A stretch of 63,859 bases of DNA, filler included, from Chrysochromulina tobinii (taxonomy: Eukaryota): the NCBI GenBank assembly GCA_001275005.1. It is 9 parts of 9 records of this genome, joined end to end, with 100 filler letters (N's around TTAATTAATTAA, not from the genome) between each part and the next. Parts side by side here need not be neighbours in the genome. Positions count along the whole stretch, not along the records: positions 1 to 15,403 come from JWZX01000001.1; 8 more parts are not named here. One strand, given 5' to 3'. This document shows positions 1 to 63,859 of this stretch, one piece after another. The position numbers and the translations under genes were made by a program. Every line of letters begins with the position of its first letter. Within the stretch, counting starts at the first letter, position 1. The notes under the pieces are model-generated. The model worked only from the letters and a program-made list of their open reading frames with translations. It did not search any database and was not told the origin of the DNA.

Positions 1-61
1 CGAGGCGCTCTGATTGCCCTTGATGGCCTCTGATGACCTCTCTGATTGCCTCCCTCATCAG

Positions 62-1275
62 GCGAGGGCCACGAGGCCAGCAGGCTCTACGCCGAGGCGC
101 TCGAGGTGCAACGTCGATCGCTGGGCGCTGAGCATGAGGAGACACTCGTCACGGCCAATTTGCTCGGCGGTCTCCTCGAGCGGTCGGGTGAGTACGGCGA
201 GGCTGGGGCTCTGTTCCAGGAGACGTACTTGAGGCGGCGGCGCACACTGGGTGACGAGCACGAGCTGACGCTGCAGTCGATGTCCAATCTGGCCTCCTTG
301 CTGACGCAAACGGGCCAGTACGACGACGCGGCGCCGCTACATCGGCAGGCGCTCGACATTCGGCGGCGTAAGTTGGGTGAGGATCACGAGCACACGCTCG
401 TCTCGAAGAGCAACCTGGCCGTGTTGCTGCAGCTGACTGGGCGGCCGGAGGGCGCGGCGCAACTGCTCGAGGAGGTGCTCGAGGGGCAGCGACGAGCTGG
501 TGGCGAAGAGGATGAGGCGACGCTGGTAACCATGGCGAATCTCGCGATCCTGAAGCAGGCCCTAGGGCGCCATCAGGAGGCCGAGGAGCTCCTTCGCGCG
601 CTGATCCGCATGCGCCGGCGGGGGTTGGGATCCGAGCACCCGGACACGCTCACCTCGATGCATGATCTTGCCTTCCTGCTGAGCCAGACGAGCCGCTCCG
701 CCGAGTCCGAACGGCTCTGTAGGCGAGTGCTCGATGCGCGTCGGCGCACTCTCGGCCACGAGCACGAGCAGACGCTGCTCTCCGCCATCCACCTTGGCAA
801 GCTGCTCGAAGACAAGAGCCACTTTGACGAAGCCGAGGCACTCTTCTCCGAGGTAGTCGTTGCGCGAAGGCGTGCGCTGGGTGAGCAGCACGAGGCGACC
901 CTGCTGGGCATGAACTGCCTCTCAGCGCTCCTTGCGCGGATGGATCGAAAGGAAGAAGCCGAGCTCCTTTACCGCAAAATCCTCACCATCAGGCAACAGA
1001 CGCTTGGAGAGACACATCCGCACACGCTGCGCACGATGGTCAGCCTGGGACACTTCCGTGCGTCTCAGGGCGAGACGCAGGAAGCCGCGGGCAATTGGGC
1101 TCAAGCCAGCTCGGCCTATCGCGAGGCGGCTGCGCTCTGTGCGCCCAAGTACGGTGATTCCGCTCCCTTCATCAAGCGCCTTCGAGAGGCGGCCGATAGG
1201 TTGGCCGAGACGCGCTGCATGCAAAACATGGCAGGTAGCGGGCCGCGTAGCGGCGTAGCGAAAGTCTATAGATAA
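62..1275 (+). CDS. TPR-repeat protein (kinesin light chain / nephrocystin-3-like 42-aa repeats), terminal exon; 5' part outside window
   Basis: Repeated LG-x-EH-xx-TL-xx-M-xx-LA units. Bases 1-61 look like an intron 3' end (ctgattgcctccctcatcAG). Confidence 0.85.
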
Positions 1276-1785
1276 CGTAATGAGGCGATGACAATGCTAG
1301 AGTACTCCTAGAGAGAGCGAGCGTGTCACTGTCAGAGCGGAGCAGAGGGACGAGCACGAGCGAGACGATCCCCGGCGGGGCCCACGCGGCCACGCGCGAC
1401 GCCGCGACGTTGCAGACGTTGCGGGTTGCGAGTTATTCGGTTGAAGGCCGATACTCGAGCGGGTGACAGCCTTCCGTTACGTTATCGCTGATACTCGGGT
1501 AAACTCGTGGATACGATAATTTTACAAGATCAAGAATCCCGGCCGACCCGCGCGTAACGCGGGGCGTGCGTGAGACGGACGACTATCCGCGTCGAAAAGC
1601 CGTAAATATATTCGCGCCGCGCGACACCCCGCCGCGCCGAGCCGCCGGGGTCCAGTGCAGCACGCGCGCGTCATGAAGGATTAACGAGCGTGTCAAAACT
1701 GTGATCGACTCGTATGCCAGATTATGCCTTCACTCTCTCGTCTGTCTCGCCGCGCGCCCCTCAATCATGTGAGAGCTCTCACGCC

Positions 1786-3348
1786 TCAAAGCCGACTGGT
1801 GCGCCCTTCCGCACCGATGAACGCCGAGCGCTCGCCGAGCGCTTCCAGTGCGCGCTGTGCGGCGCGTTCGCCAGTCTCCATCGCCCCATGCACGCAAGGG
1901 TTGATGCCCTCGTGGCACGCCTCCCCTGCAAAGAAGATGGCGCCGTGTGCGGCGAGGCCGAGGGCGGACCTGTGGGGAGACCAAGGCGCCGTAGTGAGCA
2001 CTTGCATGCAGGGCCAAGGCGCGTGCGCGGCGAGGCCGAGGGCGGACCGCTGGCCGGCGGCGCCGAGTGTCGGATGGCTGTAGGCGCCGTATGTGCGTGG
2101 GTGAGCATTCCAATCTTTGACGAGGAAGCCGTCGCACGCGCTGCTCGCTGGCCTCGGCTCCGCGGCCGTGCCAAACATGGCGTCGAGCTGCGTCAACATG
2201 AGGCGAGCGATCTCAGCATGTGGCACTCAGTGGCACTCAGTGGCACTCAGTGGCAAGCAATCAGTGGCAATCACCTGCGTCAACATGAGGCGAGCGATCT
2301 CAGCGTGTGGGAGCTTGGCCACGCGCTCAGCGCGCGCGCCCGCGACGAAGCCGACCATCGTGTACGGCGGCGGCGCGTCCTCGCGCATCAGCTCGGCGGC
2401 GGGCGAGAGCCACACCTCAGGCAAGAAGGCGTCGGCGCACACGGCGTCGTAAAAGTCGAGCGGCCAGAAGCGGCGCGTCAGCCGCACGATCACCTTGAGC
2501 GCCGAGCCCATCCGAAGCTTGCTGATGGCGGTCGAGTGCACTACCGGCAGCGGCGGCTCAAAGTGCACCTCCCCACGCTGCAAGGCGGCCAACGGAACGG
2601 TGACGATCACCGCGCGGGCCCGTACAGTCCGTCCGCTGCTGTCAACGAGCTCCACGCTGCACGCGTCGTCTGCGGCTGTTCCCCTCCCGGCATCCACGCA
2701 GACGCGCTCGACGGGCCAATTGGTCCGGAGAGGCAAGCCGCGTGCGAGCGTCTCCATGGCGTCCTGCAGGCAGGCTCCGCGCATCACGATGTACTTCTCG
2801 CCGTAGCTCCAGCTCCGCTGCTCGTGCATGACCTCATGCAAGCCCACATCACTCATGTCTGCGCCGTAATCGTTGCCAAAGATAGCATCGGCGAGGTCAA
2901 GCACGCGAGAGCTCAGGCCACAGCCCGCAAAATACTGCAGGAGCGACTGCTCGGGCACCGCGGCAGCGTCGAGCGCCTCGAGCTTCTCGAAGCTCTCGTG
3001 CATCAATGCAACATCGTCCAGGTTGTCTGCCGTCTCAGCCGGCAGCAGCGTGGCCTCCTTTCCAAAGAAATAGTAGTTGGGCCACTCAAGCTCAACAAGG
3101 CTGACGTTCGCACGGCCGACGAGCCCATCCCGCACCAGATCGAGCAGTCTGTTATTCTTCTCGCCATGGATGAACTCGGGGCCGAGCTCGAGGGGCCACT
3201 CTGCGAGAGTGGCATCGTGCAGCACGCGTCCGCCAACTTTGTCAGACGCCTCCAACACGACCACGCGCAGACCGCGCTCGTGCAACGCGCGCGCGGCCGA
3301 TAGGCCGCTTGCGCCGGCGCCGATCACCGCGACGTCGACATCCTCCAT
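1786..3348 (-). CDS. Flavin-containing amine oxidase; exons 3348-2275, 2187-2048, 1969-1786
   Basis: GAGASG FAD motif, GGRV, ELGPEFIHG and C-terminal FFAGEA...VHGAMETG. Removing GT-AG introns 2188-2274 and 1970-2047 restores the frame and removes duplicated peptides. Confidence 0.9.
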
Positions 3349-3476
3349 CGCGACACGTCACCTTCCAAATCGCAATGCCATGCGAACATACCTGAAACCC
3401 ACGGTCCACACTTTCACATGTTAGATGTTCACATATGTTCTTTCGTATTCTTTCGAGATCCACTTGCGAAGTTCCG

Positions 3477-4165
3477 ATGCGCACGACGAGGCTTGTCTCG
3501 CGCCAGGTGCTGCGCGTGGCCACCCGCGGCCTCGCGCTGCCGCCGCACACCGTTGTGGGCCTGCCGGCGCTGTCACCCACGATGACCCAGGGCAACATTG
3601 CTTCGTACGTCGCCAAGATCGGTGATCAGCTCACCACTGGTGACCGCCTTGCGGAGATCGAGACCGACAAGGCGACGGTTGACTTTGAGGCGACCGACGA
3701 CGGCTTTCTGGCGCAGATTCTGATTCCGGCGGGCACGTCCGATGTTCCCGTCGGCACGCCTATGCTCGTCCTTTGCACGAGTGCCGCCGATGTGCCGGCC
3801 TTTGCCAACTTCAAGGCGGATGGTGCGGCAGCAGCGCCCGCGAAGGCGGCGGCTCCCTCGCCCGCGAAGGCGGCGCCGGCGGCGGCGCCCACCCCGGCAC
3901 CCACCGTCGCTGCTGCGGCTCCTCCGCCGCCACGTGCCGCTGCCGCTGCGCCGACGTCCCTCGCCGGAGTGGCCCTTCCGGCCCTCGGCGGCAAAATTTA
4001 TTACAACCCGACAAACGGTGAGAGCTGCACCCCATGGATGCCGCGAGCGTGCGCACGCACTCACCCATCCGCCCGCGGTGCGCCCGGCCATGCTCTCCTG
4101 AATCCATTTCTGACGACGTGCGTATGACGTGTGTATTGCCGCCCATAGGCTGGTTTCGGGCATGA
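3477..4165 (+). CDS. Probably mitochondrial protein with a single PDH E2-type lipoyl domain and Ala/Pro linker; exons 3477-4017 and 4149-4165
   Basis: Arg-rich presequence, LPALSPTMTQGNI...EIETDKAT lipoylation motif, GTGAG...cccatAG intron 4018-4148, then GWFRA*. Confidence 0.75.
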
Positions 4166-4503
4166 AGAAGTACGATCAGCCTTTGTGCCGCGCATGGCAG
4201 CCGAAGTCGCGCCGCATTTGCGTGTAAGTCTGCCTGGTGGTTGGGGCCGTGCGGTCGCGCGCTCTCTTCGGCGCGAGGCGCTCGCGAGTCTCCATTTCAT
4301 GCCCACGCACTGCGGTAAGCTCTGGAGTATCTAGCCTCACACTGTCTCTCTCAGGCATTGTATACGGCGCGCGCAAAAGTAGCTGGTGTGCAGCGCGAAT
4401 AAGTCCGTGACTTTTGATGAAGTTCCGAAGTTGGGAGCTCTTGGATGAACCATTCACACCGCGAAGAACATTTCATTGTTTCGTTCCGCCTTCGGGACCT
4501 CGC

Positions 4504-5184
4504 ATGCTGCTCTCCCGCTTGACTGGCGTCGCTCTTTGCGCTCTCGCAGCCTCAAAGTGGCAGCCGTGCATGCTGTTGGGCGATGATGCCACTGCGACTC
4601 ACTATCGTCTGGAAACGCTCAAAGCGGAGCTCGCAGAGGCCATTCGAGATGAGAGATTTACAGCAGCGGCGCGCTTCCGGGACGAGCTCAGTGCGCTGGA
4701 GAGCGAGGCCGAGGGCCAAGTCCTAAGTGCCAATGCTGCCTTCTATGCGGCGCTGCGCTCGCACGATGCTGACGTACTTCATGACTATTGGCCAGACAGC
4801 CCTTTGGCGGCGTGCTCGACGAGGAGCTACCCTGGGTTCTCGCTGAGGCGCGGCCGCGAGGCGATCCTGGGCACCTGGCGCGAGGTAGTATCGGATCGGG
4901 GGTTGGAGCTCGCATCGGTGCGCTGTGTGCTGCTCCGTGGCGGCATCTCCGCGTGCGTCACATGCGTTGAGCGGAGGCACACAAGTGCCTTCGAAGGCAC
5001 GCTCCTGACGACGAACATTTGGGAAAAGGACACGAGCAGCGGCGGCCGTTGGCGACTGAGCCTGCATCGGGCGGAGCCTATGGCTGACGGTGACGCTGCT
5101 GCAACGCAAAACGGCGGGCATGCAGCGCGGCTGGTCGAGGAAGAAAGCTACTTTGACGAGGATGTTCCCGGCGCGACTGGATGA
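4504..5184 (+). CDS. UVR-domain + SnoaL/NTF2-like protein with N-terminal targeting peptide
   Basis: LAEAIRDERFTAAARFRDEL (UVR motif); ANAAFYAAL...GREAILGTW...TNIWE...WRLSLH (SnoaL-like); hydrophobic N-terminus. Confidence 0.75.
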   Translation: MLLSRLTGVALCALAASKWQPCMLLGDDATATHYRLETLKAELAEAIRDERFTAAARFRDELSALESEAEGQVLSANAAFYAALRSHDADVLHDYWPDSPLAACSTRSYPGFSLRRGREAILGTWREVVSDRGLELASVRCVLLRGGISACVTCVERRHTSAFEGTLLTTNIWEKDTSSGGRWRLSLHRAEPMADGDAAATQNGGHAARLVEEESYFDEDVPGATG

Positions 5185-5418
5185 CAGTCTAGAGCAGGCG
5201 GTGTGTTGAAACTGAGGTTTCCCTTGTGCATGCTTGTAAGCTCCACACGTGCTGGAACACCCTGACAGTGCTTTCGTGTCGGAAAAAAGAGCGCCGTTCT
5301 GACACTTTACCGGTCAGCAAATAAAACGCACGACCGCCGGGACCCAAAGTCGCGGAGCCATTGTCGAGGCACTCCGTCCAACGCGAGGCGCTGGCTGTCT
5401 AGGCAGCGCCACTCCACC

Positions 5419-8400
5419 ATGTTCGGCTTCGGCGGGCCGAGTCTCGCCGACCGTGGAGTTGCACAGCTCAAAGCCGACGAGTTGCCCGACCTCGTGAAGA
5501 ATGCGAGCGACATTTCGACCAGGTGCCTGGCGAGCCTGCTGCAAGCACAGGCAGAGCTGCTCGCGCGCGTGAACCCCGATACGATTCAGAACAGCGCGAC
5601 TCGCGCCATGCTCGCGGACTTCATCGCGCAGTCGCTTCCACTCCTTGTGGCCGAGTCGGACGGTGTGCTCGCGTCGACCGGGAACCACCTGTCAAATGCG
5701 CACCTATACCTGGAGGCTGTGCAGTACGTTTACCCTGCTGAGAGCGGCGACGCGGAGGAGGAGTCCGGTGCAACGAGCGCGGAACTTCCTGGCGGCGGCT
5801 ACCCTGAGCAGCAGAAGACGTTACGTGCAAAGTCGGCGCGTGCCAAGTCATCACGTACTACCTTCCGCCAGCCGACGCCGCAGCAGCTTGAGAACGAGGC
5901 GGTGCCGATGCAGACTGAGCCGACCGCCTCCGAGCTCGGAGACAGCGCCGAGGCACTCGCGTACGAGAGGGCGCTTGCGGCCCTGAACGCGGTCAGCGCG
6001 GCCGAGATGGACCGTTCAGAGGACGGACGTGCGCTCGGCGAGCGGCAGCTGCTTGCATTCGTAGTAGACAAGGTGGCGGGCGGCGCGCCAGCATTCAAGG
6101 CGAATAAGCTGCCCCAGATCCTCGGGTCCCTCGTCAAAGAGGAGTACATCACCGCTGCTGTGAATGCGACCAAGAAGGCTCTCGATCCGAGCCTCCGCGG
6201 CCACATTGAGGTTGGCGCCTTCGTCGATTGGTGGCCCAGCTCCAAGTTCGCCACCGCGCAGTACGAGAACGCCTGGATGAGGGAGCTCAACCTCGAGGCG
6301 ATGCGCACTCAGCTCATGTCCGAGGTGATCCAGCGTCAGGTGGAGCAGGAGCAGGCGGCGGCGGCAGCGCAGGCGGCGGCGGCGCAGGCGGCGGCGGCCA
6401 AGCAGCAGCGACTCGCCTCGCAGCCGAAGCGCGTTCAGGCGGTCCTCGTGAGGCTGCGCAAGGCGGAGGCGGCCGTGCAGGACGCGCACGCGGTCGCCCT
6501 TCGCGAAGCCCTCGTGGCAGTCGAGGAGCTTGCTGACGTCGAGCCACCCTTCTTGCAGCGGCTGTACGAGCAGCTCGAGAGCGCGTCGCCACTGATGGCA
6601 CGCGCGCGCGGCGCGCAGTTCACGCAGCTGGTCCACCATAAGGCGAGGGCGCTCCAGCTCATGAAAGAGGTCGATGCGTCCGCTCACGCCGAGCGTGAGG
6701 CTCGCGAGGCCGGCGCCGCCGCGCTCGCCGCGTATGCAGGCCGTGCGGAGGCGATGCATCGACGGCTGCACAACCGGTCGGCGGCTCAGACGGCCGAATG
6801 GCTGCGCGGACGGGTGAAGAAGACAGTAGAGGGGGGGAAGAAGCAAGAGGCGAAGCAGCTGGTTGACGCGGAGACGAAAAAGGTCAAGGGCGCACTCGAT
6901 GCGATGAGTGACTGGCTCGAGACCTACGGCAAGGCGAGGATCGATGGCCTCAAGCAGCGCTTCGACAAGCTCGCCGAGCGCGCGTTGGCGCTCGCGAGCG
7001 CGGGGCACAATGCACAGGTGGGCGGCACGACCAAGCACCAGGCGTCGCTGAGCGCGGAGCTGTCGGCGCAGCTGTCGCGCGCGCTCGACACGACGCATGA
7101 GACGGAGCATGCGGAGCTGCAGACGAAGCTCGACGAGCTTGCCGTTGGGCTCGGCCTCCTTGACGCTATCCCGACTGATGAGCACTGCCATCTCCTCTGC
7201 TCCGAGCTCTACTTCAAGCAGCGGCAGAGCTTGGCGACGCTGCATGCGGCTGAGCACGCCGCGGTGCCCCAGATGGTGCGCGTCTTCGTAGATGTACTCG
7301 GAGGGCCCACGCCTGTCGAGGACTCCGCGCTCGGCACGACGCGCGTCTCGGCGGCCGAGTTGGTAGAGGCCTCCACCTTTGCGACGATGCTGCACACGCA
7401 GCTCGGCCTTGAGCAGCGGCTCGATGCGCTGCACAGCGCGACGCGCGACACACGCCAGGCCGTCGTCTCGCTCGCAACGAGCATGCACGCGGGGGGGGAA
7501 GCTGCGAGACCGCCCCCGGAGCAGCTGGGTACGCTGTGGAAGCTTGTTCTCGAGCTCGAGCGGCAGGCGAACGCTGTGGAAGCAGCGGTTCGGGAGGCGG
7601 TGCACTCGACCTCGCAGCACATGCAAGGCTTCGAGGGGCGCAACTTGCCACGTGCGCAGGCGATGCTGGACGCGGGGAAGGCCATCGCGCGCGCCGCAAG
7701 TGCCGTCGTCCGCATCTTGCGCTGTGAACCACCGGCGCCGACGAAGGGTGGCGGGGCCCTACCAGCGATCTCCTCGGCGATCTCCTCGGAGTTTGTTGCC
7801 GGCGCAGCTGGCGCGTCGGAGGTGTTGGTGGTGCACCCCGCCGAGGTGCATCCCAACCTGCCCGGCCTCGCCGAGCGATGGAGCACCGTCGTGGTCGCGA
7901 TGCAGGCCGAGCAGCAGAAGCTCGTCGCGGCGGCCGAGGACATGGAGCAGCACTCGCTCGACATGCAGCAGCTCTTACTCGAAGTTTCAGAGCATGCCGA
8001 GGGGGTGATGGCGCGATTCCAGCTGCTCGTCGACGCGAATGCCAAGCCACTGCGCCACGCGGGGAATCTGGCGGCGCTCAAGACTCTGTGTGAAACGTAC
8101 GAGCGCGCGTCCAGCGCCCTGCGAGAGCGTGCGATGAAGGCGGTCGAGATGCCCAAGCTCTTTGCGCGGCTGTCGGGGCAGCTGCAGCAGCAGCAAGACT
8201 CGATCAACGCGTGGTGCAAGCCGCTGATCAACATGAAGCAGGAGTTCGTCGACGTATTCTCCGCAGACGACAAGCCCGGGGCCGACAAAAAGGGGGGCAA
8301 GGGCTCAGCGGAGACGACGGCCGTAGAGCATTCCTCCACCGAGGCCCCGGCAGCCGAGCCTGCTAAAGGCGCCAAAGGTGGAGGCAAGGCCGCGCCCAAG

Positions 8401-9687
8401 GGCAAAGGGGCCCCGCCGGCCCCGCCGGCCCCGCCGGCAAACGCGCCGGCCCCGCCCGCGAACGCGCCATCGCTCCCGCCGCCGCCGGTCCTCGCGCCGA
8501 ACACATCTCGACCGCTGCCGCCACCCTCTCCGGCGAAGCTGGGCGCCGGCAAGAGTGCGTCGGACAAGGGGGTGCTCGGCACGACGCTCGACACCAACCT
8601 GGGCACACGCGTGGCGCTGAACTTGATCAAGTCGCTGCTGGCGAGCGCTGAGGTGAAGGCGAGCGCCGTGCTCGGACACGACGCGATCGTCAAGCGAATG
8701 AGCACCGTGGCCGCTCTGTACGAGAAGCGTTCTCTCGAGCAGCAGACGGCGAAGGCGGAGATGGGTGCGCTCGAGCAGCTCTTTGAGCTCTCGAAACTCT
8801 CTGGCGAGGGCGGCGTCGAGCGTCAGGCGCTCGAGGACCGTGCTGAGTTGCTGCACGAGACCATCGCCTCGGCTGTCGCACTCGAGCCGCCGCCAAAGAC
8901 ACCCAAAGCCGAGAAGGTGGCCAAGCTCAGGCCGTCGGCTGACGAGACGCCGGCCAAGGGCGGAGCCAAGGGGGGCGACGCGAAAGGGGGTGCGGGTGCC
9001 AAGGGGACGCCAGGCGCTAAGACGGGCGCCAAGGAGGCCAAGGACGCAAAGGAGGCCAAAGGCGGCAAGGGCGGGGCGGCCGCCAAGAAGGGCGCCACCA
9101 AGGAGGCCGAGGCGGCCAAGGAGGCCGCGGCCAAGGAGCAGCTCAAGGCCGAGCAGCTCAAGGCCGAGACCGCGCAGAGGGTTGCGGCCGCGCAGGCGGA
9201 GCAGGAGCTCGCCGCCACGAAGATGCAAGCGGCGATGCGTGGCAAGATGACGCGTGTGCAGGTGGCCAAGGACAGGAAGGACATCGCCACCGGGGCTGCA
9301 AACAGCTCCGCGGCCGCCGCGCCTCAAAGTCCGCCCAAGGGCGCCATCAAGGGCAGCTCGCCGAGCGCCTCGCCAGAAGGAGCCAAACAGGCAAAGGGGG
9401 ACAACAAGACACCGCCCAAGGGAGCGCCGCCAGCGGCGGACGTGAAAGCGACCCCGGCTCCGCAGGCTAAGGGCAACGCCGGCAAGGGGGACGGTGCGCC
9501 CAAGGGAGCGAAGCCGAACGCCAAGGCGGCGGCAGCGACTCCGCAGCCGTTGGCCCCCCCGATGGCGCCCCCCAAAGGCGACGCCAAGGCGGCGGCAGCC
9601 GCGGGCGGCGGAGCCAAACGCTCGGACTCGCCACGAGGCAGCAGCAAGCCTCCGATCAAAGCCACGCCGATCAAGGCGGGGAGGTAA
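5419..9687 (+). CDS. 1422-aa coiled-coil protein with IQ motif and Lys/Ala/Pro-rich tail
   Basis: Long ATG-started ORF with heptad-rich Ala/Glu/Leu/Gln sequence; AATKMQAAMRGKMTR IQ motif near 9211-9255. Confidence 0.75.
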   Translation: MFGFGGPSLADRGVAQLKADELPDLVKNASDISTRCLASLLQAQAELLARVNPDTIQNSATRAMLADFIAQSLPLLVAESDGVLASTGNHLSNAHLYLEAVQYVYPAESGDAEEESGATSAELPGGGYPEQQKTLRAKSARAKSSRTTFRQPTPQQLENEAVPMQTEPTASELGDSAEALAYERALAALNAVSAAEMDRSEDGRALGERQLLAFVVDKVAGGAPAFKANKLPQILGSLVKEEYITAAVNATKKALDPSLRGHIEVGAFVDWWPSSKFATAQYENAWMRELNLEAMRTQLMSEVIQRQVEQEQAAAAAQAAAAQAAAAKQQRLASQPKRVQAVLVRLRKAEAAVQDAHAVALREALVAVEELADVEPPFLQRLYEQLESASPLMARARGAQFTQLVHHKARALQLMKEVDASAHAEREAREAGAAALAAYAGRAEAMHRRLHNRSAAQTAEWLRGRVKKTVEGGKKQEAKQLVDAETKKVKGALDAMSDWLETYGKARIDGLKQRFDKLAERALALASAGHNAQVGGTTKHQASLSAELSAQLSRALDTTHETEHAELQTKLDELAVGLGLLDAIPTDEHCHLLCSELYFKQRQSLATLHAAEHAAVPQMVRVFVDVLGGPTPVEDSALGTTRVSAAELVEASTFATMLHTQLGLEQRLDALHSATRDTRQAVVSLATSMHAGGEAARPPPEQLGTLWKLVLELERQANAVEAAVREAVHSTSQHMQGFEGRNLPRAQAMLDAGKAIARAASAVVRILRCEPPAPTKGGGALPAISSAISSEFVAGAAGASEVLVVHPAEVHPNLPGLAERWSTVVVAMQAEQQKLVAAAEDMEQHSLDMQQLLLEVSEHAEGVMARFQLLVDANAKPLRHAGNLAALKTLCETYERASSALRERAMKAVEMPKLFARLSGQLQQQQDSINAWCKPLINMKQEFVDVFSADDKPGADKKGGKGSAETTAVEHSSTEAPAAEPAKGAKGGGKAAPKGKGAPPAPPAPPANAPAPPANAPSLPPPPVLAPNTSRPLPPPSPAKLGAGKSASDKGVLGTTLDTNLGTRVALNLIKSLLASAEVKASAVLGHDAIVKRMSTVAALYEKRSLEQQTAKAEMGALEQLFELSKLSGEGGVERQALEDRAELLHETIASAVALEPPPKTPKAEKVAKLRPSADETPAKGGAKGGDAKGGAGAKGTPGAKTGAKEAKDAKEAKGGKGGAAAKKGATKEAEAAKEAAAKEQLKAEQLKAETAQRVAAAQAEQELAATKMQAAMRGKMTRVQVAKDRKDIATGAANSSAAAAPQSPPKGAIKGSSPSASPEGAKQAKGDNKTPPKGAPPAADVKATPAPQAKGNAGKGDGAPKGAKPNAKAAAATPQPLAPPMAPPKGDAKAAAAAGGGAKRSDSPRGSSKPPIKATPIKAGR

Positions 9688-10320
9688 CGGCAGCAGCAGC
9701 AGCGTTACAGCAGCGTAGCACACACATTTTAGAGCGTCGTTCCGTCGAGTCGATCCGTGCGATGCGCATGCCATTGTGTGGAGCATGGAGTGGTCGATGC
9801 TGTCAGTGTGAGCTGTGTCACCTGTAAAGCTGTGTGCGCGTGTGCGGGGCACGGCCGGTATGGGTCGGGGCCGTCGCACTATAATTGGTGTCGCGACTGT
9901 ACGTGCGCGCAGGTGTCGTATGTACCGCCCCGGCCTAAGTACCTTTAAGTACCTAAGTATGTTTAACCAGCGGTGGAGGAAACAGGAATGCTTGGTGCCC
10001 CGTTGCCCCGCTCGTCGTCTCGTTCGCGCAAGTTATAAAAAGAAAACCCCTCCGTTGCGCGTTGGCGACCCGGGACGGTCGCACTTCCGTTCACGTGCAT
10101 CGCATGCATGATGCGATGAGGTTATCAAACGGTTCCACGTTTTTCGGAAAGCGGCCTCCGACAACCCTCAGCGTGTCACACAAGACCCACACGCGGGGGG
10201 TACGCGGGGGGGTAGGTGAGAAAACGACCACGACGATCGGTTCGCGCGCGCGCTCGTGGCCGTGCATGCATTTTTCATTCGTGGCCGTCCCACTGATGAA
10301 AACTTGATGAAAACCCCTCA

Positions 10321-13300
10321 TTGAAAATGTTCGTCGAGAGTAAGACCATCAACACGTCATTTAGGAATCCATCAATGGCGTTTCTGAAAGTGCGTATTGA
10401 ATGGGGCCCGCCCTCACCGTCAGCACCACCGCCCCCGCTCGTGTGCAACTTCGTCGTGGGCGATGGCTTCGGCGCCGCCGCCGCATCGGAGACGAACACC
10501 GGGTCTTCCTATGGCTCTGGACTAGACTGCGCCGTAGCGGTTCGCAACAGGTACCCTCTCGGCGCCACCAACGGCCCCGGGGGCGTGTGCTGGGCCGAGT
10601 TTGGCATGCATAGCAGCAACCCTGCCTGGATAAATTGGAGCGCGTGCCTTTTCGGCGGCTGGCCGTCATCCCAGCCATCGCCCGCCACCTTCACCCTGTC
10701 GCGGCCGCCACCTATCTCACCCTCGCCACCGCCCCCGCTCGTGTGCAACTACTTCGTGGGCTGGAGCGAAAGCGCATCTTTTGAGTACCTCGGGAACTCC
10801 TTTGGCTCTGGGCTCGACTGCGCCGTAGCGGTTCGCACCAGGTACCCTCTCGCCAACGGCGCCAGCTACCAACCCCCCGCCCACCATTGTGGTTTGGATA
10901 GAACCGACACTAACAATATGATCAATTGGCGCACGTGCCTCTTCGGCGGCTGGCCGTCACCCCAGCCATCGCCTCCGCCACCTTCACCCTCGCGGCCGCC
11001 ACCCATCTCACCCTCGCCACCGCCACCGTCGCCCTCGCCGCCGCCCCCGTCCCCGCCGCCTTCGCCGCCACCTCCATCACCATCGCCGCCGCCGCCAGCG
11101 CCCCCGCCGCCCTCCGACCAGGTGGACGACACGTTCAAGGTGTCTGCCCACGATAAGCGCGTGGTGCTTGGCGAGAAGGCCAAGGGCGGCGACAATGCGC
11201 TCGAGCTGCACAAGTTCCTGGAGGCGATCGTGATGCTCGCGTTCGCCAAGGCGAACCCGAAGTTTGGCACGGTCGGGAACAATGCGTCGGCCGAGATCCC
11301 GCTGCCCGGCTGCCTCGAGACGCTGCTCAAGAAGCACCTGCTCGCGAAGGCGAAGACGGGCACGCTCGCCAAAGAGAAGAAGATGATCGAGAAGGACCCG
11401 GAGGTGCAGCTGGTGCTGCGTCCGCGCAAGGCGCAGCTCAAGGTGTGCTTCAAGAAGTTGGCCAAGTCGGACTCGACGATGACGGCGGGCTCGACGCTGC
11501 TGATGTCGATGGAGAAGTTCCGCTACGACCTGGTCGAGCGCAAGGTGACCGATGGCATTATGGTGGACCCGACGCCAATCGTAAAGGGCGTGCCTCTGCC
11601 GCGGCGCCACTCGAACCTGTCGTGGCTCGATTCCAAGGGCGTGTTCGTGACGTGCCAGAGCGCCGACGATGCTGGCGATGACGCCCAGATGGTGACATTC
11701 GTCGAGTTCGTCGTGTGCCTCGGGCTGTGCGGCCACATCAAGTACGAGGAGATTACGAAGATGAACCTGCCGCAGCGCGTGGACGGCATCATCGCCAACT
11801 ACCTGGGCGAGAAGGAAGAGCACGCGGTGATCACCGCGCCTCCCATGGAGCGCTTCACGCCGCCCGCGCTCTCGAGCGGGCTCGACAGCAGGTGGCTGGC
11901 AACTTGGCAGAAGATGGATCTGTCGCACGTCTTCGGCTTCCCGGTGTGGGAGAAGGAAGTGTACGAGCTGCTCGAGGGCTCCATCAAGGAGCTGCGCTTG
12001 ATCTTCACCCAGTACTTCAAGGTGGGCACGGCCTGCTCGAGCTCGGCCCACGCCGCCGAGACGATGCAGCAATCGGAGCTCATCAACCTCGCGCTCGATT
12101 GCATGCAGCAATCGGAGCTCATCAACCTCGCGCTCGATTGCGGCATCGCTTCCGAGGCTTTCCTGATGGCGCGCGTTCTCAGGATATTCGAGCATGCCGA
12201 CCAGGAGGACGCCCTGGATATGTCGATGCCCAAGCCGGCCAAAGGTGATAAGCGCGCAAAAAAGGCTACAGATGGCAATCTGGAGCTGCAGATGGCAATC
12301 TGGAGATGGAGATGGAGCAATGTCGATGGCAATCTGGAGCTGCACGAGTTCCTAACGGTCGTCGTGATGCTCGCCTTCCAGCTCCTAACGGTGGTCGTGA
12401 TGCTCGCCTTCCAGCGAGCCAACCCTCGCTTTGGCGAGGTGGGCTACACCGACGCGGCGTCGGTCGCCAATCCCTTCCCCGGCTGCCTCGAGGCGCTGCT
12501 CCGCAAGTCGCTGCTGCCGAGCGCGAAGCGCGACGGCGTTGCGTCCATCAAGGCGGCGATCCATGACGACCCCGACGTTCAGGTGGCCCTGTGGTCGTAC
12601 AAGGTCAACCTGGCCAAGCGCTGGAAGCCGCACGCAAAGTGCGACTCGCTCACGCGAGACATCGTGATGGCCCACGACGAAATCGAGCTGTCGTCAGCCG
12701 TTGACGAAGCGCGTGGCGGGGCCCCACCGCGAGACATCGTGATGGCCCACGACGTCGTCCGCAAGGACCCCCCAAAGGGCCTCAAGATGTCGGTTGGCTT
12801 CGCGATTAGGTCGACGAACAATCGATCCTACCGAAGCAGGTGCTTCGCATTGGCCTTGCTAGTCCTCTGTGCCCCGCAGGTGAGTGCCATGGCGACGACG
12901 ACACCACCCGATAGCGAGGGGGCTGGTGCGCCTGGGGCAGAGTCGGCGCAGGCGCAGCCATTGCGGACGCTTCCGCTCACTCGAGTCTGCGCCGATGAAG
13001 TGAACAGCTTCGCATTTGACTTAAGCGGCGCACCCTTGCCGTGCTCCTACTTTTCAGCACAGCCTTCCGCGTGCGCTTCCTATTCCATCGTGCGGATCAC
13101 TTGCCCGGTCGCGTGTGGCACGTGTACGCTTCCCCCGCCTGGCCCCTCGGGCCTAATGGACTTGGCCGGCGCCACAACGAGCGACCATCCTGTAGCCGGG
13201 CTGTACTCCTTGCAGCTTGTTCCCAGCCATCACCGTGAGCTGCAGACCGCAACACCGCCTCCACCGCCACCGCCCTCCCCACCCTCCTTACCGCCTCCAT

Positions 13301-15403
13301 CGCCCTCGCCGCCGCCGCCCTGCGCGCGCGTTACGCAAATATCCGCTCGTTCTGGTGGTTGTGTGGACTACCTCAGACTGGACTTCGACGATGGTTCATT
13401 CACTGCTTACGGGTCCCAAGGAAATCCAACGACCACATTCAATTTGCTGGCGGGTGAACATCTCGATTCTGTGTCCTGGACTCGATTCCAAGGTGGAGCA
13501 TATTGTCTTCCTGGCTGTGCGGTGACCTTCATTACTTCCTACGGACGCAGTGCCGGCATCAGCGGGTCATGGGGTCCTGCGAACGGCTGTCCTGCGCAAG
13601 CAGTTCAGTTTCCCAGTAACCAACGGCCGATTGTAGGGCTCAACTATTCAGCACCTGATGGGACCTCCATGTCCCAAGTTCTTATCGGTCCAATCACCAC
13701 GGTCTCTGCTTGCGCGGCGTCGCTTCCGCCCTCGCCGCCGCCGCCTTCGCCCTCGCCGCCGCCGCCCTCGCCGTCAGCACCACCGCCCCCGCTCGTGTGC
13801 AACTTCGTCGCGGGCGATGGCTTCGGCGGCGGTGCCGCATCGGAGTTGAACACCGGGTCTTCTTATGGCTCTGGGCTCGAATGCGCCGAAGCGGTCCGCA
13901 CCAGGTACCCTCTCGCCAACGGCGTCACCTACGGCCCCGGGGGCGTGTGCTGGGCCGAGTTTGGCATGCATAGCAGCAACCCTGCCTGGATTAATTGGAG
14001 CACGTGCCTCTTCGGCGGCTGGCCGTCACCCCCACCTTCGCCACCGCCGCCTTCGCCTTCGCCGCCGCCGCCCTCGCCGTCAGCACCACCGCCCCCGCTC
14101 GTGTGCAACTACGTCATGGGCTGGGTCGCCGTCTTTTCGGGGCTTGAGTACCTCGGGGCCCCCTTTGACTCTGGGCTCGACTGCGCCGTAGCAGTCCGCA
14201 CCAGGTACCCTCTCGCCAACGGCGCCGCCAGCCATGGGGGCAACGGCGCCTGCTATGCAGTATCTGGCTTGGTTAGTCTCGACACTAACACAGTTTGGCG
14301 CACGTGCCTCTTCGGCGGCTGGCCGTCACCCCCGCCATCGCTGCCGCCACCGTCGCCCTCGCCGCCGCCCCCGTCCTCGCCGCCTCCGCCATCGCCACCA
14401 CCGTCGCCACCACCACCCTCACCTCCGCCATCACCGCCGCCTCCGTCCCCACCACCATCGCCACCCCCGCCGAGCCCACCACCATCGCCGCCTCCTCCCA
14501 GTCCGCCTCCGTCGCCACCACCTCCCTCACCTCCGCCGTCACCGCCGCCACCCTCGCCGCCACCGTCTCCTCCCCCACCAAGTCCTCCGCCTTCACCGCC
14601 ACCCCCTTCACCACCACCGTCTCCACCACCACCATCGCCACCACCTTCGCCGCCACCTCCGTCCCCTCCGCCTTCGCCTCCACCGCCATCACCGCCGCCC
14701 TCGCCACCTCCTCCAAGCCCACCACCTTCTCCACCACCGCCCAGTCCACCGCCATCGCCTCCTCCTCCTTCGCCACCGCCGTCGCCCCCGCCCCATCACC
14801 GCCGCCTCCTTCGCCACCACCCGACGCCACCACCTTCGCCCCCGCCACCTTCCCCCCCTCCTCCTTCGCCTCCTCCTCCCTCGCCGCCTCCACCTTCTCC
14901 TCCACCGTCTCCTCCACCTCCCATGTGGTGTGACAACGCCTGCGTAGCCACCTTTGGGCGAACCGTGGTCGACGTGAGCTCCGATGGTACTTGCGATGAC
15001 GGAGGTCCGGGGAGTGAGTATCCGTACTGCAAAGTCGGCCACGATTGCGACGACTGTGGCCAGCGTTTCAAGTACCCGCCTTCACCGCCGCCGCCGTCGC
15101 CGCCGCCTCCTTCCCCGCCTCCACCATCGCCCCCACCTCCCTCTCCACCTCCTAGGCCTCCACCGCCTTCACCACCGCCGGAGCCTCCGCCATCGCCTCC
15201 ACCCCCGTCACCCCCACCGATGCCACCTCCTCCATCGCCGCCACCCCCGTTGCCACCTGCACCAGACGGCGGGTACAGCCCGCCTCCGCCCTCGCCGCCG
15301 CCTCCATCGCCACCTCCACCTTCCCCACCCCTCCCCTTCCGCCTCCTCCTTCGCCACCAAGCCCAACGCCACCTCCATCACCGCCGCCGCCTTCGCCTCC
15401 ACC
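10321..15403 (+). CDS. Mosaic SPPP (extensin-like) ORF: Cys-rich modules, EF-hand-like insert, ShK-like and jacalin-like domains; 3' truncated. A real gene may start at ATG 12787
   Basis: Four LVCN...CLFGGWP modules, CPVACGTC motif, jacalin-like RVTQISARSG..VDYLRL segment, long SPPP tracts, signal-peptide-like FALALLVLCAPQVSA after Met 12787. Confidence 0.55.
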
Positions 15404-15503
15404 NNNNNNNNNNNNNNNNNNNNNNNNNNNNNNNNNNNNNNNNNNNNTTAATTAATTAANNNNNNNNNNNNNNNNNNNNNNNNNNNNNNNNNNNNNNNNN
15501 NNN
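15404..15503. other. Artificial contig linker
   Basis: N44-TTAATTAATTAA-N44. Identical linkers at 25622-25721, 28222-28321, 31371-31470, 33497-33596, 48213-48312, 57044-57143 and 60319-60418. Confidence 0.97.
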
Positions 15504-15885
15504 GATGCGCAGCGCCCGCTGCACGTCGCCGAGGGTGTCCGTCCTCTTCTTTGGGCGGTGCCCGGGGGGCTCGTGCTCGGGGGCCTCGTGCGCGGGGGCC
15601 ACGTGCCCGGGCTCCTCGCCGGAGCCGTCCCCGTCCTCGCTCCCCGTGCCGGCTTCGGGCTCCATCGCGGGGCCTTAGCTGCGGCGGCGCAGGTGAATGG
15701 GACGGGAGGACGGCGCAGCGTCCACTGCCGACGGCCGCGCCCGCCCGCCACCGGCAGCTCGCGTCGAGCGACGGCGATGCGTCGCACTGACGCACATCGC
15801 ACTGCGCACCGACGCACAACGCATTGCGCTCTGACGCAAAGCGCGCGCGCTCTGCGCTTCCGACGCAAATCGCACGCGGCTCCGA

Positions 15886-16025
15886 CGCAATTGCGGCAGG
15901 AGAACCGCGCAATTGCGGCTGTTTTTCACGCAATTGCGGCTGATTTTCACGCAATTGCGTCGGAATTCGGACGCAATTGCGTCGGATCTCGGGCGCAATT
16001 GCGTCGGGTTTTGGGCGCAATTGCG
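15886..16025. repeat. Seven phased copies of the palindrome CGCAATTGCG
   Basis: Copies start at 15886, 15908, 15929, 15950, 15972, 15994 and 16016, with variable 11-12 nt spacers. Confidence 0.9.
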
Positions 16026-16089
16026 GCACGATTTGCGTGTGAGTCTTCTCTGACCCCAAAGTCTTCTCTGACCGACCCTTCCTACATCG

Positions 16090-18463
16090 ATGGCGGCCTA
16101 GCGCGTGACCGGGACAAAGAAAGGCGGTTTGCCAGTTGAGGTGCAGAGGCGCAAGCATAACAAGACGGTGACGCTCCTGTCGCTCGCAAACGTGCGCGGT
16201 GACCACCAGCTGCTGCTCAGCCATCTGAAGACGGCCTTGGGCACCGGTGGTGCCATCGTGGACGGCGCCATCGAGCTTCAAGGTGAGCGTGCCGAAGCAC
16301 TGGAGACGTGGCTGATCGCGCACGACGCCATCGAGGGAATGGCCAAGCCCAAGGCGCCAAAAGCGGCCGCATCACCGCCACCGCCACCACCGTCGCAGCC
16401 GACTGGTGCGCACCAGCCAGCCAAGACACGTCCACCCGATCGGGCTTCCCGCCCGGCTTCGACGGCCTACGGCAGATTTGTTGCCCTCTGGAAGTCGTGG
16501 CCCTATTGGGACCATGACTGGTCGCAGCTGCCGCATCGTTGGGAGGCGGCTCAGGCGGCTCCGGCGGCCGGGAACGAAAGCGACCTCGAGGGCGGCAGTG
16601 TCGAAGGCCTCGCCGCAGCGACGGCCGCAGTGCGCGCTTCGGGTGGCTCGGCTCATGAGATGATGGAGGCGGGGCTCCGTGCGCTCGGCATGCTCGCCGA
16701 GCCGAGCTCCTTTCGCCAGAGCCGTGCCGAGCGGGCGCAGCTCCATAAGGCAAACGCCCAGCCGCCCGCGCGGACCTCAGCAGCGATGCACCGACCGGCG
16801 GCGGCGGCGGCCGCAGCCCCCCCCGGGCTTGGATACCCCCCGCAGTGGAGCGCCGTCGCCAGCAGCGCCGCCCACGGATGGCAGAGCCATGGCGGCGGCG
16901 GCGGCGGCCGTGGCGGCGGCGGCCGTGGCGGAGGCCGGGGACACGAAAGCGAGAGCAGCGGCAGCCGTGGGTGCGGTGGCCGAGGGCGCGTTGTGGGCGT
17001 GCGAGCTGGCAGCCACATGCGGCGCGCTCTCAGCCACGGCGCCGTCCCGAGCGTTTCCGGCAAGGGATCGGGCAGCGGCCGGCGGGGCGCTCGGTACGGC
17101 GCTCGGGACGGCGCTCGGGACGGCGCTCGAGGCTTGACGAGCGACGATGAGTGGAGCGACGAGGACGAGGACGAGGACGATGACGATGCGGAATCGTGCC
17201 TGGGTGCGACGCAGTGGCGCCTCAGTGACCACTTACCAGCCGGACCCGGTGCTTCCTCTGTCGCATGGCCGCACCGCGCGGCGCCGTCGTGGGCGGGTCG
17301 TGCCCACGACGGCGCCAATGGTCGTGCCCACGACGGCGCCAACGGCCGGGCCCACGCGGACGAGGAGGACGAGGCACTGCAGCTCGCGCTGGCGCTCTCC
17401 CTCTCCGAAGGCCCCCCCGCCCAAGGCAGGCCGCCCCCGCCCGCGCCGCCGCTCCCACAGCAGCGCCCGCCACAGCGCCCACCAGCACCGTTATTGTCGC
17501 CTGTGCTTGCCGCGATCGAGGTGCGCCTTGAGCAGCAGCGGCGCGCGTACGAGCAGCAGCAGCAGCAGCAGCAGCTCGGGTGTGGCGCTGTGGCGAGCGG
17601 GGTCAGAGGGGCAGCCTCGTCGGCGCCGTCGTGGGCGCCTCCGGAGCGGCGGCCGTTGGTGACGTGCGAGGAGCTGTGGGGAGATCTCGATGAGGAGGAG
17701 GCGCTTGCTTTGGCCATCCGGTTGAGTGTGGAGGCGGAGGCGCGCCGTGACGAGCGTGCCCGGGCAAGGCAGCACGCTACTGCTCATCACGGCGCTACGA
17801 CTCGAGATGCTACAGCTCATGAGGTAGTGGCGGCGGCGGCGGCGGAGGAGGAGGAGAAGGGCGAGGAGGCCCTGGAACGACGAGTGGGACGGAGAGGAGG
17901 AGTGGGAGGAGGAGTGGCAGGAGGAGTGGGAGGACGAAGCGGCGTGGGATGAGGGCGAGGCGTCGTGGGCCGAGGGGGCCAGGGAGGTGGCCTCCATGGC
18001 CGCCCCGAGTCCAACCCTTCCGCCAGGGCTGGCCAGCACGCACACGGCCAATAACAACGGCTTGAGTGATGCGGAGGCGCTCGACACGGCGCTTAATAAC
18101 GGCTTGAGTGATGCGGAGGCGCTCGAGACGGCGCTGTGCTTGTCGAGAGAGGCGGCTGCTCGAGCGTCCCTACCACCTCCGCGCAGCCGGTCGACGCAGG
18201 CCCGGGCAGCAGCCGCCGCAGCCGCAGCCGCGCCGACTTTAACGGCTTGGGCGCTCTCGAGGCTCAAGCAGCTCTCCATGGATGAGCTCGTGGACGCTGA
18301 TGTGTTGATACAGTACGTGCTGGCCATCGAGGACGATGCCGAGGTGACGGAGTTCGTGACGCAATTCTTGGGGGAGCGCGATGAGAGCTTCGCGTTTGCC
18401 CTCGAGCTGTGCGAGCGGCGACGTCAGGAGCAGACAACGGTTGACAATTACACCAAGGTATAG
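16090..18463 (+). pseudogene. SUI1/eIF1-domain + UIM repeats + C-terminal PWI-like domain gene with two apparent lesions (or assembly errors)
   Basis: RRKHNKTVTLL...LKTALGTGG...IELQG (SUI1); EEDEALQLALALSLSE-type UIMs; in-frame TAG at codon 4 after ATG 16090; +1 frameshift near 17871 linking to ORF 17987-18463. Confidence 0.6.
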
Positions 18464-18690
18464 CTACTGAGATCTGAGTATTGTGTACGAACCGTACTAA
18501 CGTGACAGGAGCGACTACAGACACGTGACAGGAGCGACTACAGACTACAGACGGTGCGGCTTTCGACGCGACACTCTGCATAGATGTTTCGCTCGTCTCT
18601 CCCTCTAAGCGTCAGGGAGCGGCCACGCATGCCGGGCCACGACGTCCAACACCGCCACAGTAAAAAACGAAAACCTCCCAAGCCACCCCC

Positions 18691-19500
18691 GTAAGTAAGT
18701 AAGTAAGTAAACGCATGCCTACAGGCAGCGCACATGTGGCGAGGGGGGCACCCCCAGGCATACAAAGCGTGTACGGTGTTCAGCAAACCGAGTGCAGAGG
18801 CTGATGAAAGCCATCAGTCAACACCCGTTTGCGGCTCAAGAGCTGCGGGGTTAGTCACGATCGTGCACTCTCCCTCTCGCCCGATCTCGTAGCCGTGCCC
18901 TCCATTGTTGCAAGTCCCTTTCTCTCTCCTGTCTCTGCCTAATGGCCTCCCGTCGTGCAGCGCGCCTACTCGGCGCTGGCGCTGCTGCCGCGGACCCCGA
19001 ACCAAACAGCTCCGCTTCGAGCCTCCTCGCCTCTTGACGCAGATCCTTCGAGAGGAATGTAACGCTGACCCAGGATTCCTCCCAGAGGTCCCCATCAGAG
19101 TCTTCACCCTCCCATTCCACGAGTACGTCCAGAGGGCGGCCTCGCCGTCCCTCGTGCCGTCGCACCGCCATGATGCGACGCACCGCCCATCGTCCTCCGT
19201 CGTCTGCCTCCTTCATCAGAGGCATTGTACGTTGCGCTTTTTTTGGTCCATGTACTACGTTGTGATCTCCCCATCCGCTGCAGCATCCCCCCCGTAACGG
19301 CTGTAGCCAGCCTGCATCCTGCAGGGCCATAATAACTGTTTCGTTCCCGACCAGTAGATCCGCCAAAGCGCCTGACTCCTTGTGAATCGTCCGCGCGCTT
19401 GCACTGCTCGACCCCACATTCAAAGCACCATCCATCGAACTTGCCCCTACCGTCACACATCGTCCTCGTAGCAGTCGTTCCGTTGCGCGAATGAGGGCCT
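18691..19500 (-). mobile_element. Probable 5'-truncated retrotransposon fragment: chromodomain-like ORF end plus (TTAC)5 tail
   Basis: WAVRRIMAVR...VLVEWEG...WEESWV in ORF 18851-19456, an upstream CFECG motif in another frame, and (GTAA)5 at 18691-18710 on the + strand. Confidence 0.45.
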
Positions 19501-19510
19501 CGCACAGCCT

Positions 19511-22500
19511 TCAAGTTGAAAACTCGCGAATCTCGCCACTGGATAGCCGCAGCCACAGCTCGCGACGCTCGCTTTCGGATAGCCGCGGCCGCAGCTCGCG
19601 AATCTCGCCACTGCTCTCACTGGGAAGAGGCGGTTTCGTGGCGACCACCTTTCCAAAAGTGGAGGAGCTCGATGAGCACATAGGAAGAAGGCACTGGGTG
19701 GCTGGAGCCTGTGGGGTCGTCTTCTTTACCGGGGCCGAAGGCTCGAAGCTGGTAGATTTGCTCGAAGAGCTGAGGCCAATCTTATGAGGCGTCTCCTGGC
19801 CGTTCTGCCTGTTATTCGAGAGGTTCCCGGTGTTGGGGACCTTGTTCAGCATGGATTTGAGCATCCGGTTGCGCATAGCGTGTTTGTACAGGTTCGTCCG
19901 GATACGCTGGCTCGCCCAGGCGTGCGTCTCCAGTTGTTCGAGCGCGAGGATCTGCTCGCGCACGTCGCTTCCGGAGACGGGCGAGGCAGTCGTGGCCACG
20001 CGCAGCATGGACTGCGAGCGGCTCATGTCGTAGCTGAGCAAGCCAAAGGAGACGAAGCTCCAAAAGTCCTGCACCTTCTTGGCCATGGTGTGGAAGAGCA
20101 CGAGAAAGCCCACAAAGCGCTGCAGCGAGGCGAGGCGCGTCTCGTAGAGCACCTGCACATTGCGCTGGCGATCCATCATGTCACCCACACTCGGGTATTC
20201 CGCACGCCGGTGGGGCTTGCGCATCCACGCGCCCACATAAGGCTGCTCGATGGCATGGATGGACATCAGAGCACGCACGGCTGGCGCGGAGTAGTCCAAA
20301 GTGTCCGAGTCGGCGATGTCGTCGAGCATTTGCCTTGTCGAAGCATGCGACTTTGTTTGCAGCTGCGACATCTTGCCCATTAGTGCGGTTGAGCCCCCCA
20401 CCTGCTCGCCTACAGTGTCCAACGTGTCCAAGGGTTGGGCTCGCATCGGTTGCTTGGCGGCAGAAACTACAGCCTTGAGGAGCGCGGCTCTGCGCTGCTT
20501 GAACGATTTGCTTCCGCCGCTTGGCCCGTTTCTGTAGCTCGCCTCGTCGCTATCGTCGGTAACCGTCGAAGGACCGCGCATTCCCGAAGGAGATGTCGAC
20601 GGACCGCGCATTCCCGAAGGAGATGTCGAAGGACCGCGCAATCCCGAAGGAGATGCTGAGGGAGACTCTGAGGTAGAAGCTGGAGAACACGTCGAGCACG
20701 TCCATGGGGCTCCCTGCGAGCGTTGCGTAGATCCCGCGGATGCGGATCCCTGCGAGCGTTGCGTGTCCTCAGGTGTTTGACTCGTACCGTCGCTCGGTGA
20801 AATCGTCCCCATTAGGATCGACAACCCCTTTCCGGTCCGCCGTGCGATCATGGAGCGGATCGAGACGGGCTCCGCGAGATAGTTTGGATTCAGGTTCTGC
20901 TTGACGAAGGACTCGGCGCTGTCGATGGGCTTGTCCCACGCAGCCTCGAGAGCTGCTGTCTTATGGATGCTCGGCAGGTTCAGCTTGCCTTTGGAGCGAG
21001 CTGCCTGGGGCGACTTGGAGTGGATAGCACCGCCGAAGTTTCCATGACGCCGCTGATTCGCAACATCCTCCCCAGGCCAGGCACCCCTCCTGACCCCATT
21101 CGGGGAGACGCCGTTGGAGCCACCGTGGGCGCTCCTATCCTTCGAGGCGGCATCGAGGAGGAGCTCGCACAGAAACTTGGGCCGCACCGTGGGCAGCACG
21201 AGGCACGCGTTGGTGAGATCGATCTTATGCGCGTGATGGCCGAGCGTGAAGCACTCGCAGTTGGCACCCAAGTTCTCGATGGCACACGCCTGGTTGATCG
21301 CGAGATGAATCATCGAATCAGCCGAAGTGAGTCCGTTGAGTCGCGCGTCGGGGCGGCCGATGGCAAGGAGCGAGCCGCGCCGGACGCGATGCGTGAACCT
21401 GTGCACCAGGTGGTCCTGTGGATTCGCCGACCAGACCTGCAGGTCGGCGATCGAGTACGAGAGCGCGAAGAGCTTTGAGAGGAAGGCCTCGGTGCATTGC
21501 GCGACCCACGGGACGTCGCCGATGAGCAGTGTGCGCCCGGCGACCCGATGCATGAGTGGTCTGCCCTGGATCAGCCGCAGACACCACGCCGTCCAAATCG
21601 GGAGGAAGATGTAGATGATCGAATCGAGTACGCCGATTATGTACTGCCACTGCATACGCCCGATCTGGTCGGCGTGCATGGCGCTTGGTATGTTCGCGAG
21701 GCCGTAGGCGAAGGCAGCGGAGAGGGGTGTGGCGCCAATGATGACCGTGGCCGCGATGTAGATGGCGGAGAAGATCCAGCAAGACGCGCTCTCCAGAATG
21801 TGCTGTGCCCAGCGCAGGCCCTGCGCACGCAGCATCTGGTTCGCATCCGTGACGACCGCCTCCACCTCGTTTCCCACCTTGATCATGCGAGCGGTGCGCC
21901 GCTTTTCGAGCCTGGCAAAGAGCTTGAGCGAGAACTCGATGTAGCCCAACTCGAGCAGCACGCCGGCGATGAGCTGGATGAGGCTGTCTATCCACTCGCT
22001 CAGCTGCTTGCCCGTTGGGAAGCAGCAGCACGCCCAGCGCCGGAGGCAACTGCCGCTGCTGGCCGCCGACTCGTCGGACCGGTCGAGACGGTCGATCGGG
22101 TTTCCGTATGTATCGACGTCGTATGCCTTGACGCCGACGATGAGCTCAATGGCGCGCAGGTGGTCGGGAAGGAAGCCGTGGAGCTCTTGCACCTCCTCGC
22201 GCACATGGCTCGCGTGCGTCGTGTCGACGAGGTAGTTCATTGTGAAGAGGAGCACGTGTGAGAGGAGCGAATGCATCGCCACCACCGAAATAGAACACGC
22301 CTCGCTCGTGCGCACGCCCGCAAACGTCGAGAATGTATATGAGGAGAAGCCGGCCTTCCCTCCCCCGCCCACGGGGTTCTTGCGCGCGTTCGCTTCGCGC
22401 ACGGCGCGCCCGATCTGCGTGTCCCACTCCGAGCCCACGATGAACATTTCAGTGGTGACATTCTTGAGGAGGTGGCACACGGAGAGGACTGGGAAGGTGC

Positions 22501-25267
22501 CGCCTGAGTGCGAGAGGAGCAGCACGATCGACTCACGGAACGAGTACGCCTTCGCGTGGAACTGGAAGCCCTCTTGTGGGATCGGAAAGCGTTGCCCGAG
22601 CTGCCCGAGCAGCTTGTTGGCCGAGAGAGTGACGATCTTGAGCCTCGGAAAGACAAGCGCGAGATCGGATGCGAACTGCTCGCCGACCCACAGGCTAGCC
22701 TCGCACCCGGTGATCAGCACGTCCACCGAGCCATCCGCTTCCCCTCGCTCGTAGCGACGCAGCCGCCGGCGCACCCGGCTGGCGAAGGTCCACGCGGTGG
22801 GCACATTGAGCGAGACTTGGTGATCCGCAAAGTCGCGCTGCAGCATGCGCAGCACGCCGGGGATGTCGCGCAGATCGCGCCCAACGGGATCGGGCGCAGC
22901 GAGCGGCGGTAGCGGCAGGATGAGTGAGTTGCCCTCAAGGCGGATGGCGCGCTGGATGAATGGGCGCACACGCTGGCGTGCCTCGGTGTAGTGTACGATG
23001 CCGCACGCGCGTTGCTTGCCGTCGTGGACGTAACGAACGATCCCCTCGACGACCTCCTGCTTCTCCGACATCTGCTTGGTGTAACTGTCCTCGCGGACGG
23101 GCTTGAAACTCGATGTGGATTCCTTGGAGTCATCGCGGGTGAGTCCCCCAGGAGATCCGAGATCATGGGTGTCTTTCCCCTGCGCCGCGGCATGGACGTG
23201 CGCACGCTCGCTTGCGTCGTATGGCACTGTGAGCAGTGGCTTCTCCGTCCCCCATGCGAGCAGGACGACCTCGCCGCCCAGATCGTCGAGATCCAGCCGG
23301 AAGGCGCCCTTGAGCTCGCCAGTACGTCGGTTGAAGGCCTCGCCCGTCTTCGAAGACTCGTCGAGCGCGAGCTCGGAGAGGCCCGCCTTGAGCGCCGCCG
23401 CTTCCGAGCCGAAGAGGACGAGGCCGAGCTGCGGGTAGAAGGCGACCGACATCGTCTGACCACGCGCGGCCACGACGAGCTCACGCTCGGCGTCGAGGGA
23501 ATGCGAGAGCACCAGCCCGAAGGAACCGCTCGCGCGCGCAAGAACCTCGCGCCCGGTGCTGAGCAGGTCGTTCAGGAAGAAGGCGCCGATGGTCGCGCTC
23601 ACGAAGTGGTCGATGCGTTCTTGCATCTTTTCGGGCGAGAGAGGCTGCCCGCCTAAGCTCCGATGCATGCGATCGATGTCGATGAGGCGGCTCAGCTCCG
23701 GGAGCCTCGCGAGGGTCGCCTTGCGCAGCTCCCTCGCGAGACGCGCCTGGTGTAGGGGAGAGGTGGGGGGGGGCAGATCCGCGTCATAGGCGGAGCTGCT
23801 GCGCTTGGAGTCGCCGCGCTTGCTGCTTTGGCCTTGCTTGGAGTCGCCGTCGATGGAGTCGCCTTGCTTGGAGTCACCGCGCACGGAGTCGGCACGCTTG
23901 GAGTCGCCGCGCTTGGAGCCGCCGCCTTCTTCAAGAGAAACTCCGAGGCTCGAGACTCCGAGGGAATCGGCTGTGTTGCGCTTCGTGCCGAAGGGGTTCC
24001 ACCATGAGGAGACATCGATGGGCGGCACCTGCGGTTTGTCGCAGCTGCTGCTCCTCGACGAATCGATGGGCGGCGAGGGCGGCGGCGTAGGGATTCCCTC
24101 ACCATAGACATGATCATAGTCCGCGAGCACGCGTACAAACTCGGCCTCGAAGATGGAGGCGAGCTGCTCGATGACAGCACGTGCGAACCAATCGGGCAGG
24201 CGCGCGAGAGACCCGGAGCCCGCGAGGGCGCCGAAGAGGAGGCCGTAGCGCACGGAGGCCGCCCAGAGGCCGCGCGTGCGCAGCAGGTCGACGAGGCCGG
24301 CGATGCACGCTGAGTCCGCGGTCGTGGGCAGCGGCGCGTCGAGGAGCTTTGGGAGAAGCACTTGCAATTCCTCCAGGGGGTAGTCGACGTCGTCACCCAG
24401 GCGGAAGAAGTCGAGGTCGCCGTTGTGCGTCACGTAGGCCTCAACGGGCGCGAGCACGGACTTGTACCCACCGGCCGCGGACGAGTCCAACCGCCAGTAC
24501 CGGCACCACGCGAGCGGCGACCACTGGTGCGGGTGGCAGCCGTCGATGGTGGCGCGCGAGCTCGTTGCGAAGCGCGTATGGCCTTGGTAGATGGCGGGAG
24601 CTGGCTCGATCGCCGGACTGCGCCACAGGCGGCTGATGCCATGCTCGGGACCCAAGAGCAGGGTGGCCAAGTCGGTGCGCTTGCCGTTCACCACGCGCCG
24701 CCGCTTGCCGATGCGCCTGCCGCGATCTGACCAGTACGTGACCACGCCGGCGCTCTGTGCGCCGCGCATCATCGTGACGGTCATCATCGAACGCAAGATG
24801 GGAAGCACCTTGTGACGGCAGGCGTTGTGCAGCAGGATGAGCCCGAAATTGCCGCAGTGAAAGGCATCGGACGCACCCCCTGCGAACCCGAGCAGATCGG
24901 AGCACACTGCCTCGGCTGCAGTCCATGCCGCACCGAGGGCAGCGCCCAGCAGCGACGATGACGGCTCGACAGCGAGGACGTATACCCGAGCGGCCGCAGC
25001 TGCGAGCACGACGCTCGTCAGCCAGCCCGTCGCGCTGACGATGCGGCCTGCCCATGTGCCGCCAATGCCAGGCACATGGCACCAGCCCCGCTGATTGATT
25101 ACGTCCACCCGCAGCCGGCAGCGGTAGCCGCACAGCGAAGCTGCGCACGCGTGCGATGCCTCGTGAAGCACGAGCGCAATGGCGCGGCCAGCAATGAGGC
25201 TGGCCAAGAGCAAAACTGCCTCGGGCAGAGGCGCACAACCAAGGGCAAAAAAGAGCGACCCGGACAT
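19511..25267 (-). CDS. Large membrane protein: HExxH TM domain + class-II glutamine amidotransferase (Ntn) + SIS domain + TM helices (GlmS-like)
   Basis: LHEASH at 25151-25168, CGNFG (Cys 24854-24856), RGAQSAG, GHTRFAT, HNGD, SHSGGT; uninterrupted ORF. Confidence 0.8.
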   Translation of the reverse strand: MSGSLFFALGCAPLPEAVLLLASLIAGRAIALVLHEASHACAASLCGYRCRLRVDVINQRGWCHVPGIGGTWAGRIVSATGWLTSVVLAAAAARVYVLAVEPSSSLLGAALGAAWTAAEAVCSDLLGFAGGASDAFHCGNFGLILLHNACRHKVLPILRSMMTVTMMRGAQSAGVVTYWSDRGRRIGKRRRVVNGKRTDLATLLLGPEHGISRLWRSPAIEPAPAIYQGHTRFATSSRATIDGCHPHQWSPLAWCRYWRLDSSAAGGYKSVLAPVEAYVTHNGDLDFFRLGDDVDYPLEELQVLLPKLLDAPLPTTADSACIAGLVDLLRTRGLWAASVRYGLLFGALAGSGSLARLPDWFARAVIEQLASIFEAEFVRVLADYDHVYGEGIPTPPPSPPIDSSRSSSCDKPQVPPIDVSSWWNPFGTKRNTADSLGVSSLGVSLEEGGGSKRGDSKRADSVRGDSKQGDSIDGDSKQGQSSKRGDSKRSSSAYDADLPPPTSPLHQARLARELRKATLARLPELSRLIDIDRMHRSLGGQPLSPEKMQERIDHFVSATIGAFFLNDLLSTGREVLARASGSFGLVLSHSLDAERELVVAARGQTMSVAFYPQLGLVLFGSEAAALKAGLSELALDESSKTGEAFNRRTGELKGAFRLDLDDLGGEVVLLAWGTEKPLLTVPYDASERAHVHAAAQGKDTHDLGSPGGLTRDDSKESTSSFKPVREDSYTKQMSEKQEVVEGIVRYVHDGKQRACGIVHYTEARQRVRPFIQRAIRLEGNSLILPLPPLAAPDPVGRDLRDIPGVLRMLQRDFADHQVSLNVPTAWTFASRVRRRLRRYERGEADGSVDVLITGCEASLWVGEQFASDLALVFPRLKIVTLSANKLLGQLGQRFPIPQEGFQFHAKAYSFRESIVLLLSHSGGTFPVLSVCHLLKNVTTEMFIVGSEWDTQIGRAVREANARKNPVGGGGKAGFSSYTFSTFAGVRTSEACSISVVAMHSLLSHVLLFTMNYLVDTTHASHVREEVQELHGFLPDHLRAIELIVGVKAYDVDTYGNPIDRLDRSDESAASSGSCLRRWACCCFPTGKQLSEWIDSLIQLIAGVLLELGYIEFSLKLFARLEKRRTARMIKVGNEVEAVVTDANQMLRAQGLRWAQHILESASCWIFSAIYIAATVIIGATPLSAAFAYGLANIPSAMHADQIGRMQWQYIIGVLDSIIYIFLPIWTAWCLRLIQGRPLMHRVAGRTLLIGDVPWVAQCTEAFLSKLFALSYSIADLQVWSANPQDHLVHRFTHRVRRGSLLAIGRPDARLNGLTSADSMIHLAINQACAIENLGANCECFTLGHHAHKIDLTNACLVLPTVRPKFLCELLLDAASKDRSAHGGSNGVSPNGVRRGAWPGEDVANQRRHGNFGGAIHSKSPQAARSKGKLNLPSIHKTAALEAAWDKPIDSAESFVKQNLNPNYLAEPVSIRSMIARRTGKGLSILMGTISPSDGTSQTPEDTQRSQGSASAGSTQRSQGAPWTCSTCSPASTSESPSASPSGLRGPSTSPSGMRGPSTSPSGMRGPSTVTDDSDEASYRNGPSGGSKSFKQRRAALLKAVVSAAKQPMRAQPLDTLDTVGEQVGGSTALMGKMSQLQTKSHASTRQMLDDIADSDTLDYSAPAVRALMSIHAIEQPYVGAWMRKPHRRAEYPSVGDMMDRQRNVQVLYETRLASLQRFVGFLVLFHTMAKKVQDFWSFVSFGLLSYDMSRSQSMLRVATTASPVSGSDVREQILALEQLETHAWASQRIRTNLYKHAMRNRMLKSMLNKVPNTGNLSNNRQNGQETPHKIGLSSSSKSTSFEPSAPVKKTTPQAPATQCLLPMCSSSSSTFGKVVATKPPLPSESSGEIRELRPRLSESERRELWLRLSSGEIREFST

Positions 25268-25721
25268 GTTAATGCGTATGATTCGTGATCTCCGAATCTT
25301 GACCCAAAATAGCCACGTCAGTTGGAGTTTCTCATGTTCCAAATCGGTCTGCAAAGGCTCCACAGCGCTGAGACGGCTCTGCGGAATTGAATCCCCGGGA
25401 ATATGAACTTCTAAGACGGGTCTTGAGAGTTTTTCAAATTAGGCTCATATTTAATTTACTATCGCGGCGGCCACCTCGACCCCCCCCCACCCCCACCCCT
25501 TCTCGCTTTTCTCGTCGTGATTTTTTCCCACGTGTGTCTCTCCGCGTACTCGTACTCGATACTCGTACTCTGTACTCCGCGCCGTACTCGGTACACGATG
25601 CCCAACCAGCCGCCGGCTGACNNNNNNNNNNNNNNNNNNNNNNNNNNNNNNNNNNNNNNNNNNNNTTAATTAATTAANNNNNNNNNNNNNNNNNNNNNNN
25701 NNNNNNNNNNNNNNNNNNNNN

Positions 25722-27731
25722 GGCGCGGCGTTTGGCGACGCGTTCGTCAAGGCGGCGCAGCTGCCGGTAGCCGAGGGGGCGGCCGTGCCAGACAAGGAGG
25801 CGTGGCGGCTGCGCGTGCTCGCCACGCTCGTGCGCAAGGGGCTGCCTGCCGCGTGGCTGCCCACGGCGCTCGAGGCGGCCAAGGGCGTGGCGCGCGAGGC
25901 GGCGCACGAGGCGGGGAAGCTGGCTGCTGCCGACGCGCTCGTCGTGGGCAAGCGCGTGCTCGCCCTCGACGTGATCTGGAAGCAGGCCGTGGTCGCACGC
26001 GTGGAGGGCGACGCGGTGGACGTCAAGGTCCAGGGGTGGGACGAGAAGAAGGGCCTGCCGCGCACCAAGGCGCTCGTCGTCGCCTCCGACGGCGCGGGCG
26101 CGCTCCTCCGTCTCGCCGCAGGGGCGGGCGACGCGGCGCTCGTCGAGGCGCTGCTCGACGCGGGCGTCAACCCGCTCGTCGCCGACGAGCGCGCCAACAC
26201 GCCGCTGCACCGCGCCGCCGCCAGCGGGCACGTGGCCATCTGCCGTGCGCTCGTCGCGAAGGGCGCCGACAAGGAGGAGGAAAACACGCAGAACCAGTCC
26301 GTAGCCGGCGCAGCACAGAACGCCAAGCAGCACGCCGTCGTTCGCCTCTTTGAGCCGACGCTCTCGGACCGCGAGTTCACCGACGAGGCGTGCACGTGCA
26401 CGGAGCGGCTGCGCGCCGCCGCGACGGGGGACCTAGCGACCCTCGCACGCACGCAGGACGCGGGGAGGATCACGGCGCTCATGGTCGCGTCCCGCCGCAA
26501 GCAACTCGCGGCCGTCGTCAAGCTGCTGGCATCCTCAAACGCCTCCACGCTCAATGCGCAGAGCGCCGAGGGCTGCACCGCGCTCTACCTCGCCGCGGAG
26601 GAGGGCGCCGAGCCGATCGTGCAGCAGCTCCTCACTCAAGGGGCGGATGCGGCGCTCGCCGCTTCCGACGGTGGCACTCCACTCATGCGGGCGAGCCATT
26701 TTGGACACCAGCGCTGCCTTCACGTCCTGCTCGAGGCAAAGGCCGACCCAAATATGGCAACGCCCGACGGCGTGACCGCCTTGATGTGCGCTGCCCAAAC
26801 TGGCCACGAGCAGGTCGCTCTCGTCCTGCTCGAGGCGAAGGCGGACCCAAATAAGGCAACGCCCGACGGCGTGACCGCCTTGATCCTCGCTGCCCAAACT
26901 GGCCACGAGCAGGTTGCTCTCGTCCTGCTCGAGGCGAAGGCAGACCCAAATAAGGCAATGTCCGACGGCGTGACCGCCTTGATGTGGGCTGCCCAAAATG
27001 GCCACGAGCAGGTTGCTCTCGTCCTGCTCGAGGCGAAGGCGGACCCAAATAAGGCAACGCCCGACGGCGTGACCGCCTTGATATGGGCTGCCCAAAATGG
27101 CCACGACCATGTTGCTTTCGTCCTGCTCGAGGCGAAGGCGGACCCAAATAAGGCAACGCCCGACGGCGTGACCGCCTTGATCCTCGCTGCCCAAACTGGC
27201 CACGAGCAGGTCGCTCTCGTCCTGCTCGAGGCGAAGGCGGACCCAAATAAGACAATGTCCGACGGCGTGACCGCCTTGATGTGGGCTGCCCAAAATGGCC
27301 ACGACCATGTTGCTTTCGTCCTGCTCGAGGCGAAGGCGGACCCAAATAAGGCAATGTCCGACGGCGTGACCGCCTTGATATGGGCTGCCCAAAATGGCCA
27401 CGAGCAGGTTGCTCTTGTCCTGCTCGAGGCGAAGGCGGACCCAAACAAGGCAACGCCCGACGGCGTGACCGCCTTGATATGGGCTGCCCAAACTGGCCAC
27501 GAGCAGGTCGCTCTCGTCCTGCTCGAGGCGAAGGCGGACCCAAATAAGGCAATGTCCGACGGCGAGACCGCCTTGATGAAGGCTGCCCAAACTGGCCACG
27601 AGCAGGTCGCTCTCGTCCTGCTCGAGGCAGGAGCTGACCGGAACAAGGAGCTTTCTGGTCACAGCGGCTGGAATGCTCTGAAACTTGCGGAGATGGGTGG
27701 ACATTCTGCTGTCTGTGATTTACTGAGGTAA
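25722..27731 (+). CDS. Ankyrin-repeat protein, 5' truncated by contig edge
   Basis: TPLHRAA, TALYLAA, and nine near-identical 99-nt ankyrin units at 26733-27623. Confidence 0.9.
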   Translation, partial: GAAFGDAFVKAAQLPVAEGAAVPDKEAWRLRVLATLVRKGLPAAWLPTALEAAKGVAREAAHEAGKLAAADALVVGKRVLALDVIWKQAVVARVEGDAVDVKVQGWDEKKGLPRTKALVVASDGAGALLRLAAGAGDAALVEALLDAGVNPLVADERANTPLHRAAASGHVAICRALVAKGADKEEENTQNQSVAGAAQNAKQHAVVRLFEPTLSDREFTDEACTCTERLRAAATGDLATLARTQDAGRITALMVASRRKQLAAVVKLLASSNASTLNAQSAEGCTALYLAAEEGAEPIVQQLLTQGADAALAASDGGTPLMRASHFGHQRCLHVLLEAKADPNMATPDGVTALMCAAQTGHEQVALVLLEAKADPNKATPDGVTALILAAQTGHEQVALVLLEAKADPNKAMSDGVTALMWAAQNGHEQVALVLLEAKADPNKATPDGVTALIWAAQNGHDHVAFVLLEAKADPNKATPDGVTALILAAQTGHEQVALVLLEAKADPNKTMSDGVTALMWAAQNGHDHVAFVLLEAKADPNKAMSDGVTALIWAAQNGHEQVALVLLEAKADPNKATPDGVTALIWAAQTGHEQVALVLLEAKADPNKAMSDGETALMKAAQTGHEQVALVLLEAGADRNKELSGHSGWNALKLAEMGGHSAVCDLLR

Positions 27732-28322
27732 CACTGTAGTGTAGTGACAATTGTAGTGACTCGGACGCGGACTGACGTAGGTGGTGAGCAATGTAATTCG
27801 ACAATGTAATCCGCTCTATACTTGCAAACACGTCCCGATTTTTCCCCTACCGAGGTGGCGATTCGGCATGCGAAGGATTCGGTGATTCACCCAGTCAGAC
27901 GCACCGACCACCGTCGTGTGGGTGTACCGGATCGTGCGCTGCGAGCTTGCCCGTGCGCCGCGTGGCGCGACTGTGACTGACTCGTTTCAGCTTCCACCCA
28001 AAGGGGTTTAGGGGGAGGTTTTCTTTCTGGCTCACATTGCATGGTCTTCTCTGTGCTGCGCATCTCTGTGAATAGGGATGTTGAGGTTATCAAACAGCCC
28101 CACACGGGAGCCGGCCATGGGCCGGGCTCCGGAGCACGATCAGAGTGCGCGCTCAGCTCACTCTTGACACGACACGAGGGCGATCGTGACAAACCTTAAG
28201 AGCGACGGACGGACTGGTTTCNNNNNNNNNNNNNNNNNNNNNNNNNNNNNNNNNNNNNNNNNNNNTTAATTAATTAANNNNNNNNNNNNNNNNNNNNNNN
28301 NNNNNNNNNNNNNNNNNNNNNA

Positions 28323-28499
28323 CCCGACGCCCTCAATGGCGCCTTCCGCACGCTCAGCAACGGCAAGGACGTGCTGCCCGCCGAGGAGCTCGACAAGTAC
28401 TTCAACCCAGCCCATGCGGCGTTCCTGCGGGAGAGCCTCGCCGAGGTTGAGGGCAGCTTCGACTACTCAGCCTTCTATCGCAAGGTGTACAACAAATGA
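28323..28499 (+). CDS. C-terminal EF-hand of an alpha-actinin/spectrin-family protein (3' fragment, absent from the ORF track)
   Basis: Translates to PDALNGAFRTLSNGKDVLPAEELDKYFNPAHAAFLRESLAEVEGSFDYSAFYRKVYNK*, resembling the alpha-actinin tail F+xL...EEL...DY.AF...Y. Confidence 0.7.
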   Translation, partial: PDALNGAFRTLSNGKDVLPAEELDKYFNPAHAAFLRESLAEVEGSFDYSAFYRKVYNK

Positions 28500-29298
28500 A
28501 CGCATGCAGCATGCTGCTCACGCATGCTGCTCACCCATGCTCTCTCTCTCGCGCGCGCGCCGCGCGCCGTCCTCGTGCGCGAGAGAGCATGGCGGCACAC
28601 GAGGAACCGTTCCGTTCGACCTCAGCGGGACAGCGGGAAACCACGGTTCCGATCTCTCTAGTGAGATATCGAAGCGTGGCTCTCTCGTTTTCTCTGAGGC
28701 CTTGGGCTCTCGATCGCCAGCTTTTCACGACACTACCCTGACAGGTCCATGTGGCCAAAATGTGTGTACTTCGTGGCCAAAATGTGTGTACTTCGTCAAG
28801 TATCGCCAAGGTGAGGGTCAGGAGAGTCTAGATTAGGGTTTTCTATATATGGTTCTCTAGATTAGGTGGGCAAGACTCACGAGCGGAGAGTGAGAGACGA
28901 GAGAGTCCACTCAGCACTCTCCACACAGTAGCCCATGGCTCTGCGGGGTATGATATTGTCGATTTTCGTGTCCAAGGGTGACCCGTGCCTACGTCGACAA
29001 CCGTACCGTACTGTGTCGTGTCGAGTCTGTGAGCTGCGCTGTGACCTGATGCTCGGCTGAGAGCCATTGCTGTGAGCTGTGAGCTATCCGACGATTCATC
29101 CTGTATCCTAAAAAACACGCCGTGTGCGTGCGTCTCTTTGCGAGGTAAAATGTTTGTATGTTATAACGCGGGGGGACCGCGACGAAACTGACTGACGGAC
29201 TGATGTTTGTATGTATGACGAAACCAACCGCTCCGCGTCGGCTCTGAAATCGACTGACCTTTTCGTTGTTTCGGAGAGCCTTTTGTTAATTTTTGGCC

Positions 29299-31370
29299 AT
29301 GGGCTGTGCCCCCACCAAGCAGCAGCCTGAGTCGCCGGATCCGTACGCCGAGCCGGATGCCGAGCCGGATGCCAAGCCGTCTGCAGACGATGCCCTCGAG
29401 ACACAATTGATGGGGAGCGTCGGCTCTGGCAAGGAAGACACCTTGATGGACAAGCAGACTTTCAATGACGTGGTCGTCGAGCTTGGGCTTCAAGGAATTG
29501 CGGCGGACATGAGTGAGGACGATCACAAAGAGCTCGAAGATTACATCAAGAGCCTAAAGGAACGCCAGACCTCGGTGACAGGCTTCAACCTTTGTCCGCA
29601 CCACGATGAAATTTTGCGAGGCCAGCCACGACCTGAGGAGAAGCCCGCCAAAGCAGCGAGCCGATCCCATATGCATCGCGAGCTGCTGCGCAAGCCGTCA
29701 ATAAAGCAGTCGGTTTTGGATGAGATGGACAACGCGACGGCGCGGATGCAGCCGAGCGCCCGCGAGACCAAGGACATGCTCTTCGCGCTTCACGCCTACA
29801 CGCGGGACGAGATCTACCGCGAGTTCAACCGCGACCACCGCGAGCTTCGGCCTGAGCCTTGGGCTGCTGTCTCGAACACGATGCGCTGCGCCGTGGAAAA
29901 TGCACGCTCGCCAGATGCCGGCGCGACTCTCTACCGCGGCGACACTCGCAACTTGTACACCCTCCGGAAGGGTCAGCTGGACTGCTTTTCTCAGTACACG
30001 AGCGCGAGCCTCAATCGAAGAGTCGCGAAAAGCTTCTCGGGGGACAAGTGGATCTTTGAGATCACGGGTGTCCCGCATACCCACTGCGCAATCATCAAGC
30101 ACGCGTCCAAATACCCGAATGAGGACGAGGTTCTAATTGCGCCCGGGTCCACCTTTTGCGTGGAGAGTGTCGACGAGTCAACCACTCCGAAGGTCGTGCG
30201 TTTGCGCTTTGGCGAGGATGGCAAGCAGGCCGACTGCGAGTGGTGCCTACTGGAGCGCGAATTCAGCACCTCGCGCCTGGTCACTGGTTCGTCAACGATC
30301 ACCGCGTTTGGTGTCGCGCTTGCTGGGAGGGCTCCAGGCAGGCCCCGCGCCGACGGCGACAGGCCCTTAATCGATGGACCATGTTTCAAATGCTTCGATA
30401 AGAACAGCCAGCTGGTCGATGGTACGGGAATGAAGCGACCACTCCTGGTTTCGGCTGCGGGTCGTGGCGCGGCAGGGGTAGCCATGGTAGACTTGCTGCT
30501 CGATCGGTTCGGGCTGGACGTAGATGTGGAGCGGCGCTTCACAGCATCCGACCACGCGGCACAGGCCCTGGAAGCTGCTCTGCGCTCCCCAAGCGGGACT
30601 CCGGGCCGTGCCGACTGCGTCGCCGCGATCATCGGCAACTGCGTACTGCGTCGACCTTCGCCATCCTCAACCTTCGAAGCCATCGTGTCACCGCTGCAGC
30701 TCGGCACCTTGCTGCGAGAGCCAGAACTCGAACGCATCGCTGAGCTAGGACAGAACTACCTCAGCCTTCCCTTGAGCAAGCCACGCGTGGTGTCCCTGTC
30801 AGCGGAGCAGCTCGTGCTCGCCATCCCATGGGCTGATGCAAAGGGCGAGACGCACGAGGCTGTGCCGTCGTGGCTGAAGGACGGGGCGTTGTGGTCAGAC
30901 GCAATTCGTTTTGAAGTCGACGCGTTCTCTGTGGAGTCCGGCGCGCCAGAAGTGGCCGGAAGCCAGGAGATCGATGCCCCATACCACTCGTGGCCCGGGG
31001 GCGCTTATGACATCAGCACAGAGCCATTGCCAGCAGGAGGAGTCCTGCTCAAGATGCCCAACAATCTGGCGCCGCTTGCGTCGAAGCTCTGCGTTGTGCG
31101 CGTTCGTATTGCCGAGGGTCAGTTCATCGCCGGTTCGGCGGCAAAGAGCTACTCGTGCAATCGGCAGTCACTGTGGTCGCTGCGCAGCAATGCGACCGAC
31201 TGGGAGGCTGCAGAGGCGGCTCGAAAGGAGGCAGAGGCCGCCGAGGTCGCAGCCAATGCGGCCAAGGCGGATGCGGACGCAAAGGCGGCAGAAGCGACTC
31301 TGTGGTTTCTGCGCAGCCATGCTAACGCAAAGGCGGCAGCGGAGGCGAAGGCGGCGGCTGAAGGGAAGGC
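29299..31370 (+). CDS. N-myristoylated R-S-E type (ARTC-like) ADP-ribosyltransferase domain protein; 3' truncated
   Basis: MGCAP N-terminus; ALHAYT...LYRG...YTSAS...SKYPNEDEVL motifs. Confidence 0.8.
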
Positions 31371-31470
31371 NNNNNNNNNNNNNNNNNNNNNNNNNNNNNN
31401 NNNNNNNNNNNNNNTTAATTAATTAANNNNNNNNNNNNNNNNNNNNNNNNNNNNNNNNNNNNNNNNNNNN

Positions 31471-33496
31471 CCATCATCGCTGCAGAGTGCTCAGCACGCT
31501 CTGCGGGCTCAGCAAGCTCAGCAAGCTCAGCAAGCTCAGCAAGCTCAGCAAGCTCAGCAAGCTCAGCAAGCTCAGCAAGCTCAGCGTGCTCAGCGTGCTC
31601 AGCAGGTTCAGCATGTTAATTTTGCTCAGCATCCTCATCATGCCCAGCGAGCTCACTGAGCACGATGAGATCATGCTGAGCACGATGAGATCATGCTGAG
31701 CACAATAAGCATGCTGAGCATGCTGAGCACGCTAAGCTTGCTGAGCACGCTGAGCACGCTGAGCACGCTGCGGCGATGTTGGCGATGATGAGCCCACTGA
31801 GCACAATGAGGATGCGCGCTGACGGCTGAGCCCGCTGAGCATGATGAGGATGCTGAGCACGATGAGAATGCTCAGCCTGCTGAGCACGCTGAGCTTGCTG
31901 AGCTTGATGAGCGGGCAGTGCTTGATGAGCTTGCTGATCCTGAGCATGCTGCAGCGATGTTGGCGATGCACGATGAGCATGCTGAGCACACTGAGCGCGA
32001 TGTCGATGAGCTTGCTGAGCACACTGAGCACGATGAGGATGCTGAGCACGATGAGCATACGATGAGCATGCTGAGCACAGTGAGCATGCTGAGCCGGCTG
32101 AGCATGCTGAGCTTGCTGAGCATGCTGAGCTTGCTGAGCCTGCAGAGCACGCTGAGCACAATGCGGCGATGTTGCCGATAATGAGCATGCTGAGCCCGCT
32201 GAGCACCATGAGGATGCTGAGCCCGCTGGGCATGATGAGGATGCTGAGCAAATTTAACATGCTGAACCTGCTAAGCACGCTGAGCTTGCTGAGCTTGCTG
32301 AGCTTGCTGAGCTTGCTGAGCTTGCTGAGCCCGCAGAGCGTGCTGAGCACTCTGCAGCGATGATGGCGATCTTGCACAATGAGCTTGCTGAGCATGCTGA
32401 GCACAATGAGCTTGCTGAGCATGATGAGCTTGCTGAACACGCTGAGCACAATGAGCTCGCTGAGCACAATGAGCCTGCTGAGCCTGCTGAGCCTGCAGAG
32501 CACGCTGAGCTTGCCGAGCCTGCAGAGCACGCTGAGCTTGCCGAGCCTGCAGAGCACGCTGAGCATGCTGCGATGCACGATGAGCATGCTGAGCACGCCG
32601 AGCAGGCTGAGCATGCAGAGCAAGATGAGGATGATGAGCACAATGAGCACAATGAGCTTGCTGAGCTTGCTGAGCTTGCTGTGCTTCCTGAGCCTGCTGA
32701 GCACGCTGCAGCGATGTTGGCGATGCCCTATGAGCACTCTGCGCGCACAATGAGCACGATGAGCTTGCTGAGCCTGCTGAGCATGATGTGGATGCTGAGC
32801 ACAATGAACACAATGAGGATGCTGAACCCGCTGAGCATTAGCTGAGCATGTTGAGCCTGCTGAGCTTGCTGAGCACGCTGAGTAAGCTGGGCCTGCAGTG
32901 CACGCTGAGCACGCTGCGGCGATGTTGGCTGATGATGAGCCGGCTGAGCACGATGAGGATGCTGAGCCCGCTGAGCACAATGAGGATGCTGAGCCTGCTG
33001 AGCTTGCTGAGCCTGCTGAGCTTGCTGAGCTTGCTGAGCTTGCTGAGCTTGCTGAGCTTGCTGAGCCTGCTGAGCACGCTGAGCACGATGCTGCATTGTT
33101 GCCGATGATGAGCATGCTGAGCACGATGAGCACGATGAGGATGCTGAGCCCGCTGGGCATGATGAGGATGCTGAGCAAAATTAACATGCTGAACCTGCTG
33201 AGCTTGCTGAGCTTGCTGAGCTTACTGAGCTTGCTGAGCTTGCTGAGCTTGCTGAGCCCGCAGAGCGTGCTGAGCACTCTGCAGCGATGATGGCGATCTT
33301 GCACAATGAGCACGCTGAGCATGCTGAGCACAATGAGCTTGCTGAGCATGATGCTGAGTACAATGAACACAATGAGGATGCTGAACCCGCTGAGCATGTT
33401 GAGCCTGCTGAGCTCGCTGAGCACGATGAGCATGCTGAGCCTGTTGAGCCTGCAGAGCACGCTGAGCTTGCCGAGCCTGCAGAGCACGCTGAGCTT
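31471..33496. repeat. 9-bp-based (GCTGAGCnn) satellite with higher-order blocks and one inverted block
   Basis: The whole contig is GCTGAGC variants. Blocks at ~32171 and ~33098 recur; 31471-31650 is the reverse complement of ~33151-33293. Confidence 0.9.
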
Positions 33497-34911
33497 NNNN
33501 NNNNNNNNNNNNNNNNNNNNNNNNNNNNNNNNNNNNNNNNTTAATTAATTAANNNNNNNNNNNNNNNNNNNNNNNNNNNNNNNNNNNNNNNNNNNNTCGG
33601 CGAAATGATCAAGGCGCGTGCGGCAGACGCGTAGCGGCCAGCAGTGCGGCCGGAGCCCCCGATAAGCTCGAGACGTGAGAGGCGGAGGCGGGCATGCGCA
33701 ACGGCCGCGGCGAAGCCGACCTGGGAGCGCAGGTCTTTTTACCGGTATCCTGAGAGACCACTTTTTCGTCCAATTTGCGGACTTCTCTCTGCAAGCTGAC
33801 TGGTCGATGGCGTCCTGTGGCGTGGTGCCTCGGACTGCAGGCTCGGAGTGGGGAAATGCAGGCTCGGAATGGGAAAGGGAGTTGGACGCTGTCCTCCAAG
33901 AGGTTGACACGAGCGCCAAACCGATCCTTTACGTCCGCGCGTCTCAGTACTGCTCGAGGCTATAACATCGTGTCCACCAGCCTTGGCCCTCACCCGACCC
34001 TCACCCTGGCACACCCATGAAACGCGCTGCGACAACCTGGCCGCTATGCTCCCTCATGAATGGATCTGCTCGCTCAGGTATCATCGAATTTGTCAGAGAC
34101 GGTTAGAGCGTGGCCAACGAGAAGCCATCCGCCCAGCCCAGCCACGTCAGAAGGTGCCGAACCTCCCGGATCGCCCTTGCCCTCACTTGGTCAGCGCACT
34201 CTTCATGACGTATGATGTGCCATATGTTCTCTCCTCACGCTTGCAGTACCTACACGAGTCTCGGCATCTGCACGCACTTCAGCGGGCGCGTGGCCATAAG
34301 GGCCGCTTCACGCAGCAGAAAGGATGCGCCGCAGAAGTTCCGACCGATGCGTCCCACATTTTGGCTGCACCCATGGTCGCAGTCGAGCCGATGCAGCAGT
34401 AGATGCCACGGCGGCGCAATGCCAACGCACTCTAGTGACTAACGCACAACAATAATACGGCTTCCAACCATGTGAGCTCACTGTGTACCGCCGAAATGCC
34501 GTGCCCGGCAGGGTCCGTCTCGCTCACTCTGCACTGCCCGACGACGTGTTAGGCTGTTACGGAACGGTCGACGAGCGCCGTCTCTACGGTTACGCGGTAG
34601 GTCTCCGCCACAGCGCACGCGCGCGGGCCGCGGGGCCGGGAGCGCGACGCGTCAGCGTCTGCAACTGCATCGTGCATCACGGGGACACGGGCTGTGTACG
34701 CGATCGTTGGGCCCATCGCGATACATTTATCGTATCGAATTTCCTTTCGACTGTTTACTCAATACACAGTGTCAAGTTGTGGTTCGACTTTCGGTTTGAC
34801 CGTGTCCCACACAAGTTTGACCGTGTCCCACACCAAAACGAGTTACAATTCTTGCGAGACGGTCTGAACTGTGTGCTCAAGCTGCTCACTCGCTCGACGC
34901 TGAGGAGCTGC

Positions 34912-36807
34912 TCACTCCACCTCACCATGCATCGACTCCACCCAGTCCACCATGCCGTGCAAACCCTCCTCGCATGCGGGGCTTTGCCCGTCGTCTTCTC
35001 GATCTCCACCAGACCCGTACCTGTCCCCGAGCGCGTCCATGCTGTCGGCCAGCGCACGTCCGTTGCTTCCCTCGGGCATCAGATGCGGGTGCGGCACGTG
35101 GACGATCAGCACGGCCCGTGGCGCCGTGCCAGTCGCATTCGACACCCTCACCTCGTGCTCGAAACTATCATCAAACGCAATCACGCGCCCCTTCTGCCAG
35201 CTACGCTTCGATTTGGCCACGCGTATCTCGGAGCTCTCCAGGCTGCCCTCAAGACCAAGGGACAGGACGAGGCGCTGGTTGGTCGGCCCCGTGTGCGCGC
35301 GCACGAGCATCCCTGGCCCGAGGATCGACAGAGCTGCCTTACCAAAGTATCGATTGGTCCCGTGCTCCCCCGGCAGCGGCGCTGTCGCGGGGTCCCTCGG
35401 CGGCTCGGACAGGTCCCACCACCACGGAGATGCATGCGGCGGGGCGGGAGGGCCGAGATAAGGGCCGAGATGGCTGGTCAGATTGCGACGACCGAAATAC
35501 CATCGCATCGCCCGTAGGACTGCTGTGCACGTCCGGCGCATCGACTGCGGATGGACCCCATCAGAAGCCGCTCGACAGCCGAGGTGACGTTGCATCCACT
35601 CATGGCGCCGCTCCACGATCCCCTCCTCGTTCGAGTACCACTCCGCCGCCTCCGCCGCCTCGGCCGCCGCCTCACTCGCCCCCTCACTCGCCTCTTCACT
35701 TGCCTCGCCCTCCTCGCCCTCCCCTTCCTTATCCCCCTCCCCATCCCTCGTGGCTGGTGACCCGAGCACCGCGATCGTCTTCGCCTCGGTCCCGGCTTCG
35801 TGCCGTCGCGAAGTCTCCTTGGTGGTGCGCCCACGGGTCGCCCGCCTCAGCGCGCGCATCATCTCATCTCGGATCTCCTCGGACGCCGTCTCAAGCTCGC
35901 TCACAAGGGGCCCATAAAAGGACGAGCGGTGCAGGGCGCAGGAGAGTAGCCTCGCCGGCCAGATGCGGCGCGCGGGCCGCTGCTCGAGATGTGGCCACAG
36001 GTCGAGCGCTACCCCCGCCGCCTGCACCCTCAATGCCTTCCTTCTCTCATTCAGCCCGAGCATGGTCTTGTCGAGCCCGTGGAGCAGCGAAAGGGCCAGT
36101 GAGCGCTGCTTGGGCTCGTACCAAGGCCGCTGCCTGGTGACGCCGTCGATGAAAGCGGTCTCTCGCAGTGCCCTCGAGACGTCAAACCCTCGTGCCAGCA
36201 CCCCTTGCCAGATCCACTCCGAACGCGCCCTCCCGACCCAAGGGCCTATGAGCAGCTGAGTTGCGCGCCCGTAAGCTATCTCGGCCTCGCGCAGCTGCCC
36301 CACGTGAAAGAGTAGGCTGCCGCGCGCCCCCTGCACGGAAGGCGAGTACTTTGCCTCGTCGTACCGCAGCGTGAGGTCGGTGCACTCATCCAAAGCGCGC
36401 ATGCGCAGGGCGCGCACGAGGTCCGAGCGCCCGTCGTGGCGGCTTCTGTTGCGCACGCGGTGCTCAATGTCACGCATCAGAGACTCGATCCGCTCGTAGC
36501 GCAGCGAGCGGTCCGAAGGATTGACTTGAGCAGCATGCGCCAGCACAGCAACACGGGTGGCCGCCATTGAGCCTCCGTACGAGGCCAAATGGCTGGACAG
36601 GTCCCGATACGCCCGGCTCTCTGTCGGTGCGATGTGCACCGCGTGTAGCAGTGCATGCGCAGCTTCAGGGAGGTCAAATTGTGTGGGGAACGCTGGAAGA
36701 TATTTGCTCGTATCCTCTATCTGCGGCATGACCTCCAAGCTCACGAGCTTCGGCCACAAGCGGAGCAGCTCTGCTGAGCAGGACTGTGCCAAGGGCTCTT
36801 CATGCAT
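34912..36807 (-). CDS. TPR + aspartyl/asparaginyl beta-hydroxylase (ASPH-like) protein
   Basis: SILGPG...AHTGPTN.RL...WQKG...FDDSFEHEV...RAVLIV..PHP; TPR-like N-terminal half. Confidence 0.85.
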   Translation of the reverse strand: MHEEPLAQSCSAELLRLWPKLVSLEVMPQIEDTSKYLPAFPTQFDLPEAAHALLHAVHIAPTESRAYRDLSSHLASYGGSMAATRVAVLAHAAQVNPSDRSLRYERIESLMRDIEHRVRNRSRHDGRSDLVRALRMRALDECTDLTLRYDEAKYSPSVQGARGSLLFHVGQLREAEIAYGRATQLLIGPWVGRARSEWIWQGVLARGFDVSRALRETAFIDGVTRQRPWYEPKQRSLALSLLHGLDKTMLGLNERRKALRVQAAGVALDLWPHLEQRPARRIWPARLLSCALHRSSFYGPLVSELETASEEIRDEMMRALRRATRGRTTKETSRRHEAGTEAKTIAVLGSPATRDGEGDKEGEGEEGEASEEASEGASEAAAEAAEAAEWYSNEEGIVERRHEWMQRHLGCRAASDGVHPQSMRRTCTAVLRAMRWYFGRRNLTSHLGPYLGPPAPPHASPWWWDLSEPPRDPATAPLPGEHGTNRYFGKAALSILGPGMLVRAHTGPTNQRLVLSLGLEGSLESSEIRVAKSKRSWQKGRVIAFDDSFEHEVRVSNATGTAPRAVLIVHVPHPHLMPEGSNGRALADSMDALGDRYGSGGDREDDGQSPACEEGLHGMVDWVESMHGEVE

Positions 36808-36968
36808 CCCGGTCGATGATTATATGAAGCGACGTTTGGCTGCATGCAATTCTCGCACACACAGTCGGTATAGGTTCTGATAAGTATGCTGCCCGGTGGT
36901 GGTGTTGAAAAGTATCCGGAGCCGCTCGCAATGTGTCGAAGCGCCGTCGCGGCGAAACTTCTCGGGAC

Positions 36969-38156
36969 ATGCAAGAGCCCTTGCGCGAGATGACCGTCGT
37001 CCTGCTCGGCGACAGCTGCATTGGGAAGTCAGCCTTCTTCGATCGTGTCGTGCATGAAACGGACACGCACCAGAGTACTGATGCGTACTCCCCGGGGGCT
37101 TACGGTCTCCCGCACATGTGCAATAATCTTGGTAGCACAGTGGTGGATCACGACGGGCATCGTGTCAAGCTGAACCTGGTGGATATTGGCGCTGCCATCA
37201 AAACCCGACACATCAATGTGCCAGCTGCAATGCACATGGCACAGATGAACTGGCTCGGCACACCCAGCAGTGCCGGACCCGTGATATTTATTGCTGGCTT
37301 TGATTCGACCTGTAAGGACACCTTCGCACGCCTCGAGAAGGATTGGCTGTGCCACATTCCTGCCACGGCGGGTTCAGCAGTCCACACCGTCCTCGTTGCC
37401 TACAAAAGTGACTCCCCGACGCGCCGGGTCGAGTTGGCGGAAATGTGGTCATTGGCCGATTCACATCCGTTGCTCGAAGACAAGCCCGTGTTTGAAGTGG
37501 ACTCTTTCACCGGTCGTGGTGTCGACGAGTTGTGTATTCACATCGCATCGATGTGGGACAACTGCCGGCTCGAGCGCGCCACGCGCTTCGACAGTGCAGG
37601 GCGCGAGTTGATGCAGGCGGCCAGCCGCGCAAGGGACAAGCTCCGGCAGATTGCTGATGCGAATGGATGGAGCTCTGTCGACGCGAGCAACTCGGCTGAG
37701 GGGGCGGATGTGGCGACTAACTCTCTTGGCCACCTCAGTCTCGGGCCGATTGCAGCCGCGGGCTTGAAGACGACGTGTCAGGCTGCGGCAACCGTTGTCG
37801 GTGCCGTCGCTCTCCCAGCAGTGGCAGGCGGTGTCATGCTCGCAGGCGTCGTTCGGGGAGTCGGAGCCAGCCTCGCCGACAAAGATGTGGACGAGTACGA
37901 GTTTGGAGACGCCTCCAGGCGCGCCCTCGGCGCGCTGGCAGGCAAGCCTGCCGACGAGTACCAGTTTGGGGATGCCTCCAGGCGCGCCCTCGGCGCGCTG
38001 GCAGGCAAGCCTGCCGACGAGTACCAGTTTGGAGATGTCTCCAGGCGCATGTTCGCGGCATTTACTGGCACGAGGCCGAGCCGCCCGCCGCCGTCGCCGC
38101 CGCCGCCACCAGTACTGAGTCCACTCAACTCAACTCCACCGCGTGGCGCACCGCGA

Positions 38157-38192
<36 letters not shown>

Positions 38193-38243
38193 AGAACGTC
38201 GCCGCCACCGACGCCGACGCCGGCGTTCGTCCCCGTCGACTAG
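36969..38243 (+). CDS. Atypical Ras/Rab-like small GTPase with C-terminal YQFGD repeats and Pro-rich tail
   Basis: VVLLGDSCIGKS P-loop, LVDIGA (degenerate G3), AYKSD (degenerate G4); three EY(E/Q)FGD units with 63-nt spacing. Confidence 0.7.
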
Positions 38244-38511
38244 GCTCCGCTCTCCAAAGGAGCCCGGGAAGGTTCTTCTTAATGGACTGTGACCACACGC
38301 TCCAGTCCGGTCCACCGGTGGGAGCATAGCCGGCGCCATAGACAGCGCACTGGCTCGACCCAGGAGCATGGCTCGAGTTTACGTGTTGGAGCGGAGTGTC
38401 ACGTGTTGGTGCGACTCGCGCGCTGTGCGGTGCAGTACTTGAACCGTAGCTGTACGGACGTGCAGTTGTATGAGTACGTGTGTAACGGACGTATCCCTTT
38501 AGCTTGTTCCG

Positions 38512-39588
38512 TTACAGTCTCTCTCTCCCTGTCGCCTCGCACCGCGTCACGCGGTCCGTCGCACGCACGACACGCCCATCATCAAGGAGTCTCAGATCAG
38601 GGTGGTGGCGCTCAAACACGGCCGGATGCGAGCGCGCGAGGCTCTTGAATGCGTTCGCGCCGTATTGAGCGAGGAGGGCATTCTGAGGTCGTCGCCACTG
38701 GGTCTGTTGATCATAATCCGGCTCTCGCTCCCACGGCAAGTGACTAGGAAGCTCGAGCGGCTCAACGACCGCCTCAAGTGCAGGGTTGTAAAAGAAGGGG
38801 ATCGAGAGGCGCGGCTTCGGCGTTGAGCGCACACGATGCGGCGTCGCAAGCAAGTAGCCGCCGCTCATCATCTGACACACCTCGCCGAGGTTGCACACGA
38901 GGACGTCGGCTCCCAGGGGCACAACTTCTATCCACTCACCCTGCGTGAATGCCTCAAGGCCGCCCGAGTCGTCTTGGAGCAGCAGGGTGAGGAATCCGCT
39001 GTCCGTGTGTGCACCCACGCCCATACCGGGCTCGCCAGACGGGTCCGACGCCACGGCCTTGTAGGAGGCTAGCTTCAGTTGCCAGTGTGGGGCGGGCTCG
39101 AAGAGTGGCTGTATGGCCTCGCGCTCCAACCCCATGGCGATGCATACAGCGTGAGTGAGCTCTGTCGAGACGCCCATCATGCACCCTGAGAACTCTTGGA
39201 TGGCCTCCTTGAGCTGTGGCTGCACGTCTGGCCACTGGTTTGGGCCACGCAGTCTTTCGTACGGCGGCCACGCGTGAGCGGCGGCCGGCAATCCCTCTGC
39301 GGCGATCTCGACCTGCTCTCTCAGATCAGGCTTCCCAGCGGTATTCTCCACACCATTGGCCATGTAGCCACGAAACGCCGAACTGCTGCCGTACCCGATG
39401 CGCTGCTTCTCCTCCACTGGCCTCGCAAAGAAGAGCCGCGCCTCATTCATCGCACGCTCCGCCACATGGTCAGGAATCCTGTGACGCAGCTGAAAGAAGC
39501 CAAAGCGATGGCACGCGATACGAAGCTCCTCGGCAAAGGCAGCCGGCGACTCATGCCACCGCCTCATGTCGAGCAGAGGGAGGCGCAT
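38512..39588 (-). CDS. 2OG-Fe(II) oxygenase, isopenicillin N synthase-like family
   Basis: ACHRFGFFQL, GPNQWP, HTDSGFLTLLLQD, NLGE, TPHRV, RLSIPFF. Confidence 0.92.
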   Translation of the reverse strand: MRLPLLDMRRWHESPAAFAEELRIACHRFGFFQLRHRIPDHVAERAMNEARLFFARPVEEKQRIGYGSSSAFRGYMANGVENTAGKPDLREQVEIAAEGLPAAAHAWPPYERLRGPNQWPDVQPQLKEAIQEFSGCMMGVSTELTHAVCIAMGLEREAIQPLFEPAPHWQLKLASYKAVASDPSGEPGMGVGAHTDSGFLTLLLQDDSGGLEAFTQGEWIEVVPLGADVLVCNLGEVCQMMSGGYLLATPHRVRSTPKPRLSIPFFYNPALEAVVEPLELPSHLPWEREPDYDQQTQWRRPQNALLAQYGANAFKSLARSHPAVFERHHPDLRLLDDGRVVRATDRVTRCEATGRERL

Positions 39589-39899
39589 CGCGATCAACGC
39601 GCGCCCAGGTGTGAATGTCTATCGAGGAATGGTTCGCCCCGCGGGGCAGTCTTGTATACCGTCTGAAGCGATCGAGCGAACGAGTTGCGAAACTGCTGCG
39701 CAAAGAGAAAGACCAAAGTCGCCGCTCGAAAACGAAATAATAGTACGCCGCTTTTACGTAGGGTTACTAGACGGTCACTGACACTGTAAAAACCGGGGCG
39801 GTCCGCACATATTCACAAGAGTCACATTGGCGAACAACAAACACAAACGTAAACACACAGCTGGCAAGTGTGGTGCGAGGTTGCCTGGTCAACGCGCAC

Positions 39900-40454
39900 T
39901 TAGTAACGTGCTTCTCGCGCCCCGCGCTCGCGTCGATGGAGTGCCTTGACGAGGGCGCGGCGCTGCTCAACCGCCGCCATCTCGTCGGCCTCCAACGCAT
40001 CGATCTCCGCACGTAGGGAGCGCACAGCATCGTCGAGCCGCCGTTCTTCCTCGCGCAGGCGTCGCACCATGGTCCCCGGATCGCCACCGACTCCGGCCAC
40101 CGCGCGCCGCTCACGGCGCATCGTACGCAGGTCGTCATAGTAATCATCGACGCCCTGCTCCACCGCGAGTGCGAGCTTCTGGCTGTCGTGGCTCTGCAAA
40201 GATGCCTGCAGCTTCTGCGTCTCCTCCTGCAGCAGCTGACTGGTTCTTCGGACGCGCGCCTCGAGCTGCTGCTCGGTGTGCCGCGCTGCGCTCGCTGTGC
40301 TGCTGCTGCCCCTCGCCGCTGCCATCACCTCTGCCTCCATTAGTGCTGCCTGCACAAGCGCGGCCTCTTCGGCCTCGACCGCGGCGGCGAGCCGGCGTAC
40401 GCGCGCCGTCGAGAGCTTGAGCGCCACCACGATCGCTTCCGGATCAGCTTCCAT
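39900..40454 (-). CDS. Hypothetical coiled-coil protein
   Basis: ATG MEADPE, Glu/Arg/Ala heptads; begins about 100 nt after the kinesin stop. Confidence 0.5.
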   Translation of the reverse strand: MEADPEAIVVALKLSTARVRRLAAAVEAEEAALVQAALMEAEVMAAARGSSSTASAARHTEQQLEARVRRTSQLLQEETQKLQASLQSHDSQKLALAVEQGVDDYYDDLRTMRRERRAVAGVGGDPGTMVRRLREEERRLDDAVRSLRAEIDALEADEMAAVEQRRALVKALHRRERGAREARY

Positions 40455-40550
40455 GTGCGGGAACGCGCGTTTAGCGTAGTGGCGCGAAATGGGAGGTGTG
40501 AAGCAAGGAAGTGTGATGAATGTGAATGCATCCACAAAACCATCCACCAC

Positions 40551-43500
40551 TCAAATCGGCAGGAACGCCAAAGGACGATGGCCGCTCTCGGACGACGAAG
40601 GCCTCTTCATCGCGAGCGCTCGCGCGACCAAGGCTGCGACCGGCCCAGGCGACTTTGGCTTCTCCTTTGCTGCGGGACTCGCATTGGTATTGAGGGCGCC
40701 CAGCATTCGCCTCGGCTGCCCGGGCGTAGGTCGGGACGCCCCAGACTGCAGGTGCGGCTCAAGGTGCTTCGACGGAGTGCTCCGCTCAGGGCTCCTGCCT
40801 CCCTCAATCATTTCGGGCTCGCCTGATGCGCCCCATCGAATCTCCTCCGAATGAGATCGAATCTCCTCCGAATGAGATCGAATCTCCTCCGAATGGGCAC
40901 TGAGATCGATGGCGCTGCTGCCTGCAGAGTGCTCGTGTGCTCCACGCGCCTGGAGAGCAGTCTCGGTCCTCCCCAGCTTCTCCTGCATGCAATGCAATGA
41001 GACACACTCAGTGGATCTCGAGACGCACTTGCATGCAATGCAATCAGACGCACTCAGTGGATCTCGAGAGGCACTTGTACGCAATGCAATCAGAGGGTTT
41101 TCGAGAGGCACCTGCATCCTCGCCAGCTCATCGGCTGCCATGCGCAAATTCTCCTGTAGCCTCGCCACCTCGGCTGCATGCACCTGGGCAGCCCGGCTCG
41201 CCTCCGTCGCCAGCGTCGCGCTCACGTCGTCATTATGTAGCACGCATGCCCGCAGTGCCGCCGCCTCCTCCCTCAGCACCCCCAGCGCGCCTGCATGCTC
41301 CTCCCTAATTCTGCCGAGCGCTTTCGTATGCTCGTCGCGCAGCGCCCCAATTGCCCTCGTATGCTCTGCCTCCGCCACCTTCTGTGCCAGCCGCAGTGAC
41401 GCGAGCTCATTCAGCAAGGTCGACTCACCCGTCGCGTCCTCGAGCCGTCCTTTTTCTTGCTTCACGAGCTCGAGCTGCGCCTCGGCCGCCGCCCGAGTGA
41501 GCTTCGTCAATTGGAGCCGGAGCGAGCTCACCTCCGCCTTCGCCTTGTCAAGAGTGGCCGCCTCCGCCTCCACCGTCTCCCCGAGGCTCAAAAAGAGCTC
41601 CTCCTCGAGCTCCGCCGCCTTCGCCTCGCTCGAGCGCGCCCTCTTCTCAAGCTCCGCCACCTTGGCCTCGCTGACCCGTGCCTGCGCCTGCGCCCGCGCC
41701 TCGACCTCTGCCACCCGCGCGATCGCTGCCTCCACCTCCGCTGCCTTAGTCTCAAGTACCGCCTGCATCTCCGCCTGCATCTCCGCCCTCTTTGCCGCCA
41801 GCGCCGCCTCGTGCACGGCGCGCGCCTCCGCCTTCGCCGCGGCCAGCTTCTCACCCGCCTCCTTCATCACCGTCCGCACGGCAAAAACTGCCTCCTCCAT
41901 CGCCGCTGCCGCCTCAGCCTTGTCGAGTGCCCGAGCTCGCTGTTCCACAGCAAGCGCCTCCGCCAGCTTCTCTGCAGCCCTCGCGCGCTCCTCCGCCCGT
42001 ATCGCACCCTCTTTCTCCTGCTCCCTCACCTCATTCCTTCGCCGCTCCTCCGCGAGCACCTTCGCTACCGCCGTCTCGATCGCCGCCTCGCGGTCGTGGG
42101 CCGCTCGCTCCGCTGCCACCTCCTCCGCCCTTGTATGCTCAGCGTCGGCGAACTCAAGCGCCGCGGCAACGTCCGCCGCATGTGCTTCGGCTGTCTGCAG
42201 GGCGTCCGCCTTCGCCTTCGCCTCGACTTGCGCCGCCTTGTGCGCCGCGGCGGCCTCCATTTCCACAAGCGTGGCGGCGCGTGCGGCGCGTGCGGCCGCC
42301 GCCGCAGAGGTCGCGACCACTTCTTCTCGCAACGCCTTCGCCACCGCTCGCTCTGCCGCGACGGCCTCCTCCAATGCCGCTGCCGACCTCGCGGCCGCCG
42401 CAGTCAGGGCCGTTGCCAGCGTCGCCTCGTGTGCAGCACGTGCCTCCGCCAGCGCTGCCGCTAGCTGCTCGGCCGCCTCCGCCGCCATCTCCACCCGTAC
42501 GGCTTTGACCGCCTCCGCTAGCTGCTCGGCCGCCGCCTCTGCTGCTTTGCGCGCCACCTCTGCTGCCTGCGCCTCCCTCGCCTCCGTCTCTGCCTGTTTG
42601 ACCGCCTCCGCTGCCGCCCAGGCAGTCTCCTCCGCCTGCACCGCGCGCGTGCTCAGAGCATCGATTTGCTCCGCCATCAGCGTTCGGAACAGAGACGCTC
42701 GGCGCTCGTGATGTGCGCCCTCCTCCCTCACCGCCGCCTGCACCGCCGCCTGCACCGCCACCTCCACCCGCGCAGCCGCGCTCGCAAGCTCCCTCGCCAT
42801 TTCCTGCGCGTGCTCAGCGTCGGCATCCGCCAGCGCCGCTCGCAGCGCCGCACAGTCCACCGACGCTCGCGCGTCGAGGTCGACGAGCGCCTCGTGCAGG
42901 CAATCGTCTGGGGTCGTGAAGAGCCGATGAGGTGCGTCCGTACAAAGAAGCTGCGAGTCCCAGTGCGGCTTCAGGGGCGGCACTGCCGATCGCGGACTTG
43001 GCGGAGGGCCGATGGTGCTCACCGCCTCACCGAGCGCCGCCCCGAGCGCTTCTTGCGCACCCCGATCCACCGGCCGGTCTGGCTGCTGCAACGTTTGGTT
43101 GTGCACCCTCTGGGCCCGGGCCGCGAACAGAAGTGTGCTCAGGGTCTCGGCCTTGCATGCGGCGAGCGGGCTCACGTTTGCGACCAGCCACGTGCGAGCA
43201 CTCCCCCCCAGAGAGTCTCTCAGTAGCTGCGTGAGTTTCGAGTCGCGGTAAGGTACGTGTGGCCGCCCCGCATTGAGTGCCTGGATCATTCCCGAACGCG
43301 TTCAGAGTCAGACAGAGTCAATCGTACGCAAGTCGAGGCAATTCGAGAGGCAATCATCACGGTGCCACACCCCTCTCGCCAGATCACCTACCTGGATCAC
43401 TCCTGACAGTGCCGAGAGGCTTCGGTTGATGGAACAAGCCTCATCCAGCAGCAAGCTCTCATCCTCGGCGCAGGCCGGCATACCCAACTCCGAGCTCGAC

Positions 43501-44363
43501 TGTGAGACGCGGGCCTGCCGCTCCGAGCCGGCGAGATCCACGAGATTGAGCTGAGAGGTTCGTACCTGCAACACGAGATCAACGAGATTGAGCTGAGAGG
43601 TTCGTACCTGCAACCCGAGATCCACGAGATTGAGCTGAGAGGCACGTACCTGTAACCCGTCGCTCGCACGCGTGACGCGCTGCAGCCGCAAGATGAAGAC
43701 TGCATGCGAGCGCGAGGAGTGGTCGTTCAGCAGAGTGGACGCAACGGTTCGGCGTCGCGTCCCGAGCGCGAGCGTGCGCAGCGCCTCGGCCGCAGAGCGC
43801 AGCTGCACTTGCTTCAGGCCATCGACAAAGGTCCCGCGAGCATCAGGAGCCTCACGCAGGCGCAGTGACGCTGACGCGGGCGCGAGAAGGTCGGTGATTT
43901 GATCGTTGTGGATCTGCAGGAAGCTGCAGCTGCAGTAAAAGGTAGCACCGGCGTCCGCCGTCGAGGCCTCGGCATCAAACTCGGCTTGCTGCCGACGCGC
44001 GAGCTCGCCAAGGGCCTCCTCGAGCAGCCGTGGCAGCAAGCCACGGTCGTCCTGCTTGCCGCCCGTCATGGTGTACGTCTTTCCTGAGCCCGATTGGCCG
44101 TAGCACAAGATGGTCCCGTTGTAGCCGCCCAGGAAGGCATCGAGCGTCGGACGTCCCACCACGTCGAAGACACGCGCTTGCGAGGTGCCCTCGTCGCCGG
44201 CTTGATCAAAAACAAAGGAGCGATTGTCGAGCACGACCTCGGACCGACTATCAGTGGCACCGTCGGCTGAGGAACGAACCGAGATCGTTCGCGTACGCTC
44301 GCGAGCCCCTTTGTGGCTGCGCACCCGAACGAAGACGGACACCGGTTGGAAGGGGGCGGTCAT
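40551..44363 (-). CDS. Kinesin motor protein (kinesin-12/KIF15-like) with coiled-coil stalk; introns 43566-43649, 43281-43391, 40983-41111
   Basis: GQSGSGKT, SSRSH, LVDLAGSER, HVPYRDSKLT, ETLSTL. GT-AG intron 43281-43391 joins the two ORFs. Confidence 0.9.
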
Positions 44364-44572
44364 CAATGAACACTTTCAAATCGCTCGCCGTGTGCCCTTC
44401 ACACTCGCCTTTGTACAAGTAGGAACATGATTGGTACGTGTCGAGCGTCTGAGCCCCTTGGGGAGGCCTGGTGAGACTTCTTTCAAGCCTTGATTGTCTT
44501 CGTCATTGTAGAATCCTTATCCGTGATCGATCTCTTCGGGGCTCACATATCGCGGCGAGGGGAACGACAGCG

Positions 44573-45235
44573 ATGGCCGCACCACCATTCCACGTGACGG
44601 ACGACTTTGCGTGGAATCTGGAGCACTTTGTTATCCCCGAACACTACGCTCCGGATCTTGCCTCGGTGATGATCTCCCATGGCCTCATCCAGGATCGCAT
44701 CGACCGGCTAGCAAACGACATCTGCAAGGCGTACGACTTCCATGGCTCCGGAGCCAGGCTGCACATGCTGTGCGTGCTCAAGGGCGGCCATCAATTCTTC
44801 TCCGATTTGTGCAACGCCCTCAAGAAGCTCACGCTGGTCGGTGTGAAAGAGCCGCCGCTCACGTTTGACTTCATCAGAGTGAAATCGTATCACAACACGG
44901 AGAGCTCGGGCGATATCACGATCGAGACGGTCGGCATCGACCTGCCGTCGCTCAAAGGGCGGAACATCCTCCTGGTGGAGGACATCATCGACACCGGCGC
45001 AACCATGTCGAAGCTCGTACCCTACCTGCAAAGCTACGAGCCCACCTCGGTGCGCGTGGCGACGCTCCTCAAGAAGCGCACGCCCAAATCGAACGGCTTC
45101 GAGGCGGACTTCACGGGCTTCAGCATCCCCGACAAGTTTGTCGTCGGCTACTGCCTCGACTACAATGAGGTCTACCGGGACATGGAGCACATCTGCATCA
45201 TGAACGAATCCGGCATAAAGCGCCATGCTAAGTGA
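44573..45235 (+). CDS. HPRT: Hypoxanthine-guanine phosphoribosyltransferase
   Basis: LCVLKGG, DFIRVKSY, LVEDIIDTG (PRPP-binding), FVVGYCLDYNE. Confidence 0.96.
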   Translation: MAAPPFHVTDDFAWNLEHFVIPEHYAPDLASVMISHGLIQDRIDRLANDICKAYDFHGSGARLHMLCVLKGGHQFFSDLCNALKKLTLVGVKEPPLTFDFIRVKSYHNTESSGDITIETVGIDLPSLKGRNILLVEDIIDTGATMSKLVPYLQSYEPTSVRVATLLKKRTPKSNGFEADFTGFSIPDKFVVGYCLDYNEVYRDMEHICIMNESGIKRHAK

Positions 45236-46091
45236 GCTTATTATTTACGTGTTTCTGAGACACTGATGGGATTCTTGGGATAGTTGGTTAGTTACACGTG
45301 TGGCCGCCAAGCCTGCAGTGGCCGGCCTATGAGGTGTGCTATTCCCACCGCAGCCCCCCGACGCGCCAGGGTCCGAGCTCAGCGCGGTCGCGGGACGCGC
45401 ACCTCTTATTTCGTAACGTGCGATGCCGAGGAGGATGACCGCGTCGTGTTGGTTATCGTCGGTTTTGGTTGCAGGTTTTGGTTTTCCCTTTTCCGTTTAC
45501 CATTTCGTTTAACCATACTCGATACCGCATACGGTATCCGGAGAAATAACATCGAAAATTCGACATAAAATTGGCTGGAAATTCTTTGATTAAATGACAT
45601 AAAAATGATGATTAAACAAGGTTTAGAAGGTCAAGGTGCGTACACACACCGTGGTTCACACTCACACCGTGATTCACACCCATTAGCCGGCCTCGACCGC
45701 CGCCGAGCGACAGCGGACGCCCCGCAGGTGGTCGCAAAGTCCGCGGTCCTCCGTTCACATATGACTCGAACAGAAGAGAAGGAATACGCTATTCTCGATC
45801 CCGCCCACCTTCGCCCACCCGGGTATCGACCTCTGCAATAAGGTATAAGGCAGCGCGATCCCCCTCTACAGCCTCTGTGAGCTCTAGCCCTAGTGAGTAG
45901 TGAATTGCCCCGCCATGTTCCAATGCTCCACCATTGATAAGAGCTGTAAGAGGCTCGGTAAGAGGCCACCCTCTGCCCCCAGTGCGCTTCAACAGGGTGG
46001 ACCTGCTTCGTCCCAACGCTCACCCTCCCCGCCCTAACATGCCCCACCACCCGCGGCCCCCAGCGCGCTTCACCAGGGTTGACCTGTCACG

Positions 46092-47903
46092 TCACCTGGC
46101 CACGTCACCAGGGTGGACCTGCTTCGCCCCAACGCTCTCTGCGCTCTCTCGAGCCTCTCGTTTGCAGATCCCTTGCTTGGCTCTCGGGGCCGTGCACCCG
46201 GCGATGCCTGTTCGGCACGTCACATACTGTGAGCAGTCATTGGCGGGTGCAGGGCTGTAAGAGCCTGGCCGGTTGTTCGTCCACCACGCCCATCCAGATT
46301 CGGGCAACGTTACGCGGAATGGCTTGGCTGTCTGCAGCCCCGAGACGCGGTTGTACACGAGGACGCACATGTCGTAATTACCGTTGGCAGCGCTTGAGGG
46401 GATCGTCAGAGCAAAGTGAAAGCTGCGAGACGGTGTAGAGCCGGCATGCATCGTGGTGCCTACCGTCACGACGTCACCGTAGTAGGAGACCTTGCCCCAA
46501 CCGGCGGGGAGATTGACGACATCAAGAGCAAATGTAGACTGTCCACAGCTGCCCTCGTCGACGTCCTCGGCCTGGCTGACCTTCCAGTAGCCCTTGCGCG
46601 TAGCCCCCGCCACGCTCGACACAGCCTTCAGCTCATCGATCAATGATTGGGTCTCGCAACTCGAGCAAGAGCCGTCCATCAACAGCTCATACTCCCCAAA
46701 GAGACCCGCGCCGATGCGTGGGTAGTCGCGGTAGCACGTCGTGTCGATGCAGCCATACTCGACCGTGAAGTTCACCGAGAGCCCGTCGGGACTCGGCCTC
46801 ACCTGGCTCAGTTTGATCCCAGTCGTCTGATCCACAAACGTCTTACCGGCATTAAGCGTCACCTTCACCATCTCTCCGTCTTGCCATGCTTCGCTGTCGG
46901 CGTATGCGCCGCCGCCGCACATCTGTCGCGTCGCATCGATGAGATAGCCCTCCTTATGCAGGAACAGCCCGGCTTGGTTGTATGCGACTTCCGGGTAGCT
47001 TCCGCTGTTCCACGTGTTACCGGCGCCAGAGCCGATGAATTCAACCCAAATGCCGTCTGCCTCGGTGCTTCCGGCAGGCGTGCGCACAAATGCCGCCCGC
47101 TTCAAGGAGCCCACCGAGGGCACCGCGGACATGGGTGCGTTCAGCGCGCCGATCGTGAACGTGCCCGCGCTCGTCACGCCTAAGACTTCATCGCTCCCAA
47201 ACCAGCCAAGATAGTAGCGTGCCCGTGCGCGGAATCCGGCGAGGAGCTTTGCGCCGCCCACGGTGTCGAACATGTCTCCATACTCGTACAACGTGCATTT
47301 GAGAGTATTGGAAGGCTCGGAGAGGCACTGATACGCATTGCTGTGCTGCTGGTATCGGAACATGTGTAGCATCTCGTGCATCATCCCGAGCTGCGACACT
47401 GGGAGAGGGCACGACCATCCGGAACATGAACTCTGCAGGACTACACTCGCCCTCACACTATTGAAGAGGAAGTTGGATGTGACGCTGATCCCGTTGATCG
47501 TTCTCACACACTGTTGCCCGATGATCCTGAAGTGGCGCACTCGTCGTTGACTACCATTATGATGATCGTGTCGTAGTTGGCAGGCACGAAGCTGCTGGTA
47601 GTCTGTATGTTGTTTGGAAGGTTGAACGATCGCGCACGAGCCATCATTTCTCTTCTCGGCGATGCCGAGCGGCGCGGCGAAACCATCAATATCGTATGAA
47701 GCACATCCAGATGATGCATTCGTGATAAAGGTTCGGAATGCGCCGCCGGCATAGAAGCTGGCAATCGCGCTGGCCGGCGGCGATGGCACGTTAGAAAACG
47801 TAAGCGCTAGCAGCGCGAACCTGTGGGACGTTCCGGACTTGGGAGCGGGGGGAAGTGCCCAGCTACGAGGGAGCGCTGGAATCGCCGGCTTGCACGCTGG
47901 CAT
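46092..47903 (-). CDS. Zinc metalloprotease, gametolysin/M11-like; both ends uncertain
   Basis: HEMLHMFRYQQH zinc motif followed by YEYGD..DTVG and YYLGW; Cys-rich beta C-terminal region. Confidence 0.7.
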   Translation of the reverse strand: MPACKPAIPALPRSWALPPAPKSGTSHRFALLALTFSNVPSPPASAIASFYAGGAFRTFITNASSGCASYDIDGFAAPLGIAEKRNDGSCAIVQPSKQHTDYQQLRACQLRHDHHNGSQRRVRHFRIIGQQCVRTINGISVTSNFLFNSVRASVVLQSSCSGWSCPLPVSQLGMMHEMLHMFRYQQHSNAYQCLSEPSNTLKCTLYEYGDMFDTVGGAKLLAGFRARARYYLGWFGSDEVLGVTSAGTFTIGALNAPMSAVPSVGSLKRAAFVRTPAGSTEADGIWVEFIGSGAGNTWNSGSYPEVAYNQAGLFLHKEGYLIDATRQMCGGGAYADSEAWQDGEMVKVTLNAGKTFVDQTTGIKLSQVRPSPDGLSVNFTVEYGCIDTTCYRDYPRIGAGLFGEYELLMDGSCSSCETQSLIDELKAVSSVAGATRKGYWKVSQAEDVDEGSCGQSTFALDVVNLPAGWGKVSYYGDVVTVGTTMHAGSTPSRSFHFALTIPSSAANGNYDMCVLVYNRVSGLQTAKPFRVTLPESGWAWWTNNRPGSYSPAPANDCSQYVTCRTGIAGCTAPRAKQGICKREARESAESVGAKQVHPGDVAR

Positions 47904-47986
47904 TGAAGGTGATGAGGCGTCTGGTATCCTATTCTGTGCCGGTACGCGTGTGGATGTGAGCGTCCAGGAGATCTTGTCGAGGTTGT

Positions 47987-48212
47987 TGCTCAACCCGGAC
48001 TTATTTCGTGACGGTATGCTCAACCCGGACTTATCAAGTCCGGGTTGAGCTAAGTCCGGGTTGAGCATATGGTTTGCGTGCTCAACCCGGACTTAGCTAG
48101 TGTGACCGTGAATTCACAGCTTCCTAAGTCCGGGTTGAGCATATGGTTTGCGTGCTCAACCCGGACTTAGCTAGTGTGACCGTGAATTCACAGTGGCTAA
48201 GTCCGGGTTGAG
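47987..48212. repeat. Array of eight 17-mers TGCTCAACCCGGACTTA in both orientations (foldback/MITE-like end)
   Basis: Forward copies at 47987, 48017, 48079, 48153; reverse copies at ~48035, 48051, 48125, 48198; 73-74 nt higher-order unit running into the contig end. Confidence 0.85.
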
Positions 48213-48314
48213 NNNNNNNNNNNNNNNNNNNNNNNNNNNNNNNNNNNNNNNNNNNNTTAATTAATTAANNNNNNNNNNNNNNNNNNNNNNNNNNNNNNNN
48301 NNNNNNNNNNNNCC

Positions 48315-50000
48315 GGCCACCTCGCCGGCAAGAGTGGCCCGGAGCTCGGGCGGCTGCTGGGTGTCGTGAGCGACTTCCCCACCGAGGCGGAGCGGCAGGC
48401 AGCGACGGAGGAGCCCCTCTACACGCAAGACGCTCAGCACGACGCCACCGCACCGCGAGCGGCCGACGCACCCACACCGCCAGCGCCCGTGTGCTGGCTC
48501 TCGACACAGCTCGTCAACGAGGACGTCCTCGAGGACGCCCTCGCGGACGCCGACGTGCCGACGCTGCGCGCGCTCAAGGGCGTGAGCCTCGCGTGGCGCG
48601 CGCGGGCGCGGCGCGTCCTGTGCGCGCGGCTGTGCGCACGCGTCGGCCTGCCCCTCACGAGCAACCTCGTCGAGGTGACCGAGCTCAACCTCTCGGACAG
48701 CCGCACCGCCGGTCGCCTCTTCGCCGACGCGGTCGACGCGTCGCGCTGGCTGCCCAACCTGGCAAAGGTGACGGGGCTGGGCGGCTTCGAGGTGGACGTG
48801 GCCGCGCTGAGGAGTGTGGCGTCTTCGGATGGATCAGAAGAAGATGAAGATGGTCCGCAACCGTATCCGATGGCAGGGGTGCGCGCATGCATCCGCGGCG
48901 AGGGCGAGGCGCCGATGGAGGTGCTGCTTGCCGCGTGCGTGCTGCGCCGTGGCGAGGCGCGCGTGCCGCCAAGCGCGTTCTTCGAGGACAGGTCGATTAC
49001 GTCGATCGCGCTGCCCGCCGGCCTCACGAGCGTCGGTGAGTTCGCCTTCTGGGGCTGCTCCTCGTTGACGTCGATCGAGCTGCCCGCGGGCCTCACAAGC
49101 CTCGGTGAGGACGCCTTCTCTGGCTGCTCCTCGATGACGTCGATCGAGCTGCCCGCCGGCCTCACGAGCCTCGCTGAGCGCGCCTTCTATGGCTGCTCCT
49201 CGTTGACGTCGATCGAGCTGCCCGCCGGCCTCACGATCCTCGGTCGTGGCGCCTTCGTCGACTGCTCCTCGTTGACGTCGATCGAGCTGCCCGCCGGCCT
49301 CTCGAGCCTCGGTGAGTGCGCCTTCGCTGGCTGCTCCTCGTTGACGTCGATCAAGCTGCCCGCCGGCCTCACGAGCCTCGGTGAGGTCGCCTTCTGTGGC
49401 TGTTCCTCAATGACGTCAATCGCGCTGCCCACCGGCCTCACGAGCATCGATGAGGACGCCTTCTATTACTGCTCCTCGTTGACGTCAATCGAGCTGCCCG
49501 CCGGCCTCACAAGCATCGGTCATGGCGCCTTCCGTGACTGCTCCTCGTTGACGTCGATCAAGCTGCCCGCCGGCCTCACGAGCCTCGGTAAGGAGGCCTT
49601 CACTGGCTGCTCCTCGATAACGTCGATCGCGCTGCCCGCCGGCCTCACGAGCATTGGTGAGGGCGCCTTCAAGGACTGCTCCTCGTTGACGTCGATCGAG
49701 CTGCCCACCGGCCTCACGAGCCTCGGTAAGGAGGCCTTCTATGGCTGCTCCTCGATGTCGTCGATTGAGCTGCCCGCTGGCCTCACGAGCCTCGGTAGGT
49801 ACGCCTTCTATCGCTGCTCCTCGATGACGTCGATCGAGCTGCCCGCTGGCCTCACGAGCCTCGGTGAGGGCGCCTTCTCTGGCTGCTCCTCGTTGACGTC
49901 GATCGCGCTGCCCGACGGCTTCGATGAAAGCATTCTCAGGTTCGCCCAAGTGCCACCCAGCGCCATCCTTCGCTTTGGACCGGCAGTTGACGTCGATTGA
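48315..50000 (+). CDS. Skp1-F-box-BspA-type LRR protein, copy A (5' truncated, 13 LRRs)
   Basis: GKSGPELGRLLGVVSDF (Skp1 tail), EDVLEDAL...LKGVSLAWR (F-box-like), 69-nt repeats at 48993-49889. Confidence 0.85.
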   Translation, partial: GHLAGKSGPELGRLLGVVSDFPTEAERQAATEEPLYTQDAQHDATAPRAADAPTPPAPVCWLSTQLVNEDVLEDALADADVPTLRALKGVSLAWRARARRVLCARLCARVGLPLTSNLVEVTELNLSDSRTAGRLFADAVDASRWLPNLAKVTGLGGFEVDVAALRSVASSDGSEEDEDGPQPYPMAGVRACIRGEGEAPMEVLLAACVLRRGEARVPPSAFFEDRSITSIALPAGLTSVGEFAFWGCSSLTSIELPAGLTSLGEDAFSGCSSMTSIELPAGLTSLAERAFYGCSSLTSIELPAGLTILGRGAFVDCSSLTSIELPAGLSSLGECAFAGCSSLTSIKLPAGLTSLGEVAFCGCSSMTSIALPTGLTSIDEDAFYYCSSLTSIELPAGLTSIGHGAFRDCSSLTSIKLPAGLTSLGKEAFTGCSSITSIALPAGLTSIGEGAFKDCSSLTSIELPTGLTSLGKEAFYGCSSMSSIELPAGLTSLGRYAFYRCSSMTSIELPAGLTSLGEGAFSGCSSLTSIALPDGFDESILRFAQVPPSAILRFGPAVDVD

Positions 50001-50677
50001 GCTTTCCGCTGCCCGCTGGCCTCACAAGCCTCGGTGATGTTGCCTTCTCTGGCTGCTCCTCAATGGTGTCAATAAAGCTGCCTTCCTGCCTCATAAGCCT
50101 CAGTGCCAAAGTGCACTGTCTTAGTACGGTCCTGCAAACCTTCTGCAAACCGTAGCAGCGAGGCGCATTTCATTGGTTCCTAGTACCTAGAGTCCTAGTT
50201 TACTGGTTGGCAGATCATGTGGGCGAAACCAAATGAACTGTGCATATTCGGAATTTATAGCGATTGAATACGATACTTTCGTTTTCCTGGATGCAGAGCG
50301 TAATCATGAACGTAATATAACACGAGGCAGCCGGTGCGAACTGCGAAGCCGGAAGGTGCGTCGCGCCGGTCGTTACACGACCGGACAAAGAGTATCCATC
50401 CGTGCGTTCTCTAGACTCTATACTGTGTAATACTGTGTCTCGCGATGGACCATGCCGGATGGTGTCTCGTGTCGAGTCTCGGGAGCTCATGCTCGGGAGG
50501 GTCTGACGAATTGCTGACGACGCGACTGACGTCCGACCCTCCGCCGGTCCACGTGAAACGAGTGACTGGCGGGGCCCTGCCCCTGGCCGTAAAAGGGGCC
50601 CTTCAGCCATGCCGGATAGGCCCTTGATTATTTAGGCCTTCATGGGGACAATAGGACGCGGCCGCAACGGCGACCGA

Positions 50678-50848
50678 GCTCAGTGCGGCGCCTCCACAGC
50701 TTGCTGCTGAGCGCTCAGTGCGGCGCCTCCACAGCTTGCTGCTGAGCGCTCAGTGCGGCGCCTCCACAGCTTGCTGCTGTGTGCTCAGTGCGGCGCCTCC
50801 ACAGCTTGCTGCTGTGTGCTCATTGCGGCGCCTCCACAGCTTGCTGCC
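50678..50848. repeat. 35-nt minisatellite, five copies
   Basis: GCTCAGTGCGGCGCCTCCACAGCTTGCTGCTGAGC in tandem with no spacers. Confidence 0.9.
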
Positions 50849-50885
50849 CTAGCCTACGGCTGCCCTGGCCTACGGCTGTCCTGGC

Positions 50886-52562
50886 CTACGGCTGTCCTGG
50901 CCTACAGCTGCTGCCGTACACAGCGCGTGGCTTTCCCGCCGCCTCCCACGCCGCCCGCCGCTCGGCGACGCCATGTCGGTCGCGGGGCAGCAGGCGCGCC
51001 GAGTTGGGCGGTGGCACGCCGAGGCGCGCGTCGCGCTGGGCGTCGGTTTCGTCGCGCGATCTGCGCACGAGCTCGTCGATGTGCAGCGTGAGCGGCCGGC
51101 GCAGCCCGAGATGCACAGTCTCGCCCTCGAGCACATTGAGCTCACGCAGCGCCGCGCTGAGGGGCTCGAGATGGCAATCTCCGCAATCTCCGCGACCTAC
51201 GCGAACTACTCGATCTCCTCGATCTCCTCGATCTCCTCGATCTCCTCGATCTCCTCGATCTCCGCGATCTCCTCGATCTCCGCGATCTCCTCGATCTCCT
51301 CGATCTCCGCCCCGTTTGGGTCGCGCCGGGCGCGGCAGCGGCGCGCCGTTAATCGAGGTGACGATGTCGCCGATGATCATTCCGGACGACGCGGCCGCGC
51401 TGAACGGCTCGATCGCACACACCGCATGCGCCCGATTGAGTGCAAACCCTAATGAGGCCACCCCCTCGTCCCCAGCGGCCGTTGAGGGGCGCCCAGCCAC
51501 CAGAGAAAGGGTCAGCTCGAGAGGGGGATCGGGCGCCGTCCTGGGCGCCGCGACTAGGGGCGGCTGCGCGCGCGGGCCGCGTCCGTCGCCTTCTATGGGC
51601 GCCGTCCTGGGCATGAGGACAAGGTGCCCTGAGCTCTCCACGGCGCTCGGCGCGCCGTCGTGGGCGCTCGCGCCAGCGCTGCGGCGGAGACCAGCGCCGT
51701 CGTGGTCGCCGCCCGTGGGGTGCGCGGGCCTCGAGAATGGCGGCGGTGGGACCAGCCCAGCGCCGCCAGCGCCGCCAGCGCCGCCAGCGCCGCCAGCGCC
51801 GCCAGAGCCGCCAGAGCCGCCAGAGCCGCCAGTGCCGCCAGTGCCGCCTTTGCTGCCGCCCACGCCGTCGCCCACGCCGTCGCCGCCCCGGCTCTTACGA
51901 AGCCCTGACGTATCCTCAAAGCCACGCTTACGAAGCCCTGACGAATCCTCAAAGCCGCCTGCCACGGCGCCCATCGCCTTCTCCTCCTCCTCCTCGCGAG
52001 CGCCACGCCACCCACCGTACAAGTCGACAAATACGCCGTCCTCTTCCTCACCCAGCTCGGCCGAACTCCATGCGGCGCTCGCGCCGGCGCTCGCCGGTGC
52101 GGCGGCCTCGTGGCGCGCACGAGGCAGCTTGCGGCTCTGTAACTGCGCGAGCTCCGCGCGCGCCGCGAGCCGCGCGTCGGCCATCGCACCACTCTCGAGC
52201 ACCGCCCATGCCCTCACGGAGGGACGCAGCGGCGGCCCATCGCGTTCACAAGCCAACTGGACGAGGACAATGTGCTGGCCGCTGTCGGCGAGCAGCGTCA
52301 GCACGTCATCGTGCGAGAGGGTCACCTGGTTGCCGGCCACGAGCGGGCGACACTGGCCCCGTGATGAGCGCAGCCTGCCGGCGTGCTTGGCCATCCAGGT
52401 CACCGTCGGCTGATGCTGGTCAAGAGCCACGACCGCGTGCCGTCGAGAGAGGCGCACATCGTCGGGAATGCCGCACACGCCCCGCCCGAGGATGGCGGTG
52501 CCGCCCGGCGCCATACTGATCTCGCCGAGCGGCGCTATGAGCACAAGCACCCTGTGCTCCAT
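50886..52562 (-). CDS. FHA-domain (PNKP/APTX-like) + PDZ-like protein
   Basis: ILGRG...DVRLSRRHA (FHA); GFAL...SAAASSGMIIGDIVTSING (PDZ); (GDR)n insert. Confidence 0.65.
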   Translation of the reverse strand: MEHRVLVLIAPLGEISMAPGGTAILGRGVCGIPDDVRLSRRHAVVALDQHQPTVTWMAKHAGRLRSSRGQCRPLVAGNQVTLSHDDVLTLLADSGQHIVLVQLACERDGPPLRPSVRAWAVLESGAMADARLAARAELAQLQSRKLPRARHEAAAPASAGASAAWSSAELGEEEDGVFVDLYGGWRGAREEEEEKAMGAVAGGFEDSSGLRKRGFEDTSGLRKSRGGDGVGDGVGGSKGGTGGTGGSGGSGGSGGAGGAGGAGGAGGAGLVPPPPFSRPAHPTGGDHDGAGLRRSAGASAHDGAPSAVESSGHLVLMPRTAPIEGDGRGPRAQPPLVAAPRTAPDPPLELTLSLVAGRPSTAAGDEGVASLGFALNRAHAVCAIEPFSAAASSGMIIGDIVTSINGAPLPRPARPKRGGDRGDRGDRGDRGDRGDRGDRGDRGDRGDRGDRVVRVGRGDCGDCHLEPLSAALRELNVLEGETVHLGLRRPLTLHIDELVRRSRDETDAQRDARLGVPPPNSARLLPRDRHGVAERRAAWEAAGKPRAVYGSSCRPGQP

Positions 52563-52715
52563 CCAAGCGCCGTCCGAAAGCGAAAAAATACCCCATGAAG
52601 ACTACACATGATCATATGTGAAGGACGAGAAGTCGGGATGGCGGTCTGCAATTCCCCTTTGCCCCCTCGACCAAGTCGAAACAAACTTGGCGTCGCCTTG
52701 CCATTTCCGCCGCGG

Positions 52716-53444
52716 ATGGGCGCGGAGCAGTCGGCGCAGGCCAACGCGGCGGCGGCCACGGCCTTTAAGACGTTTTACGCGTCGTTGCCCGACGAGGCGC
52801 ACGCACAGATCCAGGCCCTCTGCGCCAAGGACGACGTCCGCCTGCTGCACCCGAATCCGCACGCGCCGCCGCCCTTTCCGGCGGTGCCCATCGGCGTGAC
52901 GGTGAGGCTGAGCGAGGGGATGGCGGCCGCCGCGCTGGCGACGGTGCCACGGCTGCAGCGCAAGCATTACGAGCTCATCCCAAAGTCGCTCACGGAGATG
53001 GACTTTTGGATCTCCTTTTTCACGCACGTGACGGTCATCGTGCAACAGTGCTGCCCGGCACAGATGGCAGCGCTGGCCAAAGCGAGCGGCGAGGACAACT
53101 GGAAGGGGAACGACACGCGTCAATCCGCAAACAGCTTTGAGGCCGTGTGGGCTGCCCTCACGGACGCGCAGCGCGCCGCCGTCGTCGCCCTGTGTGCGCG
53201 AGAGAGCGACGCGTTGCTCGAGCCGAACACGGCTGCGGCGCCGCCCGCCTTCCCCACGCTGCCGCTGGGACTCGAGTGCTTCTTGGACGAGACGGCGGCG
53301 ACGGCGGCGCTGACGCACGTGCCCGGCCTGCAGAAGAAGCACTACGCCCTCGTCCCCAAGAAGCTCAGCGAGCGTGCCTTTTGGACCAACTTCTTCACAC
53401 ACCTGACTGCTGTGGTGCGACCCACGGCCGGCGGCTCCGTCTAA
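52716..53444 (+). CDS. Tandem BSD-domain protein, possible N-myristoylation
   Basis: Two copies of P.LQ.KHY.L.PK.L.E..FW..FF; MGAEQS start. Confidence 0.8.
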   Translation: MGAEQSAQANAAAATAFKTFYASLPDEAHAQIQALCAKDDVRLLHPNPHAPPPFPAVPIGVTVRLSEGMAAAALATVPRLQRKHYELIPKSLTEMDFWISFFTHVTVIVQQCCPAQMAALAKASGEDNWKGNDTRQSANSFEAVWAALTDAQRAAVVALCARESDALLEPNTAAAPPAFPTLPLGLECFLDETAATAALTHVPGLQKKHYALVPKKLSERAFWTNFFTHLTAVVRPTAGGSV

Positions 53445-54049
53445 CGGCTGGCTAACGGCCGGCGGCTCGCATCTAACGGCTGGCTAACGGCCGGCGGCTC
53501 GTGCCAGGTCCTCACGGCCGGCGGCTCGTGCCAGGTCCTCACGGCCGGCGGCTCCGTCGGACCGACTGCCAGCAGCTCCGTCTGAGCGTGGCGCCCGCCA
53601 TGGCGCCCGCCGCTGGAGGGGGAGCACGCGTCGCCTCTCGCGAGGCCACATCATCGGCCTAAGCGTCGAATGTAGGGCGCACGTGTGTCCACAGCAGACA
53701 GGAACAAGTTGAATATTCAATCATACGAAGAAAGTGTCTCTGTAGTCTGTTCAACACGAGTACACGACCCGACTAAGACCCGACCGGTCACCGGACGACT
53801 CGTGACTCACGTGACACGTCACACGAGACACGTGTTACCGATACCGTTCGTGAGTTCGCGCGTATCGTATTCGCATTTTAACTTAGTACTTACGTATTTG
53901 CCGAGTCGCCGTACGTATACGCCAAAACTCTCCAGTACACGCGGGTAGCCACGGAGTTATTCAATGTTGCCCGTGCAGCAATCGAAGGTCGGGCAGCAGC
54001 TGTCGAAGCTCCGTCCAGGTTGCCAGGAGAGCCTAGGTGAGAGGGCCGC

Positions 54050-56672
54050 TCAGCTTAGGTCGTACGGGTTGGTGTGGCTGCTGCCGGCAGCGGCCGGAGC
54101 CGGCGGCTTGCTACGCCGCACACGCTCGGCGGCGAGCTTTCCTTGGCAATTCGCTCCGTAGTAGCCTCCACCGCTTTGGCCGGGCACTCTCCCATGCCGG
54201 TCTGGCCGCGCGTTCGCTTGCGTTCGGGGCAGATGGCCAGCGTCGTTGGTGGACCACGGGACGTCGTTGGGCGCGTAGGGCTTCGGCGGGAGCGAGTAGG
54301 GCACTGGTACCACGAGCGCGCCGGCGAGCTGTGAATGGGCCAGCTGTGAATGGTCCAGCTGTGAATGGGTCGCTGCACTGGTAAAGCCGGCCGCGCCGCC
54401 CAGCACGACGCCCGCGTGGGCCTCGGTGCGAGTGCTGCCGCTCGTGCTGCCGCTCGTGCTGCCGCTCACGCCGTGCAGGTCGGGTGCGCAGAGCGGCACT
54501 TGCGGCGTGGCCATGAGGAGCACACCTGTGGGGAAGGGCGAGACGCCGTGGTGAGCACTTGCATGCTGGAGCTCGTGCGGCGTGGCCAGGAGCACACCGA
54601 GCTCGTAGCTCATCAGCGGGTCATTAAGGGGTCATTAAGGGGTCATTAAGGGGTCATTAAGGGGTCATCAGGTGATTCGTGGCTCACCGAGCTCGTAGCT
54701 CTTGATGTAGAGTTGGGTCTCTTTCTTCTCAAGCTTGCCCCAAGCCGCCTGCGACAAGTTGTGCGAGGCGAGGATGGCCCAAGGCAGGGTGCGATCGGCG
54801 GCGTAGCGGCAGTAGGTCTTGATGTGAGGCACCGCGAGGGCGCGCCCGCTCGCGCCGCCATACGCGCCATCGCCGCCATCCCAGGTGCATAAGCGGCCAC
54901 GTGGCAAACCCATCTTAGGCAACTCGGCGAATCTTGCCTAAAATGGGGAGAGAGAAGGCGCCGTGGTGAGCACGTGCATGCAAGGGCAGGTCATCAGATG
55001 CAATCGGCAACTCGGCGAATCTTGCCTGCAGCCGCTCGACATTCTGTACCTCACACGGGATGCTGTTGCCCGCGTACCAGCCTTCCAGACTCTCGCCCAC
55101 CTGCGCCTGCGTCGGGAAGACGACCTCGATCGCAGACGGCGTTGGGCGCGTACCTGTGGGGAGAGGAGGGCGCCGTGGTGATCACTTGCATGCACCTCGA
55201 TCGCAGACGGCGTTGGGCGCGTACCACAAAAGGAGCGCACGAGCTCAACGAGCCATTCTGGTTTGGTGCCGGGCGACGAGAGCGATGAGAACTGCAGCAC
55301 GAGCGGCGCGCTGTGGAACTTGGCCTCGGACGGCGCCGCGTCTAGGATGGTCCGTACCTGCGTTGGACGGGCGAGTGGGGCGCATGCGATGAGAGAGGTC
55401 ATCAGTGGTCATCAGCGGTCATCAGGATGGTCCGTCCCTGCGTGAGGTCCCAGCGGCAGCATGCAATCAGCATGCACTTAGCACGCCCTCAGCATGCAAT
55501 CAGCATGCCCTCAGCACGCAATCACCGTACCTGCATGTGGCCCCAACGGCCGAGCTTCTCGCCCGTGTGCCGCCCAGGCACCGCGCCGAGGAGCCGTGCG
55601 CGGCATGCAGTGTAGTCGTAGCATCGAATCCATCTCAGATCGAGCGCCGCCCATCGAGCTTGCTCAGCCGCACTCTGCGGCTGCCACTGCGGGGGGGGAT
55701 GCATGCCGAGCTCTCGCACCTGCGGGGGAGGATGCATGCATGCATCAGGAGGATGCATGCCAAGCTCACGTGCACGCATGCATCTACCGTGAGGTGCATG
55801 CATGCATCAGGATGCCGAGCTCACGCACCTCCCGGTAGTACCCGTCGAGGTCTTCCCCAAAGGCGCCGATCGGAGCGGCCGCACTGCCCGCCGTGGCCGG
55901 CGCACGCGCCGCGCGCGGGAAGCTCTCCGTCCAAATCCCATTCGTCTTGTTCCACACGTCAGCAAAGATGAAGTTACCCGAGAGCACGGCCACTGTGAGC
56001 TCGGCTGGGCGTACGATGAATAGGGCCTTGGAGTGATGCGTGCCGAAGCGCTCGCACGGTGGCTGCAGGAACACGAATCGGCCCGGCTCGGCGGCAGCGC
56101 ACTGTGACTGCGGCGGCATGCCATCACCATGCACTACGACCACACGCGGCACGGTGCGCACCGCGGGGCACTCATGCACGACAAAGTCGAGCTGCGGGCG
56201 CAGGTGTCGATCCACAGACCGATGGTCAGCAGCAGATGAGCAGAGGAGCCAGAGGGCTGGTGATCGGGAGCCAGCGACGCACGTCGATCATGAAGTTGAC
56301 GATGTGGAGCTCCGAACATCCACACAGTGAGTCGGCCGACAGCAGGTCAGTGATCGACAGCGTCCCTTCGTTGCACCGGCGAGCGACCAATCCAGCCTCG
56401 ATCCATGCCCGGTGCAGCGTGCTGAGATGAAAGCCGAGCTTCGGGCCAGGGAGGGCAGTGCTCCCAGACATGCCGGCTGCGTCATGCATCTTGGAGCGCT
56501 TAGCTGGCGGCTCAGAAGCGGGCTGCGCATCTTCGTCAGTGGAGCCGTCGAGAGTGTCTGCGAGCCACGCCGCGCAGGCAACAAGGTCGGCGCCGTGCGT
56601 CGCCATGGCTGAGCGCACGCGTTCGGCCGGGAAGCCCATCGCAAGCAAGGACGCCTCAGTCTCTGCTTCCAT
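54050..56672 (-). CDS. TDP1: UBA + tyrosyl-DNA phosphodiesterase 1; exons 56672-56283, 56191-55829, 55719-55531, 55357-55225, 55153-55026, 54937-54688, 54525-54050
   Basis: The spliced product reads in frame with [46 protein letters not shown] and PVPY.LPP.PY. N-terminal LLAMGF...AAWL is UBA-like. Confidence 0.92.
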
Positions 56673-57157
56673 TCCCGCGCGAGCTGTGGAATCTCACGAG
56701 GCAGTCCGGTCCCCTGACACTCGCAGTCTCCTGCGACAAGATGTCCCCGTGTCGAAGTCACTCGGCTGATGAGTTCAAATTCTTCCCCACCCCCGTTGGA
56801 ACACCGGGAGGGAAGCCTCTGAGATTAACCGCCCGCGTGAATAAATAGCGCGCGCGCGACCCGATAGGTTTTGGCCGGCGGACCCATTTTTTTGCGTGTC
56901 CGTCCGTCTGTGTGTGGATCCAGTCTGTCGTCCCAAATTTGGATTCAACAGCCTTCCGGTTTGAGAGAAAAGAGGCCGTCCGATTTCCACCTTATCCATT
57001 TTGCTCGTCTGCCTCGCGGAGCCTCGCGCGCCCAGTTCTCGACNNNNNNNNNNNNNNNNNNNNNNNNNNNNNNNNNNNNNNNNNNNNTTAATTAATTAAN
57101 NNNNNNNNNNNNNNNNNNNNNNNNNNNNNNNNNNNNNNNNNNNCAGGAGCCAAGCCT

Positions 57158-58252
57158 GAAACCCGAAACCCAACATGAAACCCATTCCTGCTAGAACCCG
57201 AAACCCAAAACCCAATAGAATAAGTCTATGTTGAACTAAAAATACTAAAAATTACACAAGAAAAAGTAACTCGTGCTCCTCGTTGTGATTTACGGCCAAG
57301 ATGTTTTCGGTAAAAAAACACCGAGGGGAGCCGGAATCTATTTTAGCTCCGGCAAAGTTGCCGAGTCTGTCTTCTAATCAGTTTCGGCGAAAAATGCTGA
57401 AGCTCTCGCACACCCACAGATCTATCCTTCGGTAATCCTTCGGGTCGTCGTCGAGCGGCGTCATGCGGCGCTCGGAGGTTGCCTCCGAAGCCGCCGAGTA
57501 CCAGCGCGTCATCGACGGCCTCGCCGCAGCCGCATTAGCAGCCGCAGCTGAAGTGCCTGTCAGCGACAGCGACCACGGCGTCAAAGAGCTGTCGCTGCGC
57601 CTCGACCTTCTTCCAAGCATGTTGCGGTACACGATCTCGTCGCACACGGGCATCGAGCAGCACGTGCAGTACCAATCGCTCGAGCGGATGCTGCTCCAGG
57701 CGTTTGGGCTGGAATAGATCATGCCACCCGAGCGCTACCAAAACTTGGTGGAGTTTGAGGCGACGCTGCGTTCGCAGTTTGGTGACTCGATAATCCGCAT
57801 GCTCCATGGCCAAGGCTGGGCAGCTGACCCAACGTCCAGCGACAAGATGGAGCCGCACGCCAATGCTGCGGCCGTGGACCTCTCGAATCCCGTCGCGTTC
57901 ATTGCGAAGCACAACTCAGGCCTGCACTCATCGGGACACTGTTCACGCAGCTTGCCTGCTGCAGACTTCAAGGGAGGCGCATCGCTCCACAATTTGCTCA
58001 ACTTCTTCGAAGCGGCGCGTGCACGCGGCAAGGCTGTCACCTTCTCGCCGCCAGGCGTTTCTGGCTCAGTCGTCATCGCGTATTGTAGGTGCTATAGGTC
58101 GACCCGAAACCCGAAACCCAACGCAACTTGTAACCCGCACTTTGAACGAAACCCGAAACCCAACTTGTAACCCACACTTTCCGAAACCCGAAACCCGAAA
58201 CCCAACTTGAAACCCGCCACTGCCAAAACGTGAAACCCGGAACCCGAAACCC
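57158..58252. repeat. Two clusters of GAAACCC/AACCCG repeats (57158-57215, 58102-58252) flanking a stop-interrupted ORF
   Basis: Directly oriented motif clusters; ORFs 57463-57717 and 57721-58170 share a frame and are split by one TAG. Confidence 0.6.
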
Positions 58253-60244
58253 ATGCAGGGGGCTAAGAGAGAGGGAGGGGAGACGAGATGAGATGAGATG
58301 AGACGGGATGAGTGAAGATGGGAGGAGGTGGATGAGATGGGATGGATGAGTGGAGAGAGAGGAGAGGATTGTGCGGGATGAGGGGGGTTGGGGTGCTGCC
58401 GCCAATGGTAAGCGAGTGCGTTCCACCGCGGACTCATGCATTTGGGGATCGGGATGGATGTGCGGGCGGATGGATGTGCGAGGAGGTGGAGTGGGAGAGA
58501 TGGGTGCGAGCGTACACTTGTTGGGCATGGTGCCGGAGACAGTGCCGTCGGAGAGGAGGTAGGTGAGGGCCGGGCCTCCGTATGATGAGTCGCGGATCCG
58601 GCGAGCCTCGCCGATGGGGTCAGCGACCCTGACGGCGGCAGCCTCGGCGGCGATGATCGGTGCGGCGGTGAGGCAGCCGATGGTGGCGCCGGAGGCGGCG
58701 GTGGATCGGGCCTTCCCAGCGGTCGAAGCCTTGGGGATGACCGAGCGATCGGTCTCTTCGCGGGGCGCGGGCGCGGAAGTTGATTGGGGGGCTCTGCGAG
58801 CTTCGCGGGCGGCGTCGGCGGTGGAGCGCAGGCGGCGCCCAGCTTCGAGCCAGGAGGAAGGGGGAGAGAGCCACAATGGTAGCGTGGATCCCCCGGGTGC
58901 AGAGGCTTGCGCGGCGGCAAGGATGAGCGTCCAGTGCTCGGCGGCTTGCGCTGCCAGGCCGGCGGCGTCAGCGGCGAAGAAGGCGTCGGGAGGTGGCTTG
59001 CCGGCGGCGAGGGAGATGGCGGTGGTGAGATCGCAGTCAGGCTTGCCGAAGGAATCGGCGATGGCGTGAATGATCTCGACGGCGGAGAAGTGCTCGGAGC
59101 CGGCGACGATGAGCCCCTCGAATGGGCGAGGGGCTGGATGAGAAGTGCCCAAGGGAGCTCCGACGGGGATGGATGGCGGGGCGAATCCAAGGTGGGGGCC
59201 GAAGCTGGATGAGGGAGGTGGAAAGTGCGGCGGCGGCGGCACGAACCCATTGGTGCGCAGCGTGGCGCTGATGGAGGCGATGGCGGTGTCCATCTGGACG
59301 GTGGTGAGGCCGACCGCTCCGCCGAGCAGGCGGCGCGCCTCGATCTGGAAGGGATCGGGGGAGGGGATGGCGGCTGCGAGGGCGGCTGCGATGGCGGCGG
59401 CTACCGGGTCGGCGGCTGGGGGCGGGGCGGTCGCTGGATAGTGAGCAGCGATGGCCTCGGCAGCCTGGAGCTGCTGCCCTATGTGACGGCCGGCCTCGGA
59501 GAAGCCGACTGCCACGCCATGGGCTGCCAGATTAGCGTTGGCGGTGATGATGATGTGGTGATGTGCGGAGATGGCGTCGATGGCAGCGGCGAAGGCGGCG
59601 AAGAAGAGGGGCGCGGCGAGGCGGGCTGCGGAGAGGATGGGGCCGTCGGCTGGGTTGGCTGGGGGCTGGATGCATGCTAGGGCGACCGAAAGAGGCCGGG
59701 CGATGTTATTCCCGATGATTCCCCCGACTAAAGAAGCGGTATGGGCGCATGACGTGGGGAAGCCGGTAAGGACGAGGCCGAGCGAAGCGGTGCGCATCGC
59801 GCGATCTGGGCTTCCCACGGGTCCGAGGAAGGAGGCCTGATCGATGGGGGCGGCGTCCGCGGAGGCGATGGTAGGGATGCCGGCCTGGATGGGGATGGCC
59901 GGTGGTGCGCCGGGCGCGCCTGCCCATGGGATCCACGAGCCATTGATGAGCGCAACCGCTTGAGCGATTGTGATGGTCTGTGGTGCCCCGACTCCGATGG
60001 TGACTGAAAGCGAGTCAAAGGGGGTGCCGACGATGGGGGAGAAGGAGACGGGCGGTCCGGTCGGCATGCCGCCGACTGTCATCTGAATCTCTGCTGAACC
60101 CCCGGCAGTCCGGAGGATGCCGTACATAACGGTGTCGATGTTGAGCGTTGCGAAAGCCGTCTCAGATCTGTCAGAGGCTGAGGCGGGATCGCCATCTTCG
60201 CTGATCGAAATTTGCTTGGATCTCGACGTGTGTACTGATGCCAC
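58073..60244 (-). CDS. Ala/Pro-rich hypothetical protein, possibly a transposon ORF; ends uncertain
   Basis: 723-codon ORF with no motif I recognise, running into GATGA and GAAACCC repeats. Confidence 0.4.
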   Translation of the reverse strand: MASVHTSRSKQISISEDGDPASASDRSETAFATLNIDTVMYGILRTAGGSAEIQMTVGGMPTGPPVSFSPIVGTPFDSLSVTIGVGAPQTITIAQAVALINGSWIPWAGAPGAPPAIPIQAGIPTIASADAAPIDQASFLGPVGSPDRAMRTASLGLVLTGFPTSCAHTASLVGGIIGNNIARPLSVALACIQPPANPADGPILSAARLAAPLFFAAFAAAIDAISAHHHIIITANANLAAHGVAVGFSEAGRHIGQQLQAAEAIAAHYPATAPPPAADPVAAAIAAALAAAIPSPDPFQIEARRLLGGAVGLTTVQMDTAIASISATLRTNGFVPPPPHFPPPSSSFGPHLGFAPPSIPVGAPLGTSHPAPRPFEGLIVAGSEHFSAVEIIHAIADSFGKPDCDLTTAISLAAGKPPPDAFFAADAAGLAAQAAEHWTLILAAAQASAPGGSTLPLWLSPPSSWLEAGRRLRSTADAAREARRAPQSTSAPAPREETDRSVIPKASTAGKARSTAASGATIGCLTAAPIIAAEAAAVRVADPIGEARRIRDSSYGGPALTYLLSDGTVSGTMPNKCTLAPISPTPPPRTSIRPHIHPDPQMHESAVERTRLPLAAAPQPPSSRTILSSLSTHPSHLIHLLPSSLIPSHLISSRLPSLSLSPLHGFRVPGFTFWQWRVSSWVSGFGFRKVWVTSWVSGFVQSAGYKLRWVSGFGSTYSTYNTR

Positions 60245-60711
60245 GTCGGGGATGAGGTAGTAGAGTGGCCCTGGCGCACGCGCGATCGCCCCCTGCAGCT
60301 TGGTTCTGGACCCGACCGNNNNNNNNNNNNNNNNNNNNNNNNNNNNNNNNNNNNNNNNNNNNTTAATTAATTAANNNNNNNNNNNNNNNNNNNNNNNNNN
60401 NNNNNNNNNNNNNNNNNNGCTGGACCACGCGCTGTGCCCTGCAGTCACTGCTCCATCCTCCCACCAAACCACGTAGGCTGCACCGTCTGCTCTGATAAGA
60501 AATTCATCGCCGTCAAGTTCGTCGCCGTCCCGCCAGCGGCAAACAACGAAGTTGACGACTACGACTACGACCGCTGGTCGTCCGACGAGGATGAGCTTAG
60601 AGAGGGCGACGAGCTCGACGACCGAAACGGGCTTTTCGACGCAGCGCTCGCGGCAGAGGACGATCATCGACATAAGCAGCAGCCGCCGCTGCCGCTGCCG
60701 ATGATGAGCAC

Positions 60712-60712
<1 letters not shown>

Positions 60713-60784
<72 letters not shown>
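60713..60784. repeat. (CAG)24 microsatellite
   Basis: Uninterrupted 72-nt tract. Confidence 0.95.
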
Positions 60785-60786
<2 letters not shown>

Positions 60787-60843
60787 CAGCAGTGGCATCC
60801 ATGCAGCAGCCGCCGCCGCCGCAGCCAAGCAGTGGCGGCGCAC

Positions 60844-61318
60844 CATAGCCTGGGTGCACGGCGTCGACGCCGTTGTCGAGCGCGATCTGGACGATCTGCT
60901 TGATGTCGAGGTACGCTGAGATCGGCGATGCCGTCGCCTCCTTTTCGAGCTGGAACGACTGGTCAGAGCCCCACCGGTGCTGCGAGTATCTGTCCTCGTA
61001 GCCGTAGATCGCGACAGTGGCCATGTTGAGCTCGGTCGCGGCACGCATGATGCGCACGGCGATCTCGGCGCGATTGGCGGCCATCACCTTCTTGAAGGGC
61101 GGCCGCCCTCCTAGAGGATCGAGCGAGCCTCCCTCGAAAACTGGGTCAACGTCCGAAGCTTCGTTGACGTACATCCGTGCGTCCTCGACCCCCATGCGCA
61201 CCGCCGGCGTCGGAGCCGGACGGCTCACGGTGAGTGGCCGCCCGACGCCACGCAGCGAAGCGGCGAGTGCGGAGCCGCCGTCGCAGGCCGCTAGAAGCAG
61301 CACGACGCGCAGGGCCAT
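60844..61318 (-). CDS. PYC: Pyruvate carboxylase, plastid-targeted, exon 1
   Basis: Signal + transit peptide, then FKKVMAANRAEIAVRIMRAATEL...EDRYSQHR...AYLDI...HPGYG; GT donor at 60843. Confidence 0.88.
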
Positions 61319-61811
61319 CGCGACAGAGAAGGTGTCTCCCGAGTAGGATCGACGACGGGTCGGCTGCCGACGGTCACGTATTTCGCAGTCGAGTCCGCAA
61401 ATGACCCTCTTGGCGTGCTGGGGGGGGAGACTGAGGAAGGCATTTGTTGAGTTCGGCATAGCATGACTCGCCGCCTAAGCTAGAGACCGGTATGGTTTCT
61501 TTCTAACAAGTCGATTAAGCCATCGGACACCTTCTGTTTCCTGGTTATCTCCCACAGCGGGCCGCGGGGGGGCGTGGGTCCTCAGTGAGTCTCACTCACT
61601 CACTCACTCACTCACTTACTCACTCACTTCTATCACTCACTCTCACCTGACGTGAACGGAAAGACGAAGCCAAGAGCGCCGGCCGTGCCCCACTCCTTGA
61701 GGGTGGGCTCGTGGAGCACCGGTTGCTCTAACTCTCACCGCTTTAGCTCCTGAGTTTCCGAGTTTTGGTTGCAGTTCTTCTCTCTGCCTCGTTTCACGGT
61801 GAAAACAAACA

Positions 61812-63701
61812 TTGAAGCGACGTCGGGTCGGCGGCGGCGGAGACAGCGGCGACGGCGACGTCAACGGCGGCGACGGCGACGACGGCGTTGTGAGGGCGCG
61901 AAGCGCCGAGGGCGAGGAGGTTGTGTGGTCCCGTTCGGCCGCGGCGCGATCGGCGGCGCTCGCCAACTGGGTGAGCGACACGGGCGGCGCCGAGGGGGCG
62001 TTCGCCACTCTGGTGCCTGCGGCTGCGCTCCGCACGCTCTCGCGCGTCGCCGAGGGCGGTGCGGAGGATGGCGGGGCGCTAGAAGGGTGCTCGCTCGCGC
62101 AGCTCGCGCAGCTTTTGCATGGCGCGCACTTTCTCGACGTGGACGTCGAGCTTCTCCGCCTCCTCTCGCGTTCCCTGTGCACCGGCCACCTCGCCGGCAA
62201 GAGTGGCCCGGAGCTCGGGCGGCTGCTGGGTGTCGTGAGCGACTTCCCCACAGAGGCGGAGCGGCAGGCGGCGGCGGAGGAGCCGATTTACACGCAAGAC
62301 GCTCAGCACGACGCCACTGCACCGCGAGCGGCCAACGCACCCACACCGCCAGCCACCGTGTGCTGGTTCTCGGCGCAGCTCGTCAACGAGGACGCCCTCG
62401 AGGACGCCCTCGCGGACGCCGATGTGCCGACGCTGTGCGCGCTCAAGGGCGTGAGCCTCGCGTGGCGCGCGCGGGCGCGGCGCGTCCTGTGCGCGCGGCT
62501 GTGCGCACGCGTCGGCCTGCCGCTCACGAGCAACCTCGTCGAGGTGACCGAGCTCGACCTCTCGGGCAGCCGCGCCGCCGGTCGTCTCATCGCCGACGCG
62601 GCCGACGCATCGCGCGGGCTGCCCAGCCTGGCAAAGGTGACGGGGTTGGGCGGCTTCGAGGTGGACGTGGCCGCGTTGAGGATTGTGGCGTCTTCGGGTG
62701 ACTACTCGTACCCGATGGCGGGAGTGCGCGCGTGCATCCGCGGCGAGGGCGAGGCGCCGATGGAGGTGCTGCTCGCCGCATGCGCGCTGCGCCACGGCGA
62801 GGCGCGCGTGCCGGCGCACGCGTTCCGCGGGGACACGTCGATGACATCGATCGCGCTGCCCGCCGGCCTCACGAGCATCGGTGAGGGCGCCTTCTATGGC
62901 TGCTCCTCAATGACGTCGATCGCGCTGCCCGCCGGCCTCATGAGCATCGCTGAGTTCGCCTTCTCTGGCTGCTCCTCGTTGACATCGATCGAGCTGTCCG
63001 CTGGCCTCACGAGCATCGGTGATAATGCCTTCGATGGCTGCTCCTCGTTGACATCGATCGAGCTGCCCGCCGGCCTCACGAGCATCGGTAGGAGCACCTT
63101 TTACAACTGCTCCTCGATGACGTCGATTGCGCTGCCCGCCGGCCTCACGAGCTTAGGTGAGGCGGCCTTCTGGGGCTGCTCCTTGATGACGTCGATCGAG
63201 CTGCCTGCAGGCCTAACGAGCCTCGGTGGGTACGCCTTCTATGGCTGCTCCGCGATGACGTCGATCGAGCTGCCTGCAGGCCTCACGAGCATCGGTGGGT
63301 GCGCCTTCTGGGGCTGCTCCTGGATGACGTCGATCGCGCTGCCCGCCGGCCTCACAAGCATCGGTTGGAAGGCCTTCTCAGGCTGCTCCTCGATGACGTC
63401 GATCGCGCTGCCCGCCAGCCTCACGAGCATTGGTGGCGCTGCCTTCAATGGCTGCTCCTCGTTGACGTCGATCGCGCTGCCCGCCGGCCTCACGAGCATC
63501 GGTGGGTGCGCCTTTTACAACTGCTCCTCATTGGCGTCGATCAAGCTGCCCGCCGGCCTCACGAGCCTCGGTGATGACGCCTTCAAGGGCTGCTCCTCGT
63601 TGACGTCGATCGAGCTGCCTGCGAGCTTCGATGACAGCACTCTGAGGTCCGCCGGAGTGCCTCCCAGCGCCATCCTTCGCTTTGACTTCGCTTTGCACTG
63701 A
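61812..63701 (+). CDS. Skp1-F-box-BspA-type LRR protein, copy B (11 LRRs; start codon unclear)
   Basis: LAQLLHGAHFLDV..LL...AGKSGPELGRLLGVVSDFPTEAE (Skp1), F-box-like segment, 69-nt repeats at 62838-63596. Confidence 0.85.
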   Translation: MKRRRVGGGGDSGDGDVNGGDGDDGVVRARSAEGEEVVWSRSAAARSAALANWVSDTGGAEGAFATLVPAAALRTLSRVAEGGAEDGGALEGCSLAQLAQLLHGAHFLDVDVELLRLLSRSLCTGHLAGKSGPELGRLLGVVSDFPTEAERQAAAEEPIYTQDAQHDATAPRAANAPTPPATVCWFSAQLVNEDALEDALADADVPTLCALKGVSLAWRARARRVLCARLCARVGLPLTSNLVEVTELDLSGSRAAGRLIADAADASRGLPSLAKVTGLGGFEVDVAALRIVASSGDYSYPMAGVRACIRGEGEAPMEVLLAACALRHGEARVPAHAFRGDTSMTSIALPAGLTSIGEGAFYGCSSMTSIALPAGLMSIAEFAFSGCSSLTSIELSAGLTSIGDNAFDGCSSLTSIELPAGLTSIGRSTFYNCSSMTSIALPAGLTSLGEAAFWGCSLMTSIELPAGLTSLGGYAFYGCSAMTSIELPAGLTSIGGCAFWGCSWMTSIALPAGLTSIGWKAFSGCSSMTSIALPASLTSIGGAAFNGCSSLTSIALPAGLTSIGGCAFYNCSSLASIKLPAGLTSLGDDAFKGCSSLTSIELPASFDDSTLRSAGVPPSAILRFDFALH

Positions 63702-63859
63702 CTTCTGCCATCGAAAACAATGCCAATGGCCATGTGGAGTGACCCTTAATAAGCCACATGCTGGCTATACACTTAGCAACCGGGAAAAAATTGGGCCGGA
63801 CCAGGTTTGCGTGGGACGTCCCAGCGGGCTGGGCCGTCCCGGTCCGGACTGGGACAACC

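Follow-up and report, generated by a model that had tools for sequence, protein, structure and literature searches.

The gene for a flavin amine oxidase (PF01593 by Pfam; closest named relative, a Prymnesium parvum protein with 67% identity) in Chrysochromulina tobinii contains a stretch of 78 nt that opens with a near-copy of the exon downstream of it. The question that this locus raises is whether the stretch is coding sequence or an intron and, if an intron, where its two splice sites came from. We addressed it in a window of 63,859 nt, the whole stretch of DNA analyzed here, in which nine contigs are joined through eight N spacers (for example, 15404-15503), with no linkage across the N runs.

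Read on the minus strand from 2047 to 1970, the segment starts with GT and ends with CAG, so that the start, end and 78-nt length quoted in the preliminary description stand, as does its remark that the unspliced frame is free of stops and reads RSALGLAAH twice, which the translation bears out. On the plus strand, 1944-1970 and 2022-2048 form a 27-nt direct repeat with one mismatch at a spacing of 78 nt; 26 nt of the repeat lie inside the intron, its longest exact part is 22 nt, and the mismatch falls on a synonymous third position. In 200 rounds of codon shuffling, the gene region never yielded a 26-nt repeat with at most one mismatch and copies 40-120 nt apart, in support of the claim that the segment carries a copy of the downstream exon. 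Exactly where the duplicate stops, the exon has CACGGCGCC, the same letters that close the core at this locus, and the exon upstream of the intron ends with CG. The core contains CTCAC (A at 1995), which, judging by the branch consensus, we take to be branch-point-like. The predicted fold of the intron is no better than that of shuffled sequences (z 0.37).

Table 1 Features of the amine oxidase gene and of the related TDP1 introns in the window (positions in the whole window)
Feature	Position	Strand	Basis and remarks
Amine oxidase exon 1 (PF01593)	2275..3348	-	sequence, Pfam, homologs
87-nt mirror-type intron	2188..2274	-	repeat-rich donor piece, then 36-nt copy of upstream exon giving AG; in-frame stop
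Amine oxidase exon 2	2048..2187	-	sequence, RNA contigs
78-nt GT-AG spliceosomal intron, phase 2	1970..2047	-	sequence; RNA contigs; DNA runs
26-nt copy of downstream exon, source of GT donor	2022..2047	-	direct repeat, 1 mismatch
11-nt filler, similar to the intron's own core end plus tail	2011..2021	-	nominal p=0.023; sole such case among 24 fillers
24-nt family core, opening with palindrome TGCATGCA	1987..2010	-	sequence comparison
Pyrimidine tail ending CCCCACAG, source of acceptor	1970..1986	-	last 8 nt identical in 37/48 copies among the matches listed
Exon 3 start, source of the 26-nt duplicate	1944..1969	-	direct repeat; retained in X13 and X14 RNA contigs
Amine oxidase exon 3, up to stop codon	1786..1969	-	sequence, Pfam, homolog alignment
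TDP1 family copy, 71 nt, predicted intron	55154..55224	-	GT donor from perfect ~31-nt copy of downstream exon
TDP1 family copy, 88 nt, predicted intron	54938..55025	-	exon copy of 20 nt gives GC donor; ends with TAG acceptor
TDP1 family copy, 72 nt, predicted intron	54526..54597	-	immediately follows donor-type piece copying end of upstream exon

We compared assembled contigs from RNA runs X11, X12, X13 and X14 and DNA runs X1, X2, X3 and X5, the RNA and DNA runs possibly coming from different strains; runs X17-X20 contain next to none of the sequence words of the locus. The junction 2048^1969, proposed earlier as the mark of splicing in RNA, is found in contigs of three of the four RNA runs (X12, X13 and X14; RNA contig depths 2.4, 6.1 and 48.9), where exactly 78 nt are skipped, and in none of the four DNA runs; X11 has no contig across the site. 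Among the DNA contigs, the acceptor-side junction is present in X1, X2, X3 and X5 and the donor side in X1 only, with coverage gaps in X3 and X5 (no piece over 2013-2226) and the intron not spanned by any single contig; no empty allele of the 78-nt site was found among the four DNA runs. The RNA joint is ambiguous over 22 nt and compatible with GT-AG, as for a U2-type spliceosomal intron; in X13 and X14 its plus strand can be read as CT..AC. For about 400 nt, the contigs of these two runs are identical to the window, and at 1948 they retain the letter of the exon, as predicted by GT-AG splicing. The intron's letter is found at the mismatch position in X12, in a second allele in X2 and in the near-identical record P0001, so that the duplication was likely perfect at birth. 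An attempt to derive DNA copy number from summed contig depth over the cassette (more than 100 times that of the flank) was abandoned, given that this depth measure is no copy number.

The homologs, 30 of 44 of which were aligned, tell the same story: the 26-aa peptide that retention would add is present in none of the 30, in line with the comparison suggested in the preliminary description. The motif-to-motif spacing is 52 in the unspliced frame versus 25-27 in 12 of the 13 measurable homologs, the exception being P0021, with a different, glycine-rich insert, and the spliced product, at 466 aa, has the size expected from the homologs (about 460-472 aa). P0001 reads the 78-nt segment with a frameshift and therefore does not keep it as a peptide; records P0054 and P0056 lack both introns and may be transcripts. 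The P0005 homolog (71% identity) ceases to be similar immediately past GLAAHG, as if a separate intron lay a few codons away from the 78-nt site. That the 78 nt are instead retained as a 26-aa loop, or that the skip in RNA is a repeat assembly artefact, could be argued from the open, in-frame reading of the segment, from the missing joint in X11 and from the origin of all the evidence in contigs; yet the joint recurs in three studies, DNA contigs built in the same way show no skip, the homologs lack the peptide, and the exact repeat of 22 nt is shorter than the words of these contigs, which we take to be 31 letters, and thus too short for collapse. We give this alternative hardly any credence and are practically certain that 1970-2047 is a real intron belonging to a family with a shared acceptor.

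The neighboring 87-nt intron is a different matter. The RNA contig X12 and the DNA contig X1 skip it, and record P0001 lacks it, but contig skips are unreliable here because the exact repeat is 30 nt; polymorphism of this intron as deduced from the X1 skip was accordingly rejected, and its absence in X1 and P0001 may be either polymorphism or collapse of the 30-nt exact repeat. ORF-style records of the amine oxidase gene mostly end earlier, inside this intron.

The window holds four copies of the family, one in the amine oxidase gene and three in the TDP1 gene (Pfam-confirmed), where the core and acceptor of the 78-nt intron recur. The amine oxidase insertion had been held to be independent of those in TDP1, and this is upheld: TDP1 lies on a different N-separated piece, and the duplicated sequences differ. 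The term cassette, also used earlier, fits only in part. Similarity among the family introns is confined to the 3' 40-50 nt, which are common to the copies, whereas the 5' part arises anew at every site.

Several other intron-like stretches of the window deserve mention. On the minus strand of TDP1, 54526-54686 is a putative compound intron, in which a donor piece containing 11-nt tandem repeats is followed by a copy of the joined exon-exon junction and then by the acceptor cassette; it has the look of two insertions at one site. Two more probable introns of this gene, at approximately 55721-55829 and 55358-55530 (minus strand), have exon-copy repeats and fillers rich in TGCATGCA or in TGATTGC/TGATGAC. 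Positions 1-60 on the plus strand are the end of a probable intron, with 10-nt TGATTGCC-like repeats ending in CATCAG, ahead of a long frame that presumably encodes tetratricopeptide-like repeats; the CATCAG-type end is a second acceptor type, also seen in loci L078, L058 and L031. An intron-like stretch in a kinesin gene (40970-41100, minus strand) consists of tandem 46-nt units that hold the first 12 nt of the core.

Beyond the window, the 24-nt core was found at at least 133 metagenome loci, some of them redundant, and the core pattern had no matches in viral contigs. Among the 157 cores in the matches listed, 130 are unique, and 102 combine a pyrimidine tail with an acceptor and sufficient flank, 83 of these being unique. 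The downstream exon of the host gene is copied upstream of the core in 51 of the 83 unique acceptor cassettes among the matches listed, versus 3 of 2000 in the control. Across these 51 copies, again among the matches listed, the duplication is 10-44 nt long (median 27) and begins with GT in 45, GC in 5 and CT in 1, and the intron measures 65-95 nt in 50; the intron lengths leave remainders of 0, 1 and 2 modulo 3 in 16, 16 and 19 cases, such that family lengths are frame-random and the length of 3n at the amine oxidase intron is incidental. The duplicates differ from their originals at 54 positions in 1235 nt, and 20 of 45 are perfect (matches listed), that is, the duplications are young; together with the 63- and 65-nt indels in the orthologous pair L006/L106, their youth points to recent activity. 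The longer the duplication, the shorter the remainder tends to be (rho -0.67 among the matches listed), an anticorrelation that fits a length constraint and could partly reflect decay.

Thirty-seven acceptor ends were found without a seed pattern, 17 of which had the core end, and 14 of these 17 copies start 21-31 nt upstream of it, at or near the TGCATGCA palindrome; at the other side, 37 of 48 copies among the matches listed end with CCCCACAG. A longer shared 5' arm is present in 14 of 130 cores among the matches listed. The two ends do not form terminal inverted repeats, the 5' ends being site-specific and the 3' ends CCCCACAG. Where duplicate and family sequence meet, they overlap by a mean of 3.1 nt in 12 clean cases among the matches listed (null 1.1, P 0.013), or by 2.5 nt in the 11 cases remaining without the tandem copy L112 (P 0.002-0.012 by rough nulls; matches listed); this microhomology test rests on a selected quarter of the junctions, because 36 of 48 among the matches listed carry 1-71 nt of filler unaccounted for by the single reference arm used. 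Inverted local templates do not account for the fillers, fitting 1 of 24.

Not all copies take the form of the 78-nt intron. A flanking repeat with a score of at least 11 accompanies 94 of the 125 cores with flanks among the matches listed, 31 being without one; among the 94, also from the matches listed, 60 fit a sense intron, 9 fit only an antisense intron, and 25 fit neither. In mirror forms, the donor belongs to the family piece and the AG to a copy of the upstream exon (L073, L076, L102 and L130; nested in L090). Cores also lie between direct repeats without an acceptor tail (L089, L105, L106 and L133) or in tandem arrays (L046 and L126), and 3'-truncated and both-ends-ragged forms are present. 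In L050 (19-42), L106 and L107, the core is antisense to the gene or stands between repeats without an acceptor, and the reverse strand of the core offers a donor-like GTGAG. L116 has several cores in both orientations, and its flanks agree with the loose ends of X11 and X13 RNA contigs; it was considered as a master copy or non-coding RNA and set aside, no clear master having been found.

Nine orthologous pairs were aligned, and in three of them (L077/L131, L075/L111 and L011/L096) the acceptor tail clearly differs and the exons are close. The 76-nt intron of L022, which lies in a gene unrelated to that of L075/L111 and with a frame that is acetyltransferase-like by the look of its sequence, matches the whole L075/L111 intron; 23 of the first 24 nt are identical, and the L022 intron includes 15 nt that otherwise match only the exon of L075/L111. 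This single case is most simply read as the copying of a hybrid intron from the gene of its birth (L075/L111) into another (L022). Loci L108 and L117 are identical over 350 nt up to the cassette and unrelated beyond it, a pattern of misassembly or of recombination between introns.

How, then, did the intron arise? We lean towards birth by fill-in of a staggered break, a sister intron having provided the copied piece. The target would be duplicated by a pair of nicks spaced 10-44 nt, or by backward slippage to the same effect; an existing family intron, as DNA or RNA, would template the filler, guided by short homologies; and in coding exons the survivors would be those products in which the duplicate starts with GT or GC and the filler ends with AG, or the mirror form, because only in these would splicing restore the reading frame exactly. 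Each new chimeric intron could itself be used as a template, such that the family would spread without a fixed mobile unit. A direct repeat at the intron boundary and filler, signs of break repair, are both found here, and end joining of breaks with overhangs can yield tandem duplications (PMC5730883). The mirror donor types, the splice-less insertions, the swapped tails and the re-copied intron favor copying from sister introns over a discrete transposon. Counting against fill-in of a break are the 32 of 83 acceptor cassettes among the matches listed that show no duplication at a score of at least 10, the preferred ends of the cassette, which are element-like, and the choice of the same template so often, which is not obviously expected of ordinary break repair.

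Target-primed reverse transcription leaves variable duplications, 5' truncation with 2-4 nt of overlap, and filler bases. The main rival, which we consider rather unlikely, has a LINE-type or other reverse transcriptase prime at a nick on excised-intron RNA or on a short SINE-like RNA; the AG end would then be exact, the 5' side truncated and the target duplication long and variable. Most of its predictions are common to it and to staggered-break repair. Variable duplication with 5' truncation is indeed observed, though with a clustered 5' boundary, and the exact ends coincide with intron ends, AG in the acceptor type and GT in the donor type, but selection alone also predicts exact ends. A poly(A) tail is lacking, some forms are 3'-truncated or ragged at both ends, eight loci gave no Rfam match, and neither a reverse transcriptase nor a transposase was found in 44 of the 83 window ORFs of at least 190 aa (Pfam, E 1e-6). 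Non-LTR introners do exist, at about 5% of classified families (PMC12130899), and count in favor of this rival.

A discrete non-autonomous DNA transposon, that is, a MITE-like introner bringing the acceptor and recruiting the donor from the target duplication, would follow the splice-site logic of the Symbiodinium and Polarella classes 4 and 5 (10.1101/2020.10.14.339549, in part), would account for the preferred 5' boundary at the palindrome and would agree with the introners in many Chrysochromulina MAGs in the supplement of PMC9860276, as far as the accessible part goes. We nevertheless find it improbable: the spread of duplication lengths, 10-44 nt among the matches listed rather than one fixed value of 3-9 nt, largely refutes it, neither end is an inverted repeat of the other, the intron does not fold better than chance, and a chimeric intron was copied whole with its exon-derived end. 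Still less probable, in our judgment, is plain tandem duplication of the exon with the acceptor end gained later by gene conversion from other introns. Intron gain by such duplication has been demonstrated (PMC3443670, in part), tails differ between strains at orthologous sites, and 5 of 24 fillers resemble decayed exon continuation; but it needs AGGT in the target, whereas the upstream exon here ends with CG and 13 of 51 targets among the matches listed share no base with the acceptor left of GT, and the acceptor-less duplicate would be an unspliced, often frameshifting intermediate.

If the reading that we prefer, repair of a staggered break by copying from a sister intron, is extended to the whole family, introns might beget introns without any transposon: break repair would copy the termini of introns already present, perhaps with excised intron RNA as the source, the target duplicate would give the missing splice site, and the hybrids would become new templates. 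We advance this generalization tentatively; if true, introns would be gained en masse by a route that propagates itself and is distinct from that of introners. The origin of new spliceosomal introns is a long-standing question, most gains being without a traceable source. Each young intron of the family keeps a record of its birth, in that the site-specific exon copy speaks of age and birthplace and the acceptor end is shared. The exon-derived 5' end is a barcode by which parent and daughter introns are traceable across one genome, as with L075 and L022, and this makes the choices between DNA and RNA templating, and between element and repair, directly testable. For annotation, about a third of the family introns are 3n and may be read into protein models, and family repeats can collapse in short-read assemblies. 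The value thus lies in the family; the 78-nt intron itself is one more copy.

Known systems, cited here from parts of the respective texts, resemble this family in some features and differ in others. Described introners have duplications of 3-9 nt (PMC9860276), dinoflagellate introner-like elements have a duplication length fixed per class (10.1101/2020.10.14.339549), and about 72% of introner families are unclassified (PMC12130899; review PMC11282704). In classes 4/5 and 6/8/10 of Symbiodinium and Polarella glacialis (10.1101/2020.10.14.339549), as here, the end of the element serves as the 3' splice site, the start of the duplication functions as 5' splice site, and the mRNA is restored exactly; those classes, however, have fixed duplications of 3-8 nt and, in Symbiodinium, inverted repeats, whereas here the duplications are 10-44 nt without inverted ends and, unlike in the dinoflagellate elements, target-derived sequence makes up between a third and a half of the intron. 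The introners of Chrysochromulina sp. (Gozashti et al. 2022, PMC9860276) share with this family a haptophyte host and the lack of inverted repeats and are, at 70-108 nt, of similar length. The Chrysochromulina family figured there differs in its 4-nt duplication, its own donor and its co-opted acceptor, but the present family may be identical with one of the families of that study. In the part of its supplement covered here, most rows on Chrysochromulina MAG introners give the TSD as '?', and the C. tobinii assembly was found in the list of surveyed genomes only. The C. tobinii genome paper (PMC4580454) mentions introns once in the part consulted, and a literature search limited to accessible texts found no description of long, variable duplications in haptophyte introns, though one may exist. 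The introns of Daphnia pulex attributed to staggered double-strand breaks (PMC4202315) have in common with those described here a direct repeat of exon sequence where the intron ends, recurrent rounds at a single site and strain polymorphism, but their repeats are 4-12 nt and their fillers mostly of unknown, unrelated source, whereas here the repeats are longer and a filler shared by the family brings the acceptor. The models of tandem genomic duplication and intron transposition (PMC3443670) also have a duplicated exon that gives a splice site and one intron copied from another gene, respectively; in the former, both sites come from duplicated AGGT without a foreign insert, and the latter leaves no long duplication. 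In its many similar introns at unrelated sites, the present family agrees with introners in the broad sense; it fails MITE-type tests, is not filed as a SINE and behaves as would an introner with a donor taken from the duplication.

Follow-up and report, generated by a model that had tools for sequence, protein, structure and literature searches.

Introns of Chrysochromulina tobinii with one splice site in a duplicated exon end, and their possible origin in break repair

The source of new spliceosomal introns is a long-standing question, for which current surveys mostly favour transposons; the case for break repair has so far leaned on short repeats and has often been statistically weak. An intron in an amine oxidase gene of Chrysochromulina tobinii raises this question at a single locus: how could an intron come to end in a copy of the exon that precedes it, and does the same process operate at other introns? 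The window, i.e., the whole stretch of DNA analysed here (63,859 nt), is eukaryotic with ~63% G+C and scaffold gaps; within it the duplicated footprints of 20–37 nt are found at most introns of three genes, in both geometries, and with apparently empty alleles.

The amine oxidase introns and their removal from RNA

1785..3348, minus strand: gene for a flavin-containing amine oxidoreductase (PF01593) with three exons, host of the 87-nt intron
2275..2310, minus strand: upstream exon end, the duplicated segment, 36 nt (sequence)
2188..2274, minus strand: GT-AG intron, 87 nt, acceptor-side duplication class (sequence, RNA contig join 2275^2187, empty sites in relatives)
2224..2274, minus strand: 51-nt filler, GT donor plus 10-mer repeats (read from sequence)
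2188..2223, minus strand: intronic duplicate of the exon end, 36 nt with 1 mismatch, source of the CAG acceptor
1970..2047, minus strand: 78-nt second intron of the opposite class, with a donor GT from a 27-nt copy of the downstream exon and an acceptor from a cassette (RNA contig X12 lacks the 78 nt)

The earlier note described intron 2188–2274 as filler followed by a 36-nt copy of the exon end (1 mismatch) with its CAG serving as the acceptor, and this description is borne out by the sequence and by placement, given that GT/GC-AG borders are possible in just one of all sliding 87-nt placements at this site. The observation is real, recent, and well above chance. The filler contains the 10-mers TGATTGCCA/CTGAGTGCCA, and its repeat phase runs 4 nt into the duplicate (microhomology), which puts the duplication at 32–36 nt; the single mismatch to the upstream exon end is a C>T at 2218. 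The intron contains an in-frame stop, and once it is excised the peptide MLTQ|LDAMFG is regained, matching relatives (the closest named relative of the host gene is from Prymnesium parvum, at 67%). There is no AG|GT within the duplicate, and the donor depends on the 51 nt of foreign filler; the intron is not composed purely of duplicated exon with AG|GT, as a tandem genomic duplication would be.

Matching words were found in 16 sequencing runs, five of which were aligned (X2, X3, X11, X12, and X13), with next to no matching words in runs X17–X20. The RNA junction predicted for this intron, 2275^2187, is present in a poly(A) RNA contig (X12 record 10, 1.65 kb) that joins the two positions with zero letters between them, and that also lacks the 78 nt of intron 1970–2047. 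Since X12 derives from a different strain (~1% divergent from the window), the join might itself reflect an empty allele. No contig bridging 2275^2187 was found in RNA run X11 among the matches listed. Short-read contigs end at filler sequences.

Empty sites and alleles

The orthologous site of intron 2188–2274 is empty in 5/5 relatives that cover the position (L005, L007, L009, L010, and L011; 57–76% identity), and neither amine oxidase intron is present in any of them. L010 and L011 carry introns elsewhere in this gene, and their empty sites are therefore DNA. The 87 nt are identical in assemblies L001, L003, and L004, and in L002 (~2% divergent).

The allele data come from prokaryote-style gene calls on population contigs (15 listed of a 62-member protein cluster); these calls run into the intron, which makes alleles readable from proteins. 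Twelve of the 15 listed proteins enter intron 2188–2274, and three (97–99% identity) are without it: P0002 retains the next intron (1970–2047), and P0131 (98.7%) and P0133 (96.7%) lack both, the longest contigs for the latter two being 3.7–5.1 kb vs 1.65 kb for the RNA contig. To judge from proteins, the population apparently includes alleles empty for this intron, although collapsed assemblies, RNA that is only part-spliced, or a precise deletion between the repeats could also account for such proteins.

Alleles that carry the intron differ in filler length and in the mismatch. P0124 has one 10-mer unit fewer and a perfect copy (36/36), P0132 has one unit fewer with the mismatch retained, and P0129 and P0134 are missing a 4-nt stutter of the filler; the peptide ends of all four were reproduced by slicing the window in silico. 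The perfect copy in P0124 indicates that the single C/T mismatch arose after insertion, which rules out its derivation from the filler as microhomology.

Junction repeats in other introns of the window

43281..43391, minus strand: 111-nt kinesin intron, 13/15 nt match to the upstream exon end (sequence, X13, sister lineage)
40983..41111, minus strand: kinesin intron, 129 nt and in frame, built of 46-nt repeat units, with a 7-nt junction repeat (sequence, X11 and X12 skips)
43566..43649, minus strand: 84-nt kinesin intron, a 42-nt exon segment three times around AG|GT and nothing else (X11 skip of 84)

Kinesin intron 43281–43391 had been described as having the same design as 2188–2274. In support of this, its 13/15 match exceeds the best of 1514 AG-ending coding 15-mers (11), and the RNA junction 43392^43280 is found in X13, as a 13-nt loose end of one contig; the filler does not conform, in that its repeat-like units are decayed, with no clean 10-mers. 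A diverged intron occupies the same site in the sister lineage (14/20 proteins, plus P0170 and P0171), and 43281–43391 is an older intron than 2188–2274. For intron 40983–41111, the claim was of 6 nt shared with the upstream exon. The match is present (6 nt on the upstream side of the junction and 1 nt beyond it) and the intron is spliced out in X12 (short side 105 nt) and in a 16-nt X11 loose end, but the same 6 nt also terminate the intron's own repeat unit, and the junction repeat may represent duplication or microhomology, or else chance. Given the decayed units of the former and the 6-nt match of the latter, both are weaker examples than 2188–2274. The X11 and X13 contigs that show the kinesin joints have no differences from the window, and DNA run X2 covers both introns unspliced.

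Intron 43566–43649 is apparently a tandem-duplication intron that is still segregating. The triplicated 42-nt segment (window 43532–43659) occurs as 1-, 2-, and 3-copy alleles in window-type proteins, and as one copy in the sister lineage. A 42-nt skip in X12 (40835–40876) was rejected as an intron, being a copy-number allele with no GT-AG; window 40835–40898 contains an in-frame 21-nt coding repeat with 1–3 copies among alleles.

55720..55828, minus strand: TDP1 intron 2, 19-nt repeat, donor-side class (sequence)
55358..55530, minus strand: TDP1 intron 3, probably two nested duplication-plus-filler events (sequence)
55154..55224, minus strand: TDP1 intron 4, acceptor cassette with a 32-nt repeat that is perfect; alleles without the intron apparently exist (sequence, proteins)
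54938..55025, minus strand: TDP1 intron 5, acceptor cassette with a perfect 22-nt repeat that provides a GC donor; here too alleles without the intron apparently exist (sequence, proteins)
54526..54687, minus strand: TDP1 intron 6, donor-side intron plus a probable second event (sequence)
1..62, plus strand: 3′ end of a repeat-filled intron in a TPR gene (sequence, assemblies)

TDP1 introns 3 and 6 both seem to result from nested events, at splice junctions that already existed; in intron 6, the second event would have copied 14 nt of the upstream exon together with the old donor around a repeat filler. Proteins P0208, P0212, and P0215 start within TDP1 intron 3 and stop within intron 6, yet introns 4 and 5 are absent from them, and P0213 and P0217 are without intron 5 (15 listed of 50 cluster members). 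The TDP1 of the window clusters at 90% with a gene model of Chrysochromulina parva, to which it is ~99% identical where aligned. Such introns also affect annotation: the public C. parva TDP1 model has been misled by them, merging two and omitting a 63-codon exon (55531–55719) that matches the Pfam profile. TDP1 (window 54050–56672) has six introns, and most neighbouring genes have none. At window 1–102, a 92-nt unit (intron end with acceptor plus 41-nt exon head) is in tandem, with a copy number that differs among L001, L003, and L004.

We compiled a census of 14 complete introns from five genes, annotated by RNA, homology, or frame; it lies within 64 kb, is non-exhaustive, and was in part guided by repeats. 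Nine of the 14 score at least 6 at one junction vs 0.13 expected, and seven score at least 8. The junction repeats of these nine are 7–37 nt long, with six on the donor side and three on the acceptor side; the remaining five introns are TDP1 intron 1, the PDH intron, two NF-YA introns, and TDP1 intron 6 (duplications internal). The null expectation was obtained by pairing intron ends with AG-ending coding positions (17,853 AG-conditioned pairings), and gave scores of at least 6 in 0.39%, at least 8 in 0.05%, and a maximum of 9; the 2188–2274 junction scores 32. Tandem duplications without filler (period 20–63 nt) number 15 in the window outside masked arrays, vs 0–3 of any period in 5 shuffles; two of the 15 lie inside census introns and one is itself an intron (43566–43649).

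The proposal that one process can take either splice site from the duplicated target is supported as to geometry, as both arrangements occur in one gene (2188–2274 and 1970–2047) and window-wide, and acceptor-side and donor-side introns have filler motifs in common; that a single process underlies them is a reading of these likenesses. Mismatch count as a measure of relative age, also proposed, agrees with the data only coarsely: two perfect TDP1 duplications have apparently empty alleles and the 13/15 kinesin intron is common to the sister lineage, but 0 and 1 mismatch segregate within intron 2188–2274, and comparison with L002 places the 1970–2047 mismatch in the exon copy of the window. Matches of 6–15 nt carry little information on age.

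Origin of duplications and fillers

We put at roughly 0.55 the probability that 2188–2274 is a recently gained intron for which repair of a staggered break duplicated the exon end and added a short patch, with the 5′ end of a repeat-filled intron as its likely template. We infer the staggered break, the fill-in, the copying of filler from an intron end, and selection for clean splicing or frame, as follows. Two nicks 32–36 nt apart would open the exon, and the 3′ end at ...CAG would prime on the donor junction of another intron, or take up its RNA or cDNA. GT and a few 10-mers would then be copied and rejoined to the other end via 4 nt of microhomology (across events, filler would be joined through 2–4 nt), and fill-in of both overhangs would leave the target in two copies. 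With the imported GT spliced to the duplicated CAG, the mRNA would be restored exactly, so that the allele survives, and the number of 10-mers could later be altered by slippage. In the mirror event, an acceptor cassette would be imported and a duplicated GT/GC would serve as donor; unspliceable insertions would be lost unless in frame.

Intron 2188–2274 has both a flanking direct repeat and the signs of recent gain (an empty orthologous site or allele) that characterize break-repair intron gain in Daphnia pulex, as reported for recent polymorphic introns with flanking direct repeats and filler DNA at the break (PMC3488318, PMC3296678). These accounts of D. pulex describe short repeats and fillers of no evident origin, whereas the repeats here reach 36 nt, giving a whole splice site, and the fillers belong to genome-wide intronic repeat families. 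In mouse cells, end-joining of engineered breaks with protruding ends is described as leading to tandem duplications, which at times include microhomology and templated inserts (PMC5730883); as here, the sequence between the nicks is directly duplicated, although the mouse-cell inserts are locally derived and intron creation is not linked to them in that account. Direct repeats of 4–30 bp near intron borders have also been read as insertion footprints (PMC11782384); 213 mixed introns were surveyed manually there, with a similarity threshold of ≥70%, and haptophytes, alleles, and empty sites do not figure in that account. In one reported comparison, repeats occurred in 19/77 gained vs 26/100 control introns (PMC3296678). 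Overall, the splice-site recruitment seen here is introner-like, and the whole fits best with break-repair intron gain with unusually long footprints.

The fillers provide evidence that weighs against break repair. They fall into two motif families, 10–11-mers around CTGA(T/G) and a cassette terminating in the acceptor, and occur in many copies of varying lengths and ends; each begins or ends precisely at a splice site, with the other inner end ragged. For four filler motifs, the intron share of matches is 8/8, 4/6, 6/9, and 5/5 (TGATTGC[CA] accounting for 8/8), with introns making up 1,600 of 63,859 nt; TGATTGC is on the sense strand in 18/18 matches from five genes, many of these being tandem copies. 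Blind DNA templating should leave intergenic and antisense copies, and this sense and intron bias therefore counts against it. In addition, the core of the acceptor cassette recurs in the window (4 intron copies), as a family, as a mobile element would. Emiliania introns are reportedly rich in 10–11-bp repeats. In viral contigs, filler patterns matched at 0, 0, and 1 locus, and the lone locus (L133) showed no such intron. A 16-nt filler pattern gave single matches in unrelated bacteria and archaea, which we took as chance.

Related loci carry comparable structures. L010 has an intron of the same design but with another filler, namely CCCTAA units between the two copies of a 16-nt repeat; the corresponding site in L009 is empty. 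Three further L010 introns, read by eye, have 5–6-nt junction repeats. Sense-strand CCCTAA/CCCTGA units are present in L010 introns 2845–2986, 5049–5142, 5464–5624, and 6118–6238; this locus has 35 CCCTAA and 0 TTAGGG, and the units hold a branch-point-like CTRAC. In L004, the adjoining gene contains an in-frame 54-nt duplication-plus-cassette that is absent from 6/6 aligned sister proteins and, read by eye, has no in-frame GT/GC-AG placement. In the L004 coiled-coil ORF (the gene reaching window 1–1275), there are three in-frame cassette-derived segments between direct repeats (14311–14383, 13849–13919, and a third between these), with a common local sequence variant; one is missing from sister proteins, and another is inverted relative to them, with 6-nt inverted ends. 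The antisense segment was not counted as a case of strand-blind insertion: a local inversion explains it, because the sister lineage has a sense copy between the same flanks and the ends are inverted over 6 nt.

More tentatively, and well short of an even chance, intron ends (or, more boldly, excised intron RNA) may be captured at staggered breaks in transcribed haptophyte genes without any transposon, bringing an exact GT or AG while a 10–40-nt duplication gives the other site. Each lineage would in this way reuse the repeat of its own introns, which is the 10-mer here and CCCTAA in the relative, and gains and precise losses would now be segregating in lake populations of a culturable alga. 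Alleles apparently without such introns would make intron birth testable; with the long footprint, the sequenced genome, and cultures, they would render the rate, polarity, and template of intron gain directly measurable.

Insertion by reverse transcription is the main rival to break repair, because an RNA template would account equally well or better for the exact GT/AG ends and for the sense and intron bias; we nevertheless regard it as doubtful. Here, non-LTR enzymes would carry out target-primed reverse transcription of intron-derived RNAs or of a SINE-like element, with variable staggered nicks giving the long duplication, the natural end of the RNA supplying a precise GT or AG, and its opposite end being truncated or primed by microhomology. 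This would accommodate the variable duplication length across the nine introns (7–37 nt), the one exact and one ragged end in each class, and the hundreds of other contigs that match fillers alone (867 X3 contigs aligned, where depth is not a copy number), and non-LTR introners are reported to exist (PMC12130899). Yet there appears to be neither a poly(A) tail nor an element body common to the fillers (the acceptor-side class ends in tandem repeats, and the donor-side class in the acceptor cassette); duplications of the same size without filler are frequent, and L010 employs an unrelated filler.

It is unlikely that the structure arose in two steps, with a plain in-frame tandem duplication of 33–36 nt by slippage and an intronic minisatellite that later arrived and expanded at the join. 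In favour are the frequency and polymorphism of plain duplications, the shifts in filler unit number after insertion, and intron 43566–43649, which is purely such a duplication. Against this, all cases examined have the filler precisely between both copies, and the 15 listed members include none in which the duplicate occurs without filler. In the tandem genomic duplication model (PMC3296678) an exon duplicate likewise supplies the splice sites, as that paper outlines it, and 43566–43649 is a pure example; in 2188–2274, by contrast, the donor has to come from 51 nt of foreign filler.

We consider equally improbable a classical introner, i.e., a non-autonomous DNA transposon that carries a donor and co-opts an acceptor from its target-site duplication. 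Splice-site co-option from target-site duplications is reported for introners of Micromonas, Aureococcus, Symbiodinium, Polarella, and Chrysochromulina sp. (PMC9860276, PMC11282704, 10.1101/2020.10.14.339549), with duplications of 3–9 bp and co-option in both orientations (PMC9860276). According to the legend of its Fig. 2C, the Chrysochromulina sp. family brings the donor and takes the acceptor from a 4-bp duplication, with no inverted repeats, and its supplement places introner families in many Chrysochromulina and Phaeocystis MAGs. Co-option of either site from a duplication, Chrysochromulina (4 bp) included, is therefore already published for introners (PMC9860276). The published descriptions resemble the present introns in the import of one site and derivation of the other from the duplicated target in either orientation, in exact restoration of the mRNA, in related sequences in many introns, and in having haptophytes among the listed carriers. 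As there described, target-site duplications are family-specific and often accompanied by inverted repeats, whereas those here vary over 7–37 nt, without inverted repeats, around minisatellite or intron-end-cassette fillers with ragged inner ends, and with nested and filler-less events alongside. At 2188–2274 itself, a splice site is co-opted from the duplicate, but there is neither a fixed short duplication nor terminal inverted repeats; none longer than 2 nt were found in 6/6 fillers tested, and the filler is a variable minisatellite with a 3′ end that is not conserved. Terminal inverted repeats are not universal among DNA-transposon introner families.

Assembly artefact or chance similarity, prompted by short-read contigs breaking at fillers and by the repeat copy number at window 1–102 varying between assemblies, is a very remote prospect, refuted for 2188–2274 by the identical 87 nt in four assemblies (L001, L003, L004, and L002), the 12/15 proteins that read into the intron, and the null maximum of 9 vs 32, and possible for the 6-nt match at 40983–41111.

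Among titles and abstract openings, with subscription journals outside the search, we found no publication describing haptophyte introns in which the duplications are long and variable and the fillers are repeats; the supplementary Chrysochromulina duplication calls of PMC9860276 could bear on this.

Elsewhere in the window, a 2-kb scaffold piece (31470–33500) consists of a 9-mer satellite (CTGAGCA-type) similar to some intron fillers. The ORF at 29290–31368 (plus strand) contains an ADP-ribosyltransferase domain (PF01129, E 1.5e-14), and two related BspA-type LRR arrays with 69-nt units are located at 48850–50000 and 62700–63700. A biotin-carboxylase gene at 60420–60850 (minus strand) is interrupted, close to a scaffold gap, by what is probably an intron containing a long run of CTG.

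Follow-up and report, generated by a model that had tools for sequence, protein, structure and literature searches.

Probable recent gain of a spliceosomal intron by tandem tripling of a CAG|GT exon segment in a kinesin gene of Chrysochromulina tobinii

Can the source of a spliceosomal intron still be recognised in the gene that carries it? To our knowledge, most reported intron gains are without a traceable source, and the clean duplication cases with which we make comparison below are either old, supported by no more than one EST, or based on a construct. The question is raised again by a kinesin gene of the haptophyte Chrysochromulina tobinii, in which a preliminary description made from the sequence had proposed an intron built purely by tandem duplication of an exon segment carrying a CAG|GT site. 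We analysed this gene within a 63,859-nt stretch of DNA (assembly GCA_001275005.1; GC content ~63%, close to the 63.4% published for Chrysochromulina tobin in PMC4580454), referred to here as the window, and found that three 42-nt units stand in tandem in the gene, that RNA skips exactly 84 nt of them, and that there are relatives with a single unit. The skipped stretch (43566..43649, minus strand) is very probably a spliceosomal intron, likely of recent origin, which would have arisen from the tandem tripling of a 42-nt exon segment containing CAG|GT. At this locus the source is still intact, several runs provide transcripts, and there are single-copy alleles whose proteins differ by about 1%, and the splicing efficiency of a newborn intron, the minimum-length threshold and the later selection on splice signals become testable in nature.

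The kinesin gene and its tandem array

The kinesin gene lies on the minus strand in three exons, with a start codon (ATG at 44363) inferred from homologues; the motor domain is Pfam PF00225 and the closest solved relative is human KIF15 (E = 1e-46). Exon 1 (43650..44363) is an open frame with a Pfam Kinesin match (E = 3e-64) and RNA cover, and ends in ...TTACAG. It is followed by the 84-nt intron, which is GT..AG, in phase 0 and free of stop codons in frame, by exon 2 (43392..43565; VRTSQLNLVDLAGSER...SGVIQ) with RNA contigs over 43391-43560, and by an older 111-nt GT..AG intron (intron 2; 43281..43391) seen in joints from RNA runs X15 and X16, in a loose end from X13, and in the read-through of a sister lineage described below. 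Exon 3 (40551..43280) encodes the end of the motor domain (Pfam Kinesin 269-327) and an Ala/Glu-rich tail, and may hold more introns. With both introns removed the gene reads as one uninterrupted frame of 1204 codons beyond the ATG, which is near the 1018–1173 amino acids of the likely orthologues. An intronless HPRT gene (44573-45235, plus strand) is placed head to head with the kinesin gene, with ~210 nt between the two start codons, and its named matches in Prymnesium parvum (65%) and Chrysotila carterae (61%) stand above those in other named taxa, which makes a haptophyte host likely.

A tandem-repeat scan of the window identified an array at 43532-43659 with a period of 42 nt (3.0 copies, 93% matches, 0 indels, score 221). 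The array consists of three 42-nt units plus 2 nt, and has a 2-nt CG microhomology at either end. Read on the minus strand, each unit encodes (G/V)LQVR(A/T)SQLNLVDL with AGSER directly after the last unit, and each contains CAGGTACG with its CAG|GTACG site, just as the preliminary description had pointed out; these are the only three CAGGT sites within 44360-43392, and the unit has no further copy in the window. The first 10 nt of unit 1 (43618..43659) are exonic and the remainder is intronic, with the donor in use, CAG|GTACGT, at 43649. Unit 2 (43576..43617) is entirely intronic, and includes both an internal CAG|GT (43608/43607) and TTGAT (43582-43578), which is the sole match in the 84-nt intron to the YTNAY branch consensus (as quoted in PMC3265369) and, with its A at -14, a putative branch site. 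The first 10 nt of unit 3 (43534..43575) close the intron with the acceptor TTGCAG, whose last letter is at 43566, and the remainder belongs to exon 2 where it encodes the strand preceding switch II.

The three copies are genomic rather than an artefact of assembly. Contigs from X1, the one run of 11 DNA runs used for this check, cover 42900-43569, 43543-43611 and 43585-45300 at depths of 60–79, with one 33-nt piece at a depth of 120. Repeated 31-mers, computed from the window, start in this stretch only at 43540-43542 and 43582-43584, and at three copies these predict both the contig breaks and the doubled depth of the 33-nt piece. It should be noted that X1 is possibly the source of the window, and so excludes mis-assembly of that sample but does not represent an independent strain. 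A pattern scan of metagenomes found two loci, both with three units: L002, which is identical to the window across 43100-44500, and L001, which represents a second strain. The layout and depth of the X1 contigs and the L001 locus agree with the three copies first read from the window.

The proposal that the intron was built purely from duplicated exon is borne out by its sequence, as 78 of the 84 letters are the same as in the retained exon, six differ, and there is no foreign sequence. Comparison with L001 indicates that two of the six differences go back to a single synonymous TTG>TTA change in the exon of the window allele. All four intronic letter changes fall on splice signals: a two-letter change (including A>T at donor +6) gives the donor GTACGT, a G>T creates TTGAT 14 nt before the end of the intron, and a G>T directly before the acceptor provides one extra T. 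The donor change is common to the window allele and L001, which has only this change and is without the TTGAT. These substitutions may represent refinement of the splice signals or chance (between the window and L001 there are 9 differences in 1401 exon letters, 3 in the 128 letters of the array and 2 in the 111 of intron 2, too few for a test of selection). The GTACGT...TTGCAG ends and the putative branch site TTGAT at -14 are as expected of a U2-type intron.

RNA evidence for the 84-nt skip and how it may be read

RNA contigs from X12, X13 and X15, three of the six RNA runs, join 43560 to 43645 with 8 letters that fit both sides (these are assembled cDNA contigs with a depth of 3–5, and a single campaign may have produced all six runs). 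Four other runs, X18–X21, contained almost none of the words searched for. Cutting this joint at +5 gives CT..AC, which is GT..AG on the minus strand, and an intron of 43649-43566; the splice that had been predicted is therefore found exactly, in contigs crossing 43500-43700 without the 84 nt. X14 adds an 18-letter loose end which makes the same 84-nt join, along with two kinds of unspliced piece, one spanning donor 1 (43597-43674, depth 2) and the other from intron 2 (depth about 2). Among the pieces listed, X16 and X17 have no joint at the site, no joint for a 42-nt skip is listed in any of the six RNA runs, and the DNA run X1 has no joint at the site. RNA depth was zero in four intergenic bins in four RNA runs, from which DNA carry-over seems low. 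Across 14.3 kb in four RNA runs there are three canonical joints (with end repeats of 8, 9 and 2 letters), and three introns are confirmed in the window, of 84, 93 and 111 nt. The 93-nt example is an ordinary GT..AG intron (34154-34246, plus strand) confirmed by X12 and X16 with 2 letters of ambiguity, and the RNA joint of intron 2 has a 9-letter ambiguity. The spliced kinesin segment equals that of the single-copy homologue P0124 and aligns here to KIF15 without gaps.

Splicing is a much likelier cause of the 84-nt skip than an artefact of reverse transcription, in which the enzyme would have switched template between the repeats and the cell would translate all three units to give a longer surface loop, a reading to which we give very little credence. 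Reverse transcriptase can produce deletions between direct repeats, and the 8-nt identical window at our junction is comparable to CD19, where 8-nt repeats are found at the base of a hairpin (PMC8240250); however, the ends of the skip are canonical (donor GTACGT, acceptor TTGCAG), and four libraries converge on the one 8-letter window holding AG|GT, which is 8 of the 120 letters of available homology. Identical stretches suited to a 42-nt jump are 6, 8, 19, 7, 33 and 7 letters long and those suited to an 84-nt jump 2, 3, 8 and 27 (the stretch of 33 is common to units 2 and 3, and that of 27, away from the crossover, to units 1 and 3), yet the longer stretches of 33, 27 and 19 nt are without a joint among the joints listed. 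Folded by itself, the 131-nt region has sites 1 and 3 paired (z = -1.39), but once 50–150 nt of flanking sequence are included, site 1 of the window allele pairs with site 2 instead (10.5–11 expected pairs), and with site 3 at no more than 0.2 expected pairs (the L001 fold with flanks is less decisive than that of the window allele). Pairing of sites 1 and 2 predicts a 42-nt jump, and there is none among the joints listed. Although every RNA dataset is cDNA, the unspliced frame is open, the structure model tolerates the insert, and five of 139 family representatives have at least 41 residues between SRSH and DLAGSE here (some of which may be retained introns), the skipped form is an unbroken contig in each of X12, X13 and X15.

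It is a little less probable still that the intron is real but removed 42 nt at a time by way of the middle AG|GT, that is by recursive splicing with a zero-length exon, to leave an identical final mRNA. The middle site is a full acceptor-donor pair, the joining of donor 1 to acceptor 2 regenerates CAG|GT, and the two-unit proteins (10 of 47), should they be real, would imply a 42-nt intron; against these points, the joints listed for the six RNA runs do not include a 42-nt joint, the confirmed introns of the window have the lengths given above, the sole YTNAY match serves acceptor 3, and recursive splicing is described for long introns in the portions of the literature available.

The preliminary description held that splicing restores a single switch-II motif, and in this it was partly right, as the mRNA is indeed single-unit, but DLAGSE is single with or without splicing and what is tripled is the preceding strand. 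A second expectation, that the unspliced protein would have 28 residues inserted in the motor core, is not supported by an AlphaFold model of this protein (pLDDT 81), which predicts a surface loop-out with switch II intact. In the model, residues 264-275 of the third unit form the strand and residues 232-263 a low-confidence loop following the previous strand; with the third copy as the strand and the first two looping out, the 28 residues are likely to be outside the core (the model covers the protein up to the motor part beyond intron 2, and the alignment sets homologues on the third unit, which biases this outcome). The spacing between SRSH and DLAGSE is 27 residues in the single-unit alleles and in KIF15, and 27–28 residues in 103 of the 139 representatives. 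The insert site is presumably loop L10, between strands 6 and 7. L10 is termed a surface loop elsewhere (PMC3919264).

Under the origin we propose, the ancestral exon would have had one CAG|GTACG, and slippage or end-joining at the 2-nt CG microhomology would have added copies of 42 nt head to tail, in two rounds or in one. The spliceosome would then join the first GT to the last AG in one step and skip the middle site, probably since an intron of 42 nt is too short or since this site is weaker or paired, and the mRNA would again encode the ancestral single-unit motor. Unspliced molecules would be in frame and have merely a longer surface loop, making an early inefficient stage tolerable, and an insert which keeps the frame in a tolerant loop could allow a poorly spliced young intron to survive without nonsense-mediated decay. 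Intronic substitutions would begin to build up from this point, including A>T at donor +6, TTGAT at -14 and the extra T before the acceptor.

Single-copy relatives and the direction of change

The homologue set consists of six protein clusters with 88–98% identity and 74 members, of which 48 are listed and 47 cover the site (one is too short). Three units are found in 14 of these 47 homologues, two units in 10, and one unit in 23. The homologous proteins read through into intron 2 and are therefore likely to have been derived from genomic DNA. The single-unit proteins include 16 from the sister lineage, six near alleles and P0204; the sister lineage is single-copy throughout (16/16) and its intron 2 has diverged. 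In the near lineage, the intron-2 markers N..T are found in 23 of 24 multi-copy proteins and K..M in six of seven single-copy proteins (Fisher p = 6e-5 for this association, in which the rows are not independent). P0204 is single-copy on a multi-copy haplotype and is probably the result of collapse or contraction, and in P0207, which is also single-copy, a His replaces the Gln whose CAG codon makes the splice site. In exon distance, multi-unit proteins differ from one another by 0.45%, from the near single alleles by 1.2% and from the sister lineage by 1.8%. Distant orthologues with about 50–67% identity all have one unit, and amongst the 139 of 150 family representatives which have both motifs, the duplicated strand is seen only in the kinesin gene's own cluster.

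A protein tree constructed with the repeat excised and without P0197 and P0201 required 3 changes of the copy label, compared with 13.9 for shuffles. The multi-copy group was not a resolved clade in this tree, in which support was low, and a single origin of the group was not rejected (p-AU 0.31). The linked single-copy haplotype, the 16 single-copy members of the sister lineage and the one-unit distant orthologues together suggest that a single-unit ancestor with a recent gain of the array is likely.

It is scarcely credible that the intron is older, or that collapse in assembly or secondary contraction produced the single-copy relatives and there was no recent gain from a living single-copy state. 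Tandem repeats can be collapsed by assemblers, as seems to have happened in P0204, the tree does not fix the root of the group, and the single-copy alleles are known from proteins alone. Against this, the single-copy state is linked to distinct haplotypes, eight of the 23 single-copy proteins are from Logan, whose X1 contigs broke at the repeat and were not collapsed, the near single-copy alleles share sister-lineage states (the N-terminal SASFH, a His at one site, and the extra Ser of P0215), the units are 93% alike, and the distant orthologues examined are all one-unit.

It is possible, though we regard it as doubtful, that wild alleles span the birth of the intron, with one unit and no intron in some, two in others (an additional 42 nt that would splice poorly for lack of length, and a 14-residue loop extension that would be tolerated), then three units which are spliced, and finally three units whose signals are being sharpened by substitutions segregating at present. 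Were this true, the establishment of an intron could be measured stepwise in one gene. The two-unit forms may be true intermediates or collapses; none of the 10 has the unit-3 marker found in eight of 14 three-unit proteins (p = 0.006), which is predicted by both readings, and none of the 10 is from Logan.

Several other differences between these alleles were observed. An extra Ser at the junction 43650/43649 (GLQ-S-VRT) is found in 14 of the 16 sister-lineage proteins plus P0215 (P0126, P0209-P0223), and as predicted from the protein this would break CAG|GT in that phase. Among the three-unit alleles (P0121, P0182-P0195) the two visible intronic variants, A in unit 1 and V in unit 3, are combined in each of the four possible ways, and this points to recombination, to conversion among the units, or to chimeric assembly. 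The 3' end of intron 2 (43281-43391, minus strand) repeats the end of exon 2 in decayed form, with 15 of 20 and 20 of 30 letters matching; the sister lineage shares this intron and the distant orthologue proteins lack it, and it may therefore represent an older gain of the duplication or introner type.

Comparison with reported intron gains and other features of the window

The kinesin locus shows every feature tested of the route by which an exon segment with AG|GT, duplicated in tandem, gives rise to an intron. This is the Rogers model described in PMC3265369 and PMC4974935, and the earlier suggestion that the intron fits the classical tandem-duplication model stands, but natural examples can no longer be called rare in general, as a 2012 review (PMC3443670) gives 188 events for this mechanism in Table 1, making it an established one. 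The event lists behind this number may contain closer precedents, and in the available part of a 2016 paper (PMC4974935) few clean exon-only cases are named. The kinesin intron adds to this established mechanism, and is notable in combining a source that is still intact with support from transcripts and with single-copy alleles that are close to it; we found no earlier report of this intron, or of any Rogers-type intron in haptophytes, in open-access full text.

The intron of ATP2A1 (PMC3265369) is alike in that a duplicated AG|GT gives the donor and acceptor and the protein is unchanged once spliced, but it is more than 420 million years old with an inferred origin, and re-enactment in a construct was 6–16% spliced, whereas the kinesin copy is still 93% intact, is skipped in natural transcripts, and has single-copy relatives which are ~1% of exon residues away. 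The nearest precedents are SPOG_01682 and SOCG_00815 in fission yeast (PMC3629103, Zhu and Niu 2013; PMC4974935), which have introns in 24-nt tandem arrays, and here too the intron extends over several short exon-derived and non-identical units with proto-splice sites and transcript support. These differ in having AGGC sites and one EST per case (one EST contradicts the annotation), and the part of PMC3629103 available makes no mention of single-copy alleles; in contrast to these arrays, that of the kinesin gene sits in a conserved and otherwise non-repetitive enzyme domain. Drosophila tandem-duplication introns (PMC2891723) also have a duplicated proto-splice site, with later improvement of the signals predicted, but are at least 5–10 million years old and all have stop codons, and in Neurospora NCU09740 (PMC4317165) the proto-splice site is duplicated too, but in a 614-bp copy; unlike the Drosophila and Neurospora cases, the kinesin intron is short, stop-free and in frame. 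Finally, the introners of Chrysochromulina sp. (PMC9860276; Gozashti et al. 2022) are also recent, of similar size and from a haptophyte, with one splice site from the duplicated host sequence, but they carry their own sequence and duplicate 4 bp. We considered and rejected the identification of the 84-nt intron as such an introner because nothing foreign has been inserted between target-site duplications.

Elsewhere in the window, two direct-repeat pairs on the plus strand at 10551/10841 and 13905/14204 (291 and 300 nt apart, with CAG|GTACCC in each copy) are candidate introns of the same type, and were among the pairs listed in a window-wide scan for repeat-flanked AG|GT pairs which was dominated by coding repeats. 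An in-frame 63-nt repeat with CAG|GC sites (2.5 copies) is found at 37890-38048 on the plus strand, in a gene whose start appears small-GTPase-like by eye; no RNA joint is listed here and the listed contigs end before or within the repeat.

RNA contigs covering 46109-47133 and 47825-47857 mismatch the window (11 in 465, 8 in 322 and 7 in 201 letters), and with so many mismatches it seems that a paralogue rather than the window copy is expressed. A 1506-letter X12 contig continues beyond 39588 for at least 255 letters which are unlike the window. Uniform gaps of 44 N, 12 letters and 44 N are found at 15404, 25622, 28222, 31371, 33497, 48213, 57044 and 60319, and the window may join several pieces at these eight positions. 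The tandem-repeat scan returned 121 rows for the window, many of them in frame, plus long low-complexity runs, with repeat-rich stretches at 26723-27628, 48999-49919, 62838-63619, 31489-33494 and 14347-14852. These repeats also include 99-nt and 69-nt arrays, the periods of which we take to be ankyrin-like and leucine-rich-like, respectively.

What the first reader, a model, noticed from the sequence alone, without database searches (positions are those of the whole stretch)
48993..49889. LRR arrays with an invariant scaffold and four hypervariable codons; different repertoires in the two copies
The 69-nt units are near-identical in DNA except the two codons on each side of AF. Copy A has EF/WG, ED/SG, ER/YG, RG/VD, EC/AG, EV/CG, ED/YY, HG/RD, KE/TG, EG/KD, KE/YG, RY/YR, EG/SG. 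Copy B (11 units) has others such as DN/DG, RS/YN, GY/YG, WK/SG, DD/KG. The non-repeat regions of A and B are highly similar, while unit number and content differ. Inference: repeat shuffling plus diversifying selection on a binding ridge, consistent with an immune-like (e.g. antiviral) degradation system.
Basis: partly seen in the sequence, partly recalled or inferred. Interest (0 to 1): 0.78.

Follow-up and report, generated by a model that had tools for sequence, protein, structure and literature searches.

The report
Algal all-in-one protein-destruction adaptor repertoire
A freshwater haptophyte alga carries dozens of related genes in which a Skp1-type adaptor domain and a likely F-box are fused to a row of near-identical leucine-rich repeats whose four variable positions evolve fast, so each protein would likely grab a different target, plausibly a foreign protein, and hand it to the cell's ubiquitin destruction machinery.

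Summary
Observation confirmed: copy A has 13 and copy B 11 BspA-type LRR units of 69 nt. Codons 14, 15, 18 and 19 (xxAFxx) vary most; the scaffold is not strictly invariant. A and B lie on separate contigs joined by an artificial linker. They belong to a dispersed Chrysochromulina family (42 gene groups among 75 loci). pN/pS is 2.46 at the four codons and 0.31 in the framework. Units are not collinear between paralogues, and unit number differs between same-locus copies in 4 of 18 cases. This repeat behaviour is not new: homogenised bacterial BspA arrays vary at the same four positions, fungal NWD repeats evolve alike, and this scan noted similar arrays in a phage. The new part is the N-terminus: a full Skp1 domain (profile E 2e-13; fold Z 12.2) followed by a weaker F-box-like motif, under purifying selection, in one chain with the LRR. 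The module also occurs in Phaeocystis with other repeat types. Best reading: single-chain SCF-type substrate receptors with a diversified binding ridge. Cullin binding, targets and any antiviral role are untested. I found no description of the fusion in the searched papers.

The parts
48213..48312 (.). Artificial contig linker (44N-TTAATTAATTAA-44N); cuts off the 5' end of copy A
   Evidence: true upstream flank in L057 does not match the window piece before it
48315..50000 (+). Copy A open frame, 5'-truncated (full length 685 aa in P0036; ATG present in L057)
48315..48413 (+). Copy A: C-terminal end of the Skp1-like domain
48507..48644 (+). Copy A: F-box-like motif (inferred from relatives; no Pfam hit on this copy itself)
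48999..49895 (+). Copy A: 13 BspA/TpLRR units of 69 nt; variable codons 14, 15, 18, 19 (49038-49043 and 49050-49055 in unit 1)
49896..50000 (+). Copy A: C-terminal cap and stop
49990..50105 (+). Decayed, frameshifted extra repeat units overlapping and following the stop of A; similar remnants follow several paralogues
60319..60418 (.). Artificial contig linker before the piece that holds copy B
61812..63701 (+). Copy B open frame; TTG at 61812 where most paralogues have ATG (L-K-R-R-R versus M-K-R-R-R)
61887..62282 (+). Copy B: full-length Skp1-like domain
62376..62513 (+). Copy B: F-box-like motif (three predicted helices)
62844..63602 (+). Copy B: 11 BspA/TpLRR units of 69 nt
63603..63701 (+). 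Copy B: C-terminal cap and stop

Best explanation
These genes encode one-chain proteins made of a Skp1 domain, a likely F-box and a BspA-type LRR array, and they likely act as self-contained SCF-type substrate receptors whose four fast-evolving repeat positions would form a variable binding ridge, plausibly for foreign proteins. Steps: (1) SHOWN: Skp1 fold at the N-terminus and an LRR solenoid at the C-terminus in one open frame, with no signal or membrane segment. (2) INFERRED: the F-box-like motif docks on its own Skp1 domain across the flexible linker, and the Skp1 domain docks on a cullin-RBX1 core, so the cell's ordinary Skp1 is not needed. (3) SHOWN: point substitutions at codons 14, 15, 18 and 19 are in excess over synonymous change, and units are duplicated, lost and exchanged within and between dispersed paralogues, giving a germline repertoire. 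(4) INFERRED: these residues line one face of the solenoid and set specificity. (5) UNTESTED: bound targets are ubiquitinated and degraded, and they come from viruses, Polinton-like elements or other invaders.
For: Skp1: a family profile hits PDB Skp1 over about 130 positions, best E 2.4e-13. All 43 rows shown for the N-terminal model by Foldseek are entries of Skp1-containing complexes. VIA top hit is Skp1 1ldk_D, Z 12.2, rmsd 2.5 over 109 residues. F-box: Pfam F-box-like in 13 of 66 aligned members at E<=0.05, best 1.5e-5; P0380 passes the PF00646 cut-off; weak PDB hit to F-box protein GID2 at the same place, E 0.22. Purifying selection over 42 genes: pN/pS 0.34 for Skp1 and 0.20 for the F-box. 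Repeats: pN/pS 2.46 versus 0.31 over 429 unique units, with pS similar at both site classes (0.215 versus 0.180); pN>pS at the four codons in 40 of 40 arrays. No collinearity between paralogues (mean 12.0 differences on the diagonal and 12.0 overall) although N-termini are a median 93% identical; 298 quads in 410 units. Positions 15 and 18 are 32-34% aromatic and position 14 is 67% charged. The module carries other C-termini (RI-like LRR, ankyrin) in Phaeocystis antarctica and Chrysochromulina, as expected of an adaptor with exchangeable binders. An engineered nanobody-SKP1 fusion degrades its target in a red alga (PMC12770821, passages). C. parva has two giant viruses and three Polinton-like viruses (PMC12085832, passages).
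Against: No binding, ubiquitination or infection data. The window's own proteins reach neither the Pfam Skp1 cut-off (12.8 versus 22.3 bits) nor any F-box hit. The Skp1 motif AANYLD reads GAHFLD in this family; I recall that Asn as cullin-contacting, but one paper search found nothing on it. Among unit pairs that differ by one base, omega at the four codons is only 1.06 (30 edges); it rises to 2.2-2.3 with larger steps. The same four positions vary in bacterial BspA arrays, so the pattern says nothing specific about immunity. In the model these positions lie outside the TSIEL strand that forms the usual concave LRR binding face. Copy B lacks the ATG. pN/pS is a pairwise count on non-independent, recombining units.
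Confidence: 0.52

Rival explanations
1. The proteins are diversified binders, but the Skp1-F-box module no longer recruits a cullin. It is a closed, self-satisfied unit or oligomerisation module, and the proteins sequester, sense or act as decoys for viral F-box/SCF hijacking.
For: Only about 20% identity to Skp1 and GAHFLD for AANYLD. BTB domains, many of which only oligomerise, score close behind Skp1 (Z about 10). CpV-BQ1 encodes six F-box proteins (PMC12085832).
Against: The whole Skp1 length including the F-box-binding C-terminal helices is kept under purifying selection; relatives keep GANYLD/GANFLD.
Confidence: 0.17
2. They are working degraders, but the arms race is internal or social: selfish toxin-antidote elements, transposon proteins, or self/non-self recognition in mating or fusion, not viruses.
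For: The same evolutionary regime marks fungal allorecognition genes (PMC4986451). Most copies begin with an MKRRR-like basic run resembling a nuclear signal (the signal role is inferred).
Against: No linked toxin, transposase or fixed partner among 78 of 125 flanking ORFs scanned; neighbours are unrelated eukaryotic genes.
Confidence: 0.17
3. The four positions are simply the tolerant surface of the BspA fold. Gene conversion homogenises the rest, and the family is a largely neutral expansion.
For: The same positions top the entropy list in 12 homogenised bacterial arrays. One-step omega is about 1. Some copies have lost the start or the cap.
Against: pN at the four codons (0.53) is about three times synonymous diversity (0.18-0.21), while third positions keep the ancestral base, for example Ala at 18 is GCT in 53 of 53. 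Other non-core positions (1, 2, 10, 11, 21, 22) stay conserved.
Confidence: 0.1
4. A dedicated hypermutation or somatic assembly machine (DGR- or VLR-like) writes the variable codons.
For: First and second codon positions vary while third positions stay fixed, superficially like DGR targets.
Against: Four of seven framework adenines vary by under 4%; pS is not raised at the four codons. No reverse transcriptase in the ORFs scanned. Thirteen of 18 same-locus sets have identical arrays.
Confidence: 0.03

Closest known systems
SCF (Skp1-Cullin1-F-box) ligases with F-box/LRR receptors; expanded F-box families of nematodes and plants proposed to degrade foreign proteins (PMC4063957, passages; Thomas 2006 cited there, not read)
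   Same: Skp1 fold, F-box-like motif followed by an LRR binder, large family with conserved adaptor part and fast-evolving binder
   Different: Skp1 and F-box are in one chain; the binder is a bacterial-type BspA LRR of homogenised 69-nt units; cullin binding untested
BTB-Kelch/BTB-MATH single-chain adaptors of Cullin-3 (recalled; BTB folds rank just below Skp1)
   Same: One polypeptide joins a BTB/Skp1-fold cullin adaptor to a substrate-binding repeat
   Different: Here the sequence match is to Skp1 including its C-terminal F-box-binding helices, followed by an F-box-like motif
Fungal NWD/HET-E-type NLRs with highly conserved WD, ANK or TPR repeats (PMC4986451, passages)
   Same: High internal repeat identity, exchange within and between genes, repeat-number polymorphism, positive selection on four positions per repeat
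   Different: No NACHT/NB-ARC or death domain; LRR instead of WD/ANK/TPR; the likely output is ubiquitination
BspA/TpLRR proteins (Pfam PF13306; PDB 4FS7, 4GT6, 6MLX; Trichomonas BspA family PMC2843621)
   Same: Repeat consensus and fold; the same xxAFxx positions are the most variable in homogenised bacterial arrays
   Different: No signal or membrane segment, and fused to a Skp1 module; the database label 'surface antigen-like' is likely wrong for this family
F-box-FNIP/FGxxFN LRR proteins of giant viruses (PMC9525666, first part and passages)
   Same: Large repertoires of near-identical LRR units with two variable residues beside a Phe; many fused to an F-box
   Different: Viral, a different LRR class, no fused Skp1 reported in the passages read; the present family was not found in viral contigs
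Engineered nanobody-SKP1 degraders in Cyanidioschyzon (PMC12770821, passages)
   Same: A binder covalently joined to Skp1 is enough for SCF-dependent degradation in an alga
   Different: Artificial, uses the native Skp1, no F-box in the chain

Membership tests
BspA/TpLRR repeat (PF13306) | 23-residue LxxIxLPxxLxxIGxxAFxxC repeat and fold | tested here: met
   Pfam E 4e-109 and 8.8e-93; Foldseek top hits 4FS7, 4GT6, 4H09, 6MLX
BspA surface antigens | Signal peptide or membrane anchor | tested here: not met
   Highest 19-residue hydropathy 1.27-1.34 in three proteins, 1.83 at the C-terminus of P0039; N-termini are basic or polar (simple window test only)
Skp1 | POZ core plus C-terminal helices over the full Skp1 length | tested here: met
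   Profile E 2.4e-13; Foldseek; VIA Z 12.2, rmsd 2.5, 109 aligned. The window proteins alone stay below the Pfam cut-off; P0264 passes it
Skp1 | Binds Cullin-1 | not testable with these tools
   No cullin sequence of this organism was obtained; motif reads GAHFLD for AANYLD
F-box | About 45-residue three-helix motif matching PF00646/PF12937 | tested here: inconclusive
   No hit on the window copies; 13 of 66 relatives at E<=0.05; P0380 above cut-off; three helices at model residues 169-209; pN/pS 0.20
F-box | Docks on Skp1 C-terminal helices | not tested
SCF substrate receptor | Ubiquitination and degradation of a bound substrate | not testable with these tools
   Needs an experiment
Fungal NWD-type NLR | Central NACHT/NB-ARC domain | tested here: not met
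   Pfam finds only LRR families; the model leaves no room for one
Fungal NWD-type NLR | Homogenised repeats, exchange, four positively selected positions, repeat-number polymorphism | tested here: met
   Within-array identity 0.83 and between-gene 0.826; pN/pS 2.46; 4 of 18 loci differ in unit number (assembly error not excluded)
Diversity-generating retroelement | Adenine-specific mutation from a template repeat | tested here: not met
   Four of seven framework adenines nearly invariant; variation at all bases of the variable codons
Diversity-generating retroelement | Linked reverse transcriptase | tested here: inconclusive
   None among 29 window ORFs or 78 of 125 flank ORFs; whole genome not held
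VLR-like somatic LRR assembly | Incomplete germline gene, with a different array in each cell | tested here: not met
   Complete arrays, identical in 13 of 18 same-locus sets across assemblies

The most novel reading that the evidence does not exclude
Haptophytes have evolved a natural repertoire of genetically encoded single-chain degraders: a private Skp1 fused to its own F-box and an exchangeable binding array. In Chrysochromulina it is diversified by concerted evolution into dozens of antibody-like receptors that destroy proteins of giant viruses or Polinton-like viruses, and it bypasses the shared Skp1 pool that viral F-box proteins hijack. This would be an intracellular innate immune system of a bloom-forming algal lineage.
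Probability: 0.3. Interest if true: 0.85.

Novelty: new variant of a known kind. Interest (0 to 1): 0.64.

Why it matters
Little is known about how unicellular algae resist the viruses that end their blooms. This gives a concrete, countable candidate repertoire in a culturable host with isolated viruses, with specific residues to test. A natural Skp1-F-box-binder fusion would be a Cullin-1 counterpart of the single-chain BTB adaptors and a natural version of engineered Skp1 degraders. It also corrects an annotation: these 'surface antigen-like' proteins are probably intracellular. The control suggests that xxAFxx is the general variable face of BspA-type LRRs.

Tried and rejected
No whole genome is held, so copy number per genome and the cullin complement are unknown. 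Viral origin: no relative of the N-terminal module in viral contigs, and one weak repeat-only locus. Mobile element or defence island: flanks of different paralogues are mostly unrelated; homology typically starts at the ATG; no transposase, reverse transcriptase or viral gene among 78 of 125 flank ORFs of 280 aa or more. A few tandem copies exist. DGR and somatic assembly were rejected. Single-sequence searches of the N-terminus gave nothing useful, and the Atlas gave only sub-0.9 LRR leads. A search for longer fused forms returned only P0051 (weak evidence). Solvent exposure of the variable sites could not be computed because model coordinates are not provided. Expression is only a hint. Contigs of four RNA libraries cover 20-26 of 30 bins of the non-repeat part of B at 90% likeness or more, versus 2-11 of 30 bins on a neighbouring stretch beside A. 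A multicopy gene also gains from DNA carry-over, and the runs were found with this gene. Unit-number differences were not checked on raw reads. Thomas 2006 and the Tp0225 structure paper were not held. The Skp1 cullin-contact search found no paper.

Full report
1. What the sequence shows. The window is nine pieces joined by a fixed linker. Copy A (48315-50000, cut at its 5' end) and copy B (61812-63701) lie on different pieces, and the real upstream flanks in L057 and L001 do not match the preceding pieces. A has 13 and B 11 units of 69 nt, classed as BspA-type LRR and folding like bacterial BspA solenoids. Entropy is highest at unit positions 15, 18 and 14, then 4 and 19; positions 12 and 23 switch between two residues. 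The 5' non-repeat parts match at 610 of 662 aligned bases.

2. Organism and family. A search with the non-repeat part of B gave 103 proteins, most at 85-95% identity; the named ones are Chrysochromulina tobinii 'surface antigen-like' proteins, and one cluster holds a C. parva record. A metagenome scan found 127 matches and kept the best 80 as 75 loci. With the two window copies these form 42 gene groups, with N-termini 88.8-98.1% identical, and 37 independent arrays. This is a population-level count, not a per-genome count. The genes read as single open frames among unrelated eukaryotic neighbours, with a few tandem pairs and triplets.

3. Selection. Over 429 unique units, pN/pS is 2.46 at codons 14, 15, 18 and 19, 1.49 at 4, 12 and 23, and 0.31 at the other 16. 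Synonymous diversity is similar in the first and last class (0.215, 0.180), so there is no local hypermutation. Leaving out the gene groups of A and B (402 units), the bootstrap range is 2.30-2.64 against 0.47-0.54. In 40 of the 40 arrays with six or more distinct units, pN exceeds pS at the four codons (2 of 42 dropped as too short). Against this, among the 30 one-base steps of a spanning tree omega is only 1.06, rising to 1.37, 2.23 and 2.34 for steps up to 2, 3 and 6 bases. The counts are pairwise, uncorrected and not independent. Third positions keep an ancestral base whatever the residue, which fits point substitution under selection.

4. Shuffling. Units within an array (0.83) are no more alike than units between genes (0.826). 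Matching positions in two paralogues are no closer than random pairs (12.0 versus 12.0 differences), and only 8.4% of units have a partner within 5 differences (595 pairs). Five of 37 arrays hold an exact internal duplicate. L005 and L030 share their last two units and tail, and one further unit is identical in L013 and L052 at different positions. Of 18 gene groups with two or more complete copies, 13 have identical arrays, 4 differ in unit number and 1 by a point change at codon 18. A has 15 units in L057, and B has 12 in L001. L052 and L054 differ by five codons in one unit. Short-read collapse may explain some length differences, and the samples may be one population. The repertoire is germline and fairly stable, not somatic.

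5. Control. Of 81 loci fetched with the A array as query, 74 had six or more regular units. In the 12 with at least 70% internal identity, the most variable positions are again 15, 18, 14 and 19, with pN>pS in 11. The four-codon pattern is therefore a property of homogenised BspA arrays in general. Two earlier notes of this scan describe the same pattern in a phage; they prompted this control, and I did not check that phage. Fungal NWD genes show the same regime, with four selected positions per repeat (PMC4986451, passages).

6. The N-terminus. A 7-sequence profile hit PDB Skp1 at E 2.8e-6, and a 66-sequence profile at 2.4e-13 over the whole domain. The N-terminal model (mean pLDDT 62, higher in the first 100 residues) matches Skp1-complex entries in all rows shown by Foldseek and Skp1 first by VIA, Z 12.2, with BTB domains close behind. 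A low-confidence linker follows, then three helices. This motif scores as F-box-like in 13 of 66 members, passes the Pfam cut-off in P0380 and weakly hits GID2, but gives no hit in the window copies. Both parts are under purifying selection over 42 genes (0.34 and 0.20). A simple hydropathy test on four proteins found no clear membrane segment. The module is wider than this family: relatives at about 40% identity include Phaeocystis antarctica, C. parva and C. tobinii records, and a profile search found 172 clusters at E<=1e-30 (that count includes partial matches). Of 29 of these scanned, 15 have RI-like LRR tails and 2 BspA tails. In a quick, unfinished tree of 36 rows, the 10 BspA-tailed members form one side of a branch (P0382 and P0361 not included).

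7. Mechanism. Shown: architecture, Skp1 fold, selection pattern and unit turnover. Inferred from SCF biology (own knowledge): the F-box docks on its own Skp1 domain, the Skp1 domain binds a cullin, and the LRR presents substrate. A binder fused to SKP1 degrades its target in a red alga (PMC12770821, passages), so the design can work. Inferred: the four residues are exposed, being 67% charged at 14, about a third aromatic at 15 and 18, and almost never Pro. They lie after the second short strand, not on the TSIEL strand, so the putative ridge is not the usual concave face. Untested: targets. Expanded, fast-evolving SCF adaptors have been proposed, and partly shown, to act against intracellular pathogens in C. 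elegans (PMC4063957, passages). C. parva has giant and Polinton-like viruses, one with six F-box genes (PMC12085832, passages). Against a working ligase: about 20% identity to Skp1, GAHFLD for AANYLD (the cullin role of that Asn is recalled), and a TTG start in B.

8. Literature. Full-text searches returned no paper describing a natural Skp1-F-box fusion or this family. I judged most results from listings only; the library lacks most subscription papers, and no supplements were read, although genome-paper tables could mention it. Also seen: PMC9525666 (first part and passages), PMC2843621 (passages, nothing relevant), PMC5678704 (one passage, not a fusion) and PMC13749626 (one reference line). 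Thomas 2006 and the Tp0225 structure paper were not read.

9. Verdict. The feature is real. The repeat evolution is of a known kind. The single-chain Skp1-F-box-LRR design and its expansion in haptophytes appear undescribed and make a testable candidate for intracellular non-self recognition in algae. Class: new variant of a known kind. Interest 0.64; confidence in the full mechanism 0.52.

Noticed in passing
window 15404-60418: Eight identical 100-nt linkers (44N-TTAATTAATTAA-44N) join nine pieces; for the two checked, adjacency across the linker is not real.
   Followed up: partly
window 61812-61814; L001-L004: Copy B and its same-locus copies have TTG where 38 of 42 gene groups have an in-frame ATG. 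Possibly a decaying gene, a near-cognate start or an upstream exon; RNA contigs of relatives cover 61674-61797.
   Followed up: partly
L001-L075, 5' flanks: Homology between paralogues usually starts at the ATG (median 68 nt upstream of the match start), while small subgroups share indel-riddled upstream motifs. This suggests coding-only homogenisation or retrocopy-like dispersal.
   Followed up: partly
L056/L057 versus window copy A: The 15-unit form carries a two-unit duplication whose junction unit (ER/YG) differs by one base, at variable codon 15, from the simple crossover product of the 13-unit form.
   Followed up: partly
window 26723-27628 (+): Ankyrin array of about 9 units of 99 nt, 92% alike, with variation clustered at a few positions: the same evolutionary style in an unrelated gene.
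   Followed up: no
window 29290-31422 (+): ORF with an ADP-ribosyltransferase domain (Pfam ART, E 1.6e-14). L058:6989-8614 (-) also hits an ADP-ribosyltransferase family and L059:3367-6795 (+) a PARG domain, both beside family members.
   Followed up: no
window 46-1275 (+); L048:1584-4670: Kinesin-light-chain-type TPR arrays (TPR_10/TPR_12), a repeat type used by fungal NLRs.
   Followed up: no
window 31489-33494: About 2 kb of 9/18/27-nt partly palindromic satellite filling a whole contig.
   Followed up: no
P0103-P0223, P0260-P0390: A wider haptophyte superfamily with the same Skp1-F-box-cap module and RI-like LRR tails (often labelled RanGAP), one ankyrin tail (P0138) and distant BspA tails (P0382, P0361). 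172 clusters at E<=1e-30; two clusters include transcriptome records.
   Followed up: partly
L077, L087, L111, L124, L142 and others: Homogenised bacterial BspA arrays show pN>pS at the same four positions (11 of 12 arrays with at least 70% internal identity).
   Followed up: partly

Follow-up and report, generated by a model that had tools for sequence, protein, structure and literature searches.

The window analysed here, a 63,859-nucleotide stretch of Chrysochromulina tobinii DNA, consists of nine contigs joined by spacers, and two genes on separate contigs within it carry introns built in part from copies of their own exons. One encodes a UBA and tyrosyl-DNA phosphodiesterase 1 (TDP1) protein and the other a flavin amine oxidase (Table 1). 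Removal of six introns (91, 109, 173, 71, 88 and 162 nt) from the TDP1 gene leaves a single intact frame, in keeping with the claim of an initial annotation that insertion does not alter the protein, and the spliced product is collinear with a homologue (P0002) across all six junctions. For one protein of the window, the closest matches in named organisms are all haptophyte, from Prymnesium parvum (65%), Diacronema lutheri (50%) and Pavlovales sp. (49%). Elsewhere in the window, positions 29290-31368 (plus strand) hold an open reading frame (ORF) that encodes an NAD:arginine ADP-ribosyltransferase domain (PF01129, E = 1.5e-14) on a contig of lower GC content. Regular coding tandem repeats of 99 and 69 nt lie at about 26800-27620, 49000-49720 and 62860-63560, with periods that we take to be ankyrin-like and leucine-rich-like.

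Table 1 Genes, introns and intron components in the window (all on the minus strand)
Feature	Coordinates	Strand	Composition or evidence
Flavin amine oxidase gene	1786-3348	-	Pfam PF01593; 465 aa with two introns removed
Class A intron, 78 nt	1970-2047	-	21-26-nt exon copy, filler, core (2009-1987), tail
Mirror (class B) intron, 87 nt	2188-2274	-	GT, 10-mer repeat module, 36-nt copy of upstream exon end
TDP1 gene (UBA + tyrosyl-DNA phosphodiesterase 1)	54049-56672	-	Pfam PF06087 on exons; 7 exons, 642 aa
First TDP1 intron, 91 nt	56192-56282	-	No core; exon copy of at most 7 nt
Cassette-less intron, 109 nt	55720-55828	-	Both ends copy the next 33 exon bases; removal needed for frame
Compound intron without core, 173 nt	55358-55530	-	5' repeat module, junction copy, 3' repeats
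Class A intron, 71 nt	55154-55224	-	31-nt exon copy, core, pyrimidine tail, AG
Left copy of 31-nt duplication (71-nt intron)	55194-55224	-	Source of GT donor; 31/31 against 55153-55123
Shared core, 23 nt (71-nt intron)	55171-55193	-
Class A intron, 88 nt	54938-55025	-	20-nt exon copy, 24-nt filler, core, tail
Shared core, 23 nt (88-nt intron)	54959-54981	-
Compound intron, 162 nt	54526-54687	-	GT, 10-mer repeats, internal junction copy, core, tail
Core of 162-nt compound intron	54544-54566	-

Flanking-exon copies lie inside five of the six TDP1 introns, in several architectures. The simplest, class A, is exemplified by the 71-nt intron, where the annotated copy of the next exon holds at all 31 positions and is followed by the core, and by the 88-nt intron, whose first 20 nt, as had also been described, repeat the start of the following exon exactly and give a GC donor; the 24-nt filler of the latter resembles the 5' module of longer, parent-like units described below. 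The 162- and 173-nt introns are compound, and each contains a contiguous copy of the exon-exon junction, comprising 14 nt of upstream and 25 nt of downstream exon with a 3-nt deletion in the former (about 54611-54576) and 20 + 14 nt in the latter (about 55457-55424). The 109-nt intron begins with a copy of the next exon, 17 nt with one mismatch (16/17) as annotated, and its last 20 nt copy exon bases 13-33 at 19 of 20 positions; judging by these matches it is an intron of the tandem-duplication type, and its earlier grouping with the cassette introns is not sustained, as no cassette lies within it. The 3' cassette of about 40 nt that the introns were said to share reduces to a core of 23-24 nt, beyond which the four tails in the window differ, and the 162-nt intron, reported to end in that cassette, does contain the core, within a compound structure and without the shared 40 nt. 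The 173-nt TDP1 intron and the mirror intron of the amine oxidase gene had been overlooked.

Four occurrences of the 23-nt core were counted in the window, all on the minus strand (54544, 54959, 55171 and 1987), against none in 100 shuffles. The occurrence at 1987 lies in the amine oxidase gene, which agrees with the report of a cassette in an unrelated gene on another contig. Within the core, about 25-30 nt from the AG, is a CTCAC that fits the yUnAy branch-point consensus, a putative branch point. In the amine oxidase gene, the exon copy of the 78-nt intron is exact over 21 nt and matches at 25 of 26 positions over a longer stretch, and the intron corresponds to a 26-residue gap in four related proteins (P0006, P0007, P0008 and P0011). 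The mirror intron reverses this arrangement: its copy of the upstream exon end (35/36 matching) provides a CAG acceptor. One near-identical protein (P0005, 411/412 residues) is without the mirror intron but continues into the sequence of the other one, and two more (P0134 and P0136, 455 and 446 of 463 identical) lack both; the source contigs of these three proteins, at 3.7-5 kb, suggest DNA and could be RNA.

Splicing was assessed by comparing contigs from four RNA runs (X11, X13, X14 and X15) with the TDP1 contig, and such contigs show the presence of a joint, not the efficiency of splicing. All three cassette introns are skipped, as a check of their junctions in RNA required: the 71-nt intron in X11, X14 and X15, the 88-nt intron in X11 and X13, and the 162-nt intron in X15. 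The 173-nt intron is skipped in X13, X14 and X15, and the first intron in X11. Runs X17-X20 contained almost none of the sequence words sought and count neither way. Direct repeats at the ends of these skips measure 32 nt for the 71-nt intron, 22 nt for the 88-nt, 4 nt for the 162-nt and 10 nt for the 173-nt. In one X14 contig, a GT further upstream, at 55077, is spliced to the 54938 acceptor, a frameshifting skip of 140 nt; from this single joint we conclude that the acceptor is functional and that splicing sometimes bypasses the copied GC donor. The cassette-less 109-nt intron is retained in two of the four runs (X11 and X14), in one case on a contig spliced at two other introns, and no spliced joint for it was found among the RNA contig pieces listed. 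That the core-bearing TDP1 introns are skipped and the core-less 109-nt one retained hints that the core aids splicing.

The exact core pattern is present at no fewer than 135 metagenome loci, and removal of 14 allelic or overlapping loci left 250 non-redundant copies, so that the cassette is abundant outside the window, as the initial annotation had anticipated. Of these copies, 176 were usable, 59 having no acceptor call and 15 lying at edges. Next-exon copies were found at the intron start in 115 of the 176 against 4 of 594 controls in an acceptor-anchored test, and flanking repeats in 167 of 231 copies against 29 of 984 swapped controls in an unanchored one. Among the 115 left copies, 93 start with GT and 8 with GC, 41 are perfect and 90 are preceded by G; left copies conform to the donor consensus, 66 of 89 having a G at +5. 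The proposed origin of the donor in a long duplication of variable length is thus borne out (101/115), as is an acceptor that arrives with the insert. Repeat length is continuous between 13 and 49 nt with a median of 31 nt (gaps allowed, n = 86; median about 26-31 nt across measures), although repeats below about 11 nt are under the detection threshold and short ones may also exist. Young introns span 65-95 nt, and the inverse relation of repeat to filler length (rho = -0.34, P = 0.02, n = 45) suggests a floor on intron length. Repeat lengths showed no periodicity of 10 or 10.5 nt (n = 45); in the 45 young class A copies they were spaced by about 5 nt (R = 0.33, P = 0.0055, uncorrected over five periods), which may be chance.

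Among copies, only a sharply bounded stretch of 23-24 nt is conserved, and 33 of 86 have a 5' filler of at most 3 nt. Tails are nearly all distinct (158 of 165), mostly ending in CCCCACAG (107/176) and variable before that. Tails within two edits of each other were more frequent in same-locus pairs (14/124) than between loci (268/13353; Fisher P = 3e-7; label permutation 2/500), in a test confounded by strain and later gene conversion and made on non-independent pairs; most same-locus pairs are unlike in tail, and the three TDP1 tails differ. Between loci, the association of tail likeness with shared upstream filler was weak (Fisher P = 0.07), and foreign filler of up to 21 nt has been carried from one locus to another. 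An origin of the tails in the upstream exon was rejected (score 7.66 versus 7.70, P = 0.66, n = 89). Core variants were common within loci (0.24 versus 0.03), a result set aside because exact-match seeds and the cluster at locus L038 bias the measure. Pairs of copies lie on the same strand in 279 cases and on opposite strands in 12. Microhomology at repeat ends is weak, with a match to the upstream bases of other copies of 4.7 nt against 3.5 nt at shifted positions (n = 10, P = 0.006), and an acceptor-like sequence precedes 6 of 89 left copies.

ORFs near the loci show that the host genes of core copies are diverse. Summed contig depth is 8,400-21,500 for cores against 42-53 for unique pieces, which fits many copies and gives no copy number. 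The core pattern had no match in prokaryote genomes and one in viral contigs (L001); the parent 5' module had none in viral contigs. At L001 (1420-1560), a cassette copy with a flanking repeat lies in a viral-collection contig that is probably host DNA and has two ORFs without a Pfam match.

Filled and empty alleles of the same site exist, as a presence/absence check was expected to reveal. Loci L012 and L079 are 98% identical (29 mismatches over 1474 nt), and L079 alone carries an 81-nt insert comprising a 33-nt repeat and 48 nt of 6-nt filler, core and tail. Over its last 50 nt the insert matches the neighbouring intron of L012 perfectly, and that of L079 itself, 524 nt downstream, with one mismatch; the tail was absent from every other non-redundant locus. 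Microhomology is present at both joints (GC and G|GTG), and the insert, which preserves the reading frame, is a putative intron. Gain rather than loss is the presumed direction, as read from the two alleles by themselves, and direct repeats would permit exact deletion. A second pair, L104 and L048, differs by a 42-nt insert made solely of a repeat and a 10-nt acceptor piece. Presence and absence between close alleles is thus seen in L012/L079 and between the window and P0005, P0134 and P0136, proteins that may derive from RNA; these sequence comparisons suggest that new introns are still being made in this haptophyte.

The same footprint is left by sequences other than the core. In a search that did not demand the core, 25 of 112 repeat-plus-acceptor cases had none, and 12 of these 25 end in a second 3' module (...TCATCAG; scored by eye, some in tandem). 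About 18 of 43 matches, scored by eye and without a shuffle control, form a mirror class, in which a repeat module starting with GT precedes a copy, 14-39 nt long, of the end of the upstream exon, the source of the AG. Bare cores with 0-2 nt of filler and no tail lie between repeats of 20-43 nt; an excess of in-frame lengths among bare inserts was not significant (3/6, P = 0.32; post hoc 6/10, P = 0.08). An antisense core lies in an intron of a DnaJ gene (L077), and solitary copies without an acceptor, by a crude signature that looked spurious at L027, were in the same orientation in five cases, opposite in five and undetermined in seven, counts that we do not use as evidence. Full-length parent-like units of 5' module, core and tail also occur (for example, L009 and L010). 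The parent 5' module lies directly upstream of the core in 21 of 250 copies, and a 12-nt palindrome overlaps the 5' edge of the core in the parent form, its first 11 nt being present in 38 of 250. The single intron-generating element of the initial annotation does not account for a second cassette, a mirror class and bare cores with one footprint. Together with the varied tails and the cassette-less intron, these forms point to a general duplicate-and-patch process rather than a single element.

Several loci show further rearrangement. Repeat-plus-cassette units are re-duplicated head to tail in 2-5 copies at L013 (1366-1445), L023 (1201-1295), L038 (1798-2091), L053, L066, L070 and L136, and L023 and L052 differ by one 94-nt unit. 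At L118, L021, L026, L074 and L038, new repeat-plus-cassette units sit exactly at an older acceptor and create AG|GT sites that, from their sequence, could serve recursive splicing. At L027, L029, L043, L072, L078 and L109, apparent coding sequence contains a 12-16-nt motif like the 3' half of the core, in tandem as well as on both strands, in these six loci far above shuffles, and the core may have been built from such satellite units.

The observations establish that the duplication is long and variable, that the patches come from several different intron-end sequences, that the repeat can supply the splice site on either side, that one donor lies in a neighbouring intron and that microhomology is weak. 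For these spliceosomal introns, which start with 15-50 bases copied from the following exon and end in a piece that other introns of the genome share, we favour, at somewhat better than an even chance, a process in which staggered breaks are repaired on templates and intron ends are copied, with the products filtered by selection. Two nicks about 30 nt apart would be filled in to give the direct repeat; a free end would anneal to a donor intron, often nearby, through microhomology of 2-6 nt, prime there, copy it and rejoin, the template being DNA or nascent RNA, which the data do not distinguish. Selection would then retain spliceable or in-frame products, of which three forms would survive: class A, with a 3' piece and a donor from the repeat; class B, with a 5' piece and an acceptor from the repeat; and a core within a repeat that spans AG|GT. 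By analogy with other organisms, the enzyme might be a polymerase theta-like or NHEJ fill-in activity. Each class A intron restores a CAG|GT junction that resembles a cryptic donor in an exon, and would thereby offer the next insertion a template. A more tentative extension, which we consider less likely than not, is a transposase-free, self-feeding proliferation in which ordinary intron ends serve as templates, CAG|GT guides copies to cryptic donors by microhomology, and each insertion seeds its own gene and others genome-wide, still segregating in the wild. Against the break-repair reading stand the sharp core ends and short 5' filler, which random template switching does not predict and a defined element or a reverse transcriptase stop does, although in part they reflect ascertainment, as copies were found through the core. 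The one-way orientation fits RNA as well as selection.

The principal alternative is target-primed reverse transcription, in which a non-LTR reverse transcriptase nicks the target and copies intron RNA, from pre-mRNA or excised, from its 3' end and stops early; an offset second nick would give the variable duplication, and partial reverse splicing of an intron 3' end into DNA is a variant. Non-LTR retrotransposition is characterized by variable duplications, a precise 3' end and 5' truncation, and the variable repeat lengths, precise 3' AG, decaying 5' filler lengths, strong sense bias, downstream position of the neighbour donor in the same gene and donor consensus of the left copies all speak for it. 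Poly-A and a single master tail are absent, however, and extra steps are needed for the mirror class (fixed 5' GT, open 3' end), for bare cores cut at both ends and for antisense copies. Among 148 ORFs (L001-L081, two per locus), no reverse transcriptase or transposase family was found, and this limited search yielded no autonomous, longer element ending in the cassette, such as the initial annotation had proposed to look for. Rfam searches of five loci gave only two chance-level matches and no head derived from tRNA, 7SL or 5S RNA. On balance we regard this explanation as unlikely, while granting it a substantial share of what templated repair leaves over. It seems improbable to us that these are conventional introners with a long target-site duplication (TSD), in which a dedicated enzyme making unusually long staggered cuts mobilizes a small DNA element that is not autonomous (either the 24-nt core or a parent intron of about 70 nt). 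Such an element would explain the discrete, sharp-ended core, the bare-core inserts with 0-2 nt of filler and the palindrome at the core edge of the parent form, and introners are reported from Chrysochromulina metagenome-assembled genomes (MAGs) in PMC9860276. The duplications here are not of fixed length, unrelated modules leave the same footprint, foreign filler moves between loci and published introner TSDs measure 3-9 nt. Terminal inverted repeats (TIRs) were not visible among the 255 copies listed, a hairpin was rejected with no terminal pairing or fold beyond shuffles in five sequences (z = 0.37-1.13), and the metagenome loci shared no long flank apart from alleles and satellites. The earlier view that a TIR transposon fits less well agrees with these results, nothing having pointed to one.

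Two further explanations fit the data poorly. Abortive intron loss, in which old introns were partly overwritten by spliced cDNA, an exon piece replaced one end and empty alleles are completed losses, draws on the two TDP1 introns with contiguous exon-exon junction copies, on the existence of full-length parent-like introns and on the acceptor-like sequence before a few left copies (6/89). It leaves unexplained the bare and antisense cores between repeats and the 50-nt identity with a neighbouring intron, and relatives 65-75% identical (predictions from DNA or RNA) are collinear without these segments; we consider it quite improbable. An assembly artefact is the least credible reading and would be very surprising. 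The 31-32-nt repeat approaches the k-mer size of the contigs, and the 71-nt skip taken alone could be graph collapse. DNA contigs (X1) nevertheless agree fully with the window across the cores, in pieces that leave 55179-55395 uncovered, identical inserts recur in independent assemblies, and the skips of 88, 162 and 173 nt carry repeats of 22, 4 and 10 nt.

Where new spliceosomal introns come from has long been asked, and the bursts that have been explained mostly trace to transposon-derived introners whose duplications are short and fixed. The footprint described here is long enough for each event to be read, with its target, its duplication and sometimes its donor intron. Close alleles differ in such events, and mixed cultures of the host that contain RNA exist, so break-repair and RNA-template models are directly testable. 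If intron ends are indeed mobile templates, intron-rich genomes could generate introns without a dedicated element. For annotators this is a warning, as introns of this kind look like duplicated exon sequence and employ GC donors.

Several known systems resemble these introns in part, and the comparisons that follow rest on the accessible parts of the cited sources. Introners recruit splice sites from TSDs of 3-9 nt and are reported in Chrysochromulina MAGs, where the 5' site is carried and the 3' site co-opted (PMC9860276); the 11-mer of the core was not found among the supplement rows listed of that paper. Polarella introner classes have TSDs of 3-8 nt (bioRxiv 10.1101/2020.10.14.339549), and PMC12130899 lists transposable element orders, together with some unknown mechanisms, for introners. 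Like introners in Symbiodinium, Polarella glacialis, Aureococcus and Chrysochromulina sp., the introns here are similar in unrelated genes, carry one splice site and take the other from a duplicated target, and leave mRNA length unchanged. Within an introner family the TSD has one length, TIRs are often present and copies resemble each other over their full extent, whereas the duplications here vary from 13 to 49 nt, the intron is only partly shared, tails are nearly all distinct, either end may be carried and one donor is a neighbouring intron. A variable-length TSD and 5' truncation are shared with SINEs and other non-LTR retroposons, whereas a single master with a fixed poly-A or simple-repeat 3' end is not seen, and in the mirror class the 3' end is open.

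Fillers of new introns in Daphnia pulex are reportedly mostly unique. These introns arise from repair of staggered double-strand breaks and share repeats of 4-12 bp with the exon (PMC4202315). An exon-shared repeat is likewise found here (115/176 versus 4/594 in controls), about three times longer and with a filler that is a repeated family of intron ends; repeats of 4-30 bp near splice sites are described in general (PMC11782384). In the tandem genomic duplication model, a duplicated exon segment gives the splice sites (PMC3443670), which fits the 109-nt TDP1 intron and repeats spanning AG|GT; that model has no foreign insert, whereas most cases here add a core and a new acceptor or donor. 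Sister introns and (stw)introns of Hypoxylaceae are proposed to spread via intron RNA at DNA breaks without a transposase (PMC8469720); unlike those here, they are whole introns with 45-55-nt TIRs, inserted seamlessly without flanking duplication. Fill-in at staggered breaks yields small tandem duplications in mammalian cells (PMC8355091), a route to short direct duplications at overhang breaks that does not concern intron creation and would apply to a haptophyte by analogy. This combination of features was not found in the literature seen, and subscription journals and supplements may hold it. Although they depart from introners in lacking a fixed short TSD, TIRs and end-to-end similarity, the introns of this haptophyte behave like introners and like break-repair intron gain.

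What the first reader, a model, noticed from the sequence alone, without database searches (positions are those of the whole stretch)
54526..55530. Two TDP1 introns contain an internal copy of the spliced exon-exon junction
Intron 54687-54526 contains GAGCTACGAGCTCG|GTGTGCTCCT---GGCCACGCCGCA, i.e. upstream exon end joined to downstream exon start, between two fillers. Intron 55530-55358 contains a decayed GCCGCTGGGACCTCACGCAG|GGACGGACCATCCT, compared with the true junction GCCGTTGGGGCCACATGCAG|GTACGGACCATCCT. Inference: either two successive insertions hit the same site (one of each class), or a copy of the pre-insertion or mRNA sequence was used as template. Either way the intron preserves the intronless ancestral state.
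Basis: partly seen in the sequence, partly recalled or inferred. Interest (0 to 1): 0.7.

Follow-up and report, generated by a model that had tools for sequence, protein, structure and literature searches.

The report
Introns hit twice, junction copy inside
Two introns of a DNA-repair gene in a haptophyte alga each hold a copy of the joined exon ends in their middle and are removed whole from the RNA; they likely arose when the same spot was duplicated and padded twice, and about one in ten related introns shows the same layout.

Summary
Confirmed. Both internal junction copies are far above chance (0 of 2000 shuffles). RNA contigs remove introns 55530-55358 and 54687-54526 whole, each in two runs, so the copies are not exons. 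The layout is recurrent: of 151 related introns that start with a downstream-exon copy, 16 also carry an upstream-exon copy and a second filler (null 0.7). Each half has the length of a single intron. Eleven of 16 lack AG at the junction, so the 3' half likely came first and a second duplication plus filler was added at its donor. An mRNA template is disfavoured, and recursive splicing at the inner junction is not possible in these two (no AG in one, no GT in the other). The copy in 54687-54526 reads PHE like an intronless sister lineage, where the exon now reads PQV, so it keeps older sequence. No half-only allele was found. The scan noted the single-insertion class earlier in this genome (e1-2577349); the double-hit class and its order are added here. 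Closest published case: Daphnia 'staggered-then-staggered' new introns. New variant of a known kind.

The parts
54050..56672 (-). TDP1 (tyrosyl-DNA phosphodiesterase 1) gene with N-terminal UBA-like region; exons 56672-56283, 56191-55829, 55719-55531, 55357-55225, 55153-55026, 54937-54688, 54525-54050
   Evidence: 642-codon frame; Pfam PF06087; homologs at 68-79% over exon 6, one named Prymnesium parvum
54526..54687 (-). Intron 6, composite, 162 bases, phase 1
   Evidence: skipped whole in RNA contig X14; X12 loose end fits the exon
54598..54687 (-). Intron 6 outer (5') half, 90 bases: new GT donor, 10-base repeat filler, then a perfect 14-base copy of the upstream exon end (54611-54598), which ends in CG, not AG
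54526..54597 (-). Intron 6 inner (3') half, 72 bases, in frame and stop-free: copy of the downstream exon start (54597-about 54571) plus the M2 module (54566-54544) and pyrimidine tail with the acceptor
   Evidence: read-through proteins P0182, P0183
55358..55530 (-). Intron 3, composite, 173 bases, phase 0
   Evidence: skipped whole in RNA contigs of X12 and X13 (table 8)
55438..55530 (-). Intron 3 5' half, 93 bases: GT start repeating 6 bases of the downstream exon, repeat filler, 20-base copy of the upstream exon end (55457-55438, 4 mismatches, ends in CAG)
55358..55437 (-). Intron 3 3' half, 80 bases: 14-base copy of the downstream exon start (55437-55424) whose GT has become GG, repeat filler, acceptor
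55154..55224 (-). Intron 4, 71 bases: perfect 30-base copy of the downstream exon plus M2 module; absent from 5 read-through proteins of other assemblies
   Evidence: spliced in X11, retained in one X12 contig
54938..55025 (-). Intron 5, 88 bases, GC donor: 20-base copy of the downstream exon plus filler and M2; four end types among other assemblies
55720..55828 (-). Intron 2, 109 bases, built of several partial copies of the downstream exon
56192..56282 (-). Intron 1, 91 bases, no flanking copy (best local score 14)

Best explanation
The two introns hold a copy of the spliced junction between two fillers and are spliced out whole; each likely arose from two successive duplication-plus-filler events at one site, probably by repair of a staggered break. 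Shown: single introns of both kinds are common in this organism, one kind starting with an 8-50-base copy of the downstream exon and ending in a shared acceptor module, the other starting with GT and a 10-base repeat array and ending in a copy of the upstream exon. Inferred for intron 6: the first kind formed first, because the upstream exon ends in CG and the outer half alone has no acceptor. A second event then duplicated the exon end at that intron's donor and put in an array with a new GT, so the two copies meet and rebuild the junction inside the intron. For intron 3 the order is open, and the inner GT later became GG. Inferred, least certain: the fillers are copied from existing introns by microhomology-guided template switching during end joining, and selection keeps events that splice. 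The internal copy has no function; it is a by-product and a fossil.
For: RNA contigs splice both whole. 151 of 203 M2-ended acceptors have a downstream-exon copy (null 1-5); 16 of 151 are composites (null mean 0.73 over 30 shuffles); 6 of 39 for a second acceptor module. Inner halves match single-intron lengths (KS p 0.66), outer halves 64-162 bases (KS p 0.14). 11 of 16 lack AG at the true junction, close to simple 3'-type introns (49 of 114 have AG). The outer start repeats the inner copy over 9-25 bases in 8 of 16, running into its filler in L067; diagnostic bases side with the inner copy in 6 loci. Outer donor scores higher than the inner in 10, equal in 5, lower in 1. Empty versus filled site with a perfect 33-base duplication: L011 versus L073. 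An intronless sister form exists at the intron 6 site (P0185, P0219). Filler depth in a DNA run is 5,000-42,000 against about 50. Duplication length is variable and no terminal inverted repeat was evident in the printed sites. Neighbouring modules share variants more often (30 of 103 pairs) than distant ones (742 of 5198) (pairs are not independent).
Against: No allele with only one half was seen: 19 of 20 read-through proteins carry the composite and 1 is uninformative; all 8 that reach intron 6 from upstream enter the outer half. In intron 6 itself the outer start shares only 3 bases with the inner copy, so the boundary-duplication sign is absent there. Diagnostic bases can also reflect later change in the exon, as happened at intron 6; 1 locus is mixed, 2 side with the exon at base 1, and 7 have no diagnostic base. 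The strong conservation of the 23-base module (99 of 203 exact, though loci were fetched by the exact motif) fits a dedicated mobile element as well as repair. No enzyme was identified. Splice sites in the fetched loci are inferred from structure, not RNA. Intron 5 ends vary on a shared core, so some exon copies may be added after insertion and need not be insertion footprints.
Confidence: 0.62

Rival explanations
1. Same two steps, but each is the insertion of a true mobile element (an introner) by a transposon enzyme that makes long, variable target-site duplications, such as a non-LTR reverse transcriptase or an HUH transposase.
For: A conserved acceptor module with a fixed 3' end and variable 5' extent; high copy depth; empty and filled alleles. 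Introners are reported in a Chrysochromulina MAG and from non-LTR elements; Replitron-1 makes variable duplications.
Against: Reported introner duplications in the passages read are 3-8 bases and fixed per family, not 8-50. Two mirror-image classes, array fillers that differ between introns, modules cut at both ends and whole-intron tandem copies are easier to get from local copying. No autonomous element was sought or found.
Confidence: 0.2
2. One event: a break inside an existing intron was patched with a junction-spanning piece copied from spliced mRNA, cDNA or an intronless allele.
For: Full elements with array plus M2 and no exon copy exist (52 of 203 have no downstream copy; L026 versus L056), so the two fillers could be halves of one element. 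Intron 5 shows exon copies gained or lost at the ends of one core. In intron 6 the outer start does not repeat the inner copy.
Against: Each half is a full intron length, so the two fillers add up to more than one element. The outer start repeats the inner copy in 8 of 16 and runs into filler in L067. No copy skipped a downstream intron (0 of 74 tested; low power, few exons are short enough).
Confidence: 0.08
3. Two alleles gained different introns at the same site in parallel, and unequal crossing-over between the duplicated exon pieces joined them in tandem.
For: Explains unit-length halves. A sister lineage appears to carry its own polymorphic intron at or within 2 bases of the intron 6 site (P0207, P0212 versus P0185, protein level only). 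Intron 5 shows all four end combinations. Parallel gains are common in Daphnia. Possible for intron 3, whose junction is AG/GT.
Against: In 11 of 16 composites, intron 6 included, the outer half has no AG and could not have been a viable intron alone.
Confidence: 0.07
4. The inner junction is functional: a recursive splice site or a zero-length exon between twin introns.
For: 5 of 16 composites keep an intact inner AG/GT or AG/GC with two unit-length halves; tandem twins of one class also occur.
Against: Not for the two TDP1 introns: the inner junction of intron 6 lacks AG and that of intron 3 lacks GT, and keeping the outer half of intron 6, or either half of intron 3, gives an early stop (codons 490, 316, 325). 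RNA contigs show only whole removal.
Confidence: 0.03

Closest known systems
Daphnia pulex neointrons from staggered double-strand-break repair, category 'staggered-then-staggered' (PMC4202315; section 19 and passages read)
   Same: Direct repeats at intron ends, a second staggered event in or beside a new intron, parallel gains at one site, presence/absence variation.
   Different: Daphnia repeats are 4-17 bases and parallel inserts are unrelated to each other; here duplications are 8-50 bases, fillers come from shared genome-wide splice-signal modules, and the second hit rebuilds the exon junction inside the intron. The section read does not describe an internal junction copy.
Introners of Chrysochromulina sp., Symbiodinium, Polarella and Aureococcus (bioRxiv 10.1101/2022.06.06.494994 passages; bioRxiv 10.1101/2020.10.14.339549 parts 1-2 of 4; PMC12130899 passages)
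   Same: [quoted passage not shown]
   Different: Duplications there are 3-8 bases and fixed per class, often with inverted repeats; here they are long and variable, the element has no fixed 5' end, and stacked insertions at one site are common.
Intron gain by tandem genomic duplication of an AGGT-containing exon segment (PMC3443670 passages)
   Same: Intron 3's 5' half is a duplication of a 26-base AG/GT-containing segment; exon copies supply splice sites.
   Different: A foreign filler lies between the copies, and intron 6's site has no AG.
Fungal stwintrons and recursive splicing (search listing and abstracts only; recursive-splicing rule recalled)
   Same: Two intron-sized units at one gene position.
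   Different: Here the inner sites of both TDP1 introns are dead and the RNA shows one-step removal; no consecutive splicing is needed.

Membership tests
Spliceosomal intron | Removed from RNA at GT..AG ends, restoring the reading frame | tested here: met
Introner (transposon-derived intron family) | Many similar copies at unrelated gene positions | tested here: met
   203 distinct M2-ended and 93 M3-ended sites in 730 kb chosen by the M2 motif; filler depth 100-800 times single copy
Introner (transposon-derived intron family) | End-to-end similarity of the whole intron between copies | tested here: not met
   Only a 40-55-base 3' module or a repeat array is shared; a third of each intron is local exon copy
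DNA-transposon (MITE-type) introner | Short target-site duplication of fixed length | tested here: not met
   Copy lengths 8-50 bases, mean 25, SD 9
DNA-transposon (MITE-type) introner | Terminal inverted repeats | tested here: inconclusive
   None evident in the sites printed; no dedicated search run
Introner (transposon-derived intron family) | Autonomous partner or mobilising enzyme | not testable with these tools
   No whole genome held
Staggered-break-repair neointron (Daphnia type) | Direct repeat of target sequence flanking inserted DNA, with an empty allele | tested here: met
   L011 versus L073, 33-base duplication plus 48 bases; intron 4 absent in 5 read-throughs; loss between repeats cannot be excluded
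Staggered-break-repair neointron (Daphnia type) | Origin by break repair shown directly | not testable with these tools
   Inferred from footprints only
Recursive splice site / twin intron | Inner AG followed directly by a usable GT | tested here: not met
   Intron 6 inner junction CG/GT, intron 3 inner junction AG/GG; met in 5 of 16 other composites
mRNA-templated insertion | Copied sequence skips neighbouring introns and holds no intron sequence | tested here: inconclusive
   0 of 74 copies skip a downstream intron (low power); many second copies include intron sequence

The most novel reading that the evidence does not exclude
This alga runs an intron factory without a transposase: break repair duplicates 10-50 bases of exon and pastes in splice-signal modules copied from neighbouring introns, so introns seed more introns along the same gene, hit the same sites again, rewrite their own ends from the adjacent exons, and in about a third of double hits leave twin introns around a zero-length exon that may be spliced in two steps.
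Probability: 0.25. Interest if true: 0.8.

Novelty: new variant of a known kind. Interest (0 to 1): 0.5.

Why it matters
How new introns arise is still argued mostly from a few dozen events. Here the footprint is long enough to read the order of events, it recurs in roughly a tenth of one intron family, and some sites are still variable between assemblies in a culturable alga, so the repair-versus-transposon question could be tested directly. The internal copies also record exon sequence from the time of insertion, which dates introns against later protein change. In practice these exon copies mislead gene prediction and can hide such families from introner screens that ask for whole-intron similarity. 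The two TDP1 introns alone are examples of the class, not a special feature of this gene.

Tried and rejected
One search used the wrong reading frame and is void. The motif scan of genome contigs found nothing; viral contigs gave one contig ending in such an intron. DNA of the sister lineage could not be obtained (searches found no relative), so all sister and allele statements rest on read-through proteins. In one search the joint table was crowded by repeated fillers; only table 8 was used. Two of 18 composite candidates (L012, L046 at 120) were dropped as tandem twins of one class. One search's general scan holds false positives (antisense and coding repeats; 268 of 503 have no GT..AG frame) and was used only to see classes. 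No excess of mismatches at donor positions of the copies. Mismatches by codon position 19/25/34, p 0.11: no clear general sign that exons rather than copies changed. The negative link between copy length and filler length (rho -0.68) may be partly a boundary artefact. An early idea that a short piece before M2 in intron 6 was a second copy of the upstream exon was dropped: it continues the older downstream exon. A hotspot for second hits was not shown; a rough estimate suggests that about 10% is reachable without one. No structure or complex prediction was relevant. Literature: 9 searches found no paper on long-duplication or junction-copy introns in haptophytes; the library lacks most subscription journals, and introner supplementary tables were not seen and may list these families.

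Full report
Setting. The window is a string of short contigs joined by N-padded linkers; no whole genome is held. The gene at 56672-54050 (minus strand) is TDP1: seven exons give 642 codons without a stop, PF06087 hits 3 of 6 exon translations scanned, and close homologs include one named Prymnesium parvum. The organism is therefore a haptophyte; no call named the genus.

Observation. Both internal copies are there. Intron 6 (54687-54526) aligns to its own spliced junction with 36 matches and a 3-base gap, intron 3 (55530-55358) with 29 of 34. None of 2000 dinucleotide shuffles comes near (maximum 26-27 against 63 and 43). Depth is 2-5 and these are contigs, so rare isoforms are not excluded.

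Anatomy. Each intron splits at the inner junction into two intron-sized halves: 90 + 72 bases (intron 6) and 93 + 80 (intron 3). The 5' half is GT, an array of 10-base repeats, then a copy of the upstream exon end. The 3' half is a copy of the downstream exon start, a filler and the acceptor. Introns 2, 4 and 5 of the same gene also begin with downstream-exon copies, and the fillers have depth 5,000-42,000 in a DNA run against about 50 for exons, so they are genome-wide repeats.

It is a class. Of 203 distinct M2-ended acceptors, 151 have an 8-50-base copy of the downstream exon (null 1-5). Eighteen of the 151 passed the composite test (null mean 0.73); two were dropped as same-class twins, leaving 16, intron 6 included. 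A second acceptor module gave 6 composites among 39 such introns, one with a doubtful outer donor. Single introns of the mirror class (GT, array, upstream copy ending in AG; 41 candidates, some of them twins or composite halves) and same-class twins also occur. Array fillers lie on the sense strand 525 times against 19. Splice sites in these loci are inferred from structure; 102 of 114 simple cases leave a stop-free frame over 120 spliced bases, weak support in GC-rich DNA.

Order of events. Inner halves have the lengths of single introns (KS p 0.66) and no outer half is under 64 bases. Eleven of 16 composites lack AG at the true junction, so their outer half could never have been an intron alone; this includes intron 6. 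In 8 of 16 the outer start repeats 9-25 bases of the inner copy, and in L067 it runs on into the inner filler, which shows that the second event copied DNA that already held the first intron. Diagnostic bases side with the inner copy in 6 loci, are mixed in 1, side with the exon at base 1 in 2, and are absent in 7; later change in the exon could give the same pattern. The outer donor scores better than the inner in 10, equal in 5, worse in 1. Intron 6 itself shares only 3 bases between outer and inner start, so its order rests on the missing AG.

Function of the inner junction. None is likely. In intron 6 it has no AG, in intron 3 no GT. Keeping the outer half of intron 6 or either half of intron 3 stops the frame early. 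The inner half of intron 6 alone is 72 bases, in frame and stop-free, so the second event added both a stop and a slightly better donor; whether that was selected is untested. Five of the 16 composites keep an intact inner junction and could be spliced in two steps.

Ancestral state. A sister lineage (94% identical over exon 6) reads straight across the intron 5 and 6 positions on contigs up to 18 kb (P0185, P0219): GVLLLASPHE. The window's exon reads [10 protein letters not shown] and the internal copy GVLLATPHE (P0182). The intron 3 copy has instead decayed at the conserved W-G-H motif. Other sister proteins break off four residues past this site into array-like sequence (P0207, P0212) with a downstream frame starting at the same residues (P0208), which suggests an independent, polymorphic intron at or beside the same site; this rests on protein only.

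Half-only alleles. None found: 19 of 20 cluster members carry the composite, one is uninformative, and all 8 proteins that reach intron 6 from upstream enter the outer half. The process is nonetheless recent. Intron 4 is missing from 5 read-throughs that hold the tail of intron 3 and intron 5 (partly spliced transcripts or assembly collapse are not fully excluded). L073 has a 33-base perfect duplication plus 48 filler bases where the 98%-identical L011 has none, and L022 has two tandem copies of an intron that L048 has once. Intron 5 shows four end types on one core among 14 informative read-throughs (downstream copy only 6, upstream copy only 4, neither 1, both 3), so exon copies can also come or go after an intron exists.

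Mechanism. I commit to two successive duplication-plus-filler events (about 0.85 for this part), most likely by fill-in of a staggered break with filler copied from existing introns (0.62 overall). Variable long duplications, mirror-image classes, truncated modules and variant sharing between neighbouring introns (30 of 103 pairs against 742 of 5198, non-independent pairs) point to local repair copying. A conserved module with a fixed 3' end keeps a true mobile element in play. No enzyme was identified.

Known and new. Daphnia neointrons include a 'staggered-then-staggered' category and parallel gains (PMC4202315, section 19 and passages). Introners take one splice site from a 3-8-base duplication, including in a Chrysochromulina MAG (passages; parts 1-2 of the dinoflagellate preprint; passages of PMC12130899 and PMC11282704). 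Tandem duplication of AGGT is reviewed in PMC3443670 (passages). Replitron-1 makes variable duplications (passages). A freshwater haptophyte genome paper mentions introns once, without this feature (PMC4580454, passages). Nine searches found no account of junction-copy introns or of long-duplication introns in haptophytes; supplements of the introner surveys were not seen. The scan had already noted the single-insertion class elsewhere in this genome (e1-2577349). Verdict: real, RNA-confirmed, a recurrent by-product of an active intron-making process; a new variant of a known kind, interest 0.5.

Noticed in passing
window 54938-55025 (intron 5); proteins P0001, P0151-P0163: One intron core with four end types across assemblies: with or without a downstream-exon copy at the 5' end and an upstream-exon copy at the 3' end. 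Suggests intron ends are rewritten from adjacent exons, or recombination between parallel insertions.
   Followed up: partly
window 55154-55224 (intron 4): Perfect 30-base duplication plus M2; absent from 5 read-through proteins, and retained in one RNA contig that has intron 3 spliced. Likely a very young, polymorphic intron.
   Followed up: partly
window 54494-54501 (exon 7 start): The exon change from H-E to Q-V creates an 8-base match to the core of the M2 module about 60 bases upstream; the exon may have been overwritten from its own intron, or this is chance.
   Followed up: no
window 55720-55828 (intron 2); P0227: A relative's read-through shows a plain downstream-copy plus M2 intron here; the window's version has lost the module and uses a repeated piece of exon copy as acceptor.
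   Followed up: partly
proteins P0207, P0212, P0208 versus P0185: Sister lineage appears polymorphic for a different intron at or beside the intron 6 site (parallel gain), and its frame begins just before VQNV, hinting at an intron where the window has none.
   Followed up: partly
window 1-61, 1959-2045, 2182-2275, 43265-43390, 40780-41115, 43530-43650: Further introns or intron-like stretches with exon copies and repeat fillers, while long genes such as 5419-9687 have none; module sites are clumped in the fetched loci (variance 3.5, mean 1.0 per 2 kb; biased sample).
   Followed up: partly
L012 7254-7373; L022 1497-1690; L002; L056; L068: Tandem twin introns with no exon between them; L022 has two copies where L048 has one.
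   Followed up: partly
L001 2740-3060: A contig of the viral collection ends in a haptophyte-type intron with the M2 module; likely a chimeric join, not a viral intron.
   Followed up: no
window 31471-33496: A 2-kb low-complexity array of short repeats with a large inverted arrangement, filling a whole contig.
   Followed up: no
window 48313-50000 and 61848-63680: Two paralogous genes with tandem 69-base leucine-rich-like repeats, with further copies in L059.
   Followed up: no
window 15404-15503 and seven similar blocks: N44 + 12-base linker + N44 marks joins between unrelated contigs; neighbours across these are not linked.
   Followed up: yes
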